Assembly (NCBI GenBank): GCA_002497765.1
Contig: DAET01000046.1
Coordinates: 88,988-152,987, forward strand
Direction: 5' to 3'
Length of the DNA stretch: 64,000 nucleotides
Source of the DNA: Euryarchaeota archaeon UBA486
Lineage (GTDB): Archaea; Thermoplasmatota; Poseidoniia; Poseidoniales; Poseidoniaceae
How positions within the stretch are numbered: position 1 is the stretch's first letter; the number at the start of each line of letters is the position of its first letter. The position numbers and the translations under genes were made by a program. The notes below the pieces were generated by a model. That model did no database searches and had not been told where the DNA came from. It saw nothing but the letters and a program-made list of their open reading frames with translations. This document shows positions 1 to 64,000 of this stretch, in pieces.

Positions 1-950
1 TGATCATCACCGGCCTCCAGGTCGGCGCTCATTCGGTCGGCGTGTCCGCCACGGACAGTTTCGGAGCCACGAGTTCCACCACGGGGGAGCTCGATGTGAG
101 CAATCAGGCCCCGCGAATCATCGATGTTGAGGTGGTGCCAACCTCCCTCGAGCGAGGTCAATCCGCCGTCATCAACGTTGAGGCCTACGACGGGCACGGC
201 GTTGATCGAGTTCAACTCGATCTTCGGGAGTACGGAGGCGAAGTCGTGAACATGACCTCCGAGGACAGGCTGGTTTGGGCGGCCATGGTCGAAATGCCCA
301 TCGGAATGAATCCGGGTCATCGGTCCATGCTGATCGTGGCCACCGACGATCTGGGGGCCATCACGCAGCAGCGGTTCTTCACGCCGGTCGATGAGGTTGG
401 AAGCCCTGTGTATGGGCCTCACCACGTCGCGTCGGAGGTGGAACTGCCAATCGAAATTCACATCCTCAACGACCGGCCCGTGCTGGTCAGCGACTCGGTA
501 CGCCTCGACAAAAATCCAGACGAGCAAGCGGTCTACACGGTCCAAGCGACCGATCCCGACGGCGTGGAACGCGTTCAAATCCGACTCGGCGTCTTTGCGC
601 CCATCGGTGGTGGCGAATGGGCCATGATGCACGACGACGGCGTGAACGGTGGCGATGAAGTGGCGGGCGACGGCACGTACAGCGTCCTCCTGTCCGTGCG
701 GGGTGGAACACCGCTTGGCACCCATCAAGTCTCGTTGAGGGCGTTTGACGTCTACGGGGAGTTGAACACGGATTCCGCCGTCATTACGCTCGCTGAACCC
801 GATACTCCGGGTGTCTCCGAAGGTGGCCTCAGCACCATGGTGCTTGGCGCCTTGGGGATGGTGGTCTTCCTCGGTGCCTTGGTGGTCCTTGCGTTGATGC
901 TTCGCCGAGGTGGTGGAGGCGAGGGTGGCGACCGCTTCGGCATGCAATGA
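1..950 (+). CDS. Cell-surface protein, 5' partial (frame open to window start). Tandem ~110-aa beta-rich domains, C-terminal TM anchor followed by RRGGGG tail
   Basis: ORF 42..950 is open in frame back to position 3. Repeated domain pattern (…VEAYDGHGVDRVQLDL… / …VQATDPDGVERVQIRL…). C-terminal hydrophobic helix LSTMVLGALGMVVFLGALVVLALML then RRGGGG. Confidence 0.5.
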   Translation, partial: IITGLQVGAHSVGVSATDSFGATSSTTGELDVSNQAPRIIDVEVVPTSLERGQSAVINVEAYDGHGVDRVQLDLREYGGEVVNMTSEDRLVWAAMVEMPIGMNPGHRSMLIVATDDLGAITQQRFFTPVDEVGSPVYGPHHVASEVELPIEIHILNDRPVLVSDSVRLDKNPDEQAVYTVQATDPDGVERVQIRLGVFAPIGGGEWAMMHDDGVNGGDEVAGDGTYSVLLSVRGGTPLGTHQVSLRAFDVYGELNTDSAVITLAEPDTPGVSEGGLSTMVLGALGMVVFLGALVVLALMLRRGGGGEGGDRFGMQ

Positions 951-1031
951 CATGGCTCGCTCATGGGGCTCTTCTGTCAATCCTTCTTCGCCGACAACCG
1001 TTTAAACTCCTTCAAGGTCGGACGGCTACCA

Positions 1032-1106
1032 GCGAGCGTAGTGTAGTGGTTATCACCGGGCGTTGCCAACGCCTGAACCCGGGTTCGAGTCCCGGCGCTC
1101 GCACCA
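1032..1106 (+). tRNA. tRNA-Gly (anticodon GCC), CCA encoded
   Basis: Cloverleaf read directly. Acceptor GCGAGCG/CGCTCGC, D-arm GTGTAGTGGTTATCAC, anticodon stem-loop CGGGCG-TTGCCAA-CGCCTG, T-arm CCGGGTTCGAGTCCCGG, discriminator A plus CCA. Confidence 0.85.
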
Positions 1107-1177
1107 CTGCGAGCCAATTGAGGTCATTTTCCTCTCAATGTTTATGGGATGAACGCCCCCAACACAAGCCGAGAGCC

Positions 1178-1498
1178 ATGAGCGACCGCAGAGTGATTTT
1201 TGTCGGCAAAAAGCCCCTTCATGCCTATGTCCGTGCCGTGGTCAAAGCCATGGAGGACGGTGACCGAGAAATTCAGTTGGTGGCCCGTGGCGCCACCATC
1301 TCAAGGGCGGTTGACGTGGCTGAAGTGTGCCGTCGAAGGAACGGCCACATCGCCCAAGGCTTGCCAGCATCCGTGAACATTCAGCACCTCTCGTGCGAAT
1401 CGGAAGAGGTCGAGGGTGAGAACGGTATGCGAACGGTGAGCGTGCTTCGCATCGACATGGAAGGCGTGGGCGACGTCCCCGAGCGTCAAGATGCTTGA
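1178..1498 (+). CDS. albA: Alba chromatin / DNA-RNA binding protein
   Basis: MSDRRVIFVGKKPLHAYVRAVVKAMEDGDREIQLVARGATISRAVDVAEV… matches the Alba family over its full ~106-aa length. ATG at 1178 with TATA-like TTTATG about 30 nt upstream. Confidence 0.85.
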   Translation: MSDRRVIFVGKKPLHAYVRAVVKAMEDGDREIQLVARGATISRAVDVAEVCRRRNGHIAQGLPASVNIQHLSCESEEVEGENGMRTVSVLRIDMEGVGDVPERQDA

Positions 1499-1857
1499 GC
1501 GGTCAACAATTCAAGCCTCCGCTGAATTTCCGCAGCCGTCGCCTCGTACACTTCATACGCTTGGCCGACCGGGTCTTCGAGCTCCCAATCCTGGTCGATT
1601 TTGATCGCCGGGCAGTGAACGCCGCATCCCATGGAGATGACCATGTCGAAATCACTCGGATCGAAGTGTTCCAAGGATTTGGGCGCCATGTCCTCCGTCG
1701 AGATGCCTCGGCCTTCAAGGAGGTTGACGGCATGCCTGGCGACCGCTTGGGCAGGATGAGTACCAGCTGAGGCGGCTTCAAAGCCCATGGATTTGGCCAA
1801 TCCTTCGGCCATCTGAGAGCGACAGGAGTTTCCGACACATACGAACAGGACCTTCAT
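1486..1857 (-). CDS. Arsenate reductase (thioredoxin-coupled) / low-molecular-weight protein-tyrosine phosphatase family
   Basis: MKVLFVCVGNSCRSQMAEG P-loop (CX5R) plus a downstream Cys pair (MGCGVHCP), typical of ArsC/LMW-PTP. Start taken at the internal ATG of the longer ORF 1486..2148. Confidence 0.7.
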   Translation of the reverse strand: MKVLFVCVGNSCRSQMAEGLAKSMGFEAASAGTHPAQAVARHAVNLLEGRGISTEDMAPKSLEHFDPSDFDMVISMGCGVHCPAIKIDQDWELEDPVGQAYEVYEATAAEIQRRLELLTAQAS

Positions 1858-1942
1858 GCAATCCACAAGCAGACGATGCCATTTAGACTCTCGCTCCATA
1901 GTATGTTGATGCCTTGACATACCACGGCGTACACGGCCGTTT

Positions 1943-2284
1943 GTGTGGCGAGCACTCGGGCTCAACGTGGGCGTGTTCGGGCTCCTCTTTGGACTCCACA
2001 TCGTGTTTGCAGCACGCGGCATGGACACTCCATTTGCCATGGTGGCTGCCCTCATCACCGTCCAGGTCGTTGCCTTTGGCCCCATTACGGCGTTGGGGAC
2101 TTCGCCCGAAGCTGGGATTGAGCGTCGTCGTGCGCTCCGCCGCAGCACTCCACTTTCGCTGGCGATGGCGATTGGACTGGCTTGGGCTTATGGCGGCATG
2201 GCGTGGTCGCTGCCGGCGCTTATCGGCGTGCTCGGGGCCACGGTGGTGGTTCACGGCGCCGCTGACCGTCGATGGTCGGCGTGA
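1943..2284 (+). CDS. Small hydrophobic membrane protein (hypothetical, 3-4 TM)
   Basis: 113-aa ORF in a 490-bp gap between the ArsC-like and Mrp genes. All-hydrophobic helices, no recognisable family. Confidence 0.3.
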   Translation: MWRALGLNVGVFGLLFGLHIVFAARGMDTPFAMVAALITVQVVAFGPITALGTSPEAGIERRRALRRSTPLSLAMAIGLAWAYGGMAWSLPALIGVLGATVVVHGAADRRWSA

Positions 2285-2344
2285 TGTGCGGTATCATTCC
2301 CCCCCTGTGGGTGGGTTGAAGTAGGCCAGTTTGGTGGTTACATC

Positions 2345-3355
2345 ATGGCGGATTCACCCGTATCCATCAACACCCCGGGCGGCGCAAACGAAGCACCGGC
2401 CGGTCCATCTCCCCAAGAGCAGAAGCAAATGGAACAGGCCTACGCTCAAATGAAGCGAAAGATGGCCATGGAGGAAATCGGTCGCAAGATCAAACACAAA
2501 ATCATGGTCTTGTCAGGCAAAGGCGGCGTTGGGAAATCCACCGTCTCCACCGGTCTCGCCCTCTCGCTGGCCCAACAAGGCCACACGGTGGGCATCCTCG
2601 ACATCGATATCACCGGGCCGAACGTCCCCAAAATGATGGGTCTCGACGGCCGTCGACTCCACGTCGAAAACAAGCGCATTCATCCTGCTCAAGGCCACCT
2701 TGGCGTGAAGGTCATCAGCATGGCCTTCCTGCTTGAGGACGAAGACACTCCGGTGGTTTGGCGTGGTCCCATCAAGTTGGGCGCCATTCAGCAATTCATC
2801 GGCGATGTGGAATGGGGAGAATTGGACTACCTCATCATCGATTTCCCACCCGGCACTTCAGACGAACCGTTGACGGTGGCGCAATCCCTTCCCGATATCG
2901 ACGGCATGGTCATCGTCACAACGCCGCAGCAAGTGGCGCTGCTCGACAGCCGAAAATCGATCACGTTTTCCGAATCCCTCAAGGTGCCCGTGCTCGGTGT
3001 CGTTGAGAACATGAGCGGGTTCACGGTGAACGGTACGACCTCACCGGGAGCCGAGGTCAACATCGCCGCTCCCGGCGGCAAAACGCTGGCCACCACGGCC
3101 GACGATGAGGGGAAGTTTTCCGTAAAGCTGGACATTTTCAAGGAAGGCGGAGGCAAGGAGACAGCCGAGGAATTCGGTGTTCCCTTCCTCGGCGCCTTAC
3201 CCTTTGACCCCGGGTTTGTTCGGGGCGGTGATGACGGTGTGCACCGAATCGTTTCCGAACCCGAGGGGCCCTCTGCAAAGGCCTTCGCCAAGGTCGTGAC
3301 GGCCATCCAAGACCAACTTTCAGACGGTGCCGACGGCGGCCTCGAAATCATTTGA
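2345..3355 (+). CDS. Mrp/NBP35 (ApbC) family P-loop ATPase, atypical: the C-terminal CXXC motif is replaced by a ~36-aa insertion
   Basis: Deviant Walker A VLSGKGGVGKST; Mrp signature ILDIDITGPNVPKMMGL; …VVENMSGF then TVNGTTSPGAEVNIAAPGGKTLATTADDEGKFSVKL in place of the canonical CPHCGE. Confidence 0.8.
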   Translation: MADSPVSINTPGGANEAPAGPSPQEQKQMEQAYAQMKRKMAMEEIGRKIKHKIMVLSGKGGVGKSTVSTGLALSLAQQGHTVGILDIDITGPNVPKMMGLDGRRLHVENKRIHPAQGHLGVKVISMAFLLEDEDTPVVWRGPIKLGAIQQFIGDVEWGELDYLIIDFPPGTSDEPLTVAQSLPDIDGMVIVTTPQQVALLDSRKSITFSESLKVPVLGVVENMSGFTVNGTTSPGAEVNIAAPGGKTLATTADDEGKFSVKLDIFKEGGGKETAEEFGVPFLGALPFDPGFVRGGDDGVHRIVSEPEGPSAKAFAKVVTAIQDQLSDGADGGLEII

Positions 3356-3364
3356 GGTGAGCAC

Positions 3365-3718
3365 ATGACCGAAGTCTTGCCCACGCTCAAGAAGCTTGAA
3401 CGCCGTGCACAAGACATGGTTCTCACCTACGACAACGGTTCCGACTACACCGTCACCTACGACGATGTGCGCCATGCCTGCCCCTGTGCAAAGTGCTCAC
3501 CCATGCGGAACGAGGACGACACCAGCCGCACGCTGCGTCGCCAAATCGAGGCGCTCCCATCGGAGAAACCCACGGTGCGAACGGTTGGAAAGTATGCCTT
3601 GGCGTTCGAATGGAAGCAAGGCTGCTCAAGCGGCATCTACCGATTCGAACGGATATACGATCTTGCCAACCGTCGCGACCCTGATCGAGGCAAGCCCTAC
3701 GTCCACGGCGCCTGGTAG
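3365..3718 (+). CDS. DUF971-family small protein (gamma-butyrobetaine hydroxylase N-terminal-like, Cys-rich)
   Basis: 117 aa, …DDVRHACPCAKCSPM… Cys cluster and overall DUF971 pattern. Starts 10 bp after the Mrp stop. Confidence 0.55.
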   Translation: MTEVLPTLKKLERRAQDMVLTYDNGSDYTVTYDDVRHACPCAKCSPMRNEDDTSRTLRRQIEALPSEKPTVRTVGKYALAFEWKQGCSSGIYRFERIYDLANRRDPDRGKPYVHGAW

Positions 3719-3795
3719 GCAGAACGCCTTCAATGCGGGCTGAATGACGACGCTTTGATGAAGGGACGGCGTGACCCAAAACTGGAGGCCACGCT

Positions 3796-5862
3796 GTGCA
3801 GAGTGTCTACTTGACCTGGATGATCAGCGCCCTGGCCTTGGGCGTCATCCTGCTTCCCGTGTTCAAACCGCCTTGGGCGAAGTTATCCCTCCCCCCCTTC
3901 GTGGATTTCTTCCGAAGGTACTGGGTCCACATTCTCATCGTGTTCGCCATCTACAACGCCAAGGACGTGCTCGACCAAGTGGACCGTTTGTTGATGGCGA
4001 GCACCGGCCTGGACATGACGCCGTACATTTGGGCCATCGAGGGTAACTTGGTGCTGTGGGTTCAGGAGACCTTTGAGGCGGATTGGTTGACCACTGCCCT
4101 GACGCATTTCTACGTCGCCGGCTTCATGTTCATCTGCTATGTTTCGGTGTTCTATTTCGCCTACTTCGATGACCGTTGGCTTGCCGACAGGGTAACCTTG
4201 TCCATCGCTTGGGTTTACATTCTCGCCGTACCGTTTTACCTCTTTTTCAACGTTCGAGTGACGGGCGACACCATTCCCGGAATGGAAACGTTGGCCTACA
4301 CCCTCACCCCCGAAATCGCTGACTGGTTCCGAAGGATTGATCCGTTCACGAACGGGATGCCGTCACTCCACATCGGGATCCCGTTTGCCGTGTGGTTGTG
4401 CTTGACGCGCTTTGACGACGATCGGCGATGGAATCGCTATCGCCTCACCGTGTTTGCCTACACCTTGCTCACGGCGTTCACCATCATCTACCTCGGCATT
4501 CACTGGTTCCTCGACATCATCGGAGGCATGCTCATCGCCGGCGCTGCGGTGTCCATGGCGGACCGTACCTCCAACGGTTGGTGGAAGTTTTTCGACGAGC
4601 GAACGATGAACGCTCGCATCGTTACCGTCTTGACCCGCCCTGGACAAGCCTGGGCGTGGTTCAGTGGTCGAATCAGTCAAGAATTCAAGCAGTACCGGTC
4701 ACCAACGAGTCGTGAGACCGGGCGAATGGCCGTGGCCATTTTGATCGTCGTGGCTGCCGTCATCACCTGGGATTTGACGCACCGTTCCCTCCCCGCAGGT
4801 GGCGTGGAAGCCCCTGAGTCAGCCGCCGTATCCGACGAATGGCTGGCAACGCTGGACAACCAAACCGAAGGGGTCTCCCTGTTGCTCCAGAACTTATCGG
4901 CGGCTGACGCTGCCTCCTACAAGGTGGATGTTCCCGGGCTGAGTTTGGATTCCACCCATGCCCTCCAAAACGATCTTCTCGTGGTGGCGAACGGCACAGC
5001 CCTGCTGATGTACGACGTTCATCAACCCGAACAGGTGCTCAGAACGTTGTCCCTCTCACAACCCGAGCACTTGTTGCTGTGCGAACTTGCCTCGTCAATG
5101 GTTCTTGTTTACACCCTCGATGGCGTGCTCGAGGTCACCGATCTTGAGGGCACACCCGTGCTTGTGTCGGATGAAGTACACGAAGGGATTGAGCAGTTGA
5201 CCTGTTCGGGCTCCGAAATCGCCTATGTTAACGGCGCGCGACCGATGGAAGTGACCGTTCTGCAACTTGGTGTTCGTGGCGAAGTTGGCTACACCATCAA
5301 CGCCTCTGCGCCGGTGGAGGAAGATGAGATTCTGGCGTCGTGGGGCACGCCGGTTGACATGGAAAACGCCACCGTACAAAGCATGGCCTTTGACCGGGAA
5401 TACCTCGCTGTGACGGTCAACGTTTCCGCCACCGACCGTTTAGTGCTCTACAACCGAACCACGGCCGAACAATGGTTGGCCAGCAATCCGAAGTACCACG
5501 TGTCCGACATATCCCTCGACCATGGGATCCTCGCGTGGTCGGTACGCGATCACCTCAACCCGCTCTCGCCTCAGGAAAAGTACCTCGACCGAGAAATCTA
5601 CTTCACAGAACTGGCGACCAATACCTCGTTTGTGTTGACGTCCGATTACAAAGATCAGTGGGGGCCATTGGTGCTTGAACATCAACTCGTCTACTTTGAG
5701 ATGGACGATGATACGATGTCGATGCGGGTTCATGCGTGGGAGCCCGAACTTCGTTTGTATTCCAGCCTCGTGTTGCAGGCCGGGGTTCTTGCAGCCTTCG
5801 TGGTTGTCGCTTGGAACATGTGGCAGCGCCAGAGTGAGCGCCGCCTGAGCCGTCAACCGTGA
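3796..5862 (+). CDS. PAP2-like (acid-phosphatase / phosphotransferase superfamily) polytopic membrane domain fused to a ~350-aa extracytoplasmic domain and a C-terminal TM anchor
   Basis: PSLHIG and GIHWFLDIIGG resemble PAP2 motifs 2 and 3 (catalytic His). Six N-terminal TM helices; C-terminal helix LVLQAGVLAAFVVVAW. Confidence 0.45.
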   Translation: MQSVYLTWMISALALGVILLPVFKPPWAKLSLPPFVDFFRRYWVHILIVFAIYNAKDVLDQVDRLLMASTGLDMTPYIWAIEGNLVLWVQETFEADWLTTALTHFYVAGFMFICYVSVFYFAYFDDRWLADRVTLSIAWVYILAVPFYLFFNVRVTGDTIPGMETLAYTLTPEIADWFRRIDPFTNGMPSLHIGIPFAVWLCLTRFDDDRRWNRYRLTVFAYTLLTAFTIIYLGIHWFLDIIGGMLIAGAAVSMADRTSNGWWKFFDERTMNARIVTVLTRPGQAWAWFSGRISQEFKQYRSPTSRETGRMAVAILIVVAAVITWDLTHRSLPAGGVEAPESAAVSDEWLATLDNQTEGVSLLLQNLSAADAASYKVDVPGLSLDSTHALQNDLLVVANGTALLMYDVHQPEQVLRTLSLSQPEHLLLCELASSMVLVYTLDGVLEVTDLEGTPVLVSDEVHEGIEQLTCSGSEIAYVNGARPMEVTVLQLGVRGEVGYTINASAPVEEDEILASWGTPVDMENATVQSMAFDREYLAVTVNVSATDRLVLYNRTTAEQWLASNPKYHVSDISLDHGILAWSVRDHLNPLSPQEKYLDREIYFTELATNTSFVLTSDYKDQWGPLVLEHQLVYFEMDDDTMSMRVHAWEPELRLYSSLVLQAGVLAAFVVVAWNMWQRQSERRLSRQP

Positions 5863-6533
5863 TATCGAACGCGGGTGCGAATGTCCTCGAGTCGAGCGTG
5901 AACCTCCTTCGCCGAGGGGACGGCACCGCCTTGGAGTACAGGTGCCGGCCCGAGTTCGTCCTCGGCAGCGAGGTAGCCCTCAATCACCCAATCAATGGCG
6001 CCCTCCCATTGCGGGTGCGATGCTCCCAGGATCTCGTCGAGAACGTGCAAATCAATACCGAAGCGCTCGACATCGTACTCCACCGAAGCAAGGCCAAAGT
6101 CGATCAGGTGAACGGTTTCTCCTTCGATGAGGATGTTGTTGCTTGACAGGTCACCGTGAGTGGTGGCCACGCGGTGGAGGCGTCTCACCGATGCGCCGAC
6201 ACGGCGAAGCATCGCTTTGGCCTCATCATCGGTGGTTGCTTCGTCGTTGAGCACATCGATCAACGGACGACCGCCGAGGTGTTCGATGATGAGCTGGCCG
6301 CCTTCGTAATCAAGGTCCCAAACGGAAGGCACGGAAAGGCCAGCTTTTCGGGTTCGGATGAGCAAGCGGGCTTCGCTGATCATGCGTCGCACCCCGAGGC
6401 GGTGGTCCAAATTGGGGTGGCGCCAGGAACGCGGTCGTCGTTGCTTTCGTACCGCTGGACGACCGAACCACTCACCCCTCCAAACCTCGGCCTCTGCACC
6501 GAGGTGAAGGCGCTCTGTTGGCATGAAGGCCAT
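5853..6533 (-). CDS. bud32: KEOPS complex kinase Bud32 (RIO-like atypical kinase)
   Basis: …LHLGAEAEVWRGEWFGRPAVRK… (glycine-rich loop equivalent), ISEARLL, HGDLSSNNILI catalytic loop, DFGLA. Start chosen at an internal Met; 10-bp convergent overlap with the previous gene. Confidence 0.7.
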   Translation of the reverse strand: MAFMPTERLHLGAEAEVWRGEWFGRPAVRKQRRPRSWRHPNLDHRLGVRRMISEARLLIRTRKAGLSVPSVWDLDYEGGQLIIEHLGGRPLIDVLNDEATTDDEAKAMLRRVGASVRRLHRVATTHGDLSSNNILIEGETVHLIDFGLASVEYDVERFGIDLHVLDEILGASHPQWEGAIDWVIEGYLAAEDELGPAPVLQGGAVPSAKEVHARLEDIRTRVRYHG

Positions 6534-6655
6534 GGGACGCCTCACCAAGGCCTTCTTTTTGAACGTTCATGCCCATCCGTTCCTTCAAAAAGGGTTGAGC
6601 GTTGGGGTTGGTGAGAGCCATGACGGTGACCCTCCCGATGTGTTCTGTCAACTTC

Positions 6656-7774
6656 ATGGACACCACGCTGTCCGTTGAAGAGCAAGCCATTGCCGACCGA
6701 ATTCAGGAACTGAAAGAACAGCTGGGTGATGATTTGCTCATCCTCGGCCATCATTACCAGCGGGACAGCATCGTGATGCACGCTGATTTCCTCGGCGACT
6801 CGTTCATGCTCAGTCAAAAGGCGGCTGAATCGGACGCCAAGTACATCGTCTTCTGCGGCGTCCACTTCATGGCTGAATCGGCTGATATTCTCACCTCCGA
6901 TGACCAGTCCGTGGTCCTCCCCAACCTTCGGGCGGGGTGTTCCATGGCTGACATGGCCACGCTGGCCGAAGTTGAGGTGGCATGGCAGGAGTTGCTCGAC
7001 CAATCGGGTCTTTCCGACCCCATCAGCCGCGAACATCCCGAGGATGTGGCGGGTGAGGGAGAAGCCTACCTCGTGCCCGTCACTTACATGAATTCAAGTG
7101 CTGACCTGAAGGATTTCGTGGGGCGTCACGGAGGCGTGGTTTGCACCTCGTCCAACGCCGAGGGCGTGTTGAATTGGGCCTTTGAGCGAGCCGGGCCAAA
7201 GGGTGCGGTGTTGTTCTTCCCCGACCAACACTTGGGGCGAAACACCGGGCTTGCCATGGGTATTTCTGAGGACCGAATGCCCACCTGGACGCCGGGCTTC
7301 GGCGCCATGGGCTCGCTGGACGACGCTCGCATCGTGCTGTGGCACGGTTTTTGCTCGGTTCACAAGCGCTTCACGCCTCAACAAATCGCCGAATTCCGTG
7401 AGCAACACCCAGACGGCATTGTCGTGGTTCACCCCGAGTGCCCGAAGGAGACGGTCGAACTCGCAGACGCTTACGGCTCAACCCAATACATTCGCAATTT
7501 CGTGAACGAGCAGCCCGCCGGGGCCTCCATCGCCATTGGGACGGAGATCAACATGGTCGCCAGGTTGGCCCAAGAACACCCCGACAAGCACATCGAGTGC
7601 TTGGACGAGGAAATTTGCCCTTGCTCCACCATGTACATGATTCACCCTGCGTACCTGATGGACGTGTTGGAACGCCTGGTCGACGGTGAAATTCCCAATC
7701 AAATCGTGGTGCCAGAGGCCGTCCAAGCCGGTTCCTTGTTGGCGCTTAACCGCATGCTGGCGATTCTGAAGTGA
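6656..7774 (+). CDS. nadA: Quinolinate synthase NadA
   Basis: …LLILGHHYQRDSIVMHADFLGDSFMLSQKAAES…IVFCGVHFMAES…; conserved Cys in …CSMADM…, …CSVH…, …CPCSTM…. Start at ATG 6656 (MDTTLSVEE). Confidence 0.85.
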   Translation: MDTTLSVEEQAIADRIQELKEQLGDDLLILGHHYQRDSIVMHADFLGDSFMLSQKAAESDAKYIVFCGVHFMAESADILTSDDQSVVLPNLRAGCSMADMATLAEVEVAWQELLDQSGLSDPISREHPEDVAGEGEAYLVPVTYMNSSADLKDFVGRHGGVVCTSSNAEGVLNWAFERAGPKGAVLFFPDQHLGRNTGLAMGISEDRMPTWTPGFGAMGSLDDARIVLWHGFCSVHKRFTPQQIAEFREQHPDGIVVVHPECPKETVELADAYGSTQYIRNFVNEQPAGASIAIGTEINMVARLAQEHPDKHIECLDEEICPCSTMYMIHPAYLMDVLERLVDGEIPNQIVVPEAVQAGSLLALNRMLAILK

Positions 7775-7777
7775 GGC

Positions 7778-8146
7778 TCAGAAGACCGCTTGACCGCCTT
7801 TCCACCCTACCAGCGCCAACACGGGCCCGAGAACTGCACTGGCGAACACATAGGTTCCTGCACGACGCCAGTGACCTGCCTCGACCATGGTGATGGTTTC
7901 CACCGAGAACGTGGACATCGTCGTGAAGGCCCCCAACAACCCAACGCCCAGCAGCAGGGTTTGAGACTCGGAGAGCGTGCTGGCGAGGGTAGCAGCGGCG
8001 ACCAAGCCCAGAAGCAAGGAACCGACCAGATTCACGCTGAGGGTGGCCCAAGGAAAACCGGTATCGGGCGTGGCTTCACTGATGGAGAACCTCAACACCG
8101 CGCCAACGGCGCCGCCGACAGCGACGAGCATCCAATTTGAGAGCAT
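7778..8146 (-). CDS. crcB: Fluoride ion channel CrcB/FluC
   Basis: MLVAVGGAVGAVLRF…GFPWATLSVNLVGSLLLG…GAFTTMSTFSVE is a typical CrcB 4-TM fold. Start set at an internal Met of ORF 7778..8233. Confidence 0.75.
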   Translation of the reverse strand: MLSNWMLVAVGGAVGAVLRFSISEATPDTGFPWATLSVNLVGSLLLGLVAAATLASTLSESQTLLLGVGLLGAFTTMSTFSVETITMVEAGHWRRAGTYVFASAVLGPVLALVGWKGGQAVF

Positions 8147-8244
8147 GAAGAAGGCTGGTCTGCACGGGCTAAAGTCTCTCCTTTTCCCGGGATGGTTTCG
8201 ATACGAACGGGCACGGTCATTAGCCGTCACCAAGAAGACCCGCC

Positions 8245-8910
8245 ATGGACACGACCGTTTGGTTTCTCACCTCGAATGCTGGAAAGTTGGCTGAGGCCTC
8301 CCATCACTTCTCTGAACTGGGCATGACGGTTCGTGCCCTCGAGGTTCCTGAGGGGTCGATTGTCGAGCCTCAGGCGTCAACCCTCGAGGAGGTTGCGGAG
8401 GCCAAAATTCGGCAGGCGATGGAGCACCTTCCTCACGAGGGTGCCATGGTACTGGTGGAGGATGCTGGCTTGTTTGTGGATGCACTCGATGGATTCCCCG
8501 GCGTGTATTCATCCTACGTTCACGAAACGGTCGGCAATGCAGGCATGTTGCGATTGCTCGCCCATCTCCTGAGCGAGGACCCCGCTCGTTCGAAGCGCCT
8601 CCGCTCTGCCTCCTTTCAAGCCGTTGCGGCCTTGTGGGACGGTCATGAAATTCATGTTGGAAAGGGCGTCTGTCAGGGGTCAATCGCCCATGAGGCCAAA
8701 GGGGAAGGCGGCTTTGGATACGACCCGATTTTCATTCCCTCGGATTTGGACGAGGAAGGGAGGCCCCTCGACCCTGAAACCCTCGGTGCGGTGAGCACAC
8801 ACGGCCAAACCTTCGGGTCAGTGGACGCCGAAATGAAACACCAATTCAGCCACCGGCGACGGGCGCTGGATGACATTGTGCGACAAGTGCAGCACCTCGT
8901 CAACCGATGA
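8245..8910 (+). CDS. Non-canonical purine NTP pyrophosphatase (RdgB/Ham1/ITPase family)
   Basis: …FLTSNAGKLAEA…; …GFGYDPIF… signature; HRRRAL near the C-terminus. Confidence 0.8.
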   Translation: MDTTVWFLTSNAGKLAEASHHFSELGMTVRALEVPEGSIVEPQASTLEEVAEAKIRQAMEHLPHEGAMVLVEDAGLFVDALDGFPGVYSSYVHETVGNAGMLRLLAHLLSEDPARSKRLRSASFQAVAALWDGHEIHVGKGVCQGSIAHEAKGEGGFGYDPIFIPSDLDEEGRPLDPETLGAVSTHGQTFGSVDAEMKHQFSHRRRALDDIVRQVQHLVNR

Positions 8911-8949
8911 GAACTCCATGTGTCCATCACCGTCATAAAGAACCGATGA

Positions 8950-9903
8950 TTGGAGTGGATGAGGGACATGGGATTCGCAAGGACCGCTGTCGGGGTGTTG
9001 TTCATCTCGGTGCTCGTGTTCTATTTGTCCACCGTTGGCCAATTGACCGATGAAGCCAAATGGGGTTTTGTCGGTGCCATGGCCGTGCTTGCCTTCATTT
9101 GGATCAATCTCGGTGGACAGGCCAAACCCGCTCAGCGGGCTCGCCGTCCGGCACCAGCTCCTGCTGCCGTCGTTGAGACCGAAACCGTCACACCTGTTAC
9201 GGAAGAAACAGCAGAGGATGAAGACCTCCCTGCCCCCGTCACTGTCTCTTCGTTGGACGGTGCCACATTGAGGGAGCGGAAACTCGCCAAGATCGCCGCC
9301 GCAGAAGCAGCCGCTCAAGCCGCTGCCAACGAAGCTGAGGAAGCTGACATCGAGGAGGTCGTCGTTGAAGTTGAACTCGAAGACGTTCACGTCGCTGATG
9401 AATTCGTGGTTGATGTCAGCCCCGAGTCTGTGGAGGACGCCGACATTGAAGTCACGGTCCGAGACCGCCGAGAACGCCATGAAGCGATTCGCGAGCGCAT
9501 CAAACGCCGTCGAATGGGCCAAATGGCTGACATTCGAGCCTCGACCGCCCGGATGTGGGAAGACCACGCCTCGGGTGAAGACCTGGTGGCGTTGCTCCAA
9601 ACGCCAGGGCACGGCCACAGCGTGCTGGTGGAACCCGAACACCCCGCACCCGGTCACGTCTACGGTGCAACCTTTGTTCGCATCGATGAGGGACGCATCC
9701 TCAAACTTCGCCTTCCACTTGATGTGGGCTTTGAATCCGTCGGGCCGGCCACACCCGCACAACCTGAACTCCCCGTGCTGATCGGACCAGACGGCCAAGA
9801 ACTTCCGCCTTTGCTCTCCCCAGACGCTACGCCGCTTGCCCTTCCGCCCCTTCCTGCGGCCAGCAGTGCCCTCGATGCGCTGCGTAAAGAAATGGAAGAT
9901 TGA
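8950..9903 (+). CDS. Membrane protein with two N-terminal TM helices and a long acidic/Ala-Pro-rich low-complexity cytoplasmic region (hypothetical)
   Basis: TM helices AVGVLFISVLVFYL and GFVGAMAVLAFIWINL; acidic repeats …EETAEDEDLPAP…EAEEADIEEVVVEVELEDV…. Confidence 0.45.
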   Translation: MEWMRDMGFARTAVGVLFISVLVFYLSTVGQLTDEAKWGFVGAMAVLAFIWINLGGQAKPAQRARRPAPAPAAVVETETVTPVTEETAEDEDLPAPVTVSSLDGATLRERKLAKIAAAEAAAQAAANEAEEADIEEVVVEVELEDVHVADEFVVDVSPESVEDADIEVTVRDRRERHEAIRERIKRRRMGQMADIRASTARMWEDHASGEDLVALLQTPGHGHSVLVEPEHPAPGHVYGATFVRIDEGRILKLRLPLDVGFESVGPATPAQPELPVLIGPDGQELPPLLSPDATPLALPPLPAASSALDALRKEMED

Positions 9904-10179
9904 TGCCGCCCCGCCTCCCGATGGGTGTCGCTCCTCCTACCTCGTCACCGAGACGTCCTCTTTCGCATAGTGTTATTCTGTGTCATTTCGCTTGGGCCCC
10001 CCATCGTCCTCTTTAAATAGGGTGGAGGGGTATTGTAAATGCTGGAGGAACCTCAGATGCCCCCCGATACCCAACCAACCTGCGAGTAGATTGCGCCTGA
10101 ATTGCGGAAGCGCCGGCGGACTTTGTCCGTTCAGCGAGCGCTTCTGCGCAGATAAAAGGCAAAAAGCAGGTGAAAAGAC

Positions 10180-10623
10180 ATGGGTAAGTACAACAACAAA
10201 AGGGCACGTAAATTTAGACCAAACCAGCAGATGCGTCGCAACCCCAAGACGGGGAAGGTCGAGAAGTTTGAGGGGAAGAGGGGTTCACAGCCTTCACAAC
10301 CTCCTCAAGATTCAACCAAGACGTTGGATGACGAGCAACTGACACAGAGCCAGAAAGAGAGGATCATGCATCCCTCCACGGGCTTCGTTCCACAGAAGCG
10401 TCAACCAAGGTTCCGACCGTGCGTCTGCGAGGGCATCGACCTCGAACTGAACAACCAGCGTTTGCTCGACCTCCTCAAGCGGGAGAAGCGAGCCTACGAC
10501 GATGAAACCGGTACCTACAGGGTGCTGGTCATCTCCCCTCGGTTCCGTCGAGACCACGCACGACACATGCGGCACTTCCGGACATTCCTCCGGGAGGAAA
10601 ACATCAGGTTTGTTGAGGTCTGA
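10180..10623 (+). CDS. Small basic protein (hypothetical, Lys/Arg-rich N-terminus, CxC motif)
   Basis: MGKYNNKRARKFRPNQQMRRNPKTGK…; no family recognised. TATA-like TTTAAATA at ~10012 gives a ~140-nt leader. Confidence 0.4.
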   Translation: MGKYNNKRARKFRPNQQMRRNPKTGKVEKFEGKRGSQPSQPPQDSTKTLDDEQLTQSQKERIMHPSTGFVPQKRQPRFRPCVCEGIDLELNNQRLLDLLKREKRAYDDETGTYRVLVISPRFRRDHARHMRHFRTFLREENIRFVEV

Positions 10624-10728
10624 ATTGAGCCAGCAAGACCGTGGCCGGGCACACTCCCGGACAAGAGGGGGGCAATCGCGCCCCCTCACTCTTGCCGACA
10701 GGCTCGACGGCGAGTCTGCGCCGCTTCC

Positions 10729-11619
10729 TCATCGGTGCTTCCAAACCGCTGTTTCACGGTTCATGAAGGCCTGGACACCGATTTCCTTGTCTTCACTGTC
10801 AAACAGACCGGCGAAGGCGATGGCTTCGATTTCCACACCGTCGGTGAGACCTTCGTCAAGGGCAGCGCGCACCGTGGCCTTGCCGACACGCAGAGCGAGC
10901 GAGGATTTGCTACCAATTCGACGGGCCATGGCCATGACGGTGGATTCCAATTCCTCCGGTGTGACCACGTGGTTGACCAGCCCGATGCGCTGCGCCTCAT
11001 CGGCTGGCACCATGTCGCCGGTCATGATCATCTCGTGGGCCTTGCCGTAACCGACCAAACGCTCCAACCGTTGAGTGGCGCCGTAGCCCGGAATGAGGCC
11101 GAGGTTAATTTCAGGCGTGCCAAAGGTGGAGCGGTCGCTGGCGATGCGAATGTCGCACGAACACGCCACCTCGCATCCACCGCCCAGAGCAAAACCGTCA
11201 ACCATGGCGATGGTGGGCTTGCTGAGGTTCCACAGCGCTTCAACGGCGTTGTTCTTGAATCGCTCTCGGATGACTTGGCTGCCCGCACCAGCAAACTCGG
11301 TGATGTCGGCGCCTGCGACGAAGGCATGCGGCTTGGCTCGCTTCCCTTCGGGAGGTGCGTTGGGCGACGCGCCGGTGACCACCAGGACGCGCACGTCATC
11401 GGTGGCCTCCATCCAATCGCAAACGGCCTTGAGGGAGGCCAAGACCTCGTCGTTGAGAGCGTTCAGTTTGTCCGGTCGGTCAATGGTCATGCAGGCGATG
11501 AAACCGAGGTTGTCTTCATCGCTGATGGCGTGCAGGTCAACCTTCATCACGTCGCTTTGTGGGGGGTTCATGGCGCCACTGAAGGCTCCCCTCTTCTTGA
11601 TGTCATCGCCATGCTTCAA
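10729..11619 (-). CDS. Enoyl-CoA hydratase/isomerase (crotonase) family
   Basis: …VVTGASPNAPPEGKRAKPHAFVAGADITEF…VDGFALGGGCEVACSCDIRIAS… crotonase fold. N-terminus probably shorter than the ORF (internal Met at MNPPQ or MKVDL). Confidence 0.75.
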   Translation of the reverse strand: MKHGDDIKKRGAFSGAMNPPQSDVMKVDLHAISDEDNLGFIACMTIDRPDKLNALNDEVLASLKAVCDWMEATDDVRVLVVTGASPNAPPEGKRAKPHAFVAGADITEFAGAGSQVIRERFKNNAVEALWNLSKPTIAMVDGFALGGGCEVACSCDIRIASDRSTFGTPEINLGLIPGYGATQRLERLVGYGKAHEMIMTGDMVPADEAQRIGLVNHVVTPEELESTVMAMARRIGSKSSLALRVGKATVRAALDEGLTDGVEIEAIAFAGLFDSEDKEIGVQAFMNRETAVWKHR

Positions 11620-11665
11620 TGAAGCACAACCAAGGTATGATAATTCAAAACGAAATCAACGGTCT

Positions 11666-12451
11666 ATGGCTGGGGACAAAGAACCGATGGTCAGCGCCGT
11701 GGATATGGCGAAGAAATACGGTGATTTCATCGCCCTTCATCCACTCAATGTGGAAGTTCATGCTGGTGAATTCTTTGGCGTGTTTGGACCCAACGGCGCC
11801 GGAAAATCCACTTTCATCAAGCTCTTGACCGGGCAACTCCGGCCGAGCAAAGGGCGCATTGAGGTGCTCGGCGTGGACGCCGTGAATGACCCTCAGAAAG
11901 TCAAGGCCAACATTGGCATCGTACCCGAGTCGGAATCACCACCCTCGTTCCTGACGCCGGCTGAATTCCTCGAGTTCGTGGCTCGTCTACGTGGCGTTGA
12001 GAACATGAAGGCCAAGGTTGAGCACTGGCTCGAATGGTTTGGCCTCCAAGACAAGCGAGACACCATGTGCAAGGACCTCTCCAAGGGTCAGCGCCAGAAG
12101 GTGATGCTCGCCAGCGCGTTCATCCACAAGCCGAAACTCTTGTTCCTCGACGAACCGTTCGCTAACCTTGACCCAATTTACCAGCGGAAATGCCGGGAGT
12201 GGCTGCTGGAGCATGTGGCTGATGGAGGCACGATTTTCCTCTGCTCGCACGTGCTTGAAATGGCTGAACGCATGTGCAACAGAATGGCGATCATCAACGA
12301 CGGAAAAGTCCTTGCAGCGGGGACGGTTAAAGGGCTCAAACAATCGGAAGAGGAGACCTTGGAAGACGTCTTCATTCGTTTGGTCGGTCGTTCCATCGAG
12401 GACGTTGAACGCCTCAGCGATGAAGGGGTCACGGACGATTCGGAGGAATGA
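11666..12451 (+). CDS. ABC transporter ATP-binding protein
   Basis: Walker A GPNGAGKST, signature LSKGQRQK, Walker B LLFLDEPFANLD. Start at ATG 11666 (MAGDKEPM); the long upstream extension of ORF 11093.. is antisense to the crotonase gene and discarded. Confidence 0.8.
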   Translation: MAGDKEPMVSAVDMAKKYGDFIALHPLNVEVHAGEFFGVFGPNGAGKSTFIKLLTGQLRPSKGRIEVLGVDAVNDPQKVKANIGIVPESESPPSFLTPAEFLEFVARLRGVENMKAKVEHWLEWFGLQDKRDTMCKDLSKGQRQKVMLASAFIHKPKLLFLDEPFANLDPIYQRKCREWLLEHVADGGTIFLCSHVLEMAERMCNRMAIINDGKVLAAGTVKGLKQSEEETLEDVFIRLVGRSIEDVERLSDEGVTDDSEE

Positions 12452-14145
12452 ACGTGGCCGGGACCTTCGTCGAATCGCGTCCGTGGACGGACGAAGATTT
12501 CAGCGAGCCGGGCCCGCTTGGGACGTCCTCTCACGGCGTCACGTTGAACGAACCGCTTCGAGGTTGGGCTTCGTTTTCCGCCACCTTTCGTGTGATGTTC
12601 ATTGAGGAAGGTCGCAAGAGCGTTGAATTCGCAAAAAAGCGCCAGATGGTGCTCTTTCCGCTGTTGCTGACGCTGGTCACCGCCATTTCGACCATTGGCC
12701 TACAGTTTTTGGTGGGCGATTCCACCGCACAAACCTCGGACATTGATGCCAAGACCTTCACCTGGCAGGAACTCCGCTTTGCTCTCCACCTGCCGATGTT
12801 CATGTTCTCCTTGGGCATGGGCACCTTTGCGTTCATGGGCCGTGATGCCATCGTTCGACGAACGGGTACCAAGAATTTCCTTCTGGCTGCACCTGCGCTT
12901 CAACCGCTCCCCAATTCCATGGCGCATTTCGCCTACTTCGTCAAGGACTTGCTGTTCTACGTGATGCTGATTCTCTCCCCCATCATCGCCGGTATGGCGC
13001 TGGGCATCCTCCTTGACGGGTTTGCTGGTATCCGAACACCGCTGTTGTGGAGTTCGCTCCCGTGGACATGGTTGGCCATGGCCACGACGCTGGGTCAAGG
13101 CCTGGCGCTCTCGTTCCTGGCTTCGTCGCTGTGGCTCCGTGGACGGCCGTTCACCGTGGTTGGGCCGTTGGCGATCGTGGCCGTTGGTATCGCTGTGGGC
13201 GTGGGTGTGTTGCCCGCCGATGTCCTGCTTTGGGGCCTGGCAGCTCAGTCAAGTCAGAGCGGCCTTGCGATTCTTCTGGGGTTGCTTCTTTCGCTGGGCA
13301 TCGGATTGATTGCTTCGCTGCTCATCCTCGACGACTTTGACGTGAGTGTGGTTGAGCGGGGTGATTTGCTGGCACCGACCTACGCCCGCCTCGGTTTCCT
13401 TGGCCGCGGTCACATCCGCCTCATCGTGGCGAAGGAATTTGTTGACCTGTTTCGGTCGGGAGCCATCAAGAAGATGACCGTGTCCTACGCCATTCCCCTC
13501 CTCGTGTTGTTGGGCATGGCGTGGCTGGTGGACTTTGCTGAGGCTCCCATTCCCATCAACCTGCTCTCCTACGCCCCGTTCCTCGGGTTCTTCGGGTTCA
13601 ATTTCTACTCGTGGTTGACCATCCTTGACTCCCCAGATTTCATGAACGGGTTGCCGCTGAAAGTTCCCGATTTGATTCGGGCGAAAGTGGTGGTGTATTT
13701 CCTCGCTACGTCTTGGATTTCGCTGATTTTCATCGTCTTGATGGCGTGGCGACTGGACGAATGGGCTTCGTTGCCCACCAGCATCATCGTGATGTTTGCC
13801 AACTCGGTCTACATCGTTGCGCTCACGGCCTTCTTGATGGGCTTGCGACCCAACAAAGCCATTTTCGACGCTTCGATCATGGTTTGGTTTTGGATCGGAA
13901 CCGTCCTGCCCCTGCTGGGCCTCTTCCTGCTCTCGTTCACGCAAGGCGATGTGAGCCTCTACGGTAACTGGTGGGAGCGAGCGAGTCAAGACGGGTTAGC
14001 GGCCACCGCTCAAATGTACGATGAAACCATGGTCCAACAGGGTTACATGGGCATGATCGCCATCTCCATCGGCCTCATCTTCGCTTCGGCCTTGCTTTGG
14101 AAATTGATGGACACCCGTTGGGGGCGTTCCGAGTTCTCAAATTGA
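12448..14145 (+). CDS. Polytopic membrane protein, probable permease partner of the upstream ABC ATPase (>=10 TM)
   Basis: ATGA start/stop overlap with the ABC ATPase gene; hydrophobic helices throughout the 565 aa. Confidence 0.55.
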   Translation: MNVAGTFVESRPWTDEDFSEPGPLGTSSHGVTLNEPLRGWASFSATFRVMFIEEGRKSVEFAKKRQMVLFPLLLTLVTAISTIGLQFLVGDSTAQTSDIDAKTFTWQELRFALHLPMFMFSLGMGTFAFMGRDAIVRRTGTKNFLLAAPALQPLPNSMAHFAYFVKDLLFYVMLILSPIIAGMALGILLDGFAGIRTPLLWSSLPWTWLAMATTLGQGLALSFLASSLWLRGRPFTVVGPLAIVAVGIAVGVGVLPADVLLWGLAAQSSQSGLAILLGLLLSLGIGLIASLLILDDFDVSVVERGDLLAPTYARLGFLGRGHIRLIVAKEFVDLFRSGAIKKMTVSYAIPLLVLLGMAWLVDFAEAPIPINLLSYAPFLGFFGFNFYSWLTILDSPDFMNGLPLKVPDLIRAKVVVYFLATSWISLIFIVLMAWRLDEWASLPTSIIVMFANSVYIVALTAFLMGLRPNKAIFDASIMVWFWIGTVLPLLGLFLLSFTQGDVSLYGNWWERASQDGLAATAQMYDETMVQQGYMGMIAISIGLIFASALLWKLMDTRWGRSEFSN

Positions 14146-14201
14146 GCCTCAACGCTGTCTCGGGAGGTAGGTTCTTGAGCGGTAGGCGACGGCCGTGAAC
14201 C

Positions 14202-14756
14202 ATGGGTCAAGTCGTGGCGGTGTGCGGCATGCCTGGCTCAGGCAAAGGTGAATTCGCTGCCGTTCTCGCTGAAGCCGGCGTGCCGGTTGTTTCCATGGGC
14301 GACATGATTCGAGCCGAGGTGCGCCGCCTCGGGCTTGATGAAGCCCCGCACGTGTTTGGTGAGGTGGCGGCCTCGCTGCGAGCCGCTCACGGCGAGGACG
14401 TGTTGGCGGTGCGCCTGTGCGACCGGGTGGACGAACTGCTCGTCGACCATCCGTTGGTGCTCATCGAAGGTCTGCGAGGAACGGCGGAAGACACCGTGTT
14501 CGCCGCCAGGTGGGGCGCCATCTACCGGACGGTGGCCATCATCGCTGATGCCGAATTGCGCTTCCAGCGAACCCTCAAACGCGGCCGGTCCGAAGACGGT
14601 GACCGAGCGGCCTTCGAAGCCCGAAATCAACGCGAACAGGGGTGGGGTCTTGATGCCCTCATCGAGGTGGCCGCTGATAAAATCCACAACGATGTTGACC
14701 TCCCTGAATTTCAGGGCCGCTGTGAAGCGTGGATGGCCGCGATTCTGAACGCCTAA
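14202..14756 (+). CDS. P-loop nucleotide/dephospho-CoA-kinase-like protein (archaeal UPF0200-like family)
   Basis: VCGMPGSGKGEF Walker A at the N-terminus; adenylate-kinase-like size (184 aa). Confidence 0.55.
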   Translation: MGQVVAVCGMPGSGKGEFAAVLAEAGVPVVSMGDMIRAEVRRLGLDEAPHVFGEVAASLRAAHGEDVLAVRLCDRVDELLVDHPLVLIEGLRGTAEDTVFAARWGAIYRTVAIIADAELRFQRTLKRGRSEDGDRAAFEARNQREQGWGLDALIEVAADKIHNDVDLPEFQGRCEAWMAAILNA

Positions 14757-14866
14757 ACCCGTGTGCCTCGACGGTAGGAAACGCGCCACAGCAGGGCGGT
14801 TTACGACCGATTTTCACCCAAGTGTTATAGTCGGGGAGATGTTGTAGCAAACTGCAATCGCGGGGG

Positions 14867-16399
14867 TTGGTGACCATGGCAAGAAAAAAAGGCGGTGGCG
14901 GTGGACGACAGCGAGCCCGACAACGAGCGCAATACGATGAGTTGGACAAGTACCCCGTGATGCCTCCTCACGCCTTTGCGCGTATCGTTCGCGACAAGCA
15001 AACGCTCAACATCATCTACCAGATCATCGAACCTCCGCTCACCAAGAAGGAACAAGAGCAACGAGACGAAATCATGGACATTTTCATTCGCTCCCTAACG
15101 GCAAACATTGAGGAGATCGACTCCAATCCCGAAGCCTACGTGCGGACGGCCATGGATAAGGTCATCAAATCCTACAGCATGAAAATCAACAAGAAATCCA
15201 AGTCGAAGCTGTTCTACTACCTCCGCCGCGACCTCATCGGCTACGGGAAAATGGACGTGCTGATGAACGACGTCAACGTTGAGGACATCTCCCTTGATGG
15301 CACCAACGTGCCTATTTTCGCTTACCATCGAAAATTCGAATCGGTGGAGACCACCTGTGTGTGGGAAACCGACGAAGAACTGGAATCCTACGTCATCAAA
15401 CTCGCTCAACGCTGTGGAAAGCACATTTCCGTCGCAGAACCCTTGCTTGACGCTACGCTGATGGACGGTTCCCGTATCGTCATGAAACTCGGGCACGAGA
15501 TCTCAACCCGTGGTTCGGCGTTCTGTATTCGACGGTTCAAGGACGACCCGTTCTCCCCCGCCGACATCGTCGCCTTCCGAACCATGTCGTCGTTGATGGT
15601 GGCCTACCTGTGGATCGCCTTCCAGAACGAAGTCCCGATGCTGTTCGTCGGTGGTACGGCGTCCGGAAAAACGACCACCCTCAACGCCATGTGCATTTTC
15701 ATCCCCTGGCAAATGAAAATCGTCTCCATTGAATCCACCCGTGAAGTCAACATTCCGCAACCCAACTGGGTTCCGGGCCTGACCCGACAAGGGTTTGGTG
15801 GTGAGAGCGACGACGGTGTGATCGGTGAGTTCGAGTTGCTCAAGGCAGCCTTACGTGAACGGCCGGAATACATCATCGTGGGTGAAATCCGTGGTGCTGA
15901 AGCCTATGTTCTGTTCCAAGCCATGGCCACCGGCCACTGCGCATATTCCACGGTTCACGCCGACTCCGTACCCTCCCTCGTTCACCGTTTGGAGAACAAA
16001 CCGATCGACATCCCTCGTGTGCTCTTGCCGGCGCTGGAAGCCTGTTCGATTCAGATTCAGACCCGTATCAACGGACGCCGTGTGCGTCGCACCAAGCAAG
16101 TGGTGGAAATCGTCGGCATCGACCCCAACTCGATGGAAGTCATCACCAACGAAGTGTTCCGCTGGGACGTGACCAACGATGATTTCATCTTCAGCGGCAA
16201 GTCCTACGTGCTGGAGAAAATCATGGTCAAGATCAACTACAGTCAGGAAGAGATGCGTCGTGAATTGCGAACCCGCAAGCGCATCTTGGAATGGATGGTG
16301 CTCAACGACATTCGCAAGGCTGACCAGGTTTCGCAAATCGTCACGGAATACTACGTCCGACCCAATGAAATTCTCGCCCGTGTGGACGGGTTGAAGTGA
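14867..16399 (+). CDS. Type IV pilus/archaellum assembly ATPase (FlaI/ArlI - TadA/CpaF family secretion ATPase)
   Basis: Walker A VGGTASGKTT, Asp box, Walker B …EYIIVGEIRGAEA…, His box …ATGHCAYSTVHAD…; N-terminal domain as in FlaI. Confidence 0.85.
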   Translation: MVTMARKKGGGGGRQRARQRAQYDELDKYPVMPPHAFARIVRDKQTLNIIYQIIEPPLTKKEQEQRDEIMDIFIRSLTANIEEIDSNPEAYVRTAMDKVIKSYSMKINKKSKSKLFYYLRRDLIGYGKMDVLMNDVNVEDISLDGTNVPIFAYHRKFESVETTCVWETDEELESYVIKLAQRCGKHISVAEPLLDATLMDGSRIVMKLGHEISTRGSAFCIRRFKDDPFSPADIVAFRTMSSLMVAYLWIAFQNEVPMLFVGGTASGKTTTLNAMCIFIPWQMKIVSIESTREVNIPQPNWVPGLTRQGFGGESDDGVIGEFELLKAALRERPEYIIVGEIRGAEAYVLFQAMATGHCAYSTVHADSVPSLVHRLENKPIDIPRVLLPALEACSIQIQTRINGRRVRRTKQVVEIVGIDPNSMEVITNEVFRWDVTNDDFIFSGKSYVLEKIMVKINYSQEEMRRELRTRKRILEWMVLNDIRKADQVSQIVTEYYVRPNEILARVDGLK

Positions 16400-16423
16400 G
16401 GCGGCCAAACAGGAGTCGATAGC

Positions 16424-17443
16424 ATGGACCTGACGGCATGGCAACGCATCTGCAATCGGCTGCTCGGGCCGTTTGTCAAAAAGCGCGCCCGCAACGACAA
16501 GGAATTGTCGGCCAACCTCGTCAAAGGGTCGATGGGCATGATGCCCGAAGTGTACCTCTCCACCGTGATCGTCACCTCGATTGCCATTGCGCTGATGTCG
16601 TGGGCCTTTGTGGCCATTTTCTTCATTCCCGACATCGGCGTCATCGCCTTTTACGAGAGCATTCAAGACGCCGCTACCAAGGACCCGTGCTTCGAATGGG
16701 AGTATTGGAACCCCGACCTTGTCGACCCTTCGCAGCCCGGCAACGGTTGTCCTGAATACGCCCTCCAGGTGTTCCCACCGGCGCTGAAGGTCATCATCGT
16801 CGCTCTCGGCGGATTGATCATCCCGTACGCCGCTTACGTCTACAACAAAGGCGGCGCTGCTCGAGAAGCAACCCGCCGTGCTGACATGATTGAGAAGTAC
16901 CTGCCCTACGCTGCCTCCTACACGGCGGCGATGTCGGCGGCCAACGCCACCCCGGCCAAGATTTTCAGGTCCCTTGCCATGAACAAGGACATCTACGGTG
17001 ACGTGGCTGACGACGCTGCGATGATCTATCGCGACATCACCCTTCTCGGCTACGACCTCATCACTGCGATGAAAATGAGTGTCGACCGGGCCGCTTCGGT
17101 GTGGTTGACAGAATTTTTCCAGGGCATGGTCGGCACCCTCACGGCCGGTGGCCAGCTCAAGCTGTTTTTCCTGAACCGCGCAGAGCACTACATGCGTGAA
17201 AACCGCACCCGTCTCGGGCAATTCCTCGAGTCGATTGCCCTGCTGGCCGAGTCCTACATTGTGGTCGCCGTCGCTATGCCGCTTTTCCTGATCGTCATGC
17301 TCGTCATCATGTTCTGGGTGTCGGGTTCAGGCGCGCAGATGAGCGAAGGCATGCTGTACGGCATCGTGTTGGGTTTCATCCCAATGATTCACATCGCCTA
17401 CGCCATTCTCGTGTGGACCAGCAGCAAGGAGCAAGAAATGTGA
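16424..17443 (+). CDS. Pilus platform membrane protein, TadB/FlaJ-like (single T2SS-F domain)
   Basis: …AMIYRDITLLGYDLITAMKMSVDRAA… T2SS-F-like cytoplasmic domain flanked by TM helices. Immediately downstream of the ATPase. Confidence 0.7.
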   Translation: MDLTAWQRICNRLLGPFVKKRARNDKELSANLVKGSMGMMPEVYLSTVIVTSIAIALMSWAFVAIFFIPDIGVIAFYESIQDAATKDPCFEWEYWNPDLVDPSQPGNGCPEYALQVFPPALKVIIVALGGLIIPYAAYVYNKGGAAREATRRADMIEKYLPYAASYTAAMSAANATPAKIFRSLAMNKDIYGDVADDAAMIYRDITLLGYDLITAMKMSVDRAASVWLTEFFQGMVGTLTAGGQLKLFFLNRAEHYMRENRTRLGQFLESIALLAESYIVVAVAMPLFLIVMLVIMFWVSGSGAQMSEGMLYGIVLGFIPMIHIAYAILVWTSSKEQEM

Positions 17444-17457
17444 GGGGGTGAGGGACA

Positions 17458-19032
17458 ATGGCGCGCAAGAAGGACAAGATTGTGGTCAACCTCGACCTCC
17501 CCAAGGACGATACGACGCTAACCAAGCTCTACGTCATCTTGTTCTTCTCCATCATCCTCGGCTTGGGCAGCGGTCTGTTTTGGATCACCAACTCCGGGTT
17601 CGTCCCCACGGCCAACGGTGAACCGATGTTCACCAACCTCTACTGCGGTGCCACGGCTCAAGATGAACTTGGCAATCCAACGGGCGAATTTTTCCAAACC
17701 AACCAGAAGCCAACCTACACGGCGAACCAAACCTGTTCCATCCTCCAGGACAGCCCCGACCGCATCACGTGGGAAGATGAGGAATGGACCATGGTTACCA
17801 AGCGAGGCAAAAATTTCGACGTCCCCGGAGTTCCTGATTCCGCCACAGGCGGGACTGCCGTGCTCCAGCCGCTCTGGCTGAACTACACGGTTGAAGCCTC
17901 GGGGTCGTACGACTACACCGTCGCCATCCGGACGTCCTCCGGTGATATTCTCGAGTTCGAGAACGAAACGGCGAACTCCGGTGCACAGCAGCTCTACATG
18001 GTTACGATTCCACCGGACACGCGCTACGAACTCATCTTCATGTCCTCGCAGGAAGGCCAGTTCCTGCAAACCATCACCTTCGACATGACCGTTCACTATC
18101 AGGACGGTATCCCCACGAACATGAACAACAAATCGTTGTGGTTGGGACCTGCCTTGGAAGCAGGACCGTTGAAGGTTCACCCGACCATTTTCCTCAACTT
18201 CTTCGGTCTGACGTTCTTCTTCTTCATCTTCCCAGCCTCGTACTACTGGGAGCGCGTTGAGAACGAGAAGAACGAGGTGGAAGAGAAGTTCCCAGATTTC
18301 CTTCGAGACCTGGCTGAATACTGGAAAGGTGGTCTCTCCATGACCGTCGCCGTCCAAACCCTGGCGACATCGGAATACGGTGCTCTCAACGACGAAGTCA
18401 AGAAAATGTCCGACCAGTTGAGTTGGGGTGTCAAGTTCTCTGATGTGATTGGCCAGTTCGCTGAACGGGTCGGCACCCCGCTCGTCCGGCGTGCCATCAC
18501 GCTCATCGCCGAAGCCGACCGTGCGGGTGGGAAAATTTCGGACATTCTCGTCACGGCTGCCAACGACTCCCGTGAATTGAAGTTCCTCGAGGGTGAACGC
18601 AAACGAGCCATCGGTTCGTACATTGCGGTCATTTGGACGTCGTACTTCGTTTTCCTCGGCGTGATCGTCGTTCTGGCCAAGGTGTTTATTCCCGCTATTG
18701 CAGGTTCGAACTCCGGCGGTGAAGACGGCGGCGACAGCGGCGGTCAAACCATCGGGAACATGACCATTCGAAACATCGACCCGCTGTTCTTCCTGACGAT
18801 TTTCTACTACGGCGTGACCATGCAAGCGCTCGGTAACGGTTCCATGGCCGGCTTGATGGCCACCGGTCGTTTCTCGACCGGATTCAAGCACTCGGGAATG
18901 ATGATCGTCGTCGCCCTCGTCATCTTCAACCTCGTCGCCTTTTCGCCCGACCTCATCGGCATCACGGAAGTTCCCGGGCTGAACCCCTCCTCGGGAACCT
19001 TCGTTCCTTCCCCGCTCTACTTCGGAGGCTGA
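17458..19032 (+). CDS. Pilus platform membrane protein, TadC/FlaJ-like, with a ~200-aa extracytoplasmic insertion after TM1
   Basis: T2SS-F domain …FAERVGTPLVRRAITLIAEADRAGGKISDILVTAAND…. N-terminal TM then a Thr/Asn-rich exposed domain (NYTVEASGSYDYTV…). Confidence 0.7.
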   Translation: MARKKDKIVVNLDLPKDDTTLTKLYVILFFSIILGLGSGLFWITNSGFVPTANGEPMFTNLYCGATAQDELGNPTGEFFQTNQKPTYTANQTCSILQDSPDRITWEDEEWTMVTKRGKNFDVPGVPDSATGGTAVLQPLWLNYTVEASGSYDYTVAIRTSSGDILEFENETANSGAQQLYMVTIPPDTRYELIFMSSQEGQFLQTITFDMTVHYQDGIPTNMNNKSLWLGPALEAGPLKVHPTIFLNFFGLTFFFFIFPASYYWERVENEKNEVEEKFPDFLRDLAEYWKGGLSMTVAVQTLATSEYGALNDEVKKMSDQLSWGVKFSDVIGQFAERVGTPLVRRAITLIAEADRAGGKISDILVTAANDSRELKFLEGERKRAIGSYIAVIWTSYFVFLGVIVVLAKVFIPAIAGSNSGGEDGGDSGGQTIGNMTIRNIDPLFFLTIFYYGVTMQALGNGSMAGLMATGRFSTGFKHSGMMIVVALVIFNLVAFSPDLIGITEVPGLNPSSGTFVPSPLYFGG

Positions 19033-19036
19033 CGGC

Positions 19037-19477
19037 GTGCGTCACGACGAAGAAGCCCAGATTCACATTCTGGAAATGTTGACGCTGTTTTGGCTGTTCT
19101 TCATGTCGGCCACCTTCTTGATTCGCGTTCACGTTCCCGATTCTGCCTCTGTCGCCCTTGACTCATCCTTGGAGATGGCGGCCGACGATGCCATCCGCTA
19201 CGGTCTTGGCCTCGAGGCGGAGATTGAAGGCGACAGTCGTTTGGAGGAGTTGCTGGCCGATGATGCTCGGGAAGAGGCCTGCGAGTTGCTTCAGTCTGCC
19301 GTGGCGCCCGGAAAGGAGGCGAATTGTTGGCTGGCGAAGGACAGTTCAGTGGCCACACCGCACGGAACGGTTGGAACGCCGGCCGGTGGCACGGTGGCGG
19401 TTCACCATCTCGTGGTCATCGGCCCGTACGTTTGGACGGTCACGCTGGATGTTTGGGCCCGTGGAGGTGGTGCTTGA
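19037..19477 (+). CDS. Pilin-like / pseudopilin-like small protein (hypothetical). N-terminal hydrophobic helix with Glu at +5 of a possible class III cleavage site
   Basis: …EEAQ|IHILEMLTLFWLFFMSATFLI…; 4 bp after the platform gene; stop overlaps the next start (TGATG). Confidence 0.35.
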   Translation: MRHDEEAQIHILEMLTLFWLFFMSATFLIRVHVPDSASVALDSSLEMAADDAIRYGLGLEAEIEGDSRLEELLADDAREEACELLQSAVAPGKEANCWLAKDSSVATPHGTVGTPAGGTVAVHHLVVIGPYVWTVTLDVWARGGGA

Positions 19478-19923
19478 TGCGCGCCAGCCAACTGAAGGAC
19501 GCCAACGCTGGACAGATGCTGCTCGCCACCGGTGTCGTGCTCCTCATGTCCTTGCTTTCCATGGCCATCTTCGGCGTGAAAGTGGCGGGTCTGACCTTGC
19601 CCCACGAGGCAGCATCGGACGACGTCATTGACACGACCGATCAGGTGCTCGAGACGATACAGCCCCTGACACAGGCACGGATGGAACTCTGGATGGACGG
19701 CGGCCTTGAACCGCTTGAAGCAGCCGAACTTGGGTTCGAAACCGTACACGACGACCTGCTTCACCACGGCGAATTGCGAGGCGTTGAAATCAAACTCACC
19801 AACATGGCTGTTTCGGAACTTGACAGCAACACGCTTCAGGTCAGCGCAGAACTGGGTGTCTCCGACGGCGAGGCCATGCTGAATTACGAGGTGGCGTTCA
19901 CGCTCACCGTTCAAGCCTCGTGA
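19477..19923 (+). CDS. Pilin-like small protein (putative class III signal peptide …NAGQ|MLLATGVVLLMSLL…)
   Basis: Start ATG 19477 overlaps the upstream stop (TGATG). Charged N-terminus, then an (A/G)Q motif and a 20-aa hydrophobic segment. Confidence 0.4.
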   Translation: MRASQLKDANAGQMLLATGVVLLMSLLSMAIFGVKVAGLTLPHEAASDDVIDTTDQVLETIQPLTQARMELWMDGGLEPLEAAELGFETVHDDLLHHGELRGVEIKLTNMAVSELDSNTLQVSAELGVSDGEAMLNYEVAFTLTVQAS

Positions 19924-20657
19924 TGAGCATCAACGGCTCGGTTCAGCAACGTGAAGATACGCTCAACATCGCTGTCAACACGGGTGGGGTCAACCACCGG
20001 CCAGTTCGCAATTTTCGCACGCTCGATGAGCCCTTCTTGAATGGCACGAATGCGGGCGAAGCTGGCAAGATAGCGGTCGGACCGACGGTAGGAATGAGCG
20101 TCTCTCGACTTCAGCATGTCTTGGTGAGCCCGCTCCTCATCCACCACCATCACCACGCCCAAGGCCACACCCCCGGCGTCTTCCCACGCCTTGAGCAGGC
20201 GTGCGCTCGGAACGATGTGAACGCCTTCGAGCAGGAGGTCGATGCCTTCCCTTCGAGCCCGTTCAACGGTGGCCGTGATGCCCGCTTCAACGGCCAGGCA
20301 GGTTTCGTTCCAATCCAGCACGGGCTCGCCGCTGCTTCCTCTCGAAAAGGACGAGCGGTGGAGCGCTTCTCGTTGCTGCCCCTCATCTGCCGCCCGCATG
20401 ATTTCGCGAATGGCGTCGGTCGACATGACCCGGGTGAACCCGGCTCGGTTGGCGACGCCGACGGCTGCCGTTGATTTTCCAACCCCGGTGGCACCGGCGA
20501 TGATGAGCAACCTCGGCGGTCGCGATGAGAGGGTTTGCGCTGTTTGTTGCGCCATCCCTACCCGCTGGGCCATGCGGTTGAGGTGAAGGGGCGAGCACAT
20601 GAGGGTTCTGCCCAAGGATGCGTTCCCTTCCTTCATTTGGTGCCCGAGAAAACCCAC
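19911..20657 (-). CDS. 2-phosphoglycerate kinase-like P-loop protein
   Basis: …LLIIAGATGVGKSTAAVGVANRAGFTRVMSTDAIREIMR… (P-loop plus the STDxIRE motif of the 2PGK family). The true start is probably an internal Met (~20573/20555). Confidence 0.55.
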   Translation of the reverse strand: MGFLGHQMKEGNASLGRTLMCSPLHLNRMAQRVGMAQQTAQTLSSRPPRLLIIAGATGVGKSTAAVGVANRAGFTRVMSTDAIREIMRAADEGQQREALHRSSFSRGSSGEPVLDWNETCLAVEAGITATVERARREGIDLLLEGVHIVPSARLLKAWEDAGGVALGVVMVVDEERAHQDMLKSRDAHSYRRSDRYLASFARIRAIQEGLIERAKIANWPVVDPTRVDSDVERIFTLLNRAVDAHHEA

Positions 20658-20693
20658 CGATGGCCCTTTGAATTGGGTGGGCTTGGAAGATTC

Positions 20694-22130
20694 ATGGCCG
20701 ATGAACAGATGTGGATTGCAGGCGCATGGTGTGGCGCCGAGAAGAAGGAAACCAGCGATGTCATCAACCCTGCGACCGGTGAAGTCATGGCCACCGTACC
20801 GAAGGCCACCGTGGGCGACGTTGACCGTTGCGTCGCTGCCTCACGAGACGCCCTGAACAACGCGGACTGGAAAGCCATGGATCCCGCTCAGCGTGGACGT
20901 ATCCTCAACAAGATGGCAGCCGTCACCTACGCCAAAGCAAAGGAGCTCGCCGTCATTGAATCCTCGAACAACGGCAAGACGTTCAGGGAAGCCCTCTCTG
21001 AAATTCGCTATGGTGCATGGACGCTGGAGTATTTTGCCGGTCTCGCCGATAAGATCGAAGGCACCACGATCCCCGTTCCCGGTCCTCGTCTCAACTACAC
21101 CCTCCGCCAACCGCTTGGGGTCACTGCCCACATCGTGCCGTGGAACTTCCCGCTCCAACTTGCGCTGCGCTCCATCGCCCCTGCCCTCGCCGCAGGGTGC
21201 ACGGTCATCGCCAAGCCTGCATCATGGACGCCCCTGTCCCTGCTCGCCTGGGCAAGAGCCGTCGACGAGGCCGACACCGGGCTACCATCCGGTGTGCTGC
21301 AGGTCTTGACCGGATCGGGTGCGCTGGCCGGTGATGCCCTCGCTGGTCATGCCGGCGTGGACGGCGTGGTGTTGACCGGAGGTGTACCTACGGGTCAAGC
21401 CGTGATGGCCAAAGCCAGCGAGCAACTCACGCCCGTTACCCTCGAACTCGGTGGAAAGGGCGCCAACATCGTCTTCCCCGACGCCAACCTCCGCTACGCT
21501 GCGAAAGCCATCTGCTTTGGCATCTTCATGAACGCCGGCCAGATGTGCTGGGCGGGTTCTCGACTGCTCGTTCACGAGGACGTACACGACGACCTTGTGG
21601 AAGCCGTGTGCGCCGAGGTGGCCAAGTGGCCCGTTGGCCCGGGCATGGAAGAAGGTGTTCGGATGGGCAGTCTTGTCCACGAGCGTCATCGAGCTGAGGT
21701 GCTCGAGAAACTCGAGGCCGGCCTGAAGGAAGGCGGCAAGTTGGTGTTGGGTGGGCAGCCGCTCGACCGAGACGGGGCCTTCATGGAAGCAACGGTGGTC
21801 ACCGGGGTGGACCGTTCTCACCTGCTGTTCCAAGACGAACTCTTCGGGCCCGTGCTGGCCGTCACCTCCTTTTCCACGGATGAGGAAGCCCTTGAATTGG
21901 CCAACGACACACCGTTTGGATTGCTCAACGGCGTCTGGACCAACAACCTCAGTCGAGCTCACAGTTTTGCTCGCGACCTTGAGTGCGGCATGGTTTCCAT
22001 CAACGAATACCCCATCACCTTCCCGCAGACGGCCTTCACGGGTTGGAAGCATTCAGGCATCGGCGTGGAGCAAAGCCAAGATGCGCTTCGCTTCTACACG
22101 AAGGTCAAAAACGTGAACGTGAAGTTGTGA
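20694..22130 (+). CDS. NAD(P)-dependent aldehyde dehydrogenase
   Basis: …VINPATGEV…, …PWNFPL…, …ELGGKGANIVF…, catalytic …NAGQMCWAGSRLLV… Cys. Start at ATG 20694. Confidence 0.85.
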   Translation: MADEQMWIAGAWCGAEKKETSDVINPATGEVMATVPKATVGDVDRCVAASRDALNNADWKAMDPAQRGRILNKMAAVTYAKAKELAVIESSNNGKTFREALSEIRYGAWTLEYFAGLADKIEGTTIPVPGPRLNYTLRQPLGVTAHIVPWNFPLQLALRSIAPALAAGCTVIAKPASWTPLSLLAWARAVDEADTGLPSGVLQVLTGSGALAGDALAGHAGVDGVVLTGGVPTGQAVMAKASEQLTPVTLELGGKGANIVFPDANLRYAAKAICFGIFMNAGQMCWAGSRLLVHEDVHDDLVEAVCAEVAKWPVGPGMEEGVRMGSLVHERHRAEVLEKLEAGLKEGGKLVLGGQPLDRDGAFMEATVVTGVDRSHLLFQDELFGPVLAVTSFSTDEEALELANDTPFGLLNGVWTNNLSRAHSFARDLECGMVSINEYPITFPQTAFTGWKHSGIGVEQSQDALRFYTKVKNVNVKL

Positions 22131-22134
22131 GTGG

Positions 22135-22920
22135 ATGTCCATGGCGGTTGAAGTTGACCAACAAGGCGCTGTTCGGATCATTAAGATGGCGGGGCAGGCC
22201 TCGACGCAGTCGTTTTCGATGGCGTTTTTGCCCACGATTGCCGAGGCGATTGATGCGGGCCTGAAAGACAACGCCACGAAATCCATTGTGCTGACGGGCG
22301 ACGGTCGTTTCTTTTCCGCTGGGGCTGACATCAACGCCTTTCAAGAAGCGATTGACAACAACTCGGCTCCTGAACTCATCCGCAACCTGACCGGTGTTCT
22401 CCACCCGCTGCTGACCCGCATCCGTACCTCCTCAACCATTGTCGTGGCGGCCCTCAACGGTGTGTCGGCCGGCGGCGGCTTGGGTTTGGCCTTGGCGTGC
22501 GATGCTCGAGTTGGAACGCCTGATGCTCGTATGGCGGCGTCCTACGCCGGCATGGGGCTCTCCCCGGACGGCGGGACGACCTGGCTTTTGCCGCGCCTGG
22601 TTGGCGAACAACGAGCACGACGATTCTTCATGAGCAATGAAATTTGGACGGGCGAGGAAGCTCATGAATACGGTGCGATTGACGTGCTGGTGGACCCTGC
22701 ATCCTTGCTTGAGACAGCCACAGGCTTGGCCAAGATGTGGTCGTCATGGGGCCCCCACACCAAGGAGGCGACCAAGCACCTCCTTCATGTTCAAACCGAC
22801 AACGATTTCTCAACGCACCTCGACCACGAACGGACGCTCATCGAAGCGGCCGGTACCACCGAGGCGTTCAAAGAAGGCGTGGCCGCGTTCCTTGAGAAGC
22901 GCCGCCCATCCTTTGATTGA
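22135..22920 (+). CDS. Enoyl-CoA hydratase/isomerase (crotonase) family
   Basis: …IVLTGDGRFFSAGADINAF…ALNGVSAGGGLGLALACDARV…; 4 bp after the ALDH stop. Confidence 0.8.
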   Translation: MSMAVEVDQQGAVRIIKMAGQASTQSFSMAFLPTIAEAIDAGLKDNATKSIVLTGDGRFFSAGADINAFQEAIDNNSAPELIRNLTGVLHPLLTRIRTSSTIVVAALNGVSAGGGLGLALACDARVGTPDARMAASYAGMGLSPDGGTTWLLPRLVGEQRARRFFMSNEIWTGEEAHEYGAIDVLVDPASLLETATGLAKMWSSWGPHTKEATKHLLHVQTDNDFSTHLDHERTLIEAAGTTEAFKEGVAAFLEKRRPSFD

Positions 22921-22921
22921 A

Positions 22922-23845
22922 TCACTGGATTTGGAACTGGTACTGCGTGGCGGGTTTCTTTCCGCCCAGGCGAGTCAGCCCGATGATGAGTGCGATGAGG
23001 CCACCGCATGCAGAGCAGCAACCCGCACCAATCGATGCGACCGAAATGCCCGACTTCGTGAGCAACTCCTCAACGAATCCAGATTCGATGTACATGGCGT
23101 CAAGGTCAACCACGGACATGTTGATGCCAGCATCGTTGGACACCGTCAGGATTTCTCCCTCTACGCAATCGTGTTCTGCCTCCCCGACATCGTCTTGCAT
23201 GGTGTAGCAAATTCGGGCGACAATGATGTGGTCTTCAATGTCAAAGTACGGCTCGTAGGCTTTGTTGTCGTCGCCTCGACCCATTGAGCAAGAAATTCTC
23301 GCTGTGCGATCGCTGACATCGTTGCCGTCTTCGTCGAGAACGGAGAAACTCACATTCTCGCAGGCATCCACGATGTTGTTGTCGTTCTCATCGGCCTTGG
23401 GGTCGCCGGGAATCAGGAGGTACCAACCCTCCTCACCCATGCCATCTTCGTCGTCGTGGGTGAGTTCACCGCTGTCCCCGATTGAAGTGGTGTAGTCAAC
23501 GGTGGAGAGTTTGTTGAAGGTGTCTTCAATCGAAGCGCCCACGACTGCCCCGATGCCAAACCCAATGAGGCCGATGACCACCAAAACGGCGGCGATGATC
23601 ATGGGGACTTTGGGCCCCTTTCCTTCATCCCCGATGGTGATGTTCTGTGTCGCCATGCCTGGCTGATAGCCAGCAGCGACCATGTCCGGTGTGATTTGTT
23701 GTTGGAGAACGGGGCTTGGCCCTTCGATGTCCGCTGGAGTGGCGCCATCCGAAGGTTCGCCTGGCTCGCAATCCGGTTCATTTCCACCAGCATCCTTGGT
23801 GGCGCCCATGATGGCACCCCAAGGGGTAGGGTTGGTTTCGTCCAT
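22922..23845 (-). CDS. Cys-rich acidic membrane protein (hypothetical). N-terminal TM, exported acidic domain, C-terminal GAGCCSACGG-TM-basic tail
   Basis: TM helices MIIAAVLVVIGLIGFGIGAVVG and GLIALIIGL followed by TRLGGKK; acidic domain with about 8 Cys. Confidence 0.45.
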   Translation of the reverse strand: MDETNPTPWGAIMGATKDAGGNEPDCEPGEPSDGATPADIEGPSPVLQQQITPDMVAAGYQPGMATQNITIGDEGKGPKVPMIIAAVLVVIGLIGFGIGAVVGASIEDTFNKLSTVDYTTSIGDSGELTHDDEDGMGEEGWYLLIPGDPKADENDNNIVDACENVSFSVLDEDGNDVSDRTARISCSMGRGDDNKAYEPYFDIEDHIIVARICYTMQDDVGEAEHDCVEGEILTVSNDAGINMSVVDLDAMYIESGFVEELLTKSGISVASIGAGCCSACGGLIALIIGLTRLGGKKPATQYQFQIQ

Positions 23846-23893
23846 GGAATTTCCACGCTCCCTTGCGCAATAAATCAGTGGGTGAGATGGGCC

Positions 23894-24778
23894 TCAATCG
23901 AGGCTGGTTTCCTCGGGCTGTCCGCTTGACCAATCGTAGATACCTTTTCCAGATTTCTTGCCGAGGCGGCCTTCGGCGACCAAGCGCTCAAGCAGTGGGT
24001 GAGGGGCGTAGGCATCGTCGTTGAACGAGCGCTGCAGGTTTCGCAAAATATCGCGTCGTACATCAAGCCCCACCAGATCGGTCAACGCCAGCGGGCCCAT
24101 CGGGTGCTTGTAGCCCAGCACCATGGCGGTGTCAATGTCCTTGGCGCTGGCCACGCCGTCGGCCAGCATGCGGATGGCTTCGTTGCCGAGCACCACGCCC
24201 AAGCGGCTGGTGGCAAACCCGGGGACGTCCTTGACGAGAATGGTGGTTTTGCCCATGGCTTCGCCGGCTGCTTGAGCGATGGCGATCGTCCCCTCGGCGG
24301 TCTGATCATGACGGACCAGTTCGAGCAATTTCATGATGGGAACAGGATTGAAGAAATGCATGCCAATGACCTGCTCTGGCCGAGACGTAGCAGCGGCGAT
24401 GTCGGCGATGCAAAGCGAGGAGGTGTTGGTACCGAGCACGGCGTGAGCAGGGGCAAGTTCGTCGAGTTGTGCGAAGATGCTGTGCTTCAAGTCAGGGATT
24501 TCTGGCACGGCCTCAATCACGAGGTCGGCCTGTCCGACCGCCGCAGCGAGGTCGCCAACAGCGGTCAAGTTGGCCGACCATGCGTCTCGCTGCTCAGGGG
24601 TGGTTTTGCCTCGAGCGATGCCCTTCTCCCAGAAGGCTGCGATGCGCTCCATGCCACGTTCAAGCCCCTCGGGGAAGGCATCGTAGAGGTTGGTTTGCCA
24701 GCCGGCTTGGGCGCACACTTGAGCGATGCCGGCGCCCATCGTTCCAGCGCCCACCACGGCCACGCATTGAATGGTCAT
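23894..24778 (-). CDS. 3-hydroxyacyl-CoA (3-hydroxybutyryl-CoA) dehydrogenase
   Basis: VAVVGAGTMGAGIAQV Rossmann motif; …GMHFFNPVPIMKLLELV…; …GFATSRLG…. Start ATG 24778. Confidence 0.85.
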   Translation of the reverse strand: MTIQCVAVVGAGTMGAGIAQVCAQAGWQTNLYDAFPEGLERGMERIAAFWEKGIARGKTTPEQRDAWSANLTAVGDLAAAVGQADLVIEAVPEIPDLKHSIFAQLDELAPAHAVLGTNTSSLCIADIAAATSRPEQVIGMHFFNPVPIMKLLELVRHDQTAEGTIAIAQAAGEAMGKTTILVKDVPGFATSRLGVVLGNEAIRMLADGVASAKDIDTAMVLGYKHPMGPLALTDLVGLDVRRDILRNLQRSFNDDAYAPHPLLERLVAEGRLGKKSGKGIYDWSSGQPEETSLD

Positions 24779-24800
24779 GGTCCTCGCAAGGAGAGGCCCT

Positions 24801-25724
24801 TCATGATGCTTGCTCGTTGGTTCTCTGTTTCGATTGCGCCAAGGTGACGCCACCGACGATCAGCGCGAAGGCCACGACCAGCGAAGTTCCGAGTTGTTCG
24901 TCGAGAAGAAGCCACCCTCCGAGGATACCAAACGGTGGAACGAGGTAGACGTAGAAGGCTGCTGGACCTGCACCGATGATGCGGATGCCGTCAGCGAACC
25001 AGACGTAGGACACAACCGTGGAAAAGACGGCGAGGAACACGATGCCCACCCACGCCTCAGCACTCGGGAAGGTCCATGCTGCTCCCATCGCTTCAATCCC
25101 TGCCCATGGCGTGAGAATGAACAACCCAACAACGGAGGACCAGACCGTCAGGTGAAGCGGGCTCAGGGGTGCCAGCGCATCGTCCGGCGTATCGGTCATG
25201 ACGCGTTTCATGACGATGGTTGACATGGCCCATGCAAAGGCAGAACCGGCGATGAAGGCGTTTCCAATCCATCGGTCCACCGCAGGAATGTCCGTGTTGG
25301 GCGAAGCAAAAAAGAGCACAGCAATCCCGGCTACGGCAAGGGCCAAGCCCCCAAGAAGCCGCCAAGTCATGCGTTCGTCGAGGAGCAGCACGGCAAGAAA
25401 AGCCGTGAAGAGCGGATTGAACGTGATCATCAGTGAGGCGTCACCAGCGGCCGTGTAACCCATGCCGAACATGAACAGCACCTGGTACATGAAGGTCGAA
25501 AACAAGCCGATGAGCGCCACCTGCTTCCACTGTGAGCGTGAGGGCATGATCCACTGTGATGACCACCTGAGGTAGGCCAGAAACAAGGCAACGACCATGA
25601 CATAGCGAATCCATGCTGCGCCAATGGGCGGTAACTCCGTAGCGACCACACGGCCCGCAGGCCAACCAAAACCCCAGATGGCAGCGACGATGACCAATTT
25701 GGCATGAACTCCGGCGTTGTTCAT
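24801..25724 (-). CDS. EamA/DMT-superfamily transporter
   Basis: 10 TM helices, two EamA-like halves. Confidence 0.7.
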   Translation of the reverse strand: MNNAGVHAKLVIVAAIWGFGWPAGRVVATELPPIGAAWIRYVMVVALFLAYLRWSSQWIMPSRSQWKQVALIGLFSTFMYQVLFMFGMGYTAAGDASLMITFNPLFTAFLAVLLLDERMTWRLLGGLALAVAGIAVLFFASPNTDIPAVDRWIGNAFIAGSAFAWAMSTIVMKRVMTDTPDDALAPLSPLHLTVWSSVVGLFILTPWAGIEAMGAAWTFPSAEAWVGIVFLAVFSTVVSYVWFADGIRIIGAGPAAFYVYLVPPFGILGGWLLLDEQLGTSLVVAFALIVGGVTLAQSKQRTNEQAS

Positions 25725-26260
25725 TCAAATCGCTCCAGGCCCAACTGCAGCATCCGGGTTCGGGGAAGGCCGATTTCCGGAAGTCCTGCGGCTGGGGCGT
25801 GGAGCTTGAGGCCTTCAATCCTGTTCACGTAGAGGCCATAACTGGCGATGTCGTCGGGTTTGTACGGGGTGTCAAGGCCCATCTTTTGCAGTGTTTGGCA
25901 CGCTTTTTCGGAGTAGATGGGGAACAAGTTTGTGGAGAAGTGCATCCATTCAGATATTCGCTGTGCGTCAACGCCGTCGAGGGTCATGAGGTGCTCGAGC
26001 AACGAAACATCGGGGTAGTTGGTGGTTCGAAGCACCATCTCCACTTCATTCACGATGTCTTCGGGCCAAGCGAACGGAACACGTTCAGCCCACTGGTCTG
26101 CGATGCTGATGTGCTCGATGGATTGCTCGGCTTGGACGGCGTACAGTGATTCGATGTACGATCGGTCTTCGTAGGCGTCGGTGACAAGACCGGGAAGGTC
26201 CTCGAAGAAGCGTTCACACATCTCGGCGTCGACACCGTAGAGGGCGACGGGAATCATCAA
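25721..26260 (-). CDS. Hypothetical acidic protein (179 aa), co-oriented with and 15 bp from the di-iron oxygenase-like gene
   Basis: No recognised motif; 4-bp overlap with the downstream DMT transporter gene. Confidence 0.4.
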   Translation of the reverse strand: MMIPVALYGVDAEMCERFFEDLPGLVTDAYEDRSYIESLYAVQAEQSIEHISIADQWAERVPFAWPEDIVNEVEMVLRTTNYPDVSLLEHLMTLDGVDAQRISEWMHFSTNLFPIYSEKACQTLQKMGLDTPYKPDDIASYGLYVNRIEGLKLHAPAAGLPEIGLPRTRMLQLGLERFE

Positions 26261-26275
26261 CGATCACTCCGATGT

Positions 26276-27436
26276 TCAGGCACTTGCGCCAATGCCAGAG
26301 GCGATTTGGCGAGCGGTCATGGGCTTCTCAGCCACCCATTGTTGCTTGAAAAGTTCCTTGAGGTCTTCTTCGTCTTGGGCGGTGGGGAGGTGGGCGGCCA
26401 TGTAGGCATCCCACTCGTCGTCGGAGCCTTCGAACAGGGTACCTTCAACGGTGTAGCGCTGGCGCTTGAAGTGGCCGATTTCACGGTGGAAGTTCTCGTG
26501 TGGGACATAGAGGTCCGCAGCACCTTCGGGGAGGTAGCCGCAGAGTTTCCTGACCTCAGCCACGATCTCCTCGTGATAGTGCTGGCGGGCCTCTTCGTTC
26601 AGCGTCTCCTTGGACACTTCAACATCGCCTTCGAGCTTCTTGCGCTCATCCCAGCGTCCTTTGATGCCCCAGACGTAGGCCCAGTGGGCAGAAGAGGATT
26701 CGTCAACGCCGAACAGGTCGTGAGCGGTGGACACCCACTTGTTGATGTAGCGCTGAAGCATGTCCAAAGGAATCACGCCGGCCTTGATGATGCGGCGCAG
26801 ACCGTTTGAACCGGTGCCCAAGTGGAAGGACTCTTCCTTGAGCATGGGGCCCATGCTGGCAGCGAGTGGCTTGAACGCCGAGGTGGAAAGCATGCCGAGT
26901 TGGAACTTGCCGTCACGGTCCACAAACATCGTGTAGCAGAAGAAGTCCAGCCAGTGGGGCATGGGGCGGTTGAACGCACCGAGGAGGCGGTCGCCGTCCT
27001 GAGCGTTGCGCTCGAGGAGTTTTTGCGCCTCGCGTCGACCTTGCTGACCGAAGTAGGTCATGAGAAGGTAGGCCATTTGCCATCCATGTCGCTGCTCCTC
27101 TGCCATGATGCGGGCCGCTGCGTAGCGGTCGTAGTCGGTTGGTGCGGTGGCGAGGAGGTGGCGCTGCTGCTCAACGGAGGCGAATTCGGTGTCGCCCTGA
27201 ACGGTGATCATGCTCACGAGGGCGTCTCGCATGCTCTGGTGAGGGACTTGGAGAGATCGCTCCCACTTGGTTCGGCCGGCGTAATCACCAAACTCAATGA
27301 CGTCGCCTGCACGCTCCCAGTCAAACTGGATGGACAGGTCAAAGTTGCCCATCCACTCGCGGTCGTAGCCGACGTTGTCTTGCCAAGTTTTGAAGTTCTC
27401 AATCCAGTCATCCCAAGTCTTCGGTAGGTTGTCCAT
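26276..27436 (-). CDS. Ferritin-like di-iron carboxylate oxygenase (benzoyl-CoA oxygenase BoxB / PaaA-like family)
   Basis: EXXH-type motifs …VEQQRH…, …AEEQRHGWQ…, …KEESFH… spaced as in di-iron four-helix-bundle oxygenases; size ~386 aa. Confidence 0.4.
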   Translation of the reverse strand: MDNLPKTWDDWIENFKTWQDNVGYDREWMGNFDLSIQFDWERAGDVIEFGDYAGRTKWERSLQVPHQSMRDALVSMITVQGDTEFASVEQQRHLLATAPTDYDRYAAARIMAEEQRHGWQMAYLLMTYFGQQGRREAQKLLERNAQDGDRLLGAFNRPMPHWLDFFCYTMFVDRDGKFQLGMLSTSAFKPLAASMGPMLKEESFHLGTGSNGLRRIIKAGVIPLDMLQRYINKWVSTAHDLFGVDESSSAHWAYVWGIKGRWDERKKLEGDVEVSKETLNEEARQHYHEEIVAEVRKLCGYLPEGAADLYVPHENFHREIGHFKRQRYTVEGTLFEGSDDEWDAYMAAHLPTAQDEEDLKELFKQQWVAEKPMTARQIASGIGASA

Positions 27437-27494
27437 GCTCCAAGGTGGACGGGGACCTCCTTATACCCTTTACGAACATGTTCGTGCGAACATG

Positions 27495-28118
27495 TTAGTC
27501 GCTTTGGCGACGAATCTCTTCGGTGAAGGCATGAAAGACGGCCGATTCAATGCGTTGGAGTTGATTTGAAAGCGTGGATTTGGCGACGTTGAGCAGGCCG
27601 GCAAGCTCGGTGAGGTTGATGCGGCGAGGCACGTCCCAGTAGCCTTCACGAGAGGCGACTTCGAAGACCTCTCGCTGGCGCGGCGTCAGCAGTCGAGCGC
27701 CCGTGCTTCGGGTCGAGAGAAGTCTGTGGGGGATCTCATCGCTTCTGAACCGGTTGATCAGAGCCCTCATGGTTTCTCGCGTACCCTCAACCGTCCATTC
27801 AACCCAACCGTCTCGAACTTCGAACGGTGTTCGCGGCACGACGCCAAGGTCGACCAGCGGCCGGAGAAATCCGCCTCCTCCCGCAGAGATGTTGACTGAG
27901 AAACGGCCGTCTTCCGGCTCGCTGCATTCGTCGATGCCATCGTGGGCCAACACGGTGGCGTGGATGGCTTCGTTGCTCCAACAGCGAGCCGTACCGCGCC
28001 CCTTGCTGAGCGGCATGTGTTGTTCGATGCGAAGCGTTGCTGAAGGATGCTCACGAGTCACGTCGCCGGCCCAGTGGCCTTGAGGAAGGCGTACATCGAT
28101 TCGCAGCTGTTGAGCCAT
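27495..28118 (-). CDS. Transcription regulator with C-terminal HTH_10 (bacterio-opsin activator-type) DNA-binding domain
   Basis: …LTPRQREVFEVASREGYWDVPRRINLTELAGLLNVAKSTLSNQLQRIESAV… is the classic archaeal HTH_10 signature. Confidence 0.65.
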   Translation of the reverse strand: MAQQLRIDVRLPQGHWAGDVTREHPSATLRIEQHMPLSKGRGTARCWSNEAIHATVLAHDGIDECSEPEDGRFSVNISAGGGGFLRPLVDLGVVPRTPFEVRDGWVEWTVEGTRETMRALINRFRSDEIPHRLLSTRSTGARLLTPRQREVFEVASREGYWDVPRRINLTELAGLLNVAKSTLSNQLQRIESAVFHAFTEEIRRQSD

Positions 28119-28135
28119 GGTTGCGCCTCGGTAGA

Positions 28136-29119
28136 TTACAGGGGTCGTCGCTGCTCAGACCTCACCACGCTGTTCTTGGCGACGTCGATGAGTTCGTTGT
28201 AGGTGGTGGTGTGGGTGGCCTCCACCTTGACGCCCGGCAGATAGCCGTCGCAGACGCCAGCTGCAGCGAAGATGGCATCCTCACTCTGACAGAGGTCGTG
28301 GGCCTTCCAAAGGCGGGTCAAATCGTCGCCGACCATGGTCCCCGCACGCGCTTCCTCTTCGGGTGAGCGAAAGACGAGTCGTCCCTCAAACATCCCTCCG
28401 ACGCCTCGGATGGCCGTGGCTGAAATGACGCCCTCTGGTGCAGCACCGATGCCCATGAGCATGTCGTACGGGCCGTCGTCTTTCGCAGCCCAAATGGCGC
28501 CAGAAACATCACCGTCGCTCAGCAAGTGAAGTTGGGCGCCAGCATCTCGAATCTCCTTGAACAACCCCGCATGGCGCTCACGGTCGAGGGCCACGATGCG
28601 AACATCACCAGCCTCGCAGTCAAGAACATGCATGGCCTGTTCAATGTTGTAGGCCACGCCGCCGTCGAGCGCCACATGGTCCGCAAGGGCGGGGCCAGCA
28701 GCGAGTTTGTCCATGTAGCAGTCGGGAGCGTGCAGCAGGGTCCCACGGGGAGCTGCTGCTAGCACGGCGATGGAATTTGGAAGGTTGTCGGCGCAGTTGT
28801 TGGTGCACTCAAGCGGGTCAACGGCGATGTCGATCTGCGGGGCGCCAGCCTGTCCCACCATCGAGCCGAGTTCTTCACCAATGTACAGCATCGGGGCATC
28901 GTCTCGCTCACCTTCGCCGATGGCAACTCGTCCGTCAAACGGCACGGCGTCGAAGGTGCGCCGCATGGCTTCAACGGCAGCGTCGTCAGCAGCGTTCTTG
29001 TCGCCCTTGCCTCGCCAGGCTGCGGAAGCGATGGCTGCTTGGTCGACGGCTTCGACAAAGTGGTGTGCAAGGTCGCCGATGATGCCCATGAGTGGTTGGA
29101 ATCGCGGGAACGCCATCAA
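28136..29119 (-). CDS. glpX: Fructose-1,6-bisphosphatase class II (GlpX)
   Basis: …FVEAVDQAAIASAAWRGKGDKNAADDAAVEAMR…, …DIAVDPLECTN…, …LMGIGAAPEGVISA…. Confidence 0.8.
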   Translation of the reverse strand: MMAFPRFQPLMGIIGDLAHHFVEAVDQAAIASAAWRGKGDKNAADDAAVEAMRRTFDAVPFDGRVAIGEGERDDAPMLYIGEELGSMVGQAGAPQIDIAVDPLECTNNCADNLPNSIAVLAAAPRGTLLHAPDCYMDKLAAGPALADHVALDGGVAYNIEQAMHVLDCEAGDVRIVALDRERHAGLFKEIRDAGAQLHLLSDGDVSGAIWAAKDDGPYDMLMGIGAAPEGVISATAIRGVGGMFEGRLVFRSPEEEARAGTMVGDDLTRLWKAHDLCQSEDAIFAAAGVCDGYLPGVKVEATHTTTYNELIDVAKNSVVRSEQRRPL

Positions 29120-29128
29120 GTCAACGGT

Positions 29129-29632
29129 TCAGTTTCCCTTGAATTTCTCAACGACTTCGAGGTCGGTGATGCGGGCAACAGGATACTGACCCTCGTCGTC
29201 CTTTTCGAGGGATTTCACCATGTCAAAGGCACACAGAAGGCCAGCGGCCACGCCGGTGAGCGCCTCCATTTCGATGCCTGTTTTGTAGTGGGCACTGACC
29301 GTTACGGAGCACCACAAACCGGTGCCCTCCCACGACCAGTCCACGGTGGTTCCCTCAAGAGGAATGGGGTGGCAGTGAGGGATGATACGAGGGGTGTCCT
29401 TCACGGCTTGAATGGCGGCAATCGTCGAAGCCTCGAGAACGTCGCCTTTCTTGATTTGACTTGAGACAATGGCGTCCTTCGTGGCTTGGCTGAACAGCAC
29501 CCTTCCACGGGCGGTTGCTCGTCGCTCAACCACAGGCTTCTGTCCGATGTTGATGATGCCCTCTATGGATTTCTCGCTCAACCCAACCCCTCCTTCCAGG
29601 TCTCCCCTTCGGTGGTGACCTCTTTCTTCCAT
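29129..29632 (-). CDS. moaC: Cyclic pyranopterin monophosphate synthase accessory protein MoaC
   Basis: …VKDTPRIIPHCHPIPLEGTTVDW…GIEMEALTGVAAGLLCAFDMVK…. The ORF start overlaps moaE by 55 bp, so the real start is likely an internal GTG (~29584). Confidence 0.75.
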   Translation of the reverse strand: MEERGHHRRGDLEGGVGLSEKSIEGIINIGQKPVVERRATARGRVLFSQATKDAIVSSQIKKGDVLEASTIAAIQAVKDTPRIIPHCHPIPLEGTTVDWSWEGTGLWCSVTVSAHYKTGIEMEALTGVAAGLLCAFDMVKSLEKDDEGQYPVARITDLEVVEKFKGN

Positions 29633-30003
29633 ATGGGTGCTTGCTTCTTCAATTCATCAATGAGCCATTCGCATGCCTGAAACGCTTCCTTTCGATGCGG
29701 GCTGCCCACATGAATGGCAACGATGGGTTCCTGCGGCCCCACCGAACCGGTCCGGTGAGCCATGGCCACCGACAGCACACCAAATTCTCGTGTCGCTTCC
29801 TCCGCAAGGCGATGGAGGACGGGCGTTAGTCGGTCCTGCCATGCGTCAAATTCCAACCTCAAGACATCGGCCTTGCCCTCTGTTTCTCGTGTCAGGCCGA
29901 CAAAGGAGACCACGGCACCACATCCCTCAGTGTTCATGTTGGCACGAAGGGCGTCGGGCAGAAGGGCGTCGGGCGCTTCTTCCACGAGGATGTGCACTGT
30001 CAT
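29578..30003 (-). CDS. moaE: Molybdopterin synthase catalytic subunit MoaE
   Basis: …GAVVSFVGLTRE…VAMAHRTGSVGPQEPIVAIHVGSPHRKEAFQACEWLIDELKKQAPIWKKE…. Confidence 0.7.
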   Translation of the reverse strand: MTVHILVEEAPDALLPDALRANMNTEGCGAVVSFVGLTRETEGKADVLRLEFDAWQDRLTPVLHRLAEEATREFGVLSVAMAHRTGSVGPQEPIVAIHVGSPHRKEAFQACEWLIDELKKQAPIWKKEVTTEGETWKEGLG

Positions 30004-30055
30004 GGTCCGAACGAAGGGAGGGCATCATTCAAACCTCACGCCTCCATGGCAAGCC

Positions 30056-31330
30056 ATGGCCGACGGTTCCCCCGCCGACTCCATCACCATCATGGGTGCT
30101 GGACTCTCTGGGCTGGCGGCTGCCACGCTCCTTGCTCGAGCAGGTCGGGAAGTGCACGTTCATGACATCCGCCACGATTCGGGGGCTCGCTTCGACGGCG
30201 ATTTCCAAGCCTTGGAAAATTGGAGCATGGATGCTGATTTCTTCGATCAACTCGAACGCTGGGGCTTTGATTCGAATGCGTTCAAATCAACCTCGTTTTC
30301 GGTCGTGGATTTGATTCACCCAGACGATGTTGTGACCCAAGCCAAGACCGATGGTGTTGCCTACCGAATCGTTGAGCGCGGCACTTCCGACCACACCATT
30401 GACCAGGCCTTCAAGCGGATGGCCATCGAGGCAGGTGCGACGCTGCACTACAAATCTCGCATCGATGAGAAAGACGCCGACATCGTGGCCTGCGGGCCAA
30501 AAGACACCTCGGCCATCGCCCTCGGTGAGATTTTTCACACCTCGCACCCGAACCACATTGCGTTCCAATTGAACGACAAGCTTGCCCCCGGTGCTTACTC
30601 CTACCTCATCGTCATCGACGGCGTGGGTCTGATTTGCACCTGCCTGTGGCGCAAGCAAAAGAAAAGCGAACGCTTCCTCAACGAGACCATCGCCTGCTAC
30701 CAGCGCCTCTACCCCGACATGGACATGCAGCCCGTGAAGCGAGTGGGTGGCAAAGGCGATTTTACCCTCAACGGGTTCTACACCGTCCCGGAAACCGGCC
30801 AGCATTTTGTCGGTGAATCCGGTGGTCTGCAGGATTTCATGTGGGGCTTTGGGATGCGCATGGCGGTGTGGTCCGGCGTCCTGGCAGCGGAGGAAATGCT
30901 TGGAGGAAAGCCCTACGAAAAGGAAGTTCGCCGTCAACTGCTCCCTTACGTCCAAACGAGTGTGGCCAATCGCTGGCTCATGAACCGGGTGGGCGACCGC
31001 ACCTTCAAGCGCATGTGCGTGCAGTGGATGCGGGATCAGAAGCGAAGCGGCGATGGTCTTCGCTGGATTGGGAAGTTGTTCCGTCCGAGTTTGCTCAAGC
31101 GGCTTGTGTTCCGAGTTACTTCGCCGTTCATGCTCAAGCGAATGGAGGGTCCAACACGCCCGCTTCGGCTGCCGTTCAGGAAGGCCAAACCTCGCGACAC
31201 CTGGGAGCAGAGCGAGGCGGCCCTTGAGGTCAAGGCGCGATGGGAATCGGTGCGCCGAGGAGGCGGTCATGTCTCCTTCACGAGCAACGCCGAGGGTGAG
31301 GCGCAAGAAATCTCAGCGATTTCTTCATAA
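30056..31330 (+). CDS. FAD/NAD(P)-binding oxidoreductase (flavin monooxygenase / geranylgeranyl-reductase-like fold)
   Basis: ITIMGAGLSGLAAATLLARAGREVHVHD dinucleotide-binding motif. Start at ATG 30056; the upstream part of ORF 29762.. is antisense to moaE. Confidence 0.6.
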   Translation: MADGSPADSITIMGAGLSGLAAATLLARAGREVHVHDIRHDSGARFDGDFQALENWSMDADFFDQLERWGFDSNAFKSTSFSVVDLIHPDDVVTQAKTDGVAYRIVERGTSDHTIDQAFKRMAIEAGATLHYKSRIDEKDADIVACGPKDTSAIALGEIFHTSHPNHIAFQLNDKLAPGAYSYLIVIDGVGLICTCLWRKQKKSERFLNETIACYQRLYPDMDMQPVKRVGGKGDFTLNGFYTVPETGQHFVGESGGLQDFMWGFGMRMAVWSGVLAAEEMLGGKPYEKEVRRQLLPYVQTSVANRWLMNRVGDRTFKRMCVQWMRDQKRSGDGLRWIGKLFRPSLLKRLVFRVTSPFMLKRMEGPTRPLRLPFRKAKPRDTWEQSEAALEVKARWESVRRGGGHVSFTSNAEGEAQEISAISS

Positions 31331-31341
31331 TACCAACCCCT

Positions 31342-32220
31342 GTGGCTCAAGGCATGAGCGACCTCTATGGATTGAAACTTGAACCCATGCCAAACCGACT
31401 TGTCAACTACGGTGTGACCGAGAACGGCATCGCCGTCATTGAACTGACCTCTGACTCGGCCGGTGCCCCTCTTGAGGGTCCCAACGACCGCTCGCCCAAC
31501 ACCTACACCCACGGCATGATGCGAGACATCGACGAAGCCATCGTCCGTGCTCGTTTTGACGACAGCGTCACCTGCATCGTCTTGACCGGCAACGGTGCCT
31601 CTTTCTTCTCTGCAGGCGCCTCCATTCAGATGCTCAACAGTGTCAGCCCCGGCTTCAAGTACAACTTCTGCCTTCACGCCAACGAAACCCTCTCTCGCCT
31701 CGAGCAGACGGCCAAACTCGTCGTGTGTGCCATCAACGGCCACGCCGTTGGAGGTGGACTTGAGATCGCCATGGCGGCCGACATCCGCATCGCTCGCAAG
31801 AACTCCGGGAAGGTTGGCCTGCCCGAGATCAACCTCGGTGTGCTCGCTGGAACCGGCGGTACCGCTCGCCTCACCCGCCTCATCGGTAAGGCCAAGGCCC
31901 TCGAGATGATGGTCACCGGCGAACTGATGTCCTTCGAGGATGCCCACGCCTGCAATCTCATCAACCACATCTGGGAAGGCGACCCCGACGACTTCCGCCG
32001 AGACATCCTCGACTGGTGCAGCCAATTCACGCTGCCCAACAAGGCCGTCAAGGCCGTTGGCAACATCAAGCGCTCCTGCCAAACCGGTCCGGAAATTCCA
32101 TTCGAATACCACTTGGCACTCGAGCGTGAACTCCAAGCTGCCCTCTTCAACAGCAGCGACGCCAAGGAAGGCATCGCCGCTTACGTTGAGAAGCGTGTGG
32201 CCAACTTCACCGGTCAGTGA
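31342..32220 (+). CDS. Enoyl-CoA hydratase/isomerase (crotonase) family
   Basis: …IVLTGNGASFFSAGASIQML…INGHAVGGGLEIAMAADIRIA…. Confidence 0.75.
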   Translation: MAQGMSDLYGLKLEPMPNRLVNYGVTENGIAVIELTSDSAGAPLEGPNDRSPNTYTHGMMRDIDEAIVRARFDDSVTCIVLTGNGASFFSAGASIQMLNSVSPGFKYNFCLHANETLSRLEQTAKLVVCAINGHAVGGGLEIAMAADIRIARKNSGKVGLPEINLGVLAGTGGTARLTRLIGKAKALEMMVTGELMSFEDAHACNLINHIWEGDPDDFRRDILDWCSQFTLPNKAVKAVGNIKRSCQTGPEIPFEYHLALERELQAALFNSSDAKEGIAAYVEKRVANFTGQ

Positions 32221-33164
32221 ACTTCGGTGTGGTATCCATGAACAACATCCACGTCCCAGCCGATGTTCCCGACGAGTTGATCGACACCTACCTCGACAAC
32301 ATGGCCGCCGCCACTGCAGGTACGGGGAGCATGAACCTCTTCGCTTGCGACCAGAAAATCGAACACCTGAACGACGATTTCTACGACGGGGGCAAGACCA
32401 TTCCGCTCTCGTCGAACGACCCCGGTCATCTGTTCGAAATCGGAGCACGAGCCCATGCAGACGGCACCATCGGTGTCCTCGCCGGCCAGTGCGGCCTGAT
32501 TGCGCAATACGCTCGAGACCATCCCGACGTGCCTTACCTCGTGAAGTTGAACTCCAAGTCGCACCTCGTCAAGACCGCCCAACGCGACCCCATCAGTCAG
32601 GCCCTTTGGGACATGGATGACGTGATGTCGTTGGTCCACAACGGCATCAATGTGGTCGGTATTGGTTACACCGTTTACATCGGTAGCGAGTACGAGCATG
32701 AAATGCTGACAGAAGCGGCTCACTTTATTCGCCAGGCCCACGAACTCGGAATGATTTCAGTCGTGTGGATGTACCCTCGCGGTCAAGCGGTGGCTGATGA
32801 GAAGGACCCTCAACTGATCTCGGGCGCAGCAGGCGTTGCCAGTTGCATTGGTGCAGACTTTGCTAAGGTCAACTACCCCAAGGCCTTCGAAGGCATGACT
32901 CAGCCTGAGTCCCTGAAAATTGCTGTTGAGGCAGCGGGTCGCACGGGCATCATCTGCTCGGGCGGCGGTTCGCTTCCTCCACGTGAGTTCCTTCAGCGAC
33001 TTTACGATCAAATGGCTGTTTCCGGATGCCGAGGTGCTGCGACCGGTCGCAACATTCACCAGAAGACAACCGAAGAAGCCGTTCGCATGACGGCCGCCTG
33101 CCACGCCATCATTTGCGAAGGCGCTTCGGTTGACGAGGCGATGGCTATCTTCGAAGGCAACTGA
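32217..33164 (+). CDS. Class I fructose-bisphosphate aldolase, DhnA/FbaB-type (ADH-synthase-like TIM barrel)
   Basis: …LFACDQKIEH…, …YLVKLNSKSHLV…, …GADFAKVNYP… (Schiff-base Lys region). ATGA overlap with the upstream crotonase. Confidence 0.65.
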   Translation: MNFGVVSMNNIHVPADVPDELIDTYLDNMAAATAGTGSMNLFACDQKIEHLNDDFYDGGKTIPLSSNDPGHLFEIGARAHADGTIGVLAGQCGLIAQYARDHPDVPYLVKLNSKSHLVKTAQRDPISQALWDMDDVMSLVHNGINVVGIGYTVYIGSEYEHEMLTEAAHFIRQAHELGMISVVWMYPRGQAVADEKDPQLISGAAGVASCIGADFAKVNYPKAFEGMTQPESLKIAVEAAGRTGIICSGGGSLPPREFLQRLYDQMAVSGCRGAATGRNIHQKTTEEAVRMTAACHAIICEGASVDEAMAIFEGN

Positions 33165-33217
33165 AGCACCTTTCTGCCGGGGCAGGGATTAAACTCTGCC
33201 TGTACTTTTGCATCCTG

Positions 33218-34006
33218 ATGACCGAGAATGTTCGTGCAAGGATTCGAGTCTTGGTTGAATCTGAACGGTTCAACAACATCGTCTTCGTTGCTATCCTGGC
33301 CAGTTCCATCGCCATTGGGTTTGAGACCTACGAGTGGGGTCCGAGAGGTGACACCTTTCTCCAGCGTATTGACGGCTTGTTCTTGACGGTCTTTGTCCTG
33401 GAAATCTTGCTTCGAATTTACGCTATGGGGCGAGATTTCTTCCGAGACCCCTGGTGTGTGTTTGACTTCCTTGTGGTTGGTATTGCTCTGATTCCCGCTC
33501 GTGATTTCTTCGCCGTGTTCAGGGTGTTTCGTGTTTTGCGGGCGTTCCGATTGGTCTCGCGTATTCCGGAACTCAAACTGGTTGCTGAGTCACTGATTTT
33601 CTCTGTCAGAGGTCTTTCAGCCGTGGCGACGTTGCTGTTTGTTGTGACCTACGTGTTTGCGGTGCTCTCAACCGCTCTGTTCCAGTCGGTTTCCCCGGAA
33701 TACTTTGGAAGCCTCGGGCGATCGTTGTATTCGCTGTTTCAAGTCATGACGTTGGAGTCGTGGTCCAATGGTATCGTTCGCGACCTCATCAACGAGAAAG
33801 GTTGGTGGGTTGCGGTCTACTTTGTGATCTTTATTTTCATGACCACGTTTACCTTCCTCAACATGTTTGTTGCCATCTTTACCAACACGGTGGTCGCGTT
33901 GGAGGCCGACTCAGAAGAAGGTGTGAACACCGAGTTGCGACGAATCCACGCCAAGATGGACCTGTTGATGGCGACCCTTGGGGTCGAGTACGAGGAAGAG
34001 GAGTAG
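33218..34006 (+). CDS. Voltage-gated sodium channel, prokaryotic NaChBac/NavAb type (single 6-TM domain)
   Basis: S4 with Arg every third residue (FRVFRVLRAFRLVSRIPEL); selectivity-filter signature FQVMTLESWSN; 262 aa. The gene is visibly lower in GC than its neighbours. Confidence 0.8.
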   Translation: MTENVRARIRVLVESERFNNIVFVAILASSIAIGFETYEWGPRGDTFLQRIDGLFLTVFVLEILLRIYAMGRDFFRDPWCVFDFLVVGIALIPARDFFAVFRVFRVLRAFRLVSRIPELKLVAESLIFSVRGLSAVATLLFVVTYVFAVLSTALFQSVSPEYFGSLGRSLYSLFQVMTLESWSNGIVRDLINEKGWWVAVYFVIFIFMTTFTFLNMFVAIFTNTVVALEADSEEGVNTELRRIHAKMDLLMATLGVEYEEEE

Positions 34007-34010
34007 CGGT

Positions 34011-34334
34011 TCAGAGCTTCTCGTCAGCGTTGGTCATGAAGTTGCCTTCACTGTCAACGATGATGGGTGTGCCCTCGACCCACTCGGGGCAGTTCTCGGA
34101 CACCCAGGTCCGAGTGGCCCACTCACAGATGTCATAGCCGCCCGAAAGGATGCCAGAGCGCTTGATGTAGCCGACCTTGACGATGTCCTTGTCCTTGGAG
34201 AGCACGTTGCCCAGCTGCTGACTGGTGGTGCCATGACGCATGGTGCTGTTGATGTACTCCAGAATCTCTGCAGTGTTTCGTGGTCGATCGCCTAAGAATT
34301 TCTTGATTTTTTCACGGATGCGTGTTGTTTTCAT
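34011..34334 (-). CDS. Small winged-helix-like protein (hypothetical, 107 aa)
   Basis: …NTAEILEYINSTMRHGTTSQQLGNVLSK… resembles a wHTH recognition region. Transcribed divergently from an AT-rich 270-bp region. Confidence 0.4.
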   Translation of the reverse strand: MKTTRIREKIKKFLGDRPRNTAEILEYINSTMRHGTTSQQLGNVLSKDKDIVKVGYIKRSGILSGGYDICEWATRTWVSENCPEWVEGTPIIVDSEGNFMTNADEKL

Positions 34335-34604
34335 GGTTGGTCCCTCCTGTCATTTTTTGAGTGGCCTTCTTGGTGATGTGCCACTAAAGTTGAGGAGCGA
34401 GGCCGCTGATATAATGGTTCCTCCTCGGATGGACGATTTGGTTACGTTTGATGCCTCAATTGCAGTGTATTTCCAACACCGTGGTATGAATATGTAAGTT
34501 ATTTTTCACAGTTCCACTGGAAATATATAACTAAATGTAACTTCGCAGACTTTTTAATAGACAAACACTTGGTCAAACCACTCCCGGGCATGTCAAGGTG
34601 ACTT

Positions 34605-37112
34605 GTGATGAAACATCGCACCATCCGATCAACCGCCCAACGCCAGATTCTGGTTTGGTTGCGCCATGGCCCCTCAACGGTGTCGGACATCGCCAAGCAG
34701 TTCTCCATGCGTATGCCCCACGCTTCGCTTGCATGTCGCCAACTGAGGGAAGCCGGGTTGGTAACAAGGGACGAGCGCGGTGGGCTCCGAAATGCGCCGA
34801 TCTATCTGAGCCAACTTGGTCATGATCGACTCGAAGAAGATGCGCTCGGAAAAATGCAGCAGTATGCGGTGGAACTCAGTGCATCCCGCCACCCAATGGT
34901 GCTTCATGCCGATGAGGCCAACGTGCTGCTTGCTTACATGGAACCCCCTGAATCGTCCTTCGTTTTCGTGGGCGAACGAACAGGAGGCGGCTCGACTTCT
35001 TCCAGTGGAAATTCAGGGGGGGCGTGGGTGCTGGCGCCGCGTCATGCTGTCAAGTGGTACACGGTCACCGATGCAACCGCTTCTGCACCTCCTGCGCCGA
35101 GAGAAGCCAGCACACTCGCAGCGTTTGAATCGACGCAACAACGCATTGGATTGGTTCGCGGCGTCGTGCTTGAGCAGCGAGGCCATCGAGGGTTGGTCGA
35201 AGGGCAGTCGTTCACCATGGAGACGGGTCGCGGGTTGGATGTACCCTCCGTCCTATCATCGGGGCAGGTTGAAATCGGCACCGTGCCGGGATTGAATGGA
35301 GGTTATGCACCATCCAACGGGCTCCTGGCTCATCTTCGATCCGCAGCCCATCGAAACTTGTTGATTGGAAACGTCGTTCATGGCGCCATTGCCCTCAGCG
35401 ACGGCCCTGTCACCTCACCCGTGCCCCTGCCGTTTTCCGTGTTGCACCTTTGGCTTCAACTGAAACACCCTCGCATGGCGACTGCACGGCGGAAAGAACA
35501 CTACCGAGCGTTGGTCATGGAACTTGAGACGGGCATGGAACAAGATGTGTCGCCACTCATGCGTTCGCTTCTTCTTGAATTCGGAGAGCAACAATGGACA
35601 CATGATTCGTTGCGCCCCGGTTGGTTCAACACCCACGGCGTAACTGAACGCGCCGTTCTGGCCGTGCTTCACCACATCATGGAGGACGGCCGGATTCCAT
35701 TTGTGGTGGATTGGGCGTTTGAACAACCGGATGCCCCGGTGTTGTCTCGCTGGCTCACTCACCCGGCTTGCAGAGCGGTGGTGACGCGCCATGGCGGTCT
35801 TCCTGAATCAAAGGGAAGCTCCTTGTTGGTTGACGGTCAAGACTTGGGGACGGTTGAGGTTCAGTTGAGCCGCTCCGTCAAGTTCGACCTCAACCTGCAT
35901 CTCGACGATAGGGAACCGATGGCTCATCGCCAACGAATGGAGGCTGTGCCGCGCAATGCAGAAGAGTTGTTGGCGGCCTCAGTTGGCCACCCACAACGGG
36001 GGTTTTCATCGACTTTCCCTGACGGATTGGCCGGCCAGCGTCTCACGGAAGCGCTTCACTTGTTTCCGACGGGCGATGAGGTCAAGGCGAATGCACTGGA
36101 ATCCACCGACGCACTGGCGTCATGGGTCGCCTCGCCCCCGGCCCATCGTCCAGCCCGTTGGATTCGCCTGCGAGACCGTCTCCCAGGTGGTTGGGTTGAA
36201 TTGATGCCCGTTCATGATGTGCCGATGGCTGATCTTCCGCTTGCCTTGGCCTCAGGCGGGCGTTCATGGCGGCGCAAGGCGCTCCAACGAATTCATGCAG
36301 AAGCGGCCCATGACATCACCACGGTACTGCGGTGGCGTCAGCACCTCCAGCACGACGAGGAACACCGTGTTGCTGTAGCCACCTGCATGTTGTGTTCGCT
36401 CAACCCCTCGCTTCCAGAGCATGCCGCCTTGTTCGACGATGCAAGCCGAGTGTGGTTCGAGGCCCCCATGAACGAACAAGAGGTGCTGGAATGCATCTTC
36501 GGCCCGTCCACGACTGGCCATGATGGAGCCTTGCTTCGACGGTGGATGGACCGTTCCATGCTCCAGCCAAAAGGTTCGATGTTGCGTGCTTGGGCCACCG
36601 GTTTGGGCATCGCCGAACGTCAGGAACCGTGGCTTCCTGAAACACAGCGAGCCCTGATGGGGGTGCTCCCACCGACGTGGTGGTCTCCTTTTGCACAAAC
36701 CTGGCTGACGGCCCAACTGGCCAGCCAAACAGGCCGCAGTTGGCTTGCCGAGTTTGAATGCAGTTGGCCCGCCTTGTTGGCGCGGGGCTTCGGTGAGCGG
36801 TCCCACTTCCCAGGCCATGCTGGCGAACACCCTGGCTTCACCCTCGACTCCACGTCGCTTCTCCCGGTTCAACTTCTGCCTGAGGGAGTGGGAAAGGCAG
36901 CGTTGACGGACATGTATGCGATGGTGTATGCGCTCGAGCAAGGTGCGCCAGTTCCGGTGCTTTCCACGCATCCGTCTGCGGGCTGGCTGGTCCGTCCGGT
37001 TGACCAATGGCCGGTGTTTGGAAGGGATGTCATGACCGTGGGCGACCCCGACATCGGCGAGGTGTTGTTCACGCGGAGCTTCCATGCACGCCACCTTCGC
37101 TCACGCCGATGA
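34605..37112 (+). CDS. Large (835 aa) protein with N-terminal ArsR/MarR-like winged HTH; remainder uncharacterised
   Basis: …AQRQILVWLRHGPSTVSDIAKQFSMRMPHASLACRQLREAGLVTRDERGG…; no catalytic motif recognised in the following ~750 aa. Confidence 0.55.
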   Translation: MMKHRTIRSTAQRQILVWLRHGPSTVSDIAKQFSMRMPHASLACRQLREAGLVTRDERGGLRNAPIYLSQLGHDRLEEDALGKMQQYAVELSASRHPMVLHADEANVLLAYMEPPESSFVFVGERTGGGSTSSSGNSGGAWVLAPRHAVKWYTVTDATASAPPAPREASTLAAFESTQQRIGLVRGVVLEQRGHRGLVEGQSFTMETGRGLDVPSVLSSGQVEIGTVPGLNGGYAPSNGLLAHLRSAAHRNLLIGNVVHGAIALSDGPVTSPVPLPFSVLHLWLQLKHPRMATARRKEHYRALVMELETGMEQDVSPLMRSLLLEFGEQQWTHDSLRPGWFNTHGVTERAVLAVLHHIMEDGRIPFVVDWAFEQPDAPVLSRWLTHPACRAVVTRHGGLPESKGSSLLVDGQDLGTVEVQLSRSVKFDLNLHLDDREPMAHRQRMEAVPRNAEELLAASVGHPQRGFSSTFPDGLAGQRLTEALHLFPTGDEVKANALESTDALASWVASPPAHRPARWIRLRDRLPGGWVELMPVHDVPMADLPLALASGGRSWRRKALQRIHAEAAHDITTVLRWRQHLQHDEEHRVAVATCMLCSLNPSLPEHAALFDDASRVWFEAPMNEQEVLECIFGPSTTGHDGALLRRWMDRSMLQPKGSMLRAWATGLGIAERQEPWLPETQRALMGVLPPTWWSPFAQTWLTAQLASQTGRSWLAEFECSWPALLARGFGERSHFPGHAGEHPGFTLDSTSLLPVQLLPEGVGKAALTDMYAMVYALEQGAPVPVLSTHPSAGWLVRPVDQWPVFGRDVMTVGDPDIGEVLFTRSFHARHLRSRR

Positions 37113-37124
37113 ATTGATATGGAG

Positions 37125-37440
37125 TCGTCCGGAGGCGATGTTACCGTACCTGCAACATCAGGCTGAGCGACTGTGAAATGAGCAATGACGTCTGACACCA
37201 CGTGTACGGCCGCAATCGAAGACTGGGACGACCCTTCGGGGAGTGAATTCCGGTGCAAATGCGGTAAACCATCGGTGGGTTATGGGTCCTTGTGCGACGC
37301 AAGAATGAACGCAAGACAACCACCTTACCGGACAGTACGCCCCGACACCGAGGGTCAGGCCTCGGAGGAAACAGTGAACAAGGCCGTTAGGTGTTGGGGC
37401 ACAGTCCCATGATGCCCTTCTCAGCGGGAGACGGGGCGAT
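37125..37440 (+). ncRNA. Candidate signal recognition particle RNA (7S/SRP RNA); boundaries approximate
   Basis: 340-bp gap without a credible ORF. Contains GGUCAGGCCUCGGAGGAAACAGUGAACAAGGCC resembling the SRP RNA helix-8 motif (cf. GGUCAGGUCCGGAAGGAAGCAGCCAAGGCAG of 4.5S RNA); UUCG hairpin CCCUUCGGGG; inverted repeat CCGUAC…GUACGG. Confidence 0.3.
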
Positions 37441-37454
37441 GACCTCAAAGGCTC

Positions 37455-38492
37455 GTGGCCGAACCAACCCTCATGGGAGAGGCTCCCCGTTTCAACCGAT
37501 GTTTGGTGGGCGGTACCTTTGACCGCCTTCATGCCGGCCATCGTTTGCTTCTCGATGCCGCAGCGCGAGCGGCAGCACACGTTGAAGTTCACATCACGAG
37601 CGACAAGATGGCCGACCAAAAGTCGGTGAACATGCAGTCGTTTGAGACGCGTCGAGACGAAGTGCTCAACTGGGCAGAACGTCATGCGCCACGCCGAGTT
37701 TCCGTCCATGAACTGACCGATATCCACGGGCCTGCCCCACATCATCCCGAAGCTGACTGCATCGTCGCCACGCCCGAAACAAAAGGCGAATGCGAGCGGA
37801 TCAACGTGAAGCGTATGGAGCATGCCCTTCCTCCGCTCCATATCGTAGAGGTGGCGCATCTTCGGGAGGTTGATGGCGCCATCATCAGTTCAACCCGCAT
37901 TCGAAACGGGTTGGTGGACCCGGACGGTCACCCCTGGATGACAACAACGTGGAGGCAAGCTGTGCTTCGCATGCACCCGAGGGCCGAACCCGAACTGAAA
38001 TCCCCCATGGGCACGCTCTACAAAGGCCCTGAATCCACACCTGAGATCGCGATGTCGGCGGCGCTTGAGGACCTCGACACATCCGAGATCATTCTCATCG
38101 CTGTGGGTGACGTGACCGTCGCCACCTTGCTGGCGATGGACGTCGTTCCCGACATGGCGTTTGTTGACGGGCAAACAAAGCGCCAAGCCTTGGATGAGGA
38201 CGACCAGGTGGATTTGTCGAAGTTCCCGCATCGGCTTGATGCAACCAATCCAGCCGGCGTGTTGACCCCAAATTTACGGGAGGCCATCGAGCAAGCCTCC
38301 GCCCTGGAAGAGCCCGTGGTGGTTGTGGTGGATGGCGAGGAAGACCTGGCGCCGCTGTTCATCCACTTGCACGTTCCTCTTCACGCGGTGGTGTTGTACG
38401 GCCAGCCGCACACCGGGGTGGTGGTTCAGCCCAGCAGCCTCGCGACCAAGATGCGATGCCGTCGCCTTCTCGAGTTGTTTGAGGTGGAGTGA
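37455..38492 (+). CDS. Bifunctional CoA-biosynthesis protein: archaeal-type phosphopantetheine adenylyltransferase (N-terminal) fused to a DUF359 domain (GTP-dependent dephospho-CoA kinase family, C-terminal)
   Basis: N-terminal VGGTFDRLHAGH nucleotidyltransferase motif; C-terminal …ILIAVGDVTVATLLAMDVVPDMAFVDGQTKRQ… matching DUF359. Confidence 0.6.
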   Translation: MAEPTLMGEAPRFNRCLVGGTFDRLHAGHRLLLDAAARAAAHVEVHITSDKMADQKSVNMQSFETRRDEVLNWAERHAPRRVSVHELTDIHGPAPHHPEADCIVATPETKGECERINVKRMEHALPPLHIVEVAHLREVDGAIISSTRIRNGLVDPDGHPWMTTTWRQAVLRMHPRAEPELKSPMGTLYKGPESTPEIAMSAALEDLDTSEIILIAVGDVTVATLLAMDVVPDMAFVDGQTKRQALDEDDQVDLSKFPHRLDATNPAGVLTPNLREAIEQASALEEPVVVVVDGEEDLAPLFIHLHVPLHAVVLYGQPHTGVVVQPSSLATKMRCRRLLELFEVE

Positions 38493-39605
38493 TTGGCTGA
38501 ACCCCTCGTGTCCATCACCGTTTGCGTACGCGACGGCGCTCATTGGATTGCGGGTTGCCTTGACGCGCTCATCGCTCAAACCTACCCTTCGTTCGAAATC
38601 CTGGTGGTCAATGACGGCTCGACGGACGATGCTGCGTCGGTGCTGGAACCTTACCATGATCCTGAGGGGGTGAACGGTGTTCCACTCCGCGTTCATCATC
38701 AAGCACCGCTTGGATTGTCTGCCGGCCGCCAATGGGCAGTCGAGCACGCGAAAGGTGATTGGGTGGCCATCACCGACATTGATGTACGCCCTGAACCGGA
38801 CTGGATCACCAATCTTGTGGCCCACATTCATCCTGTTGATGAGCGGGAGCAGGTGGTCGCCGTGACCGGTCGCACCGTTTTTGAACAGGCCAACGACCTC
38901 GTCAGTCGTCTTCGTTCGGTTGAAATCGCCGCCAAATATCGCGCTCGGCCCCGAAGAACGAGTTTAGCGAACGGCCCCTGTTCCATGTTCCAAAAAGAAG
39001 CCCTCTTGGCGGTGGGTGGATTTGATCCGTCGTGGTACCACGCCGAAGACATGGAGGTGAGCCTTCGCCTCCTTCAGGCAGGAGGCACCATCGTCTACGC
39101 CCGGGATGCGCTGGTGAAGCACGTGCCCGAAACCGGTGCCGCTCATTTCCTGGCAAAACGTCGCCGAGACGCTCGTGCGCACGTTCGGATTGTTCGCCAC
39201 CATCCAAAACGGCAACGCAGCGGACCAGGCTTTGATTTCCTGGGCAGTTCCACCATGGTGCTGTGCTTGCTTCCCCTCTGGCTTGCCATCCTTGGATCGG
39301 GCGCACCGTTCATCTTCGGATTGATGTCAGGAGAATTCGGGTTTGACCAAACCGCCGTTGACCATTGGGAAACCCGAGTGTTGCTCGCGGCCTTCCTCAT
39401 GCTCCTCATTCACGAATTGCTCCTCTGGCGGGGACGGTTGGGTGTGGTGAATCGAGAAGTGATGCGGTCGGCGCCCACCAACAAAATCGTCGCCATGCTC
39501 GGTGTTCGCCGTCTCACGTTCCGCTGGAGCCTTGCACTGTGGCACGGCTTGTTGCTCGGATTGTTCGATGCCCTTCTCGGGCGAAACGGCCATCGTCGGT
39601 CGTGA
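38493..39605 (+). CDS. Family 2 glycosyltransferase with C-terminal membrane domain
   Basis: …ITVCVRDGAHWIAGCLDALIAQTYPSFEILVVNDGSTDD…, DXD …ITDIDV…, …FDPSWYHAEDMEV…; 4 C-terminal TM helices. Confidence 0.75.
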   Translation: MAEPLVSITVCVRDGAHWIAGCLDALIAQTYPSFEILVVNDGSTDDAASVLEPYHDPEGVNGVPLRVHHQAPLGLSAGRQWAVEHAKGDWVAITDIDVRPEPDWITNLVAHIHPVDEREQVVAVTGRTVFEQANDLVSRLRSVEIAAKYRARPRRTSLANGPCSMFQKEALLAVGGFDPSWYHAEDMEVSLRLLQAGGTIVYARDALVKHVPETGAAHFLAKRRRDARAHVRIVRHHPKRQRSGPGFDFLGSSTMVLCLLPLWLAILGSGAPFIFGLMSGEFGFDQTAVDHWETRVLLAAFLMLLIHELLLWRGRLGVVNREVMRSAPTNKIVAMLGVRRLTFRWSLALWHGLLLGLFDALLGRNGHRRS

Positions 39606-39607
39606 AC

Positions 39608-40228
39608 TCAATCGATGTTCTCGTCGCCAGGTGGGGCACGGCTGGCGTGGTTCAAGGCCACACCTGCCGCCATGAGGGCGATGGTGACCGAATACACGCC
39701 AACATCAATCCAACCCTTGTGGGCGATTCCGAAGTAAAGGTAGAACGCAAGACCGAGCAGGAGGCACCATGCAGCCATGGTTCGCTGGCCGCCGGCCACC
39801 GAGGTGTCGTTGAGGGCCGTCCAGGTATCGTTGATAACGAGGCCGCGGAACCAGTCTGCAACGGGTTGTTGCTGGTTGATGGTCTTGGAACCGAAGGCGA
39901 TGAGCGCTGCGCATCCGGCCATGAAGATGGTGTCACCAAGGACTTCGAAATGGAAGCCATCTTTTGCTTCGCCAAAGGCTGCGTTGGTGGCTTCAAAGGT
40001 GAGCAGGCCACCCCAGGAGACGTGGTAGGTCGGGTGAATCATGCCGAACATGTTCAGAGCGGCCAGGACCAATCCCCATAGGCCGACGCAGACCATGACG
40101 GACGCATAAACGGGCACCTTTCCGCTGGTGGATTGGGCGGTTGCATCGTCGCTCATGGGCCCTGCGACTTGCGAACTGCATTTAAGCACACCGAAACGGG
40201 TGAACTCCGAACGAAACCACGTCCTCAC
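39608..40228 (-). CDS. Hypothetical integral membrane protein (5-6 TM)
   Basis: Hydrophobic helices throughout; likely start at internal MSDDATAQ; 4-bp overlap with orc1/cdc6. Confidence 0.4.
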   Translation of the reverse strand: MRTWFRSEFTRFGVLKCSSQVAGPMSDDATAQSTSGKVPVYASVMVCVGLWGLVLAALNMFGMIHPTYHVSWGGLLTFEATNAAFGEAKDGFHFEVLGDTIFMAGCAALIAFGSKTINQQQPVADWFRGLVINDTWTALNDTSVAGGQRTMAAWCLLLGLAFYLYFGIAHKGWIDVGVYSVTIALMAAGVALNHASRAPPGDENID

Positions 40229-41466
40229 AACGAGGTTTGGTGGTGGTAGTTGGAATTGAACACCGTGCGCATCTCTTCTTCGGCGGTGCCCATGATTTCA
40301 CGAACGTCCACGTTGGCGGGGATGCAGGAATTGATTTCCTTGGACCGGCCATAACGGCCCTTGCTCACGGTGCGCGCCGTGACCAAACCCAGCATGTCAA
40401 GGTTGGAAATCAATCCGGAAATTCGGCGTTGAGTGAGTGGGTTTTGCCTGATGTGCTTGCAGGCTTGGCGGTAGATGTCGTACACTTGGCCGGTTTGGAC
40501 GTTGCGCAATCCGTTCTGTTCGTTGAGGAGAATGGCGGCAAGAACCAGTTTTTGTTGGCTGGGGAGGGTGGCGATCACGGGCGTCATTTGGTCGGATTCA
40601 ATCTGACTCTGGGCAATGCGAACGTGGTTTTGGTTCACGATGGATTCGCCAGACTGTTCGGCCTTTTCAGCTGAAATCCTGAGTAAATCCAATGCGCACC
40701 GTGCGTCCCCATGTTCTTGCGCAGCCAGTGCCGCACACAACTCGATGACGCCGGGCCCAATGGCTTCGGCGTCCAACCCTTCTTGAGCGCGTTGGCGGAG
40801 AATGTCCTGGAGCTGTTCGGCGTCGTAGGGTCGGAACAGCACGTCCAACTGCCCGAGTCGAGATCGGACACGAGGGTCAAGGAAATCGGTGAATTTGAGG
40901 TCGTTGGAAATGCCAATGACGCACGAACGGGCGTGCTTGAGCGAGGCGTTCATGCTGGTCAGGTTGTACAGGAGGTCATCGCCGGCCTTGCGAACAAGGT
41001 GGTCAATTTCGTCGAGAACGATCACAAACACACCGCCACGTCGGTCCATTCTTCGCACAAGTTCGTTGAAGACACGGTCGGTGGGCCAACCTGTGAAAGG
41101 AATCTCATCTTGTTCAAAATCCTCAAGCAGTGAATTTCCGATGTGGCTGAGCACCCGGTATTGCGTGTCAATTTGCCGACAATTGACCATGATGGACTCC
41201 ACCTGGCGACCCATGGTCTGGCCTTTGGCTCGAAGGTGATGACAGACGTAATCCGTGACGGCCGTTTTCCCGGCTCCCGTCACCCCGTAGAGGGTCATGT
41301 TACTGGGGATGTGGCCCTTCAGGGCTTCCCACAGGTTGTAGGAAATTTTCTCAATCTCTTCCTGTCGATGAGGAAGTTGAGAGGGGCGGTAATTGTGGCG
41401 AAGATGTTCCTTGTTTTTGAAGAGGGTTTTCTGGGAAACAAACTTGTCAAAGATGTTGGTTTCCAT
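40225..41466 (-). CDS. cdc6: Orc1/Cdc6 replication initiator (AAA+ with C-terminal winged helix)
   Basis: …PSNMTLYGVTGAGKTAV… Walker A, …VFVIVLDEIDHL… Walker B, sensor …ISNDLKF…, C-terminal wH …RISGLISNLDMLGLVTAR…. Confidence 0.9.
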   Translation of the reverse strand: METNIFDKFVSQKTLFKNKEHLRHNYRPSQLPHRQEEIEKISYNLWEALKGHIPSNMTLYGVTGAGKTAVTDYVCHHLRAKGQTMGRQVESIMVNCRQIDTQYRVLSHIGNSLLEDFEQDEIPFTGWPTDRVFNELVRRMDRRGGVFVIVLDEIDHLVRKAGDDLLYNLTSMNASLKHARSCVIGISNDLKFTDFLDPRVRSRLGQLDVLFRPYDAEQLQDILRQRAQEGLDAEAIGPGVIELCAALAAQEHGDARCALDLLRISAEKAEQSGESIVNQNHVRIAQSQIESDQMTPVIATLPSQQKLVLAAILLNEQNGLRNVQTGQVYDIYRQACKHIRQNPLTQRRISGLISNLDMLGLVTARTVSKGRYGRSKEINSCIPANVDVREIMGTAEEEMRTVFNSNYHHQTSL

Positions 41467-41480
41467 TGAATTTCACCTCC

Positions 41481-41490
41481 CTATTTATAC
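41481..41490 (-). promoter_or_regulatory. TATA-like element (minus-strand read TATAAATA) ~20 nt upstream of the orc1/cdc6 ATG, with GGAGGTGA 7 nt upstream of the ATG
   Basis: Read directly; spacing suggests a very short leader. Confidence 0.3.
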
Positions 41491-41676
41491 CAAGGACGAG
41501 GGAGTCAATTGCCGACTCACCGCCATGAGTTGGCTGAGTCCGAGTCCCCCTTATATGCCTGTCCACGGGGAGCGATGGAAGGCCTTGATTTGGTGAAGAG
41601 TGGACTCCTCAATGGTGGATATAAAGTTAGGGCAAAATGAGTGAAAATGAACATTTTCGGAGCCACGAATTTGAGG

Positions 41677-42465
41677 TCAGGAATTGACCACCCATCGTTC
41701 GCCGGACCACTCAATGCTCATCCGGTCGCTCAGGTGGATGACATGGTCGGCAAACTCGGGGAATTCCGATTCAAGGACGGTCGCAAACGATGAGGGTTCG
41801 TCGATGTAGGTGTGGGTGATGCCCAACGGCGTCTTGCAGCGCTCCGAGAGGGCGCGAACATCCATTGGTTTGTGATGATGGGTCGAGGGAACCCAATCGG
41901 GAAAACCCATCTCCAGGATGGCGAAGTTCGAGCGTTCAATCGCGTCGTAGAGCGTGTCGCACGGCCCCGAGTCGCCGCTGTGGACGAACGATGCTCCGCT
42001 CGGGTGCTCGAAACGGTAGCCGTGAGGCTCAACGGCGTCGTCGTGATGCACCTCAAAGCGTTCCCACCGCCACCCGTCATCGAGCTCACCAACATCTTCC
42101 ATGACCCATGTGACATGCTCGATCATGCTGTCAAGTGAACCGGGAAAGGCCAACTGGCACAACTGCGTGAGCCGTTCCTTCACGAACGGGGTTCCCACCA
42201 CGGTCAGCGGTTCGACGCCGTCGCGGTCCGAGATGTACTTGCGCTCCAAGAGGAGAAACGGAAAGCCGAACACATGGTCTCCGTGCACGTGCGTGATGAA
42301 CACGGTTCGTAGGTCGGCGATGTTCATGCCGTGTCGTCGAAGCCCCGCCAGCGCCGTGGGAGGTGCGTCAATGATGTGCTGCTGGTCGAACATGGCGAAC
42401 GAGTGGTGCCGTCCGTGGGGAAGGAAGGCGTTTCCCGTGCCGAGCATGTCGATGCGGGGGGCCAT
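41677..42465 (-). CDS. MBL-fold metallo-hydrolase
   Basis: …FITHVHGDHVFGFPFLL… (HxHxDH motif). Start set at internal MAPRIDMLGTGNAF so as not to overlap the divergent reductase gene. Confidence 0.65.
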   Translation of the reverse strand: MAPRIDMLGTGNAFLPHGRHHSFAMFDQQHIIDAPPTALAGLRRHGMNIADLRTVFITHVHGDHVFGFPFLLLERKYISDRDGVEPLTVVGTPFVKERLTQLCQLAFPGSLDSMIEHVTWVMEDVGELDDGWRWERFEVHHDDAVEPHGYRFEHPSGASFVHSGDSGPCDTLYDAIERSNFAILEMGFPDWVPSTHHHKPMDVRALSERCKTPLGITHTYIDEPSSFATVLESEFPEFADHVIHLSDRMSIEWSGERWVVNS

Positions 42466-42596
42466 GACGCTGGGAGTCCCTGCGCCTTCTTGTTCCCATC
42501 GGTTGGTGAGGTTTGGTGCAGGGATGCGAGGGCATACCAAGGATGATATAGCCACCTTTGGTGCCAAAATCAACCCCCGTGGTATGAGGTGACGCA

Positions 42597-43847
42597 ATGA
42601 GTGACTGGTCCGCAAAAAACCCCTACATGACACAGATTACGGAGAACTTCATCCTCAACGGCGAAGGCTCGAGGAAGGAGACACGCCACATCGTGTTCGC
42701 GCTCGGTGATTCGGGCCTTGACTACAAGGTTGGCGACGCCCTCGGCGTGATCGCTGAAAACCCCCCTCACATCGTGGATGAACTGCTCGAGGTGCAGGGC
42801 TGGGACCGAGAGGCGACGGTGACCACGCACAACGGTGAGCGCACCCTTTACGACGCGCTGAAGAAAGATTTCGAGGTCCACATGGCCAACAAGAAATTCG
42901 TGCAGTCGCTCGCAGAAAAAGTGGTGTCCAGCGGAATGAAGATCAGCATGAGCATCGTGTCTCGCACTCGCAACGATGCGACCTGGTCCGCCACCGACGA
43001 CCAGCAAACCCCTCCTGCGCTCCGCCCCTCCGTGCCATCAGACGACCCTGCTGCCCAGGTCGAGGCCATCACCGCCGACACCAAGGCCATTGAGGACTAC
43101 CTGTGGACCCGAGATTACGTTGACATCATGCGTGAGTTCGACGTGAAGTATTCGCCCGAGGAATTCCTCGAACTGGCCGACCGCCTCAAGCCCCGTCTCT
43201 ATTCCATCGCTTCGTCCCACGACGCCCATCCCGGCTTCGTTGAGCTGACCGTCGGCATCGTCCGTTTCGAATACAACGGTCGAGCCCGTGGTGGCCTGTG
43301 CACCCAATTCATGGCCGATGAAATCGACACGTCCGGTGCGCCCATCGGCGTGTTCATGTCGCCCACCAAGTCCTTCATTCTCCCCGAGGACAAGGACACG
43401 GACATCATCATGGTCGGGCCGGGCACGGGCATCGCACCGTTCCGTGCCTTCATGGAACAGCGCGTCTTTGACGGCGGCTCGGGCAAGAACTGGTTGTTCT
43501 TTGGCGACCAGTCCGCCAAAACGGAATTCTACTACAAGGACGAAATTGAGTCGTGGATTGACGAGGGTCACCTTTGGCGCTTCACCACGGCGTGGTCCCG
43601 CGACCAGGCGGAGAAGATCTACGTTCAGCACCGCCTCAAGGAGCACGGCGCTGAAGTGTGGGAGTGGTTCGAGCGAGGCGCCTACTTCTACATCTGCGGC
43701 GACAAGCAGTACATGGCCAAGGACGTCCACCGAGCCCTCATTGAAATCGCCATTGAGCACGGTGGTATGTCCGAGGACGACGCCACGCACTTCATCGAGA
43801 AAACGATGATGCGCGAGCAAAAGCGCTACCTGCGTGACGTCTACTGA
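42597..43847 (+). CDS. NADPH-dependent FAD-binding reductase (CysJ / cytochrome-P450-reductase FNR-like module; no flavodoxin domain)
   Basis: …ETRHIVFALGDSGLDYKVGDALGV… (CysJ FAD-domain start), …RLYSIASS… FAD motif, …IIMVGPGTGIAPFRAF… NADPH motif, …YFYICGD…. Confidence 0.7.
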   Translation: MSDWSAKNPYMTQITENFILNGEGSRKETRHIVFALGDSGLDYKVGDALGVIAENPPHIVDELLEVQGWDREATVTTHNGERTLYDALKKDFEVHMANKKFVQSLAEKVVSSGMKISMSIVSRTRNDATWSATDDQQTPPALRPSVPSDDPAAQVEAITADTKAIEDYLWTRDYVDIMREFDVKYSPEEFLELADRLKPRLYSIASSHDAHPGFVELTVGIVRFEYNGRARGGLCTQFMADEIDTSGAPIGVFMSPTKSFILPEDKDTDIIMVGPGTGIAPFRAFMEQRVFDGGSGKNWLFFGDQSAKTEFYYKDEIESWIDEGHLWRFTTAWSRDQAEKIYVQHRLKEHGAEVWEWFERGAYFYICGDKQYMAKDVHRALIEIAIEHGGMSEDDATHFIEKTMMREQKRYLRDVY

Positions 43848-43864
43848 GCGGCGGCCTTCGTCTG

Positions 43865-44938
43865 TTGCGCACGTCGTTCTCGTGCACAGGTGCGCAAAGC
43901 CCTCAAAACACAACGGTCGATGTCACCTGCATGGAGGAGGAGGGCATCGGCTTCAAGGCCCGATTGGTCTCAATGCTTCTGCGCCTCTTGACCTTGGGCC
44001 TCATCGCTGTCGCCCTGATGATTTCCACCGAAGGCATCGTGGTCGTGCTGCTGCTGTTTGTCCTCGTCGTACCGTTTGAGAAACTGTTCCCGCGTCATCG
44101 TGGCCAAAAGGTCAGACGACCTCACTTGGACACGGACGTGGGCTATGCGCTCGCCTCACCGTTGATGGGTCTGCTCACGGGGTTCGTGGCCATCGCCATC
44201 GGCCTGCTCAGCCTGGCTTGGATTCCGGGATTGCTGCTTGCGCCGTATGTCGCCAAGATTCCAGCAGCCTACATGCCAGTGGTTGGGTTCCTGCTGTTCG
44301 ACGCGTTGGTGTACTGGACGCATCGCTTCTACCACGAGATTCCCGTCTTGTGGAAATTTCACGCCATCCATCATTCTACGGAGCACCTTGACTGGGCCAG
44401 CGGATTCCGTGCTCATCCGCTCGACGGGACCATCCTGGCTCCTGCGTTCGTGTTTCTTGTCACCGCAGGCTTCTCCTTTGAGTTGACCGGGGCCCTTGCC
44501 GCTGCTCAACTTATTCTCGGATTGTTCCTCCACGCCAACGTGAGGTGGCGGCTCAAGTGGCTGCACCGCCTCATCATCACGCCTGAATTCCACCACTGGC
44601 ACCACACCAATGAACGGGATGCGATTTGGACGAACTACTCCACGTTCCTACCGCTTTGGGACCAGTTGTTCGGGACCTACTTCATGCCAAAGGACCGGCG
44701 TCCACAGTCCTACGGAGTGAATGAACCCATCCCTGACGGTATCCTGCGTCAGTTGCGTCATCCGTTCAAAGGGTGGAGAAACCCGTTGTGGTACCTCGTC
44801 CACCCCTTCAAGTCCCTGCGACGTTCGTTGTCGTTCACGAGGGCCATTCTTCGCTCCATGCGCAAGTCGATGTTTCGCAAGCGGGGCACGAAACCATGGG
44901 ACGTTTATCCGCCGGAGGAAGCTGCAAGGACGCAGTGA
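43865..44938 (+). CDS. Fatty-acid hydroxylase / sterol-desaturase superfamily membrane di-iron enzyme
   Basis: His boxes WTHRFYHE, HAIHHSTEH and FHHWHH in a 4-TM scaffold. Confidence 0.7.
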   Translation: MRTSFSCTGAQSPQNTTVDVTCMEEEGIGFKARLVSMLLRLLTLGLIAVALMISTEGIVVVLLLFVLVVPFEKLFPRHRGQKVRRPHLDTDVGYALASPLMGLLTGFVAIAIGLLSLAWIPGLLLAPYVAKIPAAYMPVVGFLLFDALVYWTHRFYHEIPVLWKFHAIHHSTEHLDWASGFRAHPLDGTILAPAFVFLVTAGFSFELTGALAAAQLILGLFLHANVRWRLKWLHRLIITPEFHHWHHTNERDAIWTNYSTFLPLWDQLFGTYFMPKDRRPQSYGVNEPIPDGILRQLRHPFKGWRNPLWYLVHPFKSLRRSLSFTRAILRSMRKSMFRKRGTKPWDVYPPEEAARTQ

Positions 44939-45026
44939 TCCATGCCGCTCCGGGCACACGGTCAAGGTGGACATTGCTCAGATTGCGACCGCTTTGCTCA
45001 TAGATTGAGTCGGCCGACAAGGTGTC

Positions 45027-46367
45027 ATGGGCTTCAAGCGCGTGCTGATTGCCAACCGCGGCGAAATCGCTCTCCGTATTCTTCGCACCCTCCGAGACAT
45101 GGGCATTGAGGCGGCCATCATTCACGGTCGCGAGGACCGTTTGTCCCTTCCCGTCCAAATGGCGGACATCGCCTACCCCAACTACCGAACCAACCCGCTT
45201 GATTCCTACTTGGACATCGAAGCCGTTGTGCAAGCCGCCAAGGAACTCGAATGCGACGCTGTTCACCCCGGCTACGGCTTTTTGGCCGAGAACGCCGCCT
45301 TCGTCGCTCGCCTCGAGGAAGAAGGCATCACCTTCATCGGCCCAGCCTCGGGCGTGATCACGCTGCTCGGCGACAAAATTGAGGCTCGCGCAGCGATGGA
45401 AGCCGCGGGGTTGCCCACGGCCAAAGGGTCCTCCGAACCCATCGCCAGCGCCGAGGTCGCCAGTGCGCTTGCGGATGAAATCGGCTACCCTGTCATCATC
45501 AAGGCAGCCGCCGGGGGCGGTGGCATCGGCATGCAGATCGTGCAGCAGGCCGACGAGTTTGAGAGTGCACTCAAGCTCTGTCAGTCGCGTGCGAAGTCGG
45601 CTTTTGGCGACGAGCGCGTCTTCGTTGAGAAGTACATTCAAGGCGCGCAGCACGTTGAATTCCAGGTGTTGGCGGACGGCAAGAAGGCCATCCATTTCGG
45701 CGAGCGCTTTTGTTCCATTCAACGTCGCCACCAGAAGTTGGTCGAAGAAGGGCCGTGGCTGACCGATGAGAAGCGAGCGGAAATCGGTGCTTTGGTCTGC
45801 AAGGGCGCTGAAGCCGTGGGCTACAAGGGCCTGGCCACCTTTGAGTTCCTGCGCGACGCCAACGGCGATTTCTATTTCCTCGAGGTTAACCCTCGTGTTC
45901 AGGTTGAGCACACGGTAACCGAACTCATCACCGGACATAATCTCGTGGAACTCGGTATCCGGGTGGCCCAGGGTGAAGCCTTGCCGATGGAGCAAGAGGA
46001 CATCACCTGGCGTGGACATGCCATTCAATGCCGATTGAACGCTGAGGACCCGCGTGAGTTTGTTCCAAGCCCCGGGCGCCTGTGGGAGTGCCATTTCCCC
46101 AGTGGATTTGGGATTCGCTGCGATACGCACGCCCATCCCGGCTACGAGATGCCAGGCTGTTTTGATTCCCTGCTGGCCAAGCTGTTGGTGTGGGGTAGGG
46201 ACCGTGAAGACGCCGTCCGTCGCATGAAAACTGCGCTGGATGAAACGATGATTACGGGCGTTGAACACCTGATTCCGCTGCACCGCCGTATCATGGACGA
46301 GGAAGATTTCAACAACGGCGACATCACGATTCAATACATTGACATGCATCAAGAGTTGCTGGGGTGA
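45027..46367 (+). CDS. Biotin carboxylase (ATP-grasp; AccC / PycA-type)
   Basis: MGFKRVLIANRGEIALRILRT…, …GYPVIIKAAAGGGGIGMQIV…, …EVNPRVQVEHTVTE…. Confidence 0.85.
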   Translation: MGFKRVLIANRGEIALRILRTLRDMGIEAAIIHGREDRLSLPVQMADIAYPNYRTNPLDSYLDIEAVVQAAKELECDAVHPGYGFLAENAAFVARLEEEGITFIGPASGVITLLGDKIEARAAMEAAGLPTAKGSSEPIASAEVASALADEIGYPVIIKAAAGGGGIGMQIVQQADEFESALKLCQSRAKSAFGDERVFVEKYIQGAQHVEFQVLADGKKAIHFGERFCSIQRRHQKLVEEGPWLTDEKRAEIGALVCKGAEAVGYKGLATFEFLRDANGDFYFLEVNPRVQVEHTVTELITGHNLVELGIRVAQGEALPMEQEDITWRGHAIQCRLNAEDPREFVPSPGRLWECHFPSGFGIRCDTHAHPGYEMPGCFDSLLAKLLVWGRDREDAVRRMKTALDETMITGVEHLIPLHRRIMDEEDFNNGDITIQYIDMHQELLG

Positions 46368-46373
46368 GCGAAC

Positions 46374-47297
46374 ATGAGCGTCCTGATCGTTGGTAGCATC
46401 GCATACGATTCGGTGGAATCGCCCGCCGGTTCCGTCGACAAGGCGTTGGGAGGTTCGGCCACCTACGGCGGACTGTCTTGCCGTTTCGTTCAGTCCCTCC
46501 ACGGTTCAAGCACCACGGGTTTGGTCGGTGTCGTGGGCGAAGATTTCGCACCCGAAGACCGAGCGTTGCTCGCTTCGGCCGGGTTGAACCTCGAAGGGTT
46601 GGAGGTCGCACCCGGTGAGACCTTTCGTTGGGAGGGTGCCTACCACGGCTCGATGGCCGAGGCAGAAACCCGCGCCACCTACCTCAACGTGTTCGAACAT
46701 TTCCAGCCGGCCGTCCCCGACGGGCTTCAGGCACCGGCGGTCTTGTTCTGTGCCAACTTGCACCCGGAGATTCAGCGGAGCGTGATTGACCAAACCGAGG
46801 CCAAGCGATTGACCATGTTGGATTCGATGAACCTGTGGATCACCATCGCCAAGCCATCCCTGCTCGAAGTCATGGGTGCGGTTGACCTTGTCATCATCAA
46901 CGACGGCGAGGCCCGCATGCTGACGGGCGACGACAACCTCATTCGAGCCATGCATGCCTTGGCCGAGCAAACGAACACATCGACCTTGATCGTCAAGCGT
47001 GGTGAGCACGGTGTGGTCGCCCTCCACGACGGTGCGCTGCTGGCCTTGCCCGCTGTGCCTACGGCGTCCGTGGTTGATCCCACGGGATGCGGCGATACCT
47101 TCGCAGGTGCTTTGGCGGCCCACCTTTCTCAGCGAGAAGGCGTCGTCAGTCTTGACGAACTTCGTGAAGGGTTGATGGGGGCCACTGTGATGGCCAGCTT
47201 CACCCTCGAAGCGTTCGGTACAGGAGCGCTCACCTCCGTCAACGAGGGCGATTACCTGCAGCGGCTCGCCGAATACAAGGCCATGCTTGGGCACTGA
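46374..47297 (+). CDS. PfkB-family carbohydrate kinase
   Basis: …VVDPTGCGDTFAGALAAHL… (PfkB signature 2); GG motif near the N-terminus. Confidence 0.75.
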   Translation: MSVLIVGSIAYDSVESPAGSVDKALGGSATYGGLSCRFVQSLHGSSTTGLVGVVGEDFAPEDRALLASAGLNLEGLEVAPGETFRWEGAYHGSMAEAETRATYLNVFEHFQPAVPDGLQAPAVLFCANLHPEIQRSVIDQTEAKRLTMLDSMNLWITIAKPSLLEVMGAVDLVIINDGEARMLTGDDNLIRAMHALAEQTNTSTLIVKRGEHGVVALHDGALLALPAVPTASVVDPTGCGDTFAGALAAHLSQREGVVSLDELREGLMGATVMASFTLEAFGTGALTSVNEGDYLQRLAEYKAMLGH

Positions 47298-48815
47298 TCA
47301 ATCATCGTCCAAGCGAGGGAGTTGAACGCTTTCCTCCTCGACCGTGCTGGAACGAAGGTCGCTGAACGACATGGACGCCAAGCGACCTTCTTCGGACTGA
47401 CTGAGTTCGTTGGCGGTCGCGAGAAGTTGTGTCCCGATTTCACTGAGCCGTGCAGCTTCTTCAGGCGCCATCACGCCACCTTGATCGGATGAAAGGGAAT
47501 TCATGACATGTTGCGTGCGGTTGGCCGGTGTGGAGGCTTCGGTCTGCTCTCGAAGAGCACCCGACGTCTCCGTGGTCGCATACGGGCTTGGCCGGACGAT
47601 GTTTGAAGCGCGCTCAAGCACGCTGCTTGACGTGTCTCGGATACGAGAAAACACGGTTCCTCCTCGCCTTGCTTTGGGTCGCAAGGTTTCGGTTCGACGT
47701 GGGCGGAATGGCGAATCTTCGATGGTGGCGGGGGTTTTTGGCCTCAGCAGCGATGGTGTTTGTTCCACGGGAGACGCCACAGCTTGGGTCGCAGCCTGGA
47801 TGTCCTCCAGTTCTTCTTCCACGTCGTCCAAGAGGCCGTCCAGCATTTCTGCATCCAACACGAGGTCGTCCTCGGTCGTCTGAGGCTCCTCAGGTGGCTG
47901 CTGACCAGGGATGTGCGCACCGTCCTGGCTGAAGAACGACGGCAAGAAGGAACCGGGTCCATGTTGCTGAATGCCCTGATACATGGGCGGCGTGGGATGG
48001 GGGATGAGCACCGGGTTGTTCACGGGAGCAGGTCGGTGGTCAGGGGGGTAGGCTGTGGTTTGCACGGCACCGTGGACGGGCTGGAAACTGGAAATGTAGC
48101 CGACAACAGGCTGAGGAGGGACAGGCTCAGGTTCGAGCGTTGGCATCCATTCGGGCTCAATCTCCCGTTGTTGTTCGACGGGCTCGATGCCTTCGTCGGC
48201 GGCCAGGAAGCGTTCGAGGGCTTGCGGTGCCTGCAGAGGGTTGGGCAAAATTGGTGCGGGTGGGACCTGAGCCTCTCTCCACGAGGTTCCACCCTCCGCT
48301 TCAATGGCTTGGAGTTTGGCTCGAACTTCGGCCATTGAATTGTTGTTGGCGAGGTGATGGAACATGAAACTGAGACGGTTGAGGTCCCGTTCGTTTCCGA
48401 AGAGAACATGGGAGTCACCCGACGAGGTGTGAATGCTCAACGTTGGCTTTCGCGTCAAAAATCGGCCGACGATGAGGGCGCTTCCTGCACCGATGAACCC
48501 CAGCCTGTAAGTTGGCGGCACCACCAGTCGATAGCCGATCCATACCAAGGCGAGACCGAGCACCACCAACCACGGAGGCACGAGGTTTGAGGAGTGGTGA
48601 CGCATGGTGGTGATGGCCTGTAGTCGCATGTCCACGGTGGCGTTCCGCTTCCCTTCGATGCTCAGCATGCGCTCATCCAAGGTGATTTTCACCCGTTCTG
48701 AAGGCTCTGCCAACCGGAGGGACAGGAAGATTTCCTGTTCCATCTCGCTGGTTGGTACAGTCCCCTGCCCAATCTCGCGCATCCCAAATCCGAGCCGGTT
48801 GTCTGAGGTTATCAA
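47298..48815 (-). CDS. Membrane protein with N-terminal bacterial-PH-like domain, two TM helices and a long Pro/Gln/Glu-rich disordered C-terminal region (hypothetical)
   Basis: TM helices LVPPWLVVLGLALVWIGY and LGFIGAGSALIVGRF; low-complexity region …PEPVPPQPVV…PPEEPQTTEDD…. Confidence 0.4.
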   Translation of the reverse strand: MITSDNRLGFGMREIGQGTVPTSEMEQEIFLSLRLAEPSERVKITLDERMLSIEGKRNATVDMRLQAITTMRHHSSNLVPPWLVVLGLALVWIGYRLVVPPTYRLGFIGAGSALIVGRFLTRKPTLSIHTSSGDSHVLFGNERDLNRLSFMFHHLANNNSMAEVRAKLQAIEAEGGTSWREAQVPPAPILPNPLQAPQALERFLAADEGIEPVEQQREIEPEWMPTLEPEPVPPQPVVGYISSFQPVHGAVQTTAYPPDHRPAPVNNPVLIPHPTPPMYQGIQQHGPGSFLPSFFSQDGAHIPGQQPPEEPQTTEDDLVLDAEMLDGLLDDVEEELEDIQAATQAVASPVEQTPSLLRPKTPATIEDSPFRPRRTETLRPKARRGGTVFSRIRDTSSSVLERASNIVRPSPYATTETSGALREQTEASTPANRTQHVMNSLSSDQGGVMAPEEAARLSEIGTQLLATANELSQSEEGRLASMSFSDLRSSTVEEESVQLPRLDDD

Positions 48816-48872
48816 ACCACCGATGATGGTCCGGCATGACCGCCGGAAAAAATGGCGAGGACCCGGTCGCCG

Positions 48873-49931
48873 TCAGGCATCGTTTCGCACCAGAACGGCT
48901 GAACCCATGATGCGGGGTTTTGAGTCGAGTTGGGCGATGAGCACCGAGGGCGGGTTGTCCTTTCGAATGAACAGCGGTTGGTCCCAATCGACCACGAGCG
49001 ATTCACTGGATGCATTGGCCACACGACCCACGACAAACTGGAGATCCACGCTGGCGTGAATCACATCGCCTTTGGTCAGCACCCGCTTTTGGAACGGCGA
49101 AGTCGTCAGCTGAACGGTCGAGCGTTGGTGCTGTTCAACGGCCAGCGGCACGGAGAGGTTGGCTCGCTTGTCTTCCACAGGTGGGTGAACGATGATGGTG
49201 CCTCCCGTCAGGTGTTCTTCCTTGGCGTTGCGGAGTGCCAGGCCGACTCGGTCGCCTGCGCTGGCCACATCAACATCGTCGTCCATGACCTGGAGCGATT
49301 TGGCGTTCCCCGTGCCGTTGGCCGGCAGGAGCAACACCTCGTCGTGGACGTTGACCTTGCCGGATTGAACGTAGCCAATGGCCACCAAACCGATGCCTTT
49401 GACATTGAAATGCTGGTCAACGGGGAGCACGAGAGGGGCATTGGCGTTGGCTTCCAGCACGCCTTGGATCTCGTCCATCAGGGCGTACATTCGTTCACGA
49501 AGGTGGACGCCGTCGTTGCGCTCAAAGGTCCACGCTTCAAGCCCGGCTTGTTTGAACAGCATCTTGACTTGGTCTTCGTCGACCCAACCGCCATCGGGCG
49601 GGTTGACCACGGCCAAGCCTCGCTTGATGCCGGCGCTGGCGAAGGCGACCAAGACTTCGCCCAGCGAGGCGTCCACGGCGGTCACTTCGATGATGCCGGC
49701 GTGAGAGGTCGACAGGGCGTTGAGGAACGGCGGGAGTCGCTCGGGGTATTTGGCGGGACGAATGAGCGAGAGAATGCGTGCCCCGTCCGGACCGCTCTCT
49801 TTGTTGACGTACGTATGAACGTCTCGTTGGTCGGCCGCTTTCGCGATGCTTCGAGCCAGTTCATCCGAGGCGATCACAGCAACGTTGAGCACGACCATGG
49901 AGCGCCGAGATGGCAGCGATTGAAGAACCAA
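48873..49931 (-). CDS. EF-Tu/EF1A-like protein with degenerate GTPase domain (translation-factor-family pseudo-GTPase); domain II beta-barrel conserved
   Basis: Domain II pattern …PLVLPVDQHFNVKGIGLVAIGYVQSGKVNVHDEVLLLP…AGDRVGLALRN… aligns to EF-Tu domain 2. G1 (GxxxxGK[ST]) and G3 (DxPGH) motifs are absent or altered (…VAVIASDELARS…, …VDASLGE…, …VVNPPD…). Confidence 0.5.
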   Translation of the reverse strand: MVLQSLPSRRSMVVLNVAVIASDELARSIAKAADQRDVHTYVNKESGPDGARILSLIRPAKYPERLPPFLNALSTSHAGIIEVTAVDASLGEVLVAFASAGIKRGLAVVNPPDGGWVDEDQVKMLFKQAGLEAWTFERNDGVHLRERMYALMDEIQGVLEANANAPLVLPVDQHFNVKGIGLVAIGYVQSGKVNVHDEVLLLPANGTGNAKSLQVMDDDVDVASAGDRVGLALRNAKEEHLTGGTIIVHPPVEDKRANLSVPLAVEQHQRSTVQLTTSPFQKRVLTKGDVIHASVDLQFVVGRVANASSESLVVDWDQPLFIRKDNPPSVLIAQLDSKPRIMGSAVLVRNDA

Positions 49932-49938
49932 TGGGTGG

Positions 49939-50448
49939 TCAGGCTTCTCGCTTGGCTTTCTGCGCCAGCATGTTGTCGCGAATGGCCTTGGCCTTCTCCC
50001 ACTCGGCTTGCTCCTCCTCGGATTCGGGGGTGAATTGAGGTACAGGGATGGGTCGCATCATGGAATCAATGGCCACGAAAAAGAAGTAACCTTCGCAAAT
50101 AATGCTTTTTTCCCAGGTGGCCTTGCTCATCGTGTAGGCCGTCACCTTGGTGCACGCCGTATGGCTGCTGGTGTAGACCACTTGGCCGGACACCTCCAAC
50201 AGGTCGCCTTGCCGTGCCGGAGCGATGAAGGTCAGTGTGTCGATGGAGATGGTGACAAATTCACGATGCGCAAACTTGGCACAGGCGATGCCGCCCGCTT
50301 TGTCCATAAGGGAAAGAAGCCGCCCACCAAAGAGGGTGTTGTAGGCGTTGGTGTCCTGAGGAAACACCTCTTCGATGAGCGTCACTGGTTCGGTTGAGTA
50401 GGGCTCCATGACCCTTCCAAGCCGTTCACCCTCATAACTCATCTTCAC
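49939..50448 (-). CDS. Acyl-CoA thioesterase (hotdog fold, YciA/ACOT-like)
   Basis: …VFPQDTNAYNTLFGGRLLSLMDKAGGIAC…. Confidence 0.7.
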   Translation of the reverse strand: MKMSYEGERLGRVMEPYSTEPVTLIEEVFPQDTNAYNTLFGGRLLSLMDKAGGIACAKFAHREFVTISIDTLTFIAPARQGDLLEVSGQVVYTSSHTACTKVTAYTMSKATWEKSIICEGYFFFVAIDSMMRPIPVPQFTPESEEEQAEWEKAKAIRDNMLAQKAKREA

Positions 50449-50540
50449 CGTGCGGGGAAGATGTGCAGAAAACGGCGATGATGTCTTGAAAGCGACGAGA
50501 TTTTAGGGGGACAAACCTTCGCAGAGGTGCAGGTGACACC

Positions 50541-53500
50541 ATGTCAAATCAAACGCACCCGAAAACAAAGCCAATTTTCCTGATGTTGTTGATGCTTCTC
50601 GCTCCGTTTGCCTCCGCCAACGTTACCACGTTCGCTGACGGCAGTTCGGAGGTTGACATCGAAATCCGAGACGGGAACGATCTCGAAAATCTCGTGGATG
50701 GAGCGATTAACCTTCCCGACGGTGAAACGGTCACCGGGGCTTCGATGATCATCCACACCAAGATGGTTGAGCACGGTGCTCACTCCCGCATTGACCTCGA
50801 AACCACCCAGCGCGTCTGGAACCCCCAATACAACAACCAGCTCACGGAATTTTCCGACGAGTCCCTCTTCCAATACGAGGACGGCACCCAAGCCACACCT
50901 GTATCCCTCGTTTCCGAAGGCTTCCTGACCGACTTTGAGGGCACCAATGGTGGCTTTACCGATTCAACCAATCCTTCCTCCATGCCGTCCAGCGGCATCG
51001 GTTGGGAGCACGGGTCGCTCTCTGCGACCGACATTCCCGGCGGCTGCGCTTCGGGCCAGGAGTGTTGGGGGACCAACCTCGCCGACACCAATTACACCGA
51101 TGACAACGACGACGGCAACACGCCGCCTTCGTACCTCCCCTTCGTCGTCGCCATGACCAGCACCGACCTGTTCGTTGATCCGCTCCTCAAGAGCAAAACA
51201 GCCTTCTTTGATTCATGGTGGAACCTGGAAACTTCCACCGGCTCCCAACCGAACAGCAAACGTTTCTCTGATTGCGGCTACCTTCAGATTCGTTCCTCGC
51301 CCAACCCCGGCTTCCCTCCCGACGACAGCGGTTTTCAGGTCATCGCATTCGACCAGCAAGCCAGCACCGGTTTGGTGTACGGCACCAACTACGCTCAAGG
51401 CGGCGGCTCTGGAAACAACTGGGACGGCAAGATCACCAGCAACTGTGGCGGCCTGCAAAACGGTAGCCAGTGGGAGTGGGGTCTTGCCGGTTCCTCCACC
51501 ACGGCCCAAAACCCCACGGGCTGGAACAATCTCGCCGTCGATTTGACGGATTACATCGACGAGTACGTTCAACTTCGCTTCGTGCTTCACCACACCGGTC
51601 GTTCCGCCATGAACATCGACGACAACATGTCGGGCTGGTACGTCGACAACTTCCGATTGGGCGACCTCTTGCCTCAGAGCGCCAGCATGACCGTTCGTGG
51701 CATGACGCCGTCAACTTTGGGCGGCGAAAACCATCCCAACGGCTACGGCATTCTCACCGTCGAAGCCGAGACCTCCCTTTCGGCTACGCTGACCGTCGAC
51801 GTCCTCGACACCAACAACAACCCTGTCACGGGCAAGGACGGCTCCATGATGACCGGTCTTTCCGGCGACATCATCGAGTTGTGGAACATCGATTCGGCTG
51901 ATTACCGTGCTGTCAATCTAAAGTTCAACTTCGATTCGGGTCCCGACCGACTCTCAACGCCGATTCTCCACGGTTTCAGCATCGGTTCTCGCGTCGGAAC
52001 TGGATTCAACTTCTCGGCGATCGGACCGGTTCAAATCGATGGCGGCATTTGGCAAACGATGGGCGGTGGAGAGCCGATGATCTACGTTCCGAACCTGAAA
52101 CGAGACGCCTACACACCAGCGCTCGAGCGCAGCAAATTCAGCTACCCCATCACGGCCATGACGCCAGTCATCCAAGACGACTGCAGCGAATCGCCGTCCA
52201 TTGAGATCACGCCCACCGGTCAAACCACCAGTATCAGTGTCGAAAACGGCGTCAGGTCCACGTTCGATGATCCGCTGTTTGGCTTCAACGCCGTGACCTC
52301 GTATCTTGGGCCGTGCGACGTTGGTGGCATTTGGTTCGACTTGGAATTCGGACATCACGCCAAGAACGTTGAAATCGACGTGGCCAACGATGGCGATGTC
52401 GACTACGGCTTCACCGAGCCAGCGTTTGACATGTTTGGACGCCAAACCAAGTTCGTCTCGGGTACCGTTGACGGCGTCAACTACGCCGCCGATGACGCCA
52501 CCCTCACCCTTGGCGTGAACGGTCAAGCGACCGGGGGCTTCTTCCTCCTGCCCGAAGGGGCTGACATTACGGCCGCCGATTTCGGTATGGACCAAATTTC
52601 CATTCGCTCGAACAGTGACCCGACCGAAGGCTTCGAACTCACACTCATGGCAGGTTCCCAATCCGTTGTGCTTGGCGACATGCCCAACAGCACCACGCTG
52701 GTTCAAGAGATGCTCAACCAGCCGATGGACTTCGTCGGCGCTCTGCAGAGCCTGATGACCAACCCCTCCGTTGCAGGGACGCATCAGGACGAATTCGGCC
52801 GCTACTGGGTCATGCTCCGCTTCATGGTTGACTCGCCAAACGCCTCCTCGGGAACTTCGTTGGACATCGTCGACCTTGACATCGTCTACGATTACGGTAC
52901 CACCCTTGACGAGACCGACGGCTTTGACCTCGAACTCAATCAGGGCGTTGCCTTGTGGACCGGTGGCGCAACCGCAACGGTCCCCGTCGCAGTGTCCAGT
53001 TCCACCGGTGGCGGTGTGATGTTGAGCGACCTGAGCGTCTCCTCCAGCACCGGCTACAGCAACACGCTGACCCTCACCGACAACCCGGTGGGCTTGTACC
53101 CCAACGGCGACATCTATGAGGTGGTCACCACACACGCTGTCGACCCGTTGACCGGCACTTCGCTGGCTGAGGCATGGCTGACCTTTGAGTCCGAATCTGG
53201 CTACATCAAGCTCTCGTGGAGCGATTTCATGTCCTTCGCTGAAGCCAGCGACGAACACGACCACATCCAACTCGAATCCACGTCCTCGGTGGCGGACATC
53301 ACCAACGGCAAGGAGATCACCTGGCACTTCCGTGTCAACCCGACCTGGGACGACACGCCGGCCGTTCGCATGTATGCTGGTCTCACGGCCACCAACGGCG
53401 TCAACGGACTCCCCGACGCTGTGCTGCTTGAACCATCGGTTGGCAACGCCGTGGAAAACGATGCAGGTATCACCTCCTTTGAGTTGCAAAACAGCATCGG

Positions 53501-56411
53501 TGCACCGCAGTCTTTGAGCGGAGCTGAATCGGGACAAGACATCAACCTCATTGGCCAAATCCGCCTTGAGGACCTGAACGAAGCACCCGACCCCTCCTCC
53601 TACTTCCTCACGCTTGAGTTGAAGCACGTCAACACGACCGACGGCAACATCACGGTTGAGTGGGAAGAGGTGGCGAACCGCTCGGGTGTCATCGGCGGCG
53701 ACTTCAACTGGAACGTTGACCTTGGTGCCGCAGCCGGCAGCGAAACCTACCGCTTCGCCGCACGTGGATACGAAGGTGGTGAACTGCTGTGCCCGCCCTC
53801 GCAGTACAACCCCGACGAAACCTGTGCCATTCCGTTCGACATCACCATCGACACCTACGAGCCGAACCTGCTCGACCTTCAGGTGCTGAGTCCCGGAACC
53901 GACGCCAACGTCGACTCCAACTGGCGAACCCTGCTTGACGACACATGGGTGGTTCCACAGGCGAACCAGCAAATTCGCATGTCGAGCCAAGACTTGCCAA
54001 GCCCGCCTGCCACGCTTGACCTCCATCTTTGGGTTGAGAACGACCACGATACGAACAGCGACGGTCTGCCCGATGCAGATGAATACATCACCATCACCCT
54101 CAACGGCGACGGCGAAGCACCAACGGCCAATTATTCTGGCAACTACAACGACTTGGCCAACGAAGGCTTGGAAGGGAAGGTGTCACTCTGGATTGAAGGG
54201 TACGACCTTGCAGGCAACCCCATTGACGGTGGCGGTCCCGGCTTTGACAACGACCGGGTTACCTACGTCTCCATGTCGTCCAAGACGCCAGTGATTCGTA
54301 ACTTCTTCATCGAGGATTCGAAGGGAAGCAGTTTCCTCAACTCCAACGAACTTCAGTGGGACGGTACGTGGAACCAAACCATGTACGCCGGCAACACCTA
54401 CCACCTCATCCTTGAGGCCAGTGATGACAACGGTTGGCGCGACGTTGACTTCTTCCAAGTCAACCTTGACAAGACCGCTGATGACATGACCGTGTGGTAC
54501 TTCCCACGCAATCAAACCGCCTGGACCGACAGCCCTCACATCGATATCGTGTACGACGAGGACGTTGCGCCCTCCATGTTGACCATGGACAACACGGCCC
54601 TCATCGACCCCTTCGAATCCGATTTCATTCTGAACATCCCGATTCGAATTGATTGGGGCATCGTTGGTCTTGACGGCAAGGACATCGAGCCCAAGTTGCA
54701 AATGCAGGATCTTGACAACCCGCTCTACACGATGCTCTCGGGTGTCCCAGGCCGCTACATCCAGATTTGGCGATACAGCGACGGCATCCAACTTGACTTC
54801 CGTACCGACGAGGTGAACAACCTCATGGTTACCCCGATGTTTGAAGACGCCAGTGCACCGTTCACCAGTGACGTTCGCCAAGGGTTCATCTTTGCCGGCG
54901 ACACCGTGCAGTTCACCGGTCAGTTCGCCTTCCGCGAGGGTATCTTTGACAGCGTCTACATCAACCCCGAAGTTGAATTGACGCTGGAAATCACCCGTGA
55001 GGACGCTGCAGAGGATTTCAACAAGGGCTACATCGCTACACCGGGTGAAGTCATCACGCACACCTTCACCGGCGGCGTGTTTGACATCAACATCACAGCA
55101 CCGGTGTTCACCAACGAATACACCTACACGTACAAGCTGATCAACCTGCCCGACGGTGCTGAAGACTTCACGGCAGCGCTTTGCGCCACGTCGACGTCCT
55201 ACGGTTGCGGTGAATTCACCCTCAAGGTCGACCGAACACCGCCCGAGGTGTTGCCCAACACGTGGCTCGCCGAGAAGGGCGCCCTGCCGGCCGGTGCAAA
55301 CGACCGCATCATTGCCAACACCCTGTCCACGGCCAACTACCATTGCGTTGACATTCAGGCCCAAATCAAGGAGCAGGAAGCCATGTTCCCCGGCGACCTC
55401 CAGGTTAACTGGATGTTCTACAGCAACACCATCGACTACACGCCGTGGTCTGAATACGCCGAATACTTCGGATTTGAGCCCTCCTCAGCCACCTTGTCGC
55501 TGAGCACCCTCAGCGGTGGCTACTTGGCAACGGCGACCTGCCTCGACCTGTGGCCGCTGTCCGACAACGAGCCACGTGTCTTTGACGCCGAGGTCAACGA
55601 AGCCAACCAGCCCACGGTCGTGTTCTGGATTTCAGGTGCTGACTCCGCGGGTTCAACCGTTCGATTGGGCGGTGGAGCGCAAGAGGACGGCAGCGTTCTG
55701 CCCATCTTCTCTGGCCAAGCCCAGCACAAGTCCGAATACACCTTCATTGAAGAGAAGGCCACGTTCGAGATTCAGGACGTGCTCCTAAGCGATGACCCAC
55801 GTGTTGGTGAGAGCATGAAGCTCCGCATCAAGGTCAAGAACACCGGTTCGATGGCCGGTGTGGCCGATTTGGTCATCAAGTCGGTGACCGATGGCGGTAC
55901 CCCGGTGGTTGAAGACACGATCTCCACTCCTGAACTGGGCATCCAAGAGGTCAGCGATTGGGTGGAAGTCACCCTCGCTCCGTTTGCCGCTCAAACCACG
56001 GGCATGTACTACACCATCAGTCTCAACGGCTCCAGCGAAAGCATCTACGATGGCTCCCAAGGCCAGTGGGCCGATGTGTTCAACGTCAAGGTTCAGGCCG
56101 AAGAGGACGGGGGCAACTTGTTGCTCATCGTCATCATCTTGGTCGCTGTCATCGGCGTTCTCGGCACCCTGGTCTTTGTGCTCGCCCGTCGAGGAGGCGG
56201 GGCCTCCATGCTCGATGACGAGTACGAGGAGGAGGACGAGGAAGAGGGCTACGGCGAGACGAAGGTCCTTGCCCAGATTCCTGCCGATGTTGACCCGGAA
56301 ATGGCACGAGCCATGCAGCAGTTCCCGCAGTGGACCCAAGAAGAAATCCAAGGCTACTTCGACCAAGGATGGAACGTTGAGTCCCTTCAGGACTGGGTCA
56401 ACAACCAGTGA
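50541..56411 (+). CDS. Giant (1956 aa) secreted cell-surface protein: signal peptide, long beta-rich Thr/Asn/Asp-rich ectodomain, C-terminal TM anchor + RRGGG + poly-acidic cytoplasmic tail
   Basis: N-terminal KPIFLMLLMLLAPFASA signal; C-terminal LLLIVIILVAVIGVLGTLVFVLA then RRGGGASMLDDEYEEEDEEEGYGE. Confidence 0.7.
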   Translation: MSNQTHPKTKPIFLMLLMLLAPFASANVTTFADGSSEVDIEIRDGNDLENLVDGAINLPDGETVTGASMIIHTKMVEHGAHSRIDLETTQRVWNPQYNNQLTEFSDESLFQYEDGTQATPVSLVSEGFLTDFEGTNGGFTDSTNPSSMPSSGIGWEHGSLSATDIPGGCASGQECWGTNLADTNYTDDNDDGNTPPSYLPFVVAMTSTDLFVDPLLKSKTAFFDSWWNLETSTGSQPNSKRFSDCGYLQIRSSPNPGFPPDDSGFQVIAFDQQASTGLVYGTNYAQGGGSGNNWDGKITSNCGGLQNGSQWEWGLAGSSTTAQNPTGWNNLAVDLTDYIDEYVQLRFVLHHTGRSAMNIDDNMSGWYVDNFRLGDLLPQSASMTVRGMTPSTLGGENHPNGYGILTVEAETSLSATLTVDVLDTNNNPVTGKDGSMMTGLSGDIIELWNIDSADYRAVNLKFNFDSGPDRLSTPILHGFSIGSRVGTGFNFSAIGPVQIDGGIWQTMGGGEPMIYVPNLKRDAYTPALERSKFSYPITAMTPVIQDDCSESPSIEITPTGQTTSISVENGVRSTFDDPLFGFNAVTSYLGPCDVGGIWFDLEFGHHAKNVEIDVANDGDVDYGFTEPAFDMFGRQTKFVSGTVDGVNYAADDATLTLGVNGQATGGFFLLPEGADITAADFGMDQISIRSNSDPTEGFELTLMAGSQSVVLGDMPNSTTLVQEMLNQPMDFVGALQSLMTNPSVAGTHQDEFGRYWVMLRFMVDSPNASSGTSLDIVDLDIVYDYGTTLDETDGFDLELNQGVALWTGGATATVPVAVSSSTGGGVMLSDLSVSSSTGYSNTLTLTDNPVGLYPNGDIYEVVTTHAVDPLTGTSLAEAWLTFESESGYIKLSWSDFMSFAEASDEHDHIQLESTSSVADITNGKEITWHFRVNPTWDDTPAVRMYAGLTATNGVNGLPDAVLLEPSVGNAVENDAGITSFELQNSIGAPQSLSGAESGQDINLIGQIRLEDLNEAPDPSSYFLTLELKHVNTTDGNITVEWEEVANRSGVIGGDFNWNVDLGAAAGSETYRFAARGYEGGELLCPPSQYNPDETCAIPFDITIDTYEPNLLDLQVLSPGTDANVDSNWRTLLDDTWVVPQANQQIRMSSQDLPSPPATLDLHLWVENDHDTNSDGLPDADEYITITLNGDGEAPTANYSGNYNDLANEGLEGKVSLWIEGYDLAGNPIDGGGPGFDNDRVTYVSMSSKTPVIRNFFIEDSKGSSFLNSNELQWDGTWNQTMYAGNTYHLILEASDDNGWRDVDFFQVNLDKTADDMTVWYFPRNQTAWTDSPHIDIVYDEDVAPSMLTMDNTALIDPFESDFILNIPIRIDWGIVGLDGKDIEPKLQMQDLDNPLYTMLSGVPGRYIQIWRYSDGIQLDFRTDEVNNLMVTPMFEDASAPFTSDVRQGFIFAGDTVQFTGQFAFREGIFDSVYINPEVELTLEITREDAAEDFNKGYIATPGEVITHTFTGGVFDINITAPVFTNEYTYTYKLINLPDGAEDFTAALCATSTSYGCGEFTLKVDRTPPEVLPNTWLAEKGALPAGANDRIIANTLSTANYHCVDIQAQIKEQEAMFPGDLQVNWMFYSNTIDYTPWSEYAEYFGFEPSSATLSLSTLSGGYLATATCLDLWPLSDNEPRVFDAEVNEANQPTVVFWISGADSAGSTVRLGGGAQEDGSVLPIFSGQAQHKSEYTFIEEKATFEIQDVLLSDDPRVGESMKLRIKVKNTGSMAGVADLVIKSVTDGGTPVVEDTISTPELGIQEVSDWVEVTLAPFAAQTTGMYYTISLNGSSESIYDGSQGQWADVFNVKVQAEEDGGNLLLIVIILVAVIGVLGTLVFVLARRGGGASMLDDEYEEEDEEEGYGETKVLAQIPADVDPEMARAMQQFPQWTQEEIQGYFDQGWNVESLQDWVNNQ

Positions 56412-56420
56412 GGCCCTTGC

Positions 56421-57221
56421 ATGTCCTCGTTGTGGACCGATACGGTCTGGGAGGACCCTGACGGTGGACGGGTCATCGTTCACGGGACGATGCCAACGGT
56501 GGTGTACCCCAACGCCATGCGACCACGGGCGACCTGGCACGGTTTGGCGCTGCTTGAATCGCCCGATGTCGTTGATCTGTGGATTCAGGAAGAAGCCGAT
56601 GAAGCGGAATCGCAAGGCATCAACCTCACGCACGCGCTGCTCTCCGGCGGGGCCTTCGGCAAATACATCGAAGGCATTGAGACGCTTGAGGCCCTTCAGG
56701 GCGGTCGTTTCCCCGACCCGGAACCCCGCCGGCTTCAACGAAACGCCGACCGGCACGGCCGGGCGGTCTTCTTCATCGAACCCTTGGCCGATGATGAGGA
56801 CTGGGGCGATTACTTGACGCAGGAAGCAAGAGCCGTCTCACACTGGCGAAAATTACTGGGCATGGTACGCGTGGGGAAGCGATGGAAAAAGAGCGTCAAG
56901 CAACATCTGTTCAACGCTCAACCCCCGCCCAAGGGCCAATCCGTGGACTATTCGACAGCGAGCGTGTTGGCCGCTGCTTGGTGGGAGCTTTCTGAGTGGT
57001 TGAGCACGCCCGCTCTCGCCAACCGACGCAACGAGCGCTACGCTGCGCGTGTACGCGGCGCCCTCGCCTCGCTTCGTTCCGACCTTGGCGATGACGCCAC
57101 CCTGCTGCTCGTGGTTCACCAGCCTCATGCAGCGGCCATGGTGAAGGCGCTGGATGCAAACAGGACGGTGGAGGAGATTTCATCAACAGCCACCACCTCC
57201 ACCCACACGGAGGAAGAGTGA
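56421..57221 (+). CDS. Hypothetical protein (266 aa), first of four co-directional genes following the giant surface-protein gene
   Basis: 10 bp after the giant gene stop; no family recognised. Confidence 0.45.
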   Translation: MSSLWTDTVWEDPDGGRVIVHGTMPTVVYPNAMRPRATWHGLALLESPDVVDLWIQEEADEAESQGINLTHALLSGGAFGKYIEGIETLEALQGGRFPDPEPRRLQRNADRHGRAVFFIEPLADDEDWGDYLTQEARAVSHWRKLLGMVRVGKRWKKSVKQHLFNAQPPPKGQSVDYSTASVLAAAWWELSEWLSTPALANRRNERYAARVRGALASLRSDLGDDATLLLVVHQPHAAAMVKALDANRTVEEISSTATTSTHTEEE

Positions 57222-57222
57222 G

Positions 57223-57765
57223 ATGGCGACCGGAAGCATCGATGTCCGCGTTGAAAACCAACTCGTTCGCTTTGTTTGCCCGACGCCCCTCGACCACGAC
57301 CGTGTGGTCGCTGAGGTCGGTGGTCAACGCAACAGTGGTGTGGTGATCAAAGCGATGGAGCGGCCACGAGCCACCCTCGTCATCGACGAAGAGGGGCGCA
57401 TCGTCGTTCACGGCACCCACCGCGTAGAAGCGGCTCGCGCAGCTGCCAAGGAACTGCTGCTCCGCATGGGCATGGACGACAGTGGGCTGGTCGCCGAGAT
57501 GGGCCCCGTTGTTGTCTCGTTCCAGTTTGAGCAGTCCGTCAACCTCGAAGCCATTCCGGCCTCGCTTCCTTCGGGCTCAGCTGAATACGATGCCCGCCTG
57601 GGATGCACCACGTTGACCGATACGCGCCACAGTTTGACCGTTCAGATTTGGCCCAATGGAAAGTGCGTCGTCGCCGACGCTCGACACCCCAACATGGTCG
57701 CGATGGCTGCCGTCTATTGGAAGGGCGTGTTCGCCGACCAAGGATGGTTCGTGCAACGGATTTGA
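57223..57765 (+). CDS. Divergent TATA-box-binding-protein-fold protein (two TBP-like repeats, 180 aa)
   Basis: Repeat 1 VENQLVRFVC…LVIDEEGRIVVHGTHRVEAARAAAKELLLRMG and repeat 2 VVSFQFEQSVNLEAI…AEYDARLGCTT…LTVQIWPNGKCVVADARH…AVYWKGV follow the TBP repeat pattern (IENIVAS…LIFSSGKxVxTGAKS…A…L). GGAGG SD; start overlaps the upstream stop. Confidence 0.5.
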   Translation: MATGSIDVRVENQLVRFVCPTPLDHDRVVAEVGGQRNSGVVIKAMERPRATLVIDEEGRIVVHGTHRVEAARAAAKELLLRMGMDDSGLVAEMGPVVVSFQFEQSVNLEAIPASLPSGSAEYDARLGCTTLTDTRHSLTVQIWPNGKCVVADARHPNMVAMAAVYWKGVFADQGWFVQRI

Positions 57766-57774
57766 GGGGCTCGC

Positions 57775-58641
57775 ATGGTCTACGACGGTCCGATTTTGGA
57801 CAACCATTTCCACCTCAACCGCCGGGGTCTGTTTCTGGATGCGGCTCGTGCCTTCCAACGGGTCGGCGGAACCGACATCGTGCTGGTTCATTGCCCTGAT
57901 TTCACTGCGCCGCCTGAATCGCTGGCCGGTCACGAAGCGGCATACAGGGACACCGTCGCCATGGCGCAGTCGGTTCGAGATGAGGTTGGCTTGGGCGTTC
58001 GTGTGGTGCTTGGCCCTCACCCAGCGGCCTTTGCTCATCAGTTCGAGCGGTGGGTCGGCGATGAGGGCGCAGCTGGCAAGGAGCGAGCGGTCGAGAATTA
58101 CCGCCACAGCATCGAGGCCGCCCTCGCGTTGGTTCACGAAGGGCACGCCCACGCCATCGGCGAAGTCGGAAGGCCCCACTGGCCTGTGTCCGATGAAATC
58201 TGGGACCTTTCCAATGAATTGCTGGATGAAACCATGCACCTTGCCGCCCAAGAAGGCATTCCCTTGCAACTGCACGTGGAAGGGGAGAGTGAGGACACCT
58301 ACCCCGACCTCGCCAAGCGAGCGCTTCGCCAGGGCATGGATCTGAAAAAACTCGTTCGCCACTATTCGCCCCCAGATGTGCGAACGGAGAACACCCACGG
58401 CCTCACGCCGAGTGTGTTGTGCGGGAAGGGAGCGCTTGACCGGTTGGTGGAGACGCACACGAAAGCCAAACACGGTTTTTTCCTCGAGACCGACTACATG
58501 GACGACCCTAGGCGACCAGGCGCTGTCCTCGGGCCCAAAACCGTGCCAAAGCGAACACAACAATTGCTCGAGGCCGGTGTGGATGAAGAGGTCATGTGGA
58601 ACACCCACAGCGAATTGCCAACTTCGGTGTATGGTGCATGA
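57775..58641 (+). CDS. TatD-related metal-dependent hydrolase (TIM-barrel, COG1099-like)
   Basis: N-terminal …ILDNHFHLN… metal-binding motif; …HAIGEVGRPHW…, …LHVEGES…. Confidence 0.6.
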   Translation: MVYDGPILDNHFHLNRRGLFLDAARAFQRVGGTDIVLVHCPDFTAPPESLAGHEAAYRDTVAMAQSVRDEVGLGVRVVLGPHPAAFAHQFERWVGDEGAAGKERAVENYRHSIEAALALVHEGHAHAIGEVGRPHWPVSDEIWDLSNELLDETMHLAAQEGIPLQLHVEGESEDTYPDLAKRALRQGMDLKKLVRHYSPPDVRTENTHGLTPSVLCGKGALDRLVETHTKAKHGFFLETDYMDDPRRPGAVLGPKTVPKRTQQLLEAGVDEEVMWNTHSELPTSVYGA

Positions 58642-58725
58642 AGGTGGAAGGGGAACGCCATCTTCTTCACCTCAACGCCCCATCACATTCATGAAAGAGA
58701 ATCACCACGTAAGGGCAGGAGGGAG

Positions 58726-59817
58726 ATGTTGATGCGACGCCGATTTGGTTCAATGCTCACAGCGTTGTTGCTGTGTTGCCTCCTCCCGGTTGCCGCTGCG
58801 CAGACACCTACGGCACCTGGCGTTGAAATCGATTGCGATGACAAGCAACCGGAACTTGATGTCCACCCCCTCAACGACCCCGTGGTTGAAATCACCTGCA
58901 CGGTGAAGAACCCCTCCTCGTTTGAGGAAACCATCAGCGTTGAGAAGGAATGGGATGGCCTTGAAGTCGACATGATGCTGGAGGAGGACACCTTCACACT
59001 TGGCCCCGATGAGGAAGAAGACTTCACGGTCACCTTCTCCGGCCAAACCCGCCTTTCTGCTTCACTCTCCTACGACTTCACCCTTTCAGCCACGGTCACC
59101 AACGTCGGCATGTTGGATTGGCCCGAAGCCCTCGCCTCCAATGCCTCCGTGAGCGGCGATCTGAACATCGCCACCTTCGGCATGGTTGATCTCGATGTTT
59201 CGGACAAAAGCACCCGAACCATGGCCGAGGGCGATGAGGTGAAAATCAGCTTCCAGTTCCAGAACAACGGCAACGATGAGGACAAAATTCGAGTGTCCAT
59301 CACCAACGCTGCTGAGTTGGAAGAGGTCGGCTTCTCCTTCCCAGGTGGCACCTTTGTGGCGGAGGACGTGGCAGAGGACGGCGTCTCAACGGTCAGGGAA
59401 TTGTCCGTCCGAGCCCCGTCCGAAATCCTTGAGGACGCTCGCTACCAAGTCACCTTCCAGGCTCAGAGCGAAAACGATGACAAGGCCCCCGTCAGCGAAA
59501 CCAGCATCTCGCTCCAACTCGAAGCCAGCGCTGCAGCCGGTGGCTTGGGTGGTGGCTTGGAGGAAGTGGACAAGGACACCCTCGTCATGTACGGTAGCAT
59601 TGGTGCAGCGGTCTTGTTCGGCTTGATTTTCGTTGTTGCGCTCGCTCGAACGTTGCGTCGTCGTGCCAACGCCCAACCGACCTACGTCCCGCCGGTTGAA
59701 CTTGAGGACGATGAGGTTGATGAGGACGAGGACGGCGAGTTTGATTTCTCTGAACTGGACGATTTGTTCTCCGATGACGAAGAGGATGAGTTCGACGACG
59801 TTTTCGCCGACCTCTGA
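58726..59817 (+). CDS. Secreted/anchored surface protein (363 aa): signal peptide, beta-rich ectodomain, C-terminal TM + RRR + strongly acidic tail
   Basis: N-terminal MLTALLLCCLLPVAAAQT; C-terminal AAVLFGLIFVVALA-RTLRRR then …DDEVDEDEDGEFDFSELDDLFSDDEEDEFDD…. Confidence 0.5.
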   Translation: MLMRRRFGSMLTALLLCCLLPVAAAQTPTAPGVEIDCDDKQPELDVHPLNDPVVEITCTVKNPSSFEETISVEKEWDGLEVDMMLEEDTFTLGPDEEEDFTVTFSGQTRLSASLSYDFTLSATVTNVGMLDWPEALASNASVSGDLNIATFGMVDLDVSDKSTRTMAEGDEVKISFQFQNNGNDEDKIRVSITNAAELEEVGFSFPGGTFVAEDVAEDGVSTVRELSVRAPSEILEDARYQVTFQAQSENDDKAPVSETSISLQLEASAAAGGLGGGLEEVDKDTLVMYGSIGAAVLFGLIFVVALARTLRRRANAQPTYVPPVELEDDEVDEDEDGEFDFSELDDLFSDDEEDEFDDVFADL

Positions 59818-59896
59818 GGGCTAATTTTGGCCGTTCGGCTCAACGCCTCAACTCGGCCGATGTGACACGATTTCATGAGGAACACTCAAAGGCTTG

Positions 59897-59912
59897 GTGT
59901 AGCGCACTACAC
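59897..59912 (+). promoter_or_regulatory. Perfect inverted repeat GTGTAG-CGCA-CTACAC ~20-35 bp upstream of the fabI start (candidate operator)
   Basis: Read directly from sequence. Confidence 0.25.
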
Positions 59913-59934
59913 CTAATCCCCACGGAGGTTTTTC

Positions 59935-60726
59935 ATGCTCGGTCTAGAAGGGAAAACGGCCTTTGTGTTTGGCGTTGCCAGTGAAGATTCGATCGCTTGG
60001 GCGATTTGCAAGCAGTTGGCTGCTGCTGGGGTCACCCTGTATTTGGGGTACCAGAAGCGATTTATGAGCCGTGTGTTCAAGCTCAAGGACCAACTTCCTG
60101 CCATCGGAGGGTTCTATCCGCTCGACGTTGCATCGGACGCAACGACGCAGGAATTCTTCACGGCCTTTGCTGCCGAACACCCTGGCAAAAAAGCCGACAT
60201 TCTGGTTCACGCCATCGGCTTTGCCCCTCGGGCCTGCTTTGACCGGCCGGTCTTGTTTGTCGAGGACGAGGACATCAACACGGCGATGACCATTTCAGCC
60301 AATTCACTGCAACGGTGCCTCAAGCATGCCCTTCCCTACCTCAATCCGGGTTCGTCCACCATCACGTTGACCTACGCTGCTTCCAATCGCTTTGTCCCCA
60401 GCTACGGCATCATGTCCATGGCCAAGGCTGCCCTCGAGTGCTGGACCCGTGAATTGGCCTGTCATCTCGGCCCAGAAGGCCACCGCGTGAACGCCATCTC
60501 ATCGGGTCCCATTCGGACCATCGCCGCCAGTGGTATTCCTGGATTTGACCGCATCCTCGACCATGTTGAGGCCAATGCGCCGCTGCGAAGAAACGTCAGT
60601 CAGGATGACGTCGCAGGTGCCACGCTCTGGCTCGCCAGCCCCCTCGCCGCCGGTGTCACCGGCCAATGCATCTACGTTGATGCGGGGTATTCGATCACGA
60701 TGGTGCCTGAGAGCATCATGAACTGA
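59935..60726 (+). CDS. fabI: Enoyl-[acyl-carrier-protein] reductase, NADH-dependent (FabI; SDR family)
   Basis: …GKTAFVFGVASEDSIAWAI… (FabI-type NAD fold); catalytic …YGIMSMAKAALE… (Y-x6-K); …SSGPIRTIAAS…. GGAGGT SD 7 nt upstream. Confidence 0.8.
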   Translation: MLGLEGKTAFVFGVASEDSIAWAICKQLAAAGVTLYLGYQKRFMSRVFKLKDQLPAIGGFYPLDVASDATTQEFFTAFAAEHPGKKADILVHAIGFAPRACFDRPVLFVEDEDINTAMTISANSLQRCLKHALPYLNPGSSTITLTYAASNRFVPSYGIMSMAKAALECWTRELACHLGPEGHRVNAISSGPIRTIAASGIPGFDRILDHVEANAPLRRNVSQDDVAGATLWLASPLAAGVTGQCIYVDAGYSITMVPESIMN

Positions 60727-60735
60727 GGTGAGACC

Positions 60736-63700
60736 ATGACGTTGACAACCGAAGACGGCAAACCTTGCGAAGGAATTGATCAGGGCCCCTTTGAACCGAT
60801 TGCGGTGATTGGCCTCGGGGCGCTGATGCCCGATGCACATGACATCAATGCCTTTTGGCAGAACATCTTGGACGCCAAGGTCAGCATTCGAACCTTGCCT
60901 GAGGGCCGCTGGCCCGGGCCGGTGGACCATTTTTGGAAAGAAGGTGGACCGGGTGCCCACACCGAGGGGTATTCCTATGCCAAGATCGGAGCGGTGGTCA
61001 GCGATGCGGAGTTTGATTGGCGGCGTTGGCGGCAACCGCCCGGGACGCTTCCACAAATCGACCCGTGCCAACTCTGGGCCGTGACCGTCTCGGCTGACGC
61101 CATTGAGCATGCAGGCTACGATGGTGAAACCAACGACATCGACCGAACCCGAACCGGTGTTGTCTTTGCCAACGCGCTGGGCGGCGAAAACAGGAACTTG
61201 TCCAATCTGCGCGTGTGGTCGCATCACACCGGTGCCGTGGCCAAGGCGCATGGGCTTACAGACGACCAGGTGGAAGCGTTCGCCGAGGCGATGACGGAAG
61301 GGACTCCTCGAATCGATGAAGACACGATGCCCGGAGAACTGGCCAACGTCGTTTCTGGTCGAGTGGCCAACCTGCTCGACTTGCAGGGCCCAAACCACGC
61401 CATGGATGCGGCCTGCGCTTCGTCGATGGCTGCTGTCTTGGATGCGTGCCGTCTTCTCCAAACCCGACAGGTCGACGTCATGCTCGCCGGTGCTTCGGAC
61501 CGGACGATGGACCCGGCCACCTTTGCCAAATTCTCGGCGATCGGTGCACTTTCGCCAACGCACTCCTCGCCGTTCGATGCTCGTGCCAACGGGTTCGTCA
61601 TGGGCGAGGGCGCCGGCGTGCTTGTGCTCAAGCGCCTGAGCGATGCCATCCGGGATAGCGACGAAATCTACAGCGTTATCCGGGGCATTGGCGGCTCGTC
61701 CGACGGACGAGGAAAGGGCATCACGGCGCCCAGTCAGCGAGGCCAAATTCAGGCGATTGCTCGAGCCTACAATCAGGCAGGGTACGATGCCTCCAGCGTG
61801 GAACTCGTGGAAGCCCACGGCACATCCACCAAAGTAGGCGATGCCACGGAACTGTCCACACTCTCTCGGTTGTGGACAGGTGTTGAAGGCGCTGGCAACG
61901 TGGCCGTAGGCTCGATCAAATCCCAAATTGGGCACCTCAAGGCAGCAGCCGGCATCGCTGGCATCATGAAATCGGTCATGGCCTTGCACCACCGAACCAT
62001 CCCTCCCAGTGCGAACTTCGAAACACCCAACCCAACGGTTGATTGGTCCAACATTCCGTTCTTCGTCCCCACCGCTCCTCTCGAATGGCCTCGCCCTTCA
62101 TCGCATCCACGCCGTGCTGGAGTCTCGGCTTTCGGTTTCGGCGGCACGAACTTCCACATCGCTCTGGAAGGCTACGAACCGGACTACCACGCACCCATGG
62201 CGGCGGAGTGGGATGCTCGATGGGCCGCCTACAGTGGCCGGGGGCCTGTTTCTGCCCCGTCCATCTTTGACGGCACCCTTCCAGCCACCATGACCCATGA
62301 TGAACTCAAGGCGGTGGAGGGTGGCGTGCTGCTGTTGTCTGCGCCGTCGCTCGACGCTTTGCAGGCGGCCGTGACCGCCGTTTCCTTCGAAGGGGCGTTG
62401 TTCGATGACGACCCTCGAGGTCGCCGCCTCTCGGAGGCGCTCCAGCAAGCCAGCGCATCGTTCGATCCACAGGCGCCGTTCAGGATGGCCTTGGTGGCGA
62501 CGTCGTGGGCTGAATTTGCCAAGCGGCAAACGCTGGCGGGTCAAGCGATGCTCGATGCAGAGAAGTGGGGCTTTTTGCAAGCCCAAGGCGTACTGATTAC
62601 CGATCAGCCCGCCATGCCGGCCGAAGCGAAAACCGTCCACATGTACCCAGGTCAGGGCAGTCAATACGTCGGCATGACGGCCGATTTGGTTCAACGGTTC
62701 ACCGCACCAGCAGAGGTTTGGCGACAAGCGGATGAGACCATGGTTGAGGTTCTCGGCGGTGAAACGCTCTCCGGATTCGTCCTTCGTTCCTCGTTGACCA
62801 AGGACGAACTCAAGGAAGCAGAGCACAAGCTGAAGCAAACAGAATACACACAACCTGCCATGCTCACGGCGGATTTGGCCATTGAGCGGACGCTTGGCTC
62901 CTTTGGCCACACGCCCGACATGGTTGCCGGTCATTCCCTCGGCGAATACGCTGCCCTGATGTCCTCCGGTATTCTCGACATGGACGGTGCACTTCGTGCT
63001 GCGGCTGCTCGCGGGACGGAGATGGGCGCCGTTGAGATTGATGACAAAGGCCTGATGGCCAGCGTCACCGCTCCGTACGAAGTCGTTGAAGCCGTCCTTG
63101 AGGCGACGGAAGGCTACGTGATTGCAGCCAACAAGAACTCGCCCAAGATGACGGTCATCGCCGGTGAAACAGCGCCGGTCAAGGCAGCGATGGCGAGCTT
63201 TGAGGAGCAGGGCTTCTCCTGCGTGGCCCTGGCCACCTCACATGCGTTCCACTCCAGAATTGTTGCTCCAGCCAACGAACCCCTTCGCCGGTTTTTGGAA
63301 GGTTTGGAGATTCGATGGCCATCGGTCCCCATCACCGCTAACGTTGACGGTGCCTTCTACCCCATGCAAGGGGCTGATTCCAAAGCGGCGATTTTGGAAC
63401 AACTCGCGCCACAAATGGCCTCTTCGGTCGAGTGGACCAAACAGGTTGAAACCATGTACGACGCAGGCGGCCGCGTCTTTGTCGAAGTCGGCCCCAAGCG
63501 TGCGTTGACCATGTTTGCCATGCAGATTCTCGAGGGCAAACCTCACGTCCCCGTGATGACGAACCACCCCAAACAAGGCGGCATTGCAAGCCTGCTGACC
63601 GCCATCGGTGCACTGGCCCTTGCCGGACGCCCACCTGTCTGGCCACCGTTGGATTCGGATGCACTGCAGGACGGGTTCAAAGCCGGCCCGATTGAGGCGC

Positions 63701-64000
63701 GCACTGCTTCCTCACCAACACCTGCGGCTAGCACGGCCGAACTTGAATCACTGCGTGTCCGTGCCCGACCCCTTCCAGGCAGCGGTGCGGCCGCACCGGC
63801 CGTCGCGACCCATGCAGTGGCTGCTGCCACCGTTGTCCAAACCGGTCCGTTGGATTCGGATTATGCACGCGACCGGGCCATTCGTGCCTATGTGGGCGAC
63901 CGCATTGCCGCCTACAGCGGCTATCCGGCTTCCTTCTGCCACGGGCACGTCTCGCTGACCGACGGGCTCGGCCTCTCCCCCCAGCAGGTGCAGAGCGTCG
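60736..64000 (+). CDS. Type I polyketide / PUFA-synthase-like (PfaA/HglE-like) multidomain protein, 3' partial: ketosynthase, linker, acyltransferase, continuing beyond window end
   Basis: Not in the supplied ORF track because no stop lies inside the window; translated by hand from ATG 60736. KS motifs …GPNHAMDAACASSMAAV…, …EAHGTSTKVGD…, …KSQIGHLKAAAG…; PfaA-like …FAKFSAIGALS…PFD…; AT motif …GHSLGEYAAL…. GAGGTGA SD 10 bp after the fabI stop. Confidence 0.8.
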   Translation, partial: MTLTTEDGKPCEGIDQGPFEPIAVIGLGALMPDAHDINAFWQNILDAKVSIRTLPEGRWPGPVDHFWKEGGPGAHTEGYSYAKIGAVVSDAEFDWRRWRQPPGTLPQIDPCQLWAVTVSADAIEHAGYDGETNDIDRTRTGVVFANALGGENRNLSNLRVWSHHTGAVAKAHGLTDDQVEAFAEAMTEGTPRIDEDTMPGELANVVSGRVANLLDLQGPNHAMDAACASSMAAVLDACRLLQTRQVDVMLAGASDRTMDPATFAKFSAIGALSPTHSSPFDARANGFVMGEGAGVLVLKRLSDAIRDSDEIYSVIRGIGGSSDGRGKGITAPSQRGQIQAIARAYNQAGYDASSVELVEAHGTSTKVGDATELSTLSRLWTGVEGAGNVAVGSIKSQIGHLKAAAGIAGIMKSVMALHHRTIPPSANFETPNPTVDWSNIPFFVPTAPLEWPRPSSHPRRAGVSAFGFGGTNFHIALEGYEPDYHAPMAAEWDARWAAYSGRGPVSAPSIFDGTLPATMTHDELKAVEGGVLLLSAPSLDALQAAVTAVSFEGALFDDDPRGRRLSEALQQASASFDPQAPFRMALVATSWAEFAKRQTLAGQAMLDAEKWGFLQAQGVLITDQPAMPAEAKTVHMYPGQGSQYVGMTADLVQRFTAPAEVWRQADETMVEVLGGETLSGFVLRSSLTKDELKEAEHKLKQTEYTQPAMLTADLAIERTLGSFGHTPDMVAGHSLGEYAALMSSGILDMDGALRAAAARGTEMGAVEIDDKGLMASVTAPYEVVEAVLEATEGYVIAANKNSPKMTVIAGETAPVKAAMASFEEQGFSCVALATSHAFHSRIVAPANEPLRRFLEGLEIRWPSVPITANVDGAFYPMQGADSKAAILEQLAPQMASSVEWTKQVETMYDAGGRVFVEVGPKRALTMFAMQILEGKPHVPVMTNHPKQGGIASLLTAIGALALAGRPPVWPPLDSDALQDGFKAGPIEARTASSPTPAASTAELESLRVRARPLPGSGAAAPAVATHAVAAATVVQTGPLDSDYARDRAIRAYVGDRIAAYSGYPASFCHGHVSLTDGLGLSPQQVQSV

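Follow-up and report, generated by a model that had tools for sequence, protein, structure and literature searches.

The five genes at positions 14876..19923 of the analyzed DNA (a 64,000-nt stretch from a Poseidoniales / Marine Group II (MGII) genome, hereafter the window) most probably form a chromosomal, vertically inherited operon for the assembly of a type IV pilus-like filament (TFF) of the euryarchaeal "clade 2" or "system 2". The putative assignment to clade 2 is based on similarity scores, Pfam PilB3 domains and locus content, and every component displays archaeal affinity. Since platforms encoded by two genes have already been documented in archaeal pili, the operon is interpreted as an ordinary archaeal pilus-assembly locus without a Tad-like oddity. 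Modestly new are the absence from MGII of canonical pilin genes that are kept by MGIII and a predicted extracellular loop of ~195 aa with a β-sandwich in the second platform protein. The locus is likewise without a description in the MGII papers that were consulted.

Organization of the Operon

All five genes are located on the plus strand and are tightly spaced, as the first-pass annotation of the window had described, although two coordinates had to be corrected. The first gene (14876..16399, 507 aa) encodes a motor ATPase of the PilB/FlaI family (VirB11-type); independent assemblies place its start at the ATG at position 14876, while position 14867 corresponds to an upstream TTG. It is followed by two genes for platform proteins with a single T2SSF domain each, pN (16424..17443, 339 aa, PilC-N / TadC-family) and pC (17458..19032, 524 aa, PilC-C), and by two genes for prepilin-like proteins, s4 (19037..19477, 146 aa) and s5 (19477..19923, 148 aa; a 199-aa open reading frame from 19324 is an over-extension). 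The intergenic gaps along the operon are 24, 14, and 4 nt, followed by a 1-nt overlap in which the s4 stop and the s5 start share a nucleotide (TGATG). An SD-like motif is found ahead of every one of the five genes, including GGGGGTGAGGG, which precedes the ATG of pC. A TATA-like box (TTATAG, 14825..14830, plus strand) can be seen in the sequence ~45 nt ahead of the ATPase start codon and is a possible candidate for the operon promoter.

Homologous matches are named Ca. Poseidonia or Poseidoniaceae, in agreement with the archaeal context proposed earlier. Within MGII, synteny is conserved upstream of the operon, where an ABC ATPase and a large membrane protein are encoded. Across the 64-kb window, no second ATPase or platform paralog and no canonical FlaFind-type pilin was found, nor was a prepilin peptidase detected in the window by a motif scan and a Pfam search of a subset of its open reading frames.

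Conservation of the Two-Gene Platform

The split of the platform is real and strongly conserved. More than 100 protein clusters match pN at 67–99% identity and share its exact length of 339 aa, independent assemblies yield gene calls of 339 and 524 aa, and the operon is syntenic, with separate pN and pC genes, in the genomes of 70+ MGIIa and MGIIb species. The two genes are also separate in seven MGIII genomes, where they overlap by 1 nt, and the locus is carried by the Thalassarchaeaceae as well. The nearest relatives are split as well: among the best 150 representatives at 50% identity, 102 are single-domain proteins of 200–400 aa and only seven are fused. The order ATPase–pN–pC followed by two further genes is present on two unrelated metagenomic contigs; pC is followed by an s4 homolog in both, and then by an s5 homolog in one (L090) and an unrelated 505-aa gene in the other (L088).

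If a frameshift, nonsense mutation or assembly error had disrupted a single FlaJ/PilC gene, two adjacent fragments would likewise remain, as a pseudogene or an artifact; pN and pC are separated by only 14 nt and are collinear with fused PilC, and gene calls in the region are broken on one long-read contig (L004). However, the breaks in L004 sit inside pC and not at the split, and they also affect neighboring genes, which is typical of indel errors. Products of 339 and ~520 aa recur in hundreds of independent assemblies and protein clusters, and pC carries its own SD-like site, an N-terminal cytoplasmic tail and a TM segment. The individual SD-like sites, the equal lengths in independent assemblies and the synteny in MGII and MGIII together indicate a genuine split, and a sequencing error or frameshift, which the first-pass annotation had considered as a possible cause, is left with practically no probability.

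Archaeal Affinity of the ATPase and the Platform

The ATPase contains intact Walker A (GTASGKTT), Walker B (IIVGEIR) and His box motifs. It matches Pfam T2SSE (E = 1.4e-25) and, weakly, PilB3_C; the latter exceeds its cut-off in the MGIII ortholog (38.8 bits), and PilB3_N/C are annotated on the same ATPase in other assemblies and in relatives. The best PDB match is GspE2 of A. fulgidus (2OAP, 402 bits), compared with 271 bits for FlaI and 128 bits for CpaF. In a separate comparison, the ATPase displayed 42% identity (354–370 bits) to haloarchaeal PilB, the closest match found in a cultured organism and itself a PilB3_C protein, versus ~31% (145–179 bits) to CpaF. These values point to an archaeal-type ATPase that is far from CpaF.

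Both platform proteins contain the single T2SSF domain that had been proposed. In pN it is cytoplasmic (aa 166–292, E = 3.4e-11) and accompanied by four predicted TM segments and a 49-aa outer loop with two Cys. The predicted layout of pC consists of an N-terminal TM segment, an extracytoplasmic loop of ~195 aa (aa ~45–239, 17590..18174, plus strand, based on TM prediction), the T2SSF domain (aa 281–406, E = 4e-13) and C-terminal TM segments. pN is collinear with the N half of fused PilC, and pC with its C half. Their profiles match residues 125–325 and 160–344 (pN) and residues 434–678 and 445–694 (pC) of fused haloarchaeal PilC proteins, and pN aligns to positions 43–223 of 555 and pC to positions 224–453 of 465 in ArlJ models. 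The scores to the fused haloarchaeal PilC (70–99 bits) contrast with ≤16 bits to Vibrio TadB/TadC, and neither half could be assigned to TadB versus TadC by hhalign; the earlier description of the platform as TadB/TadC-like rather than FlaJ-like is not supported.

Within the pC loop, a β-sandwich is predicted at aa ~100–215 (17755..18102). The AF2 model of pC has block-mean pLDDT values of 66–89 at aa ~100–210 (mostly 79–89; whole-model mean 54.6), and a Foldseek search against the PDB returned only generic jelly-roll, GOLD and CBM-type matches (E ~1e-4). The loop is largest in MGII and shorter in MGIII (pC of 427 aa) and on contigs L088 (377 aa) and L090 (274 aa).

The first-pass annotation had interpreted the locus as a Tad-like module that is unusual for archaea, and hence as informative on the transfer of Tad between Archaea and Bacteria. 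Under this reading, the module would be closely related to Tad within the Archaea or would have been transferred back from Bacteria. Two single-T2SSF genes beside an ATPase are indeed found in Tad loci (e.g., that of Vibrio), and the TadA family model TIGR03819 matches the ATPase, but its score of 131.7 bits is far below the cut-off of 373. In addition to the low similarity to CpaF and TadB/TadC, the locus contains no TadZ, RcpA secretin, Flp pilin or TadV, its base composition equals that of its flanks, the operon is vertically conserved in MGII and MGIII, and split platforms were already known in Archaea. A Tad-like origin is therefore very unlikely. By sequence comparison, the components fall within an ordinary archaeal clade, and the locus thus adds no special information on Tad transfer.

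Public names such as "flagellar protein FlaJ", given to some homologs by JGI, would suggest a degenerate or accessory archaellum module (FlaI/FlaJ). FlaI is the top NCBIfam model for the ATPase, ArlJ models are the top matches for both platform halves, and archaellum operons have been reported in Poseidoniaceae (PMC6461757). However, none of these scores reaches its curated cut-off (398 vs 550 bits for FlaI, 53 vs 400–550 for ArlJ), and the ATPase is closer to the non-archaellar GspE2 than to FlaI. FlaB, FlaF, FlaG, FlaH and FlaCDE are absent from both the locus and the 64-kb window, the partner proteins resemble haloarchaeal pilus-locus DUFs and not archaellins, and Thalassarchaeaceae and MGIII carry the locus as well. 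An archaellar module is accordingly extremely unlikely, and the earlier view of a type IV filament module other than an archaellum is upheld.

Prepilin-Like Proteins and the Proposed Filament

Conserved prepilin-like N-termini support the earlier view that the two downstream proteins are pilin-like. In s4, a variable charged leader is followed by an invariant [A/G]-Q-x-H-x-x-E motif, a hydrophobic helix of ~20 aa and a distal α/β globular part with two conserved Cys; an alignment across MGII, MGIII and two other lineages shows Q8 and E13 to be invariant and H10 nearly so. In the AF2 model of s4 (pLDDT 76), a long N-terminal helix is combined with a four-stranded sheet, and Foldseek returned no pilin match for this model (best E = 0.02). 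In s5, the variable charged leader precedes an invariant [A/G]-Q-[M/L]-L-L-x-x-G motif (Q13 and L15 invariant, L16 and G19 nearly so) and a hydrophobic helix. Both proteins fail a strict FlaFind-like pattern, with an acidic or neutral residue at −2 in MGII and His at +3 in s4.

Links to haloarchaeal families are under the curated thresholds for both proteins. The s4 protein weakly matches Pfam DUF7262 and DUF7288 and aligns by hhalign to a Halobaculum DUF7288 protein (probability 75%, E = 2.6e-5) with RAQAHTLE opposite EAQIHILE. DUF7261 is weakly matched by 7/16 members of the s5 family, Pilin_N is weakly matched by the s5 protein of the window, and hhalign to a Halobaculum DUF7261 protein gave a probability of 52% (E = 1.4e-4). 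The Halobaculum gene order (PilC–DUF7287–DUF7288–DUF7261–DUF7266–DUF7289) is mirrored by s4 and then s5. The two proteins thus appear remotely similar to the haloarchaeal pilus-locus families DUF7288 and DUF7261 and not to archaellins. A canonical "AVSPVIG" Pilin_N protein is encoded in the orthologous MGIII locus, where the gene immediately ahead of the ATPase specifies a Pilin_N/DUF7289-like pilin; neither this kind of gene nor a DUF7266-like one, both retained in MGIII, is present in the MGII locus.

In the proposed mechanism, a hexameric PilB-type ATPase would dock on a membrane platform of two separately translated polypeptides, the equivalents of the N half and the C half of a PilC/FlaJ-type protein. 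Each polypeptide would contribute a cytoplasmic T2SSF domain with a TM hairpin on either side. ATP hydrolysis would pull class III signal-peptide proteins, at least s4 and s5, from the membrane and polymerize them into a surface filament. A prepilin peptidase, whose gene would lie in another part of the genome, would cut the two substrates at the conserved [A/G]|Q, and additional pilins may be supplied in trans. Epd prepilins (EppA substrates) bear Q at +1. The filament would most likely be a pilus with an adhesive role or else a short pseudopilus.

Alternatively, the MGII machine might be a reduced device of the pseudopilus or surface-assembly type that uses only s4 and s5 and forms no long adhesive pilus, similar in principle to T2SS pseudopili or the Sulfolobus bindosome assembly system. 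The enlarged extracellular β-sandwich of pC would then be a part that faces the cell envelope. The loss of pilin genes that leaves two small pilin-like ones, the size of the pC ectodomain, the ATPase identity of 83–100% among MGII species genomes, which exceeds the conservation of its neighbors, and the MGII-wide upstream synteny with the ABC ATPase and the large membrane protein were counted in its favor, as was the observation that in H. volcanii only pilBC3 among five pil clusters gives rise to visible pili (2026 preprint). On the other hand, clade 2 euryarchaeal pilins are often encoded in trans (PMC4858521) and their absence from the locus proves little, the ABC genes are unlinked to the operon in MGIII, the β-sandwich has no specific fold match, and scores to BasE/BasF are low (196 vs a cut-off of 1000; 21–27 vs 1300). 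A reduced device is on balance rather unlikely, and an assembly operon for a type IV pilus-like filament is the preferred interpretation.

Comparison with Known Systems

The first-pass annotation had stated that archaeal Epd/Aap/Ups pili normally use a fused platform, which is contradicted by Makarova 2016 (PMC4858521), where two tadC-like genes are reported for clade 1, for clade 4B and for many of the euryarchaeal loci of clade 2. Clade 4A is also among the archaeal systems with two platform genes. According to a 2026 preprint, the platforms of system 2 are encoded by single genes, in conflict with Makarova 2016, and under the scheme of the preprint the MGII locus would be a split variant. 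The clade 2 locus of Aciduliprofundum boonei (arCOG02911 pilin–arCOG01817 ATPase–arCOG01808 TadC–arCOG01808 TadC; PMC4858521, Table S4) was compared by its tabulated genes. It shares with the MGII locus a euryarchaeal host and an ATPase followed by two separate TadC-family genes of ~300 aa (~332 and ~290 aa, computed from the Table S4 coordinates), and its pilin directly 5′ of the ATPase is paralleled in the MGIII locus. In contrast, the MGII locus has no upstream pilin but two downstream small pilin-like genes, a pC with a large extracellular loop, and no second ATPase thereafter.

The haloarchaeal PilB/PilC loci with the gene set DUF7287–DUF7288–DUF7261–DUF7266–DUF7289 ("PilB4-type", Haloferax volcanii in Makarova 2016), exemplified by a plasmid locus of Halobaculum halophilum, resemble the MGII operon in the PilB sequence, the collinear PilC halves and the remote kinship and same order of s4/s5, and their DUF7289-like and DUF7266-like genes have counterparts in the MGIII locus. 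They differ in a platform encoded by one fused gene (679–701 aa) and in long N- and C-terminal extensions of the ATPase (833–989 vs 507 aa), and MGII keeps only two of the five pilin-like genes.

Bacterial Tad/Flp (type IVc, TadA–TadB–TadC) is regarded as a descendant of an archaeal system whose platform was split and shares the ATPase followed by two one-T2SSF genes of ~300 aa. However, TadZ, RcpA/B/C, TadD, a Flp pilin (G|XXXXEY) and TadV are lacking in the MGII locus, the ATPase is only ~31% identical to CpaF, the platform similarity is marginal and non-discriminating, and the conserved Glu of s4 is located at +6 from the putative [A/G]|Q site, whereas that of Flp is at +5. The Epd system of Methanococcus maripaludis (clade/system 1) is likewise an archaeal non-archaellum pilus with a two-gene platform, but both of its platform genes are located 5′ of the ATPase. 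Its locus also encodes a peptidase of its own, a FlaH-like ATPase and a major pilin that is very short and has no globular domain, none of which is seen in the MGII locus.

A Five-Gene Pilus-Like Operon

The locus is an operon of five genes on the + strand that encodes an ATPase (14876..16399, 507 aa), the N-half (pN, 16424..17443, 339 aa) and the C-half (pC, 17458..19032, 524 aa) of a platform protein with one T2SSF domain each, and two small prepilin-like proteins (s4, 19037..19477, 146 aa; s5, 19477..19923, 148 aa). In gene order, the first four genes are spaced 24, 14 and 4 nt apart, s4 and s5 overlap by 1 nt, and a Shine-Dalgarno-like motif is located upstream of all five genes (a scan for sigma-70 promoters and terminators is uninformative for archaeal DNA). 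The first-pass annotation was right in describing a co-directional module of an ATPase, two single-T2SSF membrane proteins and two small proteins. The ATPase gene that it proposed is present, but the TTG at 14867 chosen as its start lies three codons upstream of the ATG at 14876 that is called in independent assemblies.

The ATPase is a secretion ATPase of the VirB11/FlaI family (arCOG01817 type) with a T2SSE domain (E 1.4e-25), and its Walker A, Walker B and His-box motifs are all intact. Its best match in the PDB is GspE2 of Archaeoglobus fulgidus (2OAP, 402 bits, compared with 271 for Sulfolobus FlaI and 128 for the Tad ATPase CpaF), and among plasmid records it displays 42% identity to haloarchaeal PilB and approximately 31% to CpaF. 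The PilB3_C family scores 22.2 bits in the window ATPase, which is below the cut-off of 27, and 38.8 bits, above the Pfam threshold, in the orthologue from Marine Group III (MGIII). Both the archaellum FlaI model (398 bits, cut-off 550) and the TadA-family model TIGR03819 (131.7 bits, cut-off 373) stay under their cut-offs when applied to the ATPase. The MGIII ATPase (contig L079) carries a Lys/Glu-rich C-terminal extension of about 190 aa that is absent in Marine Group II (MGII). The window itself comes from an MGII archaeon, as its homologues bear the names Candidatus Poseidonia and Poseidoniaceae.

The Platform Is Encoded by Two Genes

The possibility that pN and pC represent one platform gene broken by a frameshift or sequencing error, which had been raised in the first-pass annotation, is contradicted by independent assemblies in which proteins of 339 and 524 aa are also called. 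More than 100 protein clusters contain pN at a length of 339 aa (67–99% identity). The operon is present in every fetched MGII species genome whose contig covers it, and the five-gene synteny is kept in the species genomes of both MGII families, the Poseidoniaceae and the Thalassarchaeaceae, wherever the fetched contig spans the operon (77 fetched). Identities across the MGII species genomes range from 83% to 100% for the ATPase, 54% to 99% for pN, 50% to 99% for pC, 41% to 99% for s4, and 33% to 99% for s5. In MGIII (seven genomes), an ATPase with 57% identity is followed by two separate platform genes that overlap by one base. The two-gene platform is real.

A single contig (L004, arlington_4__contig_4462_pilon, 1.59 Mb) displays a broken pC gene, called as 140 + 390 aa at 11035–12608. 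A biological origin of this break was rejected: breaks or fusions affect the genes near pC too (a split Ham1p and an Aldedh of 735 aa), and the broken pC is therefore an artefact with the pattern of indel errors of assembly. With the same contig, a near-complete chromosome of MGII is available. A further contig, titled “Verrucomicrobiales bacterium isolate ARS100” (NZEQ01000077.1), contains the whole Poseidoniales operon with its flanks at 99% identity; it is almost certainly archaeal and was mis-binned into a bacterial MAG.

An exhaustive search of 1.8 billion representatives with pN identified 872 proteins at E ≤ 1e-10. Among the best 150 of these 872 matches, single-domain proteins of 200–400 aa make up 102, fragments 32, true N+C fusions 7, and single-domain proteins with an N-terminal extension 8. 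Two metagenomic contigs from outside the Poseidoniia (L088 and L090) encode a PilB3-like ATPase, pN, pC and then an s4 homologue; the gene in fifth position encodes an s5 homologue in L090 and, in L088, an unrelated protein of 505 aa. In a crude neighbour-joining tree of the N-half domain without support values (representatives P0121–P0270), the window pN groups with MGII and next with MGIII within a clade in which all platforms are split, and fused platforms appear at no fewer than four separate positions. Fused and split platforms thus interleave among close relatives in this crude tree, which suggests repeated gene fission or fusion and makes platform organization a weak phylogenetic character. 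Eight representatives (e.g., P0220, P0230, and P0261) combine an N-half-type platform with an N-terminal extension of 260–450 aa, and seven of the eight fall into one tight clade of the crude tree.

Architecture of the Platform Halves

Each platform half has the same topology, consisting of a TM hairpin, a cytoplasmic T2SSF domain and a second TM hairpin. The pN and pC family profiles of the Poseidoniia match, respectively, the N-terminal and C-terminal halves of fused haloarchaeal PilC proteins (679 and 701 aa) with 70–99 bits; their scores against TadB and TadC of Vibrio do not exceed 16 bits. Alignment of the pN and pC families with Vibrio TadB and TadC by hhalign gave similar and weak values for both, so that no orthology between either half and a Tad protein can be called. 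The two halves displayed no significant relationship to each other (hhalign prob 0.5%), and neither had a meaningful sequence match among the PDB chains.

The outer loop of pN is enlarged (49 aa) and contains two Cys residues. A longer loop, of about 195 residues, lies between TM segments 1 and 2 of pC and is mostly missing in relatives (pC measures 427 aa in MGIII and, in two further lineages, 274 and 377 aa). The AlphaFold model of pC is poor as a whole (pLDDT 54.6) and predicts a β-sandwich at residues ~100–215 with block-mean pLDDT values mostly of 79–89 (range 66–89). A Foldseek search with the pC model returned only generic β-sandwich matches (jelly-roll, GOLD and CBM-like).

Small Pilin-Like Proteins and the Marine Group III Locus

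The N-termini of s4 and s5 share a variable charged leader of 6–22 residues that closes with an invariant small residue; Gln and then approximately 20 hydrophobic residues come next. The s4 motif reads [A/G]-Q-x-H-x-x-E, with Gln and Glu invariant in MGII, MGIII and two other lineages, and the s5 motif reads [A/G]-Q-[M/L]-L-L-x-x-G. Judged from the sequence, this architecture is that of a class III (prepilin) signal peptide with a putative cleavage site. Position -2 is often acidic in the MGII proteins, and a strict FlaFind-like pattern matched neither s4 nor s5. A FlaFind-like regular expression applied to all six frames of the window found no canonical class III pilin, its two matches being ordinary membrane proteins.

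Remote similarity links the s4 family to DUF7288 and DUF7262 of haloarchaea (hhalign prob 75%, E 2.6e-5; RAQAHTLE aligned to EAQIHILE) and the s5 family to DUF7261 (hhalign prob 52%). The globular parts of both proteins comprise about 100 aa. An AlphaFold model of s4 (pLDDT 76) combines a sheet of four strands with helices, of which the N-terminal one is long; this predicted fold is compatible with a pilin, and a Foldseek search with it returned no significant match and no pilin.

The MGIII locus contains two genes upstream of the ATPase, one for a 350-aa Pilin_N/DUF7289-like protein with the canonical archaeal pilin N-terminus “AVSPVIG” and one for a 158-aa DUF7266-like protein. The former type, arCOG02911, is the signature pilin of clade 2, a euryarchaeal group of type IV pili, and tblastn detected it neither in the window nor in any of the fetched MGII loci. 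The DUF7266-like gene is likewise absent from the window and the MGII loci. The two extra pilin-like genes and the ATPase extension account for regions 6310–7816 and 9471–10049 of the MGIII contig L079. No A24 prepilin peptidase was found in the 64-kb window by a motif scan and a Pfam search of an ORF subset; genomes with clade 2 systems, such as that of Aciduliprofundum, commonly encode the peptidase away from the locus (Makarova 2016, table S4, PMC4858521).

Genomic Surroundings

Upstream of the operon (11093–14756) are genes for an ABC-type ATPase, a 565-aa polytopic membrane protein without a Pfam match and an AAA_17/18 kinase-like protein, and a convergent AAA_33 kinase-like gene lies downstream (19911–20657, - strand). 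These genes are in fixed synteny with the operon throughout MGII and unlinked in MGIII. The upstream ABC transporter and kinase genes were rejected as parts of the system because they are unlinked in MGIII and in other relatives. A 307-aa acidic, Cys-rich protein (22922–23845, - strand) that lacks a Pfam match and has a single TM segment in its middle is kept beside the locus in related contigs. Horizontal acquisition of the operon was rejected in view of uniform base composition and class-wide synteny.

Further downstream, a Cdc6/Orc1 replication initiator gene (40225–41466, - strand, with Cdc6_C and Cdc6_lid domains) may mark the vicinity of a chromosomal replication origin. An ORF of 1956 aa (50541–56411, + strand) has a signal-peptide-like N-terminus and no Pfam match at E ≤ 1e-5, and may encode a large protein destined for secretion or the cell surface. 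Several neighboring ORFs, among them 56421–57221 and 58726–59817, have no family match either.

Interpretation of the Locus

The locus is probably an ordinary euryarchaeal type IV pilus-like operon of the clade 2 type, inherited vertically within the Poseidoniia and equipped with a two-gene platform. By homology, a PilB hexamer would work on a heterodimeric PilC-N/PilC-C platform, which would insert proteins with processed class III signal peptides into a surface filament. The peptidase would then be encoded elsewhere in the genome, and further pilins probably as well.

Compared with MGIII, canonical pilin genes have been lost from the MGII locus and a pC loop of some 195 aa with a β-sandwich has been gained. 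These two differences and the conservation of the operon across MGII would allow a different reading, namely that the MGII machine is no plain adhesive pilus but was remodelled into a short structure, pseudopilus-like or associated with the envelope, whose role is non-adhesive (e.g., surface-protein assembly or secretion) in the most abundant archaea of the surface ocean, and that it has been overlooked or confused with an archaellum because automatic annotation names its genes FlaI/FlaJ; this is considered unlikely. With the ordinary clade 2-type pilus-like operon as the preferred reading, the locus is mildly new in three respects: its host lineage, the canonical pilin genes that its MGII version has lost, and the enlarged extracellular loop of pC.

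A conserved type IV pilus-like operon that is not an archaellum is present in both MGII families and in MGIII, which are very abundant uncultured plankton. Two papers on MGII (PMC6461757, PMC8821943) discuss only an “archaeal flagella operon”. Homologues of the platform region (16424–19032) are publicly annotated as “flagellar protein FlaJ” or “pilus assembly protein TadC” (P0050, P0332, P0372, and P0395), and because of this automatic annotation the locus could pass for an archaellum in surveys with flaI or flaJ as markers. Surveys of MGII attachment based on flaJ or flaI, such as the size-fraction analysis in PMC6461757, could also catch this locus.

Comparison with Known Systems

Of the archaellum features, FlaB, FlaF/FlaG and FlaH are absent from the locus, and the earlier statement to this effect is upheld across the 64-kb window, where neither an archaellin nor FlaF/G/H was found, nor an additional ATPase or platform gene. 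The ArlJ models score 53 bits or less on the platform halves (cut-offs 400–570), and the bindosome (Bas) models also remain far below their cut-offs (BasE 196 bits vs. 1000, BasF 21–27 vs. 1300).

The likeness to Tad lies in the two single-T2SSF platform genes (TadB and TadC), an organization that is not diagnostic of Tad since it is common to several archaeal systems. The locus contains no TadZ, RcpA secretin, Flp pilin with the G|XXXXEY motif, TadV peptidase or TadE/F pseudopilins. The s4 motif [A/G]|Q-x-H-x-x-E has a Glu at +6 without the Tyr of the Flp motif. A fused platform had been taken as the norm for archaeal pili, but two-gene platforms are known in several archaeal clades (PMC4858521, PMC6668835). 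No part of the locus resembles Tad more closely than other archaeal systems do, and for these two reasons the special bearing on Tad transfer between Archaea and Bacteria that was proposed for it falls away; the locus matters little for that question. Denise et al. (PMC6668835) explain the two-gene platform by a gene fission that took place long ago in an ancestral archaeon and liken TadC to the N-half and TadB to the C-half, which the hhalign values obtained here neither confirm nor contradict.

Epd loci (clade/system 1) have two platform genes before the ATPase, an EppA-type peptidase and a FlaH-like ATPase, and their major pilin is short and without a globular domain (PMC6668835 and a 2026 preprint). 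Going by this description, Epd is set apart from the present operon, in which the order is ATPase, N-half, C-half, no peptidase or FlaH-like gene is present, and s4 and s5 carry globular parts.

According to the 2026 preprint, two-gene platforms occur in system 1 and subsystem 4A, and the platform of system 2, the euryarchaeal group, is a single gene. In table S4 of Makarova 2016 (PMC4858521), the locus of Aciduliprofundum boonei consists of an arCOG02911 pilin, an ATPase and two consecutive TadC genes. The present operon shares with clade 2 the position of platform proteins of the TadC/FlaJ family next to the ATPase. On a Halobaculum plasmid, the genes DUF7287–DUF7288–DUF7261–DUF7266–DUF7289 come after those for PilB and a fused PilC, and s4 followed by s5 keeps the same relative order.

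What the first reader, a model, noticed from the sequence alone, without database searches (positions are those of the whole stretch)
59897..64000. FabI enoyl-ACP reductase operonically coupled to a PfaA/PUFA-synthase-like type I PKS (KS-AT…) in an archaeal genome
Archaea generally lack fatty-acid synthase and polyketide machinery. Here a bacterial-type FabI is followed 10 bp later (with SD) by a very large ORF starting with a full ketosynthase (Cys …DAACASS…, His …EAHGTSTKVGD…, His …KSQIGHLKAAAG…, PfaA-like …FAKFSAIGALS…PFD…) and then an acyltransferase (GHSLGE). It is still open at the window end, at least 1088 codons. This looks like an iterative PKS/PUFA-synthase-like assembly line with a trans-acting enoyl reductase. 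That fits proposals that some planktonic euryarchaea make bacterial-type fatty-acyl lipids, but it may be a distinct polyketide or polyunsaturated product.
Basis: partly seen in the sequence, partly recalled or inferred. Interest (0 to 1): 0.75.

Follow-up and report, generated by a model that had tools for sequence, protein, structure and literature searches.

The report
Archaeal fatty-acid-like synthase operon (FabI + PKS)
The window ends in a real operon, conserved across the Marine Group II archaea examined, that pairs a bacterial-type enoyl reductase with a giant iterative fatty-acid/polyketide synthase; it is a known bacterial cluster type with a swapped reductase, is not a PUFA synthase, and may explain how these archaea make fatty-acyl lipids.

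Summary
FabI (59935-60726) is followed after 9 nt by an ORF open from 60736 to the window end, with KS and malonyl-type AT domains. The contig is archaeal and not chimeric: it carries Cdc6/Orc1, a TBP-like gene and an archaeal CoA-synthesis fusion, shows no composition break, and matches near-identical contigs up to 1.6 Mb.

Intact orthologues (98% aa identity) show the whole gene, about 2,950 aa: KS-AT-KS2-3xACP-KR-DH, followed by a PPTase gene. fabI lies directly upstream in 76 of 76 loci and the PPTase downstream in 61 of 61. dN/dS is 0.00-0.05.

The architecture matches the "Type R" Pfa-like secondary-lipid synthase described in bacteria in 2011, whose product is unknown. It is not a PUFA synthase: it scores below the PfaA cut-off and has no PfaB, PfaC or PfaD. 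Relatives outside Poseidoniales carry acyl-CoA-dehydrogenase-like, other SDR or fused PfaD-type partners where Poseidoniales have FabI.

Most likely it is a self-contained iterative synthase making a long, largely reduced fatty acyl chain, with FabI as the trans enoyl reductase.

One oddity: nearly all ACP domains in this family carry Thr where the phosphopantetheinyl Ser should be.

The parts
59924..59929 (+). Shine-Dalgarno-like GGAGGT, 5 nt upstream of the fabI start codon
   Evidence: Read from the sequence. Function is inferred.
59935..60726 (+). fabI: SDR-type enoyl-ACP reductase, 263 aa. Proposed trans-acting ER of the synthase.
   Evidence: Pfam adh_short_C2 3.6e-70. Best NCBIfam models are all FabI but below equivalog cut-offs. 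The ~55 best PDB matches are all enoyl-ACP reductases, best 1ULU at 2e-57, with Y147/Y157/K164 conserved. Directly upstream of the PKS in 76/76 loci. dN/dS 0.00-0.016.
60727..60735 (+). 9-nt intergenic spacer GGTGAGACC with SD-like GGTGA. This spacing suggests co-transcription and coupled translation.
   Evidence: Sequence. The same tight spacing is seen in orthologous loci. Operon status is inferred.
60736..64000 (+). 5' 1088 codons of the ~2,950-aa iterative type I synthase gene, cut by the window end. Full architecture from orthologues: KS1-AT-KS2-ACPx3-KR-DH.
   Evidence: Open frame. Orthologues: L084 2949 aa, L086 2956 aa, L004 2960 aa as single ORFs. L083 is 98.6% nt identical to window 49926-64000.
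60793..62277 (+). KS1 domain (aa 20-429) plus the KS C-terminal extension (aa 431-514). Catalytic Cys227 (61414-61416), His361 (61816-61818), His400 (61933-61935).
   Evidence: Pfam PF00109, PF02801, PF16197. Motif positions.
62635..63561 (+). Acyltransferase domain (aa 634-942). GHSLGE Ser734 (62935-62937), Arg759, and the HAFH motif (63241-) typical of malonyl-CoA specificity.
   Evidence: Pfam Acyl_transf_1 2.8e-36. NCBIfam fabD TIGR00128 4e-58. Motifs. Malonyl specificity is inferred from the established HAFH/YASH rule.
63562..64000 (+). Ala/Pro-rich post-AT linker leading into the second KS, which begins just beyond the window end.
   Evidence: Translation compared with L084.
49939..50448 (-). 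Hotdog (4HBT) acyl-CoA thioesterase, ACOT/YciA-like. A candidate chain-release or editing enzyme, with low confidence that it belongs to the system.
   Evidence: Pfam 4HBT 1.1e-15. PDB acyl-CoA hydrolases down to 3.7e-27. Also found next to the block in the 58%-identity lineage L002 and in L083-L086. The link to the synthase rests on neighbourhood only.
45027..46367 (+). AccC-like biotin carboxylase. A possible malonyl-CoA supply, with low confidence that it belongs to the system.
   Evidence: NCBIfam acetyl-CoA carboxylase BC subunit models, 556 bits vs cut-off 597. ACC genes lie directly beside the homologous clusters in 4 of 5 non-Poseidoniales loci. Here it sits 13.5 kb away with no CT or BCCP beside it.

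Best explanation
The window comes from a Poseidonia-like Marine Group II archaeon. Its end carries the start of a three-gene operon: fabI, a ~2,950-aa iterative type I synthase (KS1-AT-KS2-ACP-ACP-ACP-KR-DH), and a 4'-phosphopantetheinyl transferase.

Proposed mechanism.
1. The dedicated PPTase converts the three tandem ACP domains to their holo form.
2. The malonyl-specific AT loads malonyl units from malonyl-CoA.
3. The two KS domains, both with intact Cys-His-His triads, carry out the decarboxylative condensations. They probably divide the work by chain length or by priming versus elongation.
4. KR and DH reduce and dehydrate the beta-keto group.
5. Free-standing FabI reduces the enoyl-ACP in trans.
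6. The cycle repeats to give a long, largely saturated (possibly partly hydroxylated or mono-unsaturated) fatty acyl chain.
7. There is no TE or reductase domain, so release must be by a separate thioesterase or acyltransferase.

Shown versus inferred. Gene content, domain order, catalytic residues, conservation and synteny are shown. FabI acting on this synthase, the nature of the product and the release step are inferred.

Origin. The system is the archaeal version of the bacterial 'Type R' Pfa-like secondary-lipid synthase. It was probably acquired once by the ancestor of the Poseidoniales and has been inherited vertically since.
For: Domains and motifs are established. KS2 aligns to FabF with its Cys, His and His in the catalytic positions. 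KR shows GGGSGVT and YAAAN, and DH shows H-x3-G-x4-P.

Together, KS, AT, ACP, KR, DH (in cis) and FabI make up every activity of one fatty-acid elongation cycle.

Synteny: fabI directly upstream in 76/76 loci, PPTase downstream in 61/61, KS2 and KR-DH present in 61/61. dN/dS is 0.00-0.05. FabI and KS2 are the most conserved parts (91-100% and 90-100% identity where KS1-AT is 72-99%).

Related clusters outside Poseidoniales lack a cis ER. In its place they carry an acyl-CoA-dehydrogenase-like gene (3 of 5 loci), two adh_short_C2 SDRs, or an N-terminal segment I read as a PfaD/NMO-type ER (Asgard P0078, assignment by eye only). A redox partner is therefore a recurrent accessory that gets swapped between lineages.

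ACC subunits are adjacent in 4 of those 5 loci, which fits a malonyl-CoA-fed lipid synthase.

The architecture and the downstream PPTase match Type R. Similar proteins occur in Roseiflexus, Elusimicrobia and Acidobacteria, the Type R host taxa.

All Poseidoniales KS1 sequences form one clade in an NJ tree.

The contig is archaeal, with no composition break.
Against: - There is no biochemical evidence for any member of this cluster type. The Type R product was still listed as uncharacterised in 2011, and I found nothing later.
- FabI scores below every NCBIfam FabI equivalog cut-off, so its substrate could differ.
- Bacterial Type R clusters were described without any ER, so full reduction is not proven. 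Acyl-CoA-dehydrogenase-like partners could instead introduce double bonds rather than remove them.
- All three ACPs have Thr instead of the canonical Ser. E. coli ACP S36T is known, from my own recollection, not to be modified by AcpS. It therefore remains to be shown that these carrier domains become holo at all.
- Only KS1 and AT lie inside the window. Everything downstream is taken from orthologues.
- The NJ tree has no support values and lacks canonical PfaA and HglE references.
Confidence: 0.7

Rival explanations
1. The same machinery is not a 'secondary lipid' pathway. Instead it is the main fatty acid synthase of Marine Group II archaea, and it supplies acyl chains for the proposed mixed or bacterial-type (G3P, ester-linked) membrane lipids.
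For: The operon appears order-wide and is under strong purifying selection. FabI occurs in both Poseidoniaceae and Thalassarchaeaceae. Published work says MGII lack G1P dehydrogenase, have G3P dehydrogenase and PlsC-like acyltransferases, and that no IPL-GDGTs were found in MGII-dominated water (PMC6461757, PMC6962369). Archaea normally lack ACP-based FAS, so a self-contained synthase with its own ER and PPTase is what such a host would need.
Against: No acyltransferase (PlsC, PlsY or PlsX) lies in the operon or in the 64-kb window regions that I annotated. The bacterial hosts of Type R clusters keep a normal FAS II, which implies a specialised product there. I could not survey whole genomes for other KS or ACP genes. 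There are no lipid data from any MGII culture.
Confidence: 0.3
2. It is a PUFA synthase, and makes polyunsaturated fatty acids in the way pfaABCD does.
For: The best NCBIfam model is TIGR02813 omega_3_PfaA. It has tandem ACPs and a KS-AT...KR-DH layout like PfaA. The PfaA-like motif FAKFSAIGALS is present.
Against: The score of 835 bits is below the cut-off of 1010, even for the full-length orthologue. No PfaB, no PfaC with FabA-type DH/isomerase domains and no PfaD lie within 10 kb either side in many loci. An extra KS sits between AT and the ACPs. The reductase is a FabI-type SDR, not an FMN-dependent PfaD. Without a FabA-like isomerase there is no established route to methylene-interrupted cis double bonds.
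Confidence: 0.07
3. The synthase makes an unreduced or partly reduced polyketide (a polyene, or an enediyne-core-like or heterocyst-glycolipid-like chain) as a specialised metabolite. FabI would then be an unrelated neighbour, or would act only at particular cycles.
For: KS-AT-ACP-KR-DH with a hotdog thioesterase nearby recalls enediyne PKSE systems (comparison from my own knowledge). The 2011 description of Type R does not list an ER. antiSMASH-type surveys file such clusters under T1PKS or hglE-KS.
Against: fabI is glued to the synthase with a 9-nt spacer in 76/76 loci and is the most conserved gene of the block. Other lineages place a different redox enzyme at the same cluster. ACC genes, not tailoring enzymes, are the recurrent neighbours. 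No cyclases, glycosyltransferases, oxygenases or transporters sit in the operon.
Confidence: 0.12
4. The FabI-PKS end of the window is a bacterial contaminant or an assembly chimera joined to archaeal DNA.
For: Both genes have bacterial affinities. Three of the 80 best GTDB loci are labelled as bacterial MAGs: Verrucomicrobiales, Rhodobiaceae and Salipiger.
Against: The same block (giant surface protein, 266-aa gene, TBP-like, TatD, fabI, PKS, PPTase) recurs on independent assemblies, including contigs of 334 kb, 360 kb, 1.2 Mb and 1.59 Mb and the 2.06-Mb MG-II chromosome. TBP-like and TatD lie upstream in 48/48 loci. The tetranucleotide correlation of 59897-64000 with the rest of the window is 0.921, inside the range of the other chunks (0.919-0.969), and GC3 is 0.67-0.68 against 0.62-0.75 for the other genes. 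The three 'bacterial' loci I mapped by tblastn carry the archaeal-type fabI-PKS block (shown for L010), so they look mis-binned.
Confidence: 0.01

Closest known systems
'Type R' secondary-lipid (Pfa-like) synthase gene cluster of Shulse & Allen 2011 (PMC3098273): Koribacter, Solibacter, Elusimicrobium, Roseiflexus
   Same: A single giant pfaA homologue with the order KS-MAT-second KS ('CLF')-tandem ACPs (3-6)-KR, immediately followed by a PPTase gene. It is often linked to acetyl-CoA carboxylase genes. The product is unknown. The nearest non-Poseidoniales sequence relatives include Roseiflexus, Elusimicrobia, Acidobacteria and many Chloroflexota, at 37-48% identity.
   Different: The host is an archaeon; that paper reported none. 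A FabI-type SDR gene is fused into the operon upstream, whereas the bacterial relatives I inspected have an acyl-CoA-dehydrogenase-like gene or other SDRs, and the 2011 description lists no ER. The so-called CLF keeps a full Cys-His-His triad, here and in the bacterial relatives. A PKS-type DH follows the KR. ACC genes are not adjacent.
PfaA of bacterial PUFA synthases (pfaABCDE; NCBIfam TIGR02813)
   Same: It is the best-scoring curated family. KS, malonyl-AT, tandem ACPs, KR and PKS-type DH lie on one polypeptide. It has a separate ER and a separate PPTase, and it works iteratively.
   Different: It scores below the family cut-off (835 vs 1010). There is no PfaB, no PfaC (FabA-type DH) and no PfaD. 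It has an extra KS inside the protein. Its ER is an SDR (FabI), not an FMN TIM-barrel. Its ACP motif is LGIDTVKQAE rather than the LGIDSIKRVEIL type (the latter quoted from memory).
FabI, the SDR enoyl-ACP reductase of bacterial type II FAS (e.g. T. thermophilus 1ULU, E. coli 1QSG)
   Same: Full-length SDR with Y-x6-K and the extra Tyr. The ~55 best PDB matches are all enoyl-ACP reductases.
   Different: It is encoded in an archaeon, in an operon with a type I megasynthase rather than alongside discrete Fab proteins. It is below the NCBIfam equivalog cut-offs. Its presumed substrate is an acyl chain on a megasynthase ACP domain.
Type I fatty acid synthases (animal FAS; CMN-bacterial/fungal FAS)
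   Same: It works like one: every elongation-cycle activity is present and is used iteratively with malonyl-CoA.
   Different: The domain order and evolutionary lineage differ. The ER is supplied in trans. It has two KS domains, three ACPs and no TE or MPT release domain. Membership was not tested and is not claimed.
Enediyne PKSE / heterocyst-glycolipid HglE-type iterative PKSs
   Same: They are Pfa-related iterative KS-AT-ACP-KR-DH enzymes with an associated PPTase. PKSE also has a hotdog thioesterase.
   Different: Neither has a second KS. In PKSE the PPTase is fused and no ER is used. Hgl systems need HglC, HglD and others, none of which is present here. This comparison is from my own knowledge and was not tested.

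Membership tests
Type R Pfa-like secondary lipid synthase (Shulse & Allen 2011) | One pfaA homologue with domain order KS-MAT-CLF(second KS)-ACP(3-6)-KR | tested here: met
   Full-length orthologues (98% aa identical over the window part) show KS, AT, a second ketoacyl-synt match, 3 PP-binding domains, KR and a PKS DH. The window itself holds only KS and AT.
Type R Pfa-like secondary lipid synthase (Shulse & Allen 2011) | PPTase gene immediately downstream | tested here: met
   Pfam ACPS plus 4PPT_N on the next ORF. Present downstream in 61/61 loci with enough sequence. It lies outside the window.
Type R Pfa-like secondary lipid synthase (Shulse & Allen 2011) | KS groups phylogenetically with the Koribacter/Solibacter/Elusimicrobium/Roseiflexus sequences | tested here: inconclusive
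   The nearest non-Poseidoniales hits include Roseiflexus sp., Elusimicrobia and Acidobacteria MAG proteins with the same architecture. In an unbootstrapped NJ tree the Poseidoniales clade groups with them. The five reference sequences, canonical PfaA and HglE were not available to include.
PfaA / PUFA synthase (pfaABCDE) | Scores at or above the TIGR02813 (omega_3_PfaA) cut-off | tested here: not met
   534 bits for the window fragment and 835 bits for the full-length orthologue, against a cut-off of 1010.1.
PfaA / PUFA synthase (pfaABCDE) | Companion genes: pfaB (AT), pfaC (KS-CLF with two FabA-type DH domains), pfaD (FMN-dependent ER) | tested here: not met
   None is present within 10 kb either side in L001, L002 and L083-L086. 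The only neighbours are fabI and the PPTase.
FabI (SDR enoyl-ACP reductase) | SDR fold with the catalytic Tyr-x6-Lys and the second Tyr; closest relatives are experimentally defined FabI proteins | tested here: met
   adh_short_C2 at 3.6e-70. The ~55 best PDB matches are all enoyl-ACP reductases, with Y147/Y157/K164 conserved against 1ULU.
FabI (SDR enoyl-ACP reductase) | Reaches an NCBIfam FabI equivalog cut-off | tested here: not met
   The best is NF005615 at 220.6 bits vs 391. All the others are also below cut-off. This lowers the claim of orthology to bacterial housekeeping FabI, but not the claim of enoyl-reductase chemistry.
FabI (SDR enoyl-ACP reductase) | Reduces trans-2-enoyl-ACP with NAD(P)H | not testable with these tools
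   Needs an enzyme assay with the synthase's ACP-bound substrates.
Chain-length factor (CLF / KS-beta) | KS-like domain that lacks the active-site cysteine | tested here: not met
   KS2 has Cys, His and His aligned with the catalytic triad of FabF 1J3N. These residues are conserved in bacterial and Asgard relatives. It should be called a second KS, not a CLF.
Acyl carrier protein domains (Pfam PP-binding) | Conserved Ser in the (D/E)LG(I/V/L)DS motif that receives phosphopantetheine | tested here: not met
   All three domains read ELGIDTVKQAEI. The Thr aligns with the Ser of PigH, S. coelicolor ACP and AcpM. Thr occurs in 223 of 225 motifs in the fetched loci and in 51 of 52 in the listed homologues. 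The fold-level match to PP-binding is met (2.4e-26).
Archaeal origin of the contig (Poseidoniales / Marine Group II) | Archaeal informational and core genes on the same DNA, near-identical DNA in Poseidoniales genomes, and no composition break | tested here: met
   Cdc6/Orc1 at 40225-41466, a TBP-like gene at 57154-57765, and the archaeal PPAT plus GTP-dependent dephospho-CoA kinase fusion at 37455-38492. 99% and 98% aa matches in the Thermoplasmatota and Poseidonia sp. MAGs L003 and L004. Tetranucleotide and GC3 results.

The most novel reading that the evidence does not exclude
The carrier domains of this synthase family would be phosphopantetheinylated on threonine by the dedicated, highly divergent PPTase that is always co-encoded. 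I could find no description of that carrier-protein chemistry. In Marine Group II archaea the resulting holo-synthase, with FabI, would be the missing enzymatic source of the fatty acyl chains in the hypothesised mixed (archaeal/bacterial-type) membranes of the ocean's most abundant surface archaea.
Probability: 0.2. Interest if true: 0.85.

Novelty: new variant of a known kind. Interest (0 to 1): 0.55.

Why it matters
Marine Group II archaea are reported to be the most abundant planktonic archaea in surface oceans (PMC6461757). They are uncultured and their membrane lipids are unknown. Published genomics says they lack G1P dehydrogenase but have G3P dehydrogenase and 'bacterial-like fatty acid genes'. 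However, neither of the two large comparative studies I could read mentions polyketide or enoyl-reductase genes in its main text, and Tully 2019 also lacks any mention of acyl carrier proteins.

This work identifies a concrete, complete and testable enzyme set for fatty-acyl synthesis: fabI, one ~2,950-aa synthase and a PPTase. It was present in every locus examined and is under strong purifying selection. Three genes could be expressed heterologously, which makes the 'lipid divide' question for this group directly testable.

It also ties the archaeal genes to an uncharacterised bacterial cluster type (Type R), so one experiment would inform both. Finally, it flags a family-wide Thr-for-Ser change at the phosphopantetheine site. 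If that Thr is functional, it would extend what is known about carrier-protein modification.

Tried and rejected
- **Chimera or contaminant.** Rejected on synteny in Mb-scale contigs, archaeal markers on the same DNA, and tetranucleotide and GC3 checks.
- **Two-gene synthase.** The first loci (L001, L002) showed the PKS split into two genes. This is an artefact of frameshifts in long-read assemblies, because short-read and other assemblies give a single ORF of 2,916-2,997 codons.
- **PUFA synthase membership.** Rejected.
- **Second KS as a CLF.** Rejected because the catalytic triad is intact.
- **Literature.** None turned up a paper that analyses the MGII FabI-PKS operon or a threonine phosphopantetheine site. 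Villanueva et al. 2017 is not held in the library, so I know its claims only through citing papers.
- **PPTase against PDB.** No sequence hit even at E<=1. Structure prediction of the PPTase was not possible because only window sequences or proteins returned by the homologue search may be submitted.
- **One window protein** (11093-12451) had no exact match in the contig index.
- **FabI homologue search.** The 120 listed hits that carry a source name are all archaeal, and the rest are unnamed close relatives, so the bacterial donor lineage of fabI could not be determined.
- **Rfam and tRNA scans.** They found only one tRNA-Gly, far from the locus.

Full report
**1. What is in the window**

The ORF at 59935-60726 (+) encodes a 263-aa SDR.
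- It matches Pfam adh_short_C2 over the full profile at 3.6e-70.
- Its 13 best NCBIfam hits are all FabI-type enoyl-ACP reductase models, though none reaches its equivalog cut-off (best 220.6 vs 391 bits).
- The roughly 55 best matches among solved structures are all enoyl-ACP reductases, led by T. thermophilus FabI 1ULU at 2e-57. The catalytic Y147, Y157 and K164 are conserved against 1ULU.

The stop codon ends at 60726. After the 9-nt spacer GGTGAGACC, an ATG at 60736 opens a frame that runs uninterrupted to base 63999, which is 1088 codons.

That frame contains two domains:
- A complete ketosynthase: Cys227 in DAACASS, His361 in EAHGTST, His400 in GHLKAAAG.
- An acyltransferase with GHSLGE and the malonyl-type HAFH motif.

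**2. The DNA is archaeal and not chimeric**

The same window carries several archaeal markers:
- Cdc6/Orc1 at 40225-41466 (-).
- A TBP-like gene at 57154-57765.
- The archaeal fusion of phosphopantetheine adenylyltransferase with GTP-dependent dephospho-CoA kinase at 37455-38492.

Composition shows no break:
- GC runs at 0.52-0.62 throughout.
- The tetranucleotide profile of 59897-64000 correlates at 0.921 with the rest of the window. That is inside the range of the other fourteen 4.1-kb chunks (0.919-0.969).
- GC3 of fabI (0.68) and the PKS (0.67) falls within the range of the other genes (0.62-0.75).

Independent assemblies confirm the arrangement:
- The exact FabI protein is indexed in 378 blocks of the public assembly collection.
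- It lies on contigs of 334 kb and 1.59 Mb with the same neighbours.
- One of those contigs (L083) is 98.6% identical in DNA to window 49926-64000.

A scan of one genome per GTDB species found 242 genomes encoding a relative. Of the best 80, 77 are titled Poseidonia, Poseidoniaceae, Poseidoniales, Euryarchaeota or Thermoplasmatota, including the 2012 MG-II chromosome CM001443.1. Three are titled as bacterial MAGs. Those contigs were included in my tblastn mapping, and the rows I inspected (L010) show the archaeal-type fabI-PKS block, so they look mis-binned.

**3. The rest of the gene and the operon**

Long-read assemblies split the synthase into two or three pieces (L001, L002, L083, L085). 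In short-read and other assemblies it is a single ORF of 2,916-2,997 codons, so the splits are frameshift errors.

The best proxies for the window's gene are L004 and L084, both 97.9% aa identical over the 1088 window codons. Their full proteins (2,960 and 2,949 aa) read as follows:
- KS1 (aa 20-480).
- AT (aa 634-940).
- A second KS (about aa 1195-1660).
- Three tandem ACP domains.
- KR, with GGGSGVT and YAAAN.
- A PKS-type DH, with H-x3-G-x4-P.

The second KS aligns with FabF 1J3N, and its Cys, His and His sit in the catalytic positions. It is therefore not a cysteine-less chain-length factor.

The next gene encodes a 250-270-aa PPTase. Its Pfam ACPS and 4PPT_N hits are weak but above cut-off, and it has no sequence match in the PDB even at E<=1.

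Conservation across the fetched loci:

| Feature | Loci with feature / loci with enough sequence |
|---|---|
| fabI directly upstream of the PKS | 76/76 |
| PPTase downstream | 61/61 |
| KS2 and KR-DH present | 61/61 |
| TBP-like and TatD within 10 kb upstream | 48/48 |

dN/dS between the window and three orthologues is 0.000-0.016 for fabI and 0.025-0.048 for KS-AT.

**4. What it is related to**

The closest proteins (58-98% identity) come from Poseidoniales MAGs. The next tier (37-50%) comes from several groups:
- Chloroflexota/Anaerolineae, including Roseiflexus.
- Elusimicrobia, Acidobacteria, Spirochaetota, Myxococcota and Actinomycetota.
- Ca. Entotheonella.
- Other Thermoplasmatota and Asgard archaea.

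The relatives I read in full share the KS-AT-KS2-ACPn layout.

This is the 'Type R' cluster of Shulse & Allen (2011, PMC3098273). [quoted passage not shown] They found it in Koribacter, Solibacter, Elusimicrobium and Roseiflexus. It is sometimes linked to acetyl-CoA carboxylase genes, and its product is uncharacterised. That paper reports no archaea.

In an unbootstrapped NJ tree of KS1, rooted on KS2, all Poseidoniales sequences form one clade. Its neighbour is the Entotheonella protein, and the clade groups with the other Type-R-like sequences. One ancient transfer followed by vertical descent is the simplest reading, but the tree lacks support values.

**5. It is not a PUFA synthase**

- TIGR02813 (PfaA) is the best curated model, but it scores 534 bits for the window fragment and 835 bits for the full-length orthologue, against a cut-off of 1010.
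- No pfaB, no pfaC (with FabA-type DH domains) and no pfaD lies within 10 kb either side.

**6. Why FabI is probably the trans enoyl reductase**

The megasynthase has KS, AT, ACP, KR and DH but no ER. FabI supplies exactly the missing step.

Five related clusters outside Poseidoniales were inspected, plus one protein read directly:

| Locus or protein | Redox partner | ACC genes adjacent |
|---|---|---|
| L089 (Chloroflexota) | Acyl-CoA-dehydrogenase-like gene beside the PKS | Yes |
| L090 | Acyl-CoA-dehydrogenase-like gene beside the PKS | Yes |
| L093 | Acyl-CoA-dehydrogenase-like gene beside the PKS | Yes |
| L092 | Two adh_short_C2 SDR genes between the KR-DH gene and the PPTase | No |
| L091 (other Thermoplasmatota) | Not seen; contig ends within the PKS | Yes |
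| Asgard protein P0078 | N-terminal segment I read by eye as a PfaD/NMO-type ER, fused in front of KS1 (no domain scan run) | Not examined |

A redox partner is therefore a recurring accessory that different lineages have filled with different enzyme families. FabI is the Poseidoniales solution. This is an inference from comparative genomics and not a demonstration.

It also makes biological sense. By established knowledge, a bacterium can borrow FabI from its own type II FAS, whereas an archaeon generally has none and must carry its own.

**7. Proposed mechanism**

1. The PPTase makes the ACPs holo.
2. The AT loads malonyl-CoA.
3. KS1 and KS2 condense.
4. KR, DH and FabI fully reduce each unit.
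5. Iteration gives a long, mostly saturated acyl chain.
6. Release is in trans.

A hotdog acyl-CoA thioesterase (49939-50448, -) is a conserved neighbour in both the window lineage and the 58%-identity lineage. However, it is separated from the operon by unrelated genes, so I list it only as a candidate. An AccC-like biotin carboxylase lies 13.5 kb upstream and is likewise only a candidate.

I cannot decide whether the product is a specialised 'secondary lipid' or the bulk membrane fatty acid. The second possibility is the one that bears on the lipid-divide debate.

**8. An unexpected feature: Thr at the phosphopantetheine site**

All three ACP domains read ELGIDTVKQAEI. In alignments to PigH, S. 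coelicolor ACP and mycobacterial AcpM, the Thr occupies the position of the phosphopantetheinylated Ser.
- Thr is found in 223 of 225 such motifs in the fetched loci. The exception is L002, which has ELGVDSVKQAE.
- Thr is found in 51 of 52 motifs in the bacterial and archaeal homologues.
- The core of ACP1 and ACP2 contains no serine at all.

The domains are invariant, the synthase is under strong purifying selection, and these are its only carrier domains. The simplest reading is that Thr is the attachment site and that the always-co-encoded, divergent PPTase is adapted to it.

I found no literature on such a site (one search returned nothing). From my own recollection, E. coli ACP S36T is not a substrate of AcpS. 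This feature lies outside the window and needs mass spectrometry to settle.

**9. Prior knowledge and novelty**

- Villanueva et al. 2017 is not held in the library. [quoted passage not shown]
- Neither of the two large MGII comparative studies uses the words polyketide or enoyl in its main text, and Tully 2019 also has no 'acyl carrier' (Rinke 2019 was not searched for that term). Both discuss only fatty-acid degradation (PMC6461757, PMC6336850).
- A marine BGC survey lists T1PKS as the second largest BGC class in archaeal genomes (PMC10304266).
- PKS transcripts from Thermoplasmatota MAGs have been seen in the Cariaco Basin (PMC9902471).
- Public records already auto-annotate these genes as FabI and as type I PKS or acyltransferase-domain proteins.

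The genes are therefore known to exist. What appears undescribed is:
- their identity as a Type R synthase;
- the FabI substitution;
- the intact second KS;
- the Thr carrier sites.

I rate it a new variant of a known kind and of moderate interest. The interest would be considerably higher if the Thr modification or a membrane role were shown.

**10. Limits**

- Only KS1 and AT are inside the window. All downstream anatomy comes from orthologues.
- No reference PfaA, HglE or Type R proteins could be put in the tree.
- Whole-genome content (other KS or ACP genes, Pls acyltransferases) could not be surveyed.
- All paper searches are confined to the held open-access library.

Noticed in passing
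L084:16070-16830 (orthologue of the window gene, beyond window end); also L001-L086: All three tandem ACP domains have Thr in place of the phosphopantetheinyl Ser (ELGIDTVKQAEI). Thr is in 223/225 motifs in the loci and 51/52 in bacterial and archaeal homologues. ACP1 and ACP2 contain no Ser at all. One lineage (L002) and one deltaproteobacterial protein (P0082) have Ser.
   Followed up: partly
L084:14370-15790 (aa ~1195-1660 of the synthase, beyond window end): The domain that the literature calls a 'CLF' in Type R synthases keeps a full Cys-His-His triad. It is also the most conserved part of the protein (90-100% identity where KS1-AT is 72-99%).
   Followed up: yes
L084:19623-20423; L004:18834-19652: The operon's PPTase is very divergent. 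It has only weak Pfam ACPS/4PPT_N hits, has no PDB sequence match at E<=1, and evolves faster than its neighbours (54-94% identity).
   Followed up: partly
window 56421-58641: A 266-aa protein with no family, a TBP-like protein (one clear TBP repeat, 1.2e-11) and a TatD-family hydrolase always lie just upstream of fabI. TBP-like and TatD are present in 48/48 loci, and the block also occurs in the 58%-identity lineage. No link to the synthase is evident.
   Followed up: partly
window 50541-56411 (+) and 58726-59817 (+): A 1,956-aa protein with no Pfam match has an N-terminal signal-like segment, a C-terminal membrane helix and a very acidic tail. A 363-aa protein has the same kind of C-terminal helix and acidic tail. 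Both are presumably cell-surface proteins. The giant gene is absent from the L002 lineage, where the 4HBT thioesterase sits much closer to fabI.
   Followed up: no
window 42597-44938 (+): Adjacent genes encode an FAD/NAD(P)-binding reductase (FAD_binding_1 + NAD_binding_1) and a membrane FA_hydroxylase-family enzyme (weakly OlsE-like, 104 bits vs cut-off 475). This is a possible lipid hydroxylase/desaturase with its electron donor, lying 15 kb from the synthase.
   Followed up: no
window 45027-46367 (+): An AccC-like biotin carboxylase (556 bits vs cut-off 597) stands alone, with no carboxyltransferase or BCCP gene beside it. In contrast, ACC subunits directly flank the homologous bacterial clusters.
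   Followed up: partly
window 37455-38492 (+): A single gene fuses archaeal phosphopantetheine adenylyltransferase to the GTP-dependent dephospho-CoA kinase (DUF359). These are the last two steps of CoA synthesis, and CoA is the donor of the phosphopantetheine arm.
   Followed up: no
window ~14800-32000 (seen through L088): This stretch holds type IV pilus/archaellum-type assembly genes (T2SSE, two T2SSF). It also holds a run of beta-oxidation-like genes (two enoyl-CoA hydratases, 3-hydroxyacyl-CoA dehydrogenase, aldehyde dehydrogenase) with a PaaA/PaaC-family protein. The same region therefore carries fatty-acid degradation genes.
   Followed up: no
L010, L037, L066 (GTDB records NZEQ01000014.1, CALDQY010000187.1, CAXQWT010000010.1): Three contigs with a 73-88% identical copy of the synthase are deposited in MAGs named Verrucomicrobiales, Rhodobiaceae and Salipiger bermudensis. 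L010 shows the archaeal fabI-PKS-PPTase block in my mapping. These are probably binning errors in public genomes.
   Followed up: partly
L001, L002, L021, L043, L083, L085: The 8.8-kb synthase gene is broken into 2-4 ORFs in these assemblies (several of them pilon-polished long-read contigs), whereas most other assemblies have one ORF. Gene callers therefore report many 'partial' PKS proteins of 1,600-1,900 aa for this family.
   Followed up: yes
L001:21841-22494 (-): In the 88%-identity relative, a CDP-archaeol synthase (CarS) gene lies 2.3 kb downstream of the PPTase. An archaeal ether-lipid gene and the fatty-acyl synthase are thus neighbours there. This region is not within the window and is not seen in L002.
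   Followed up: no
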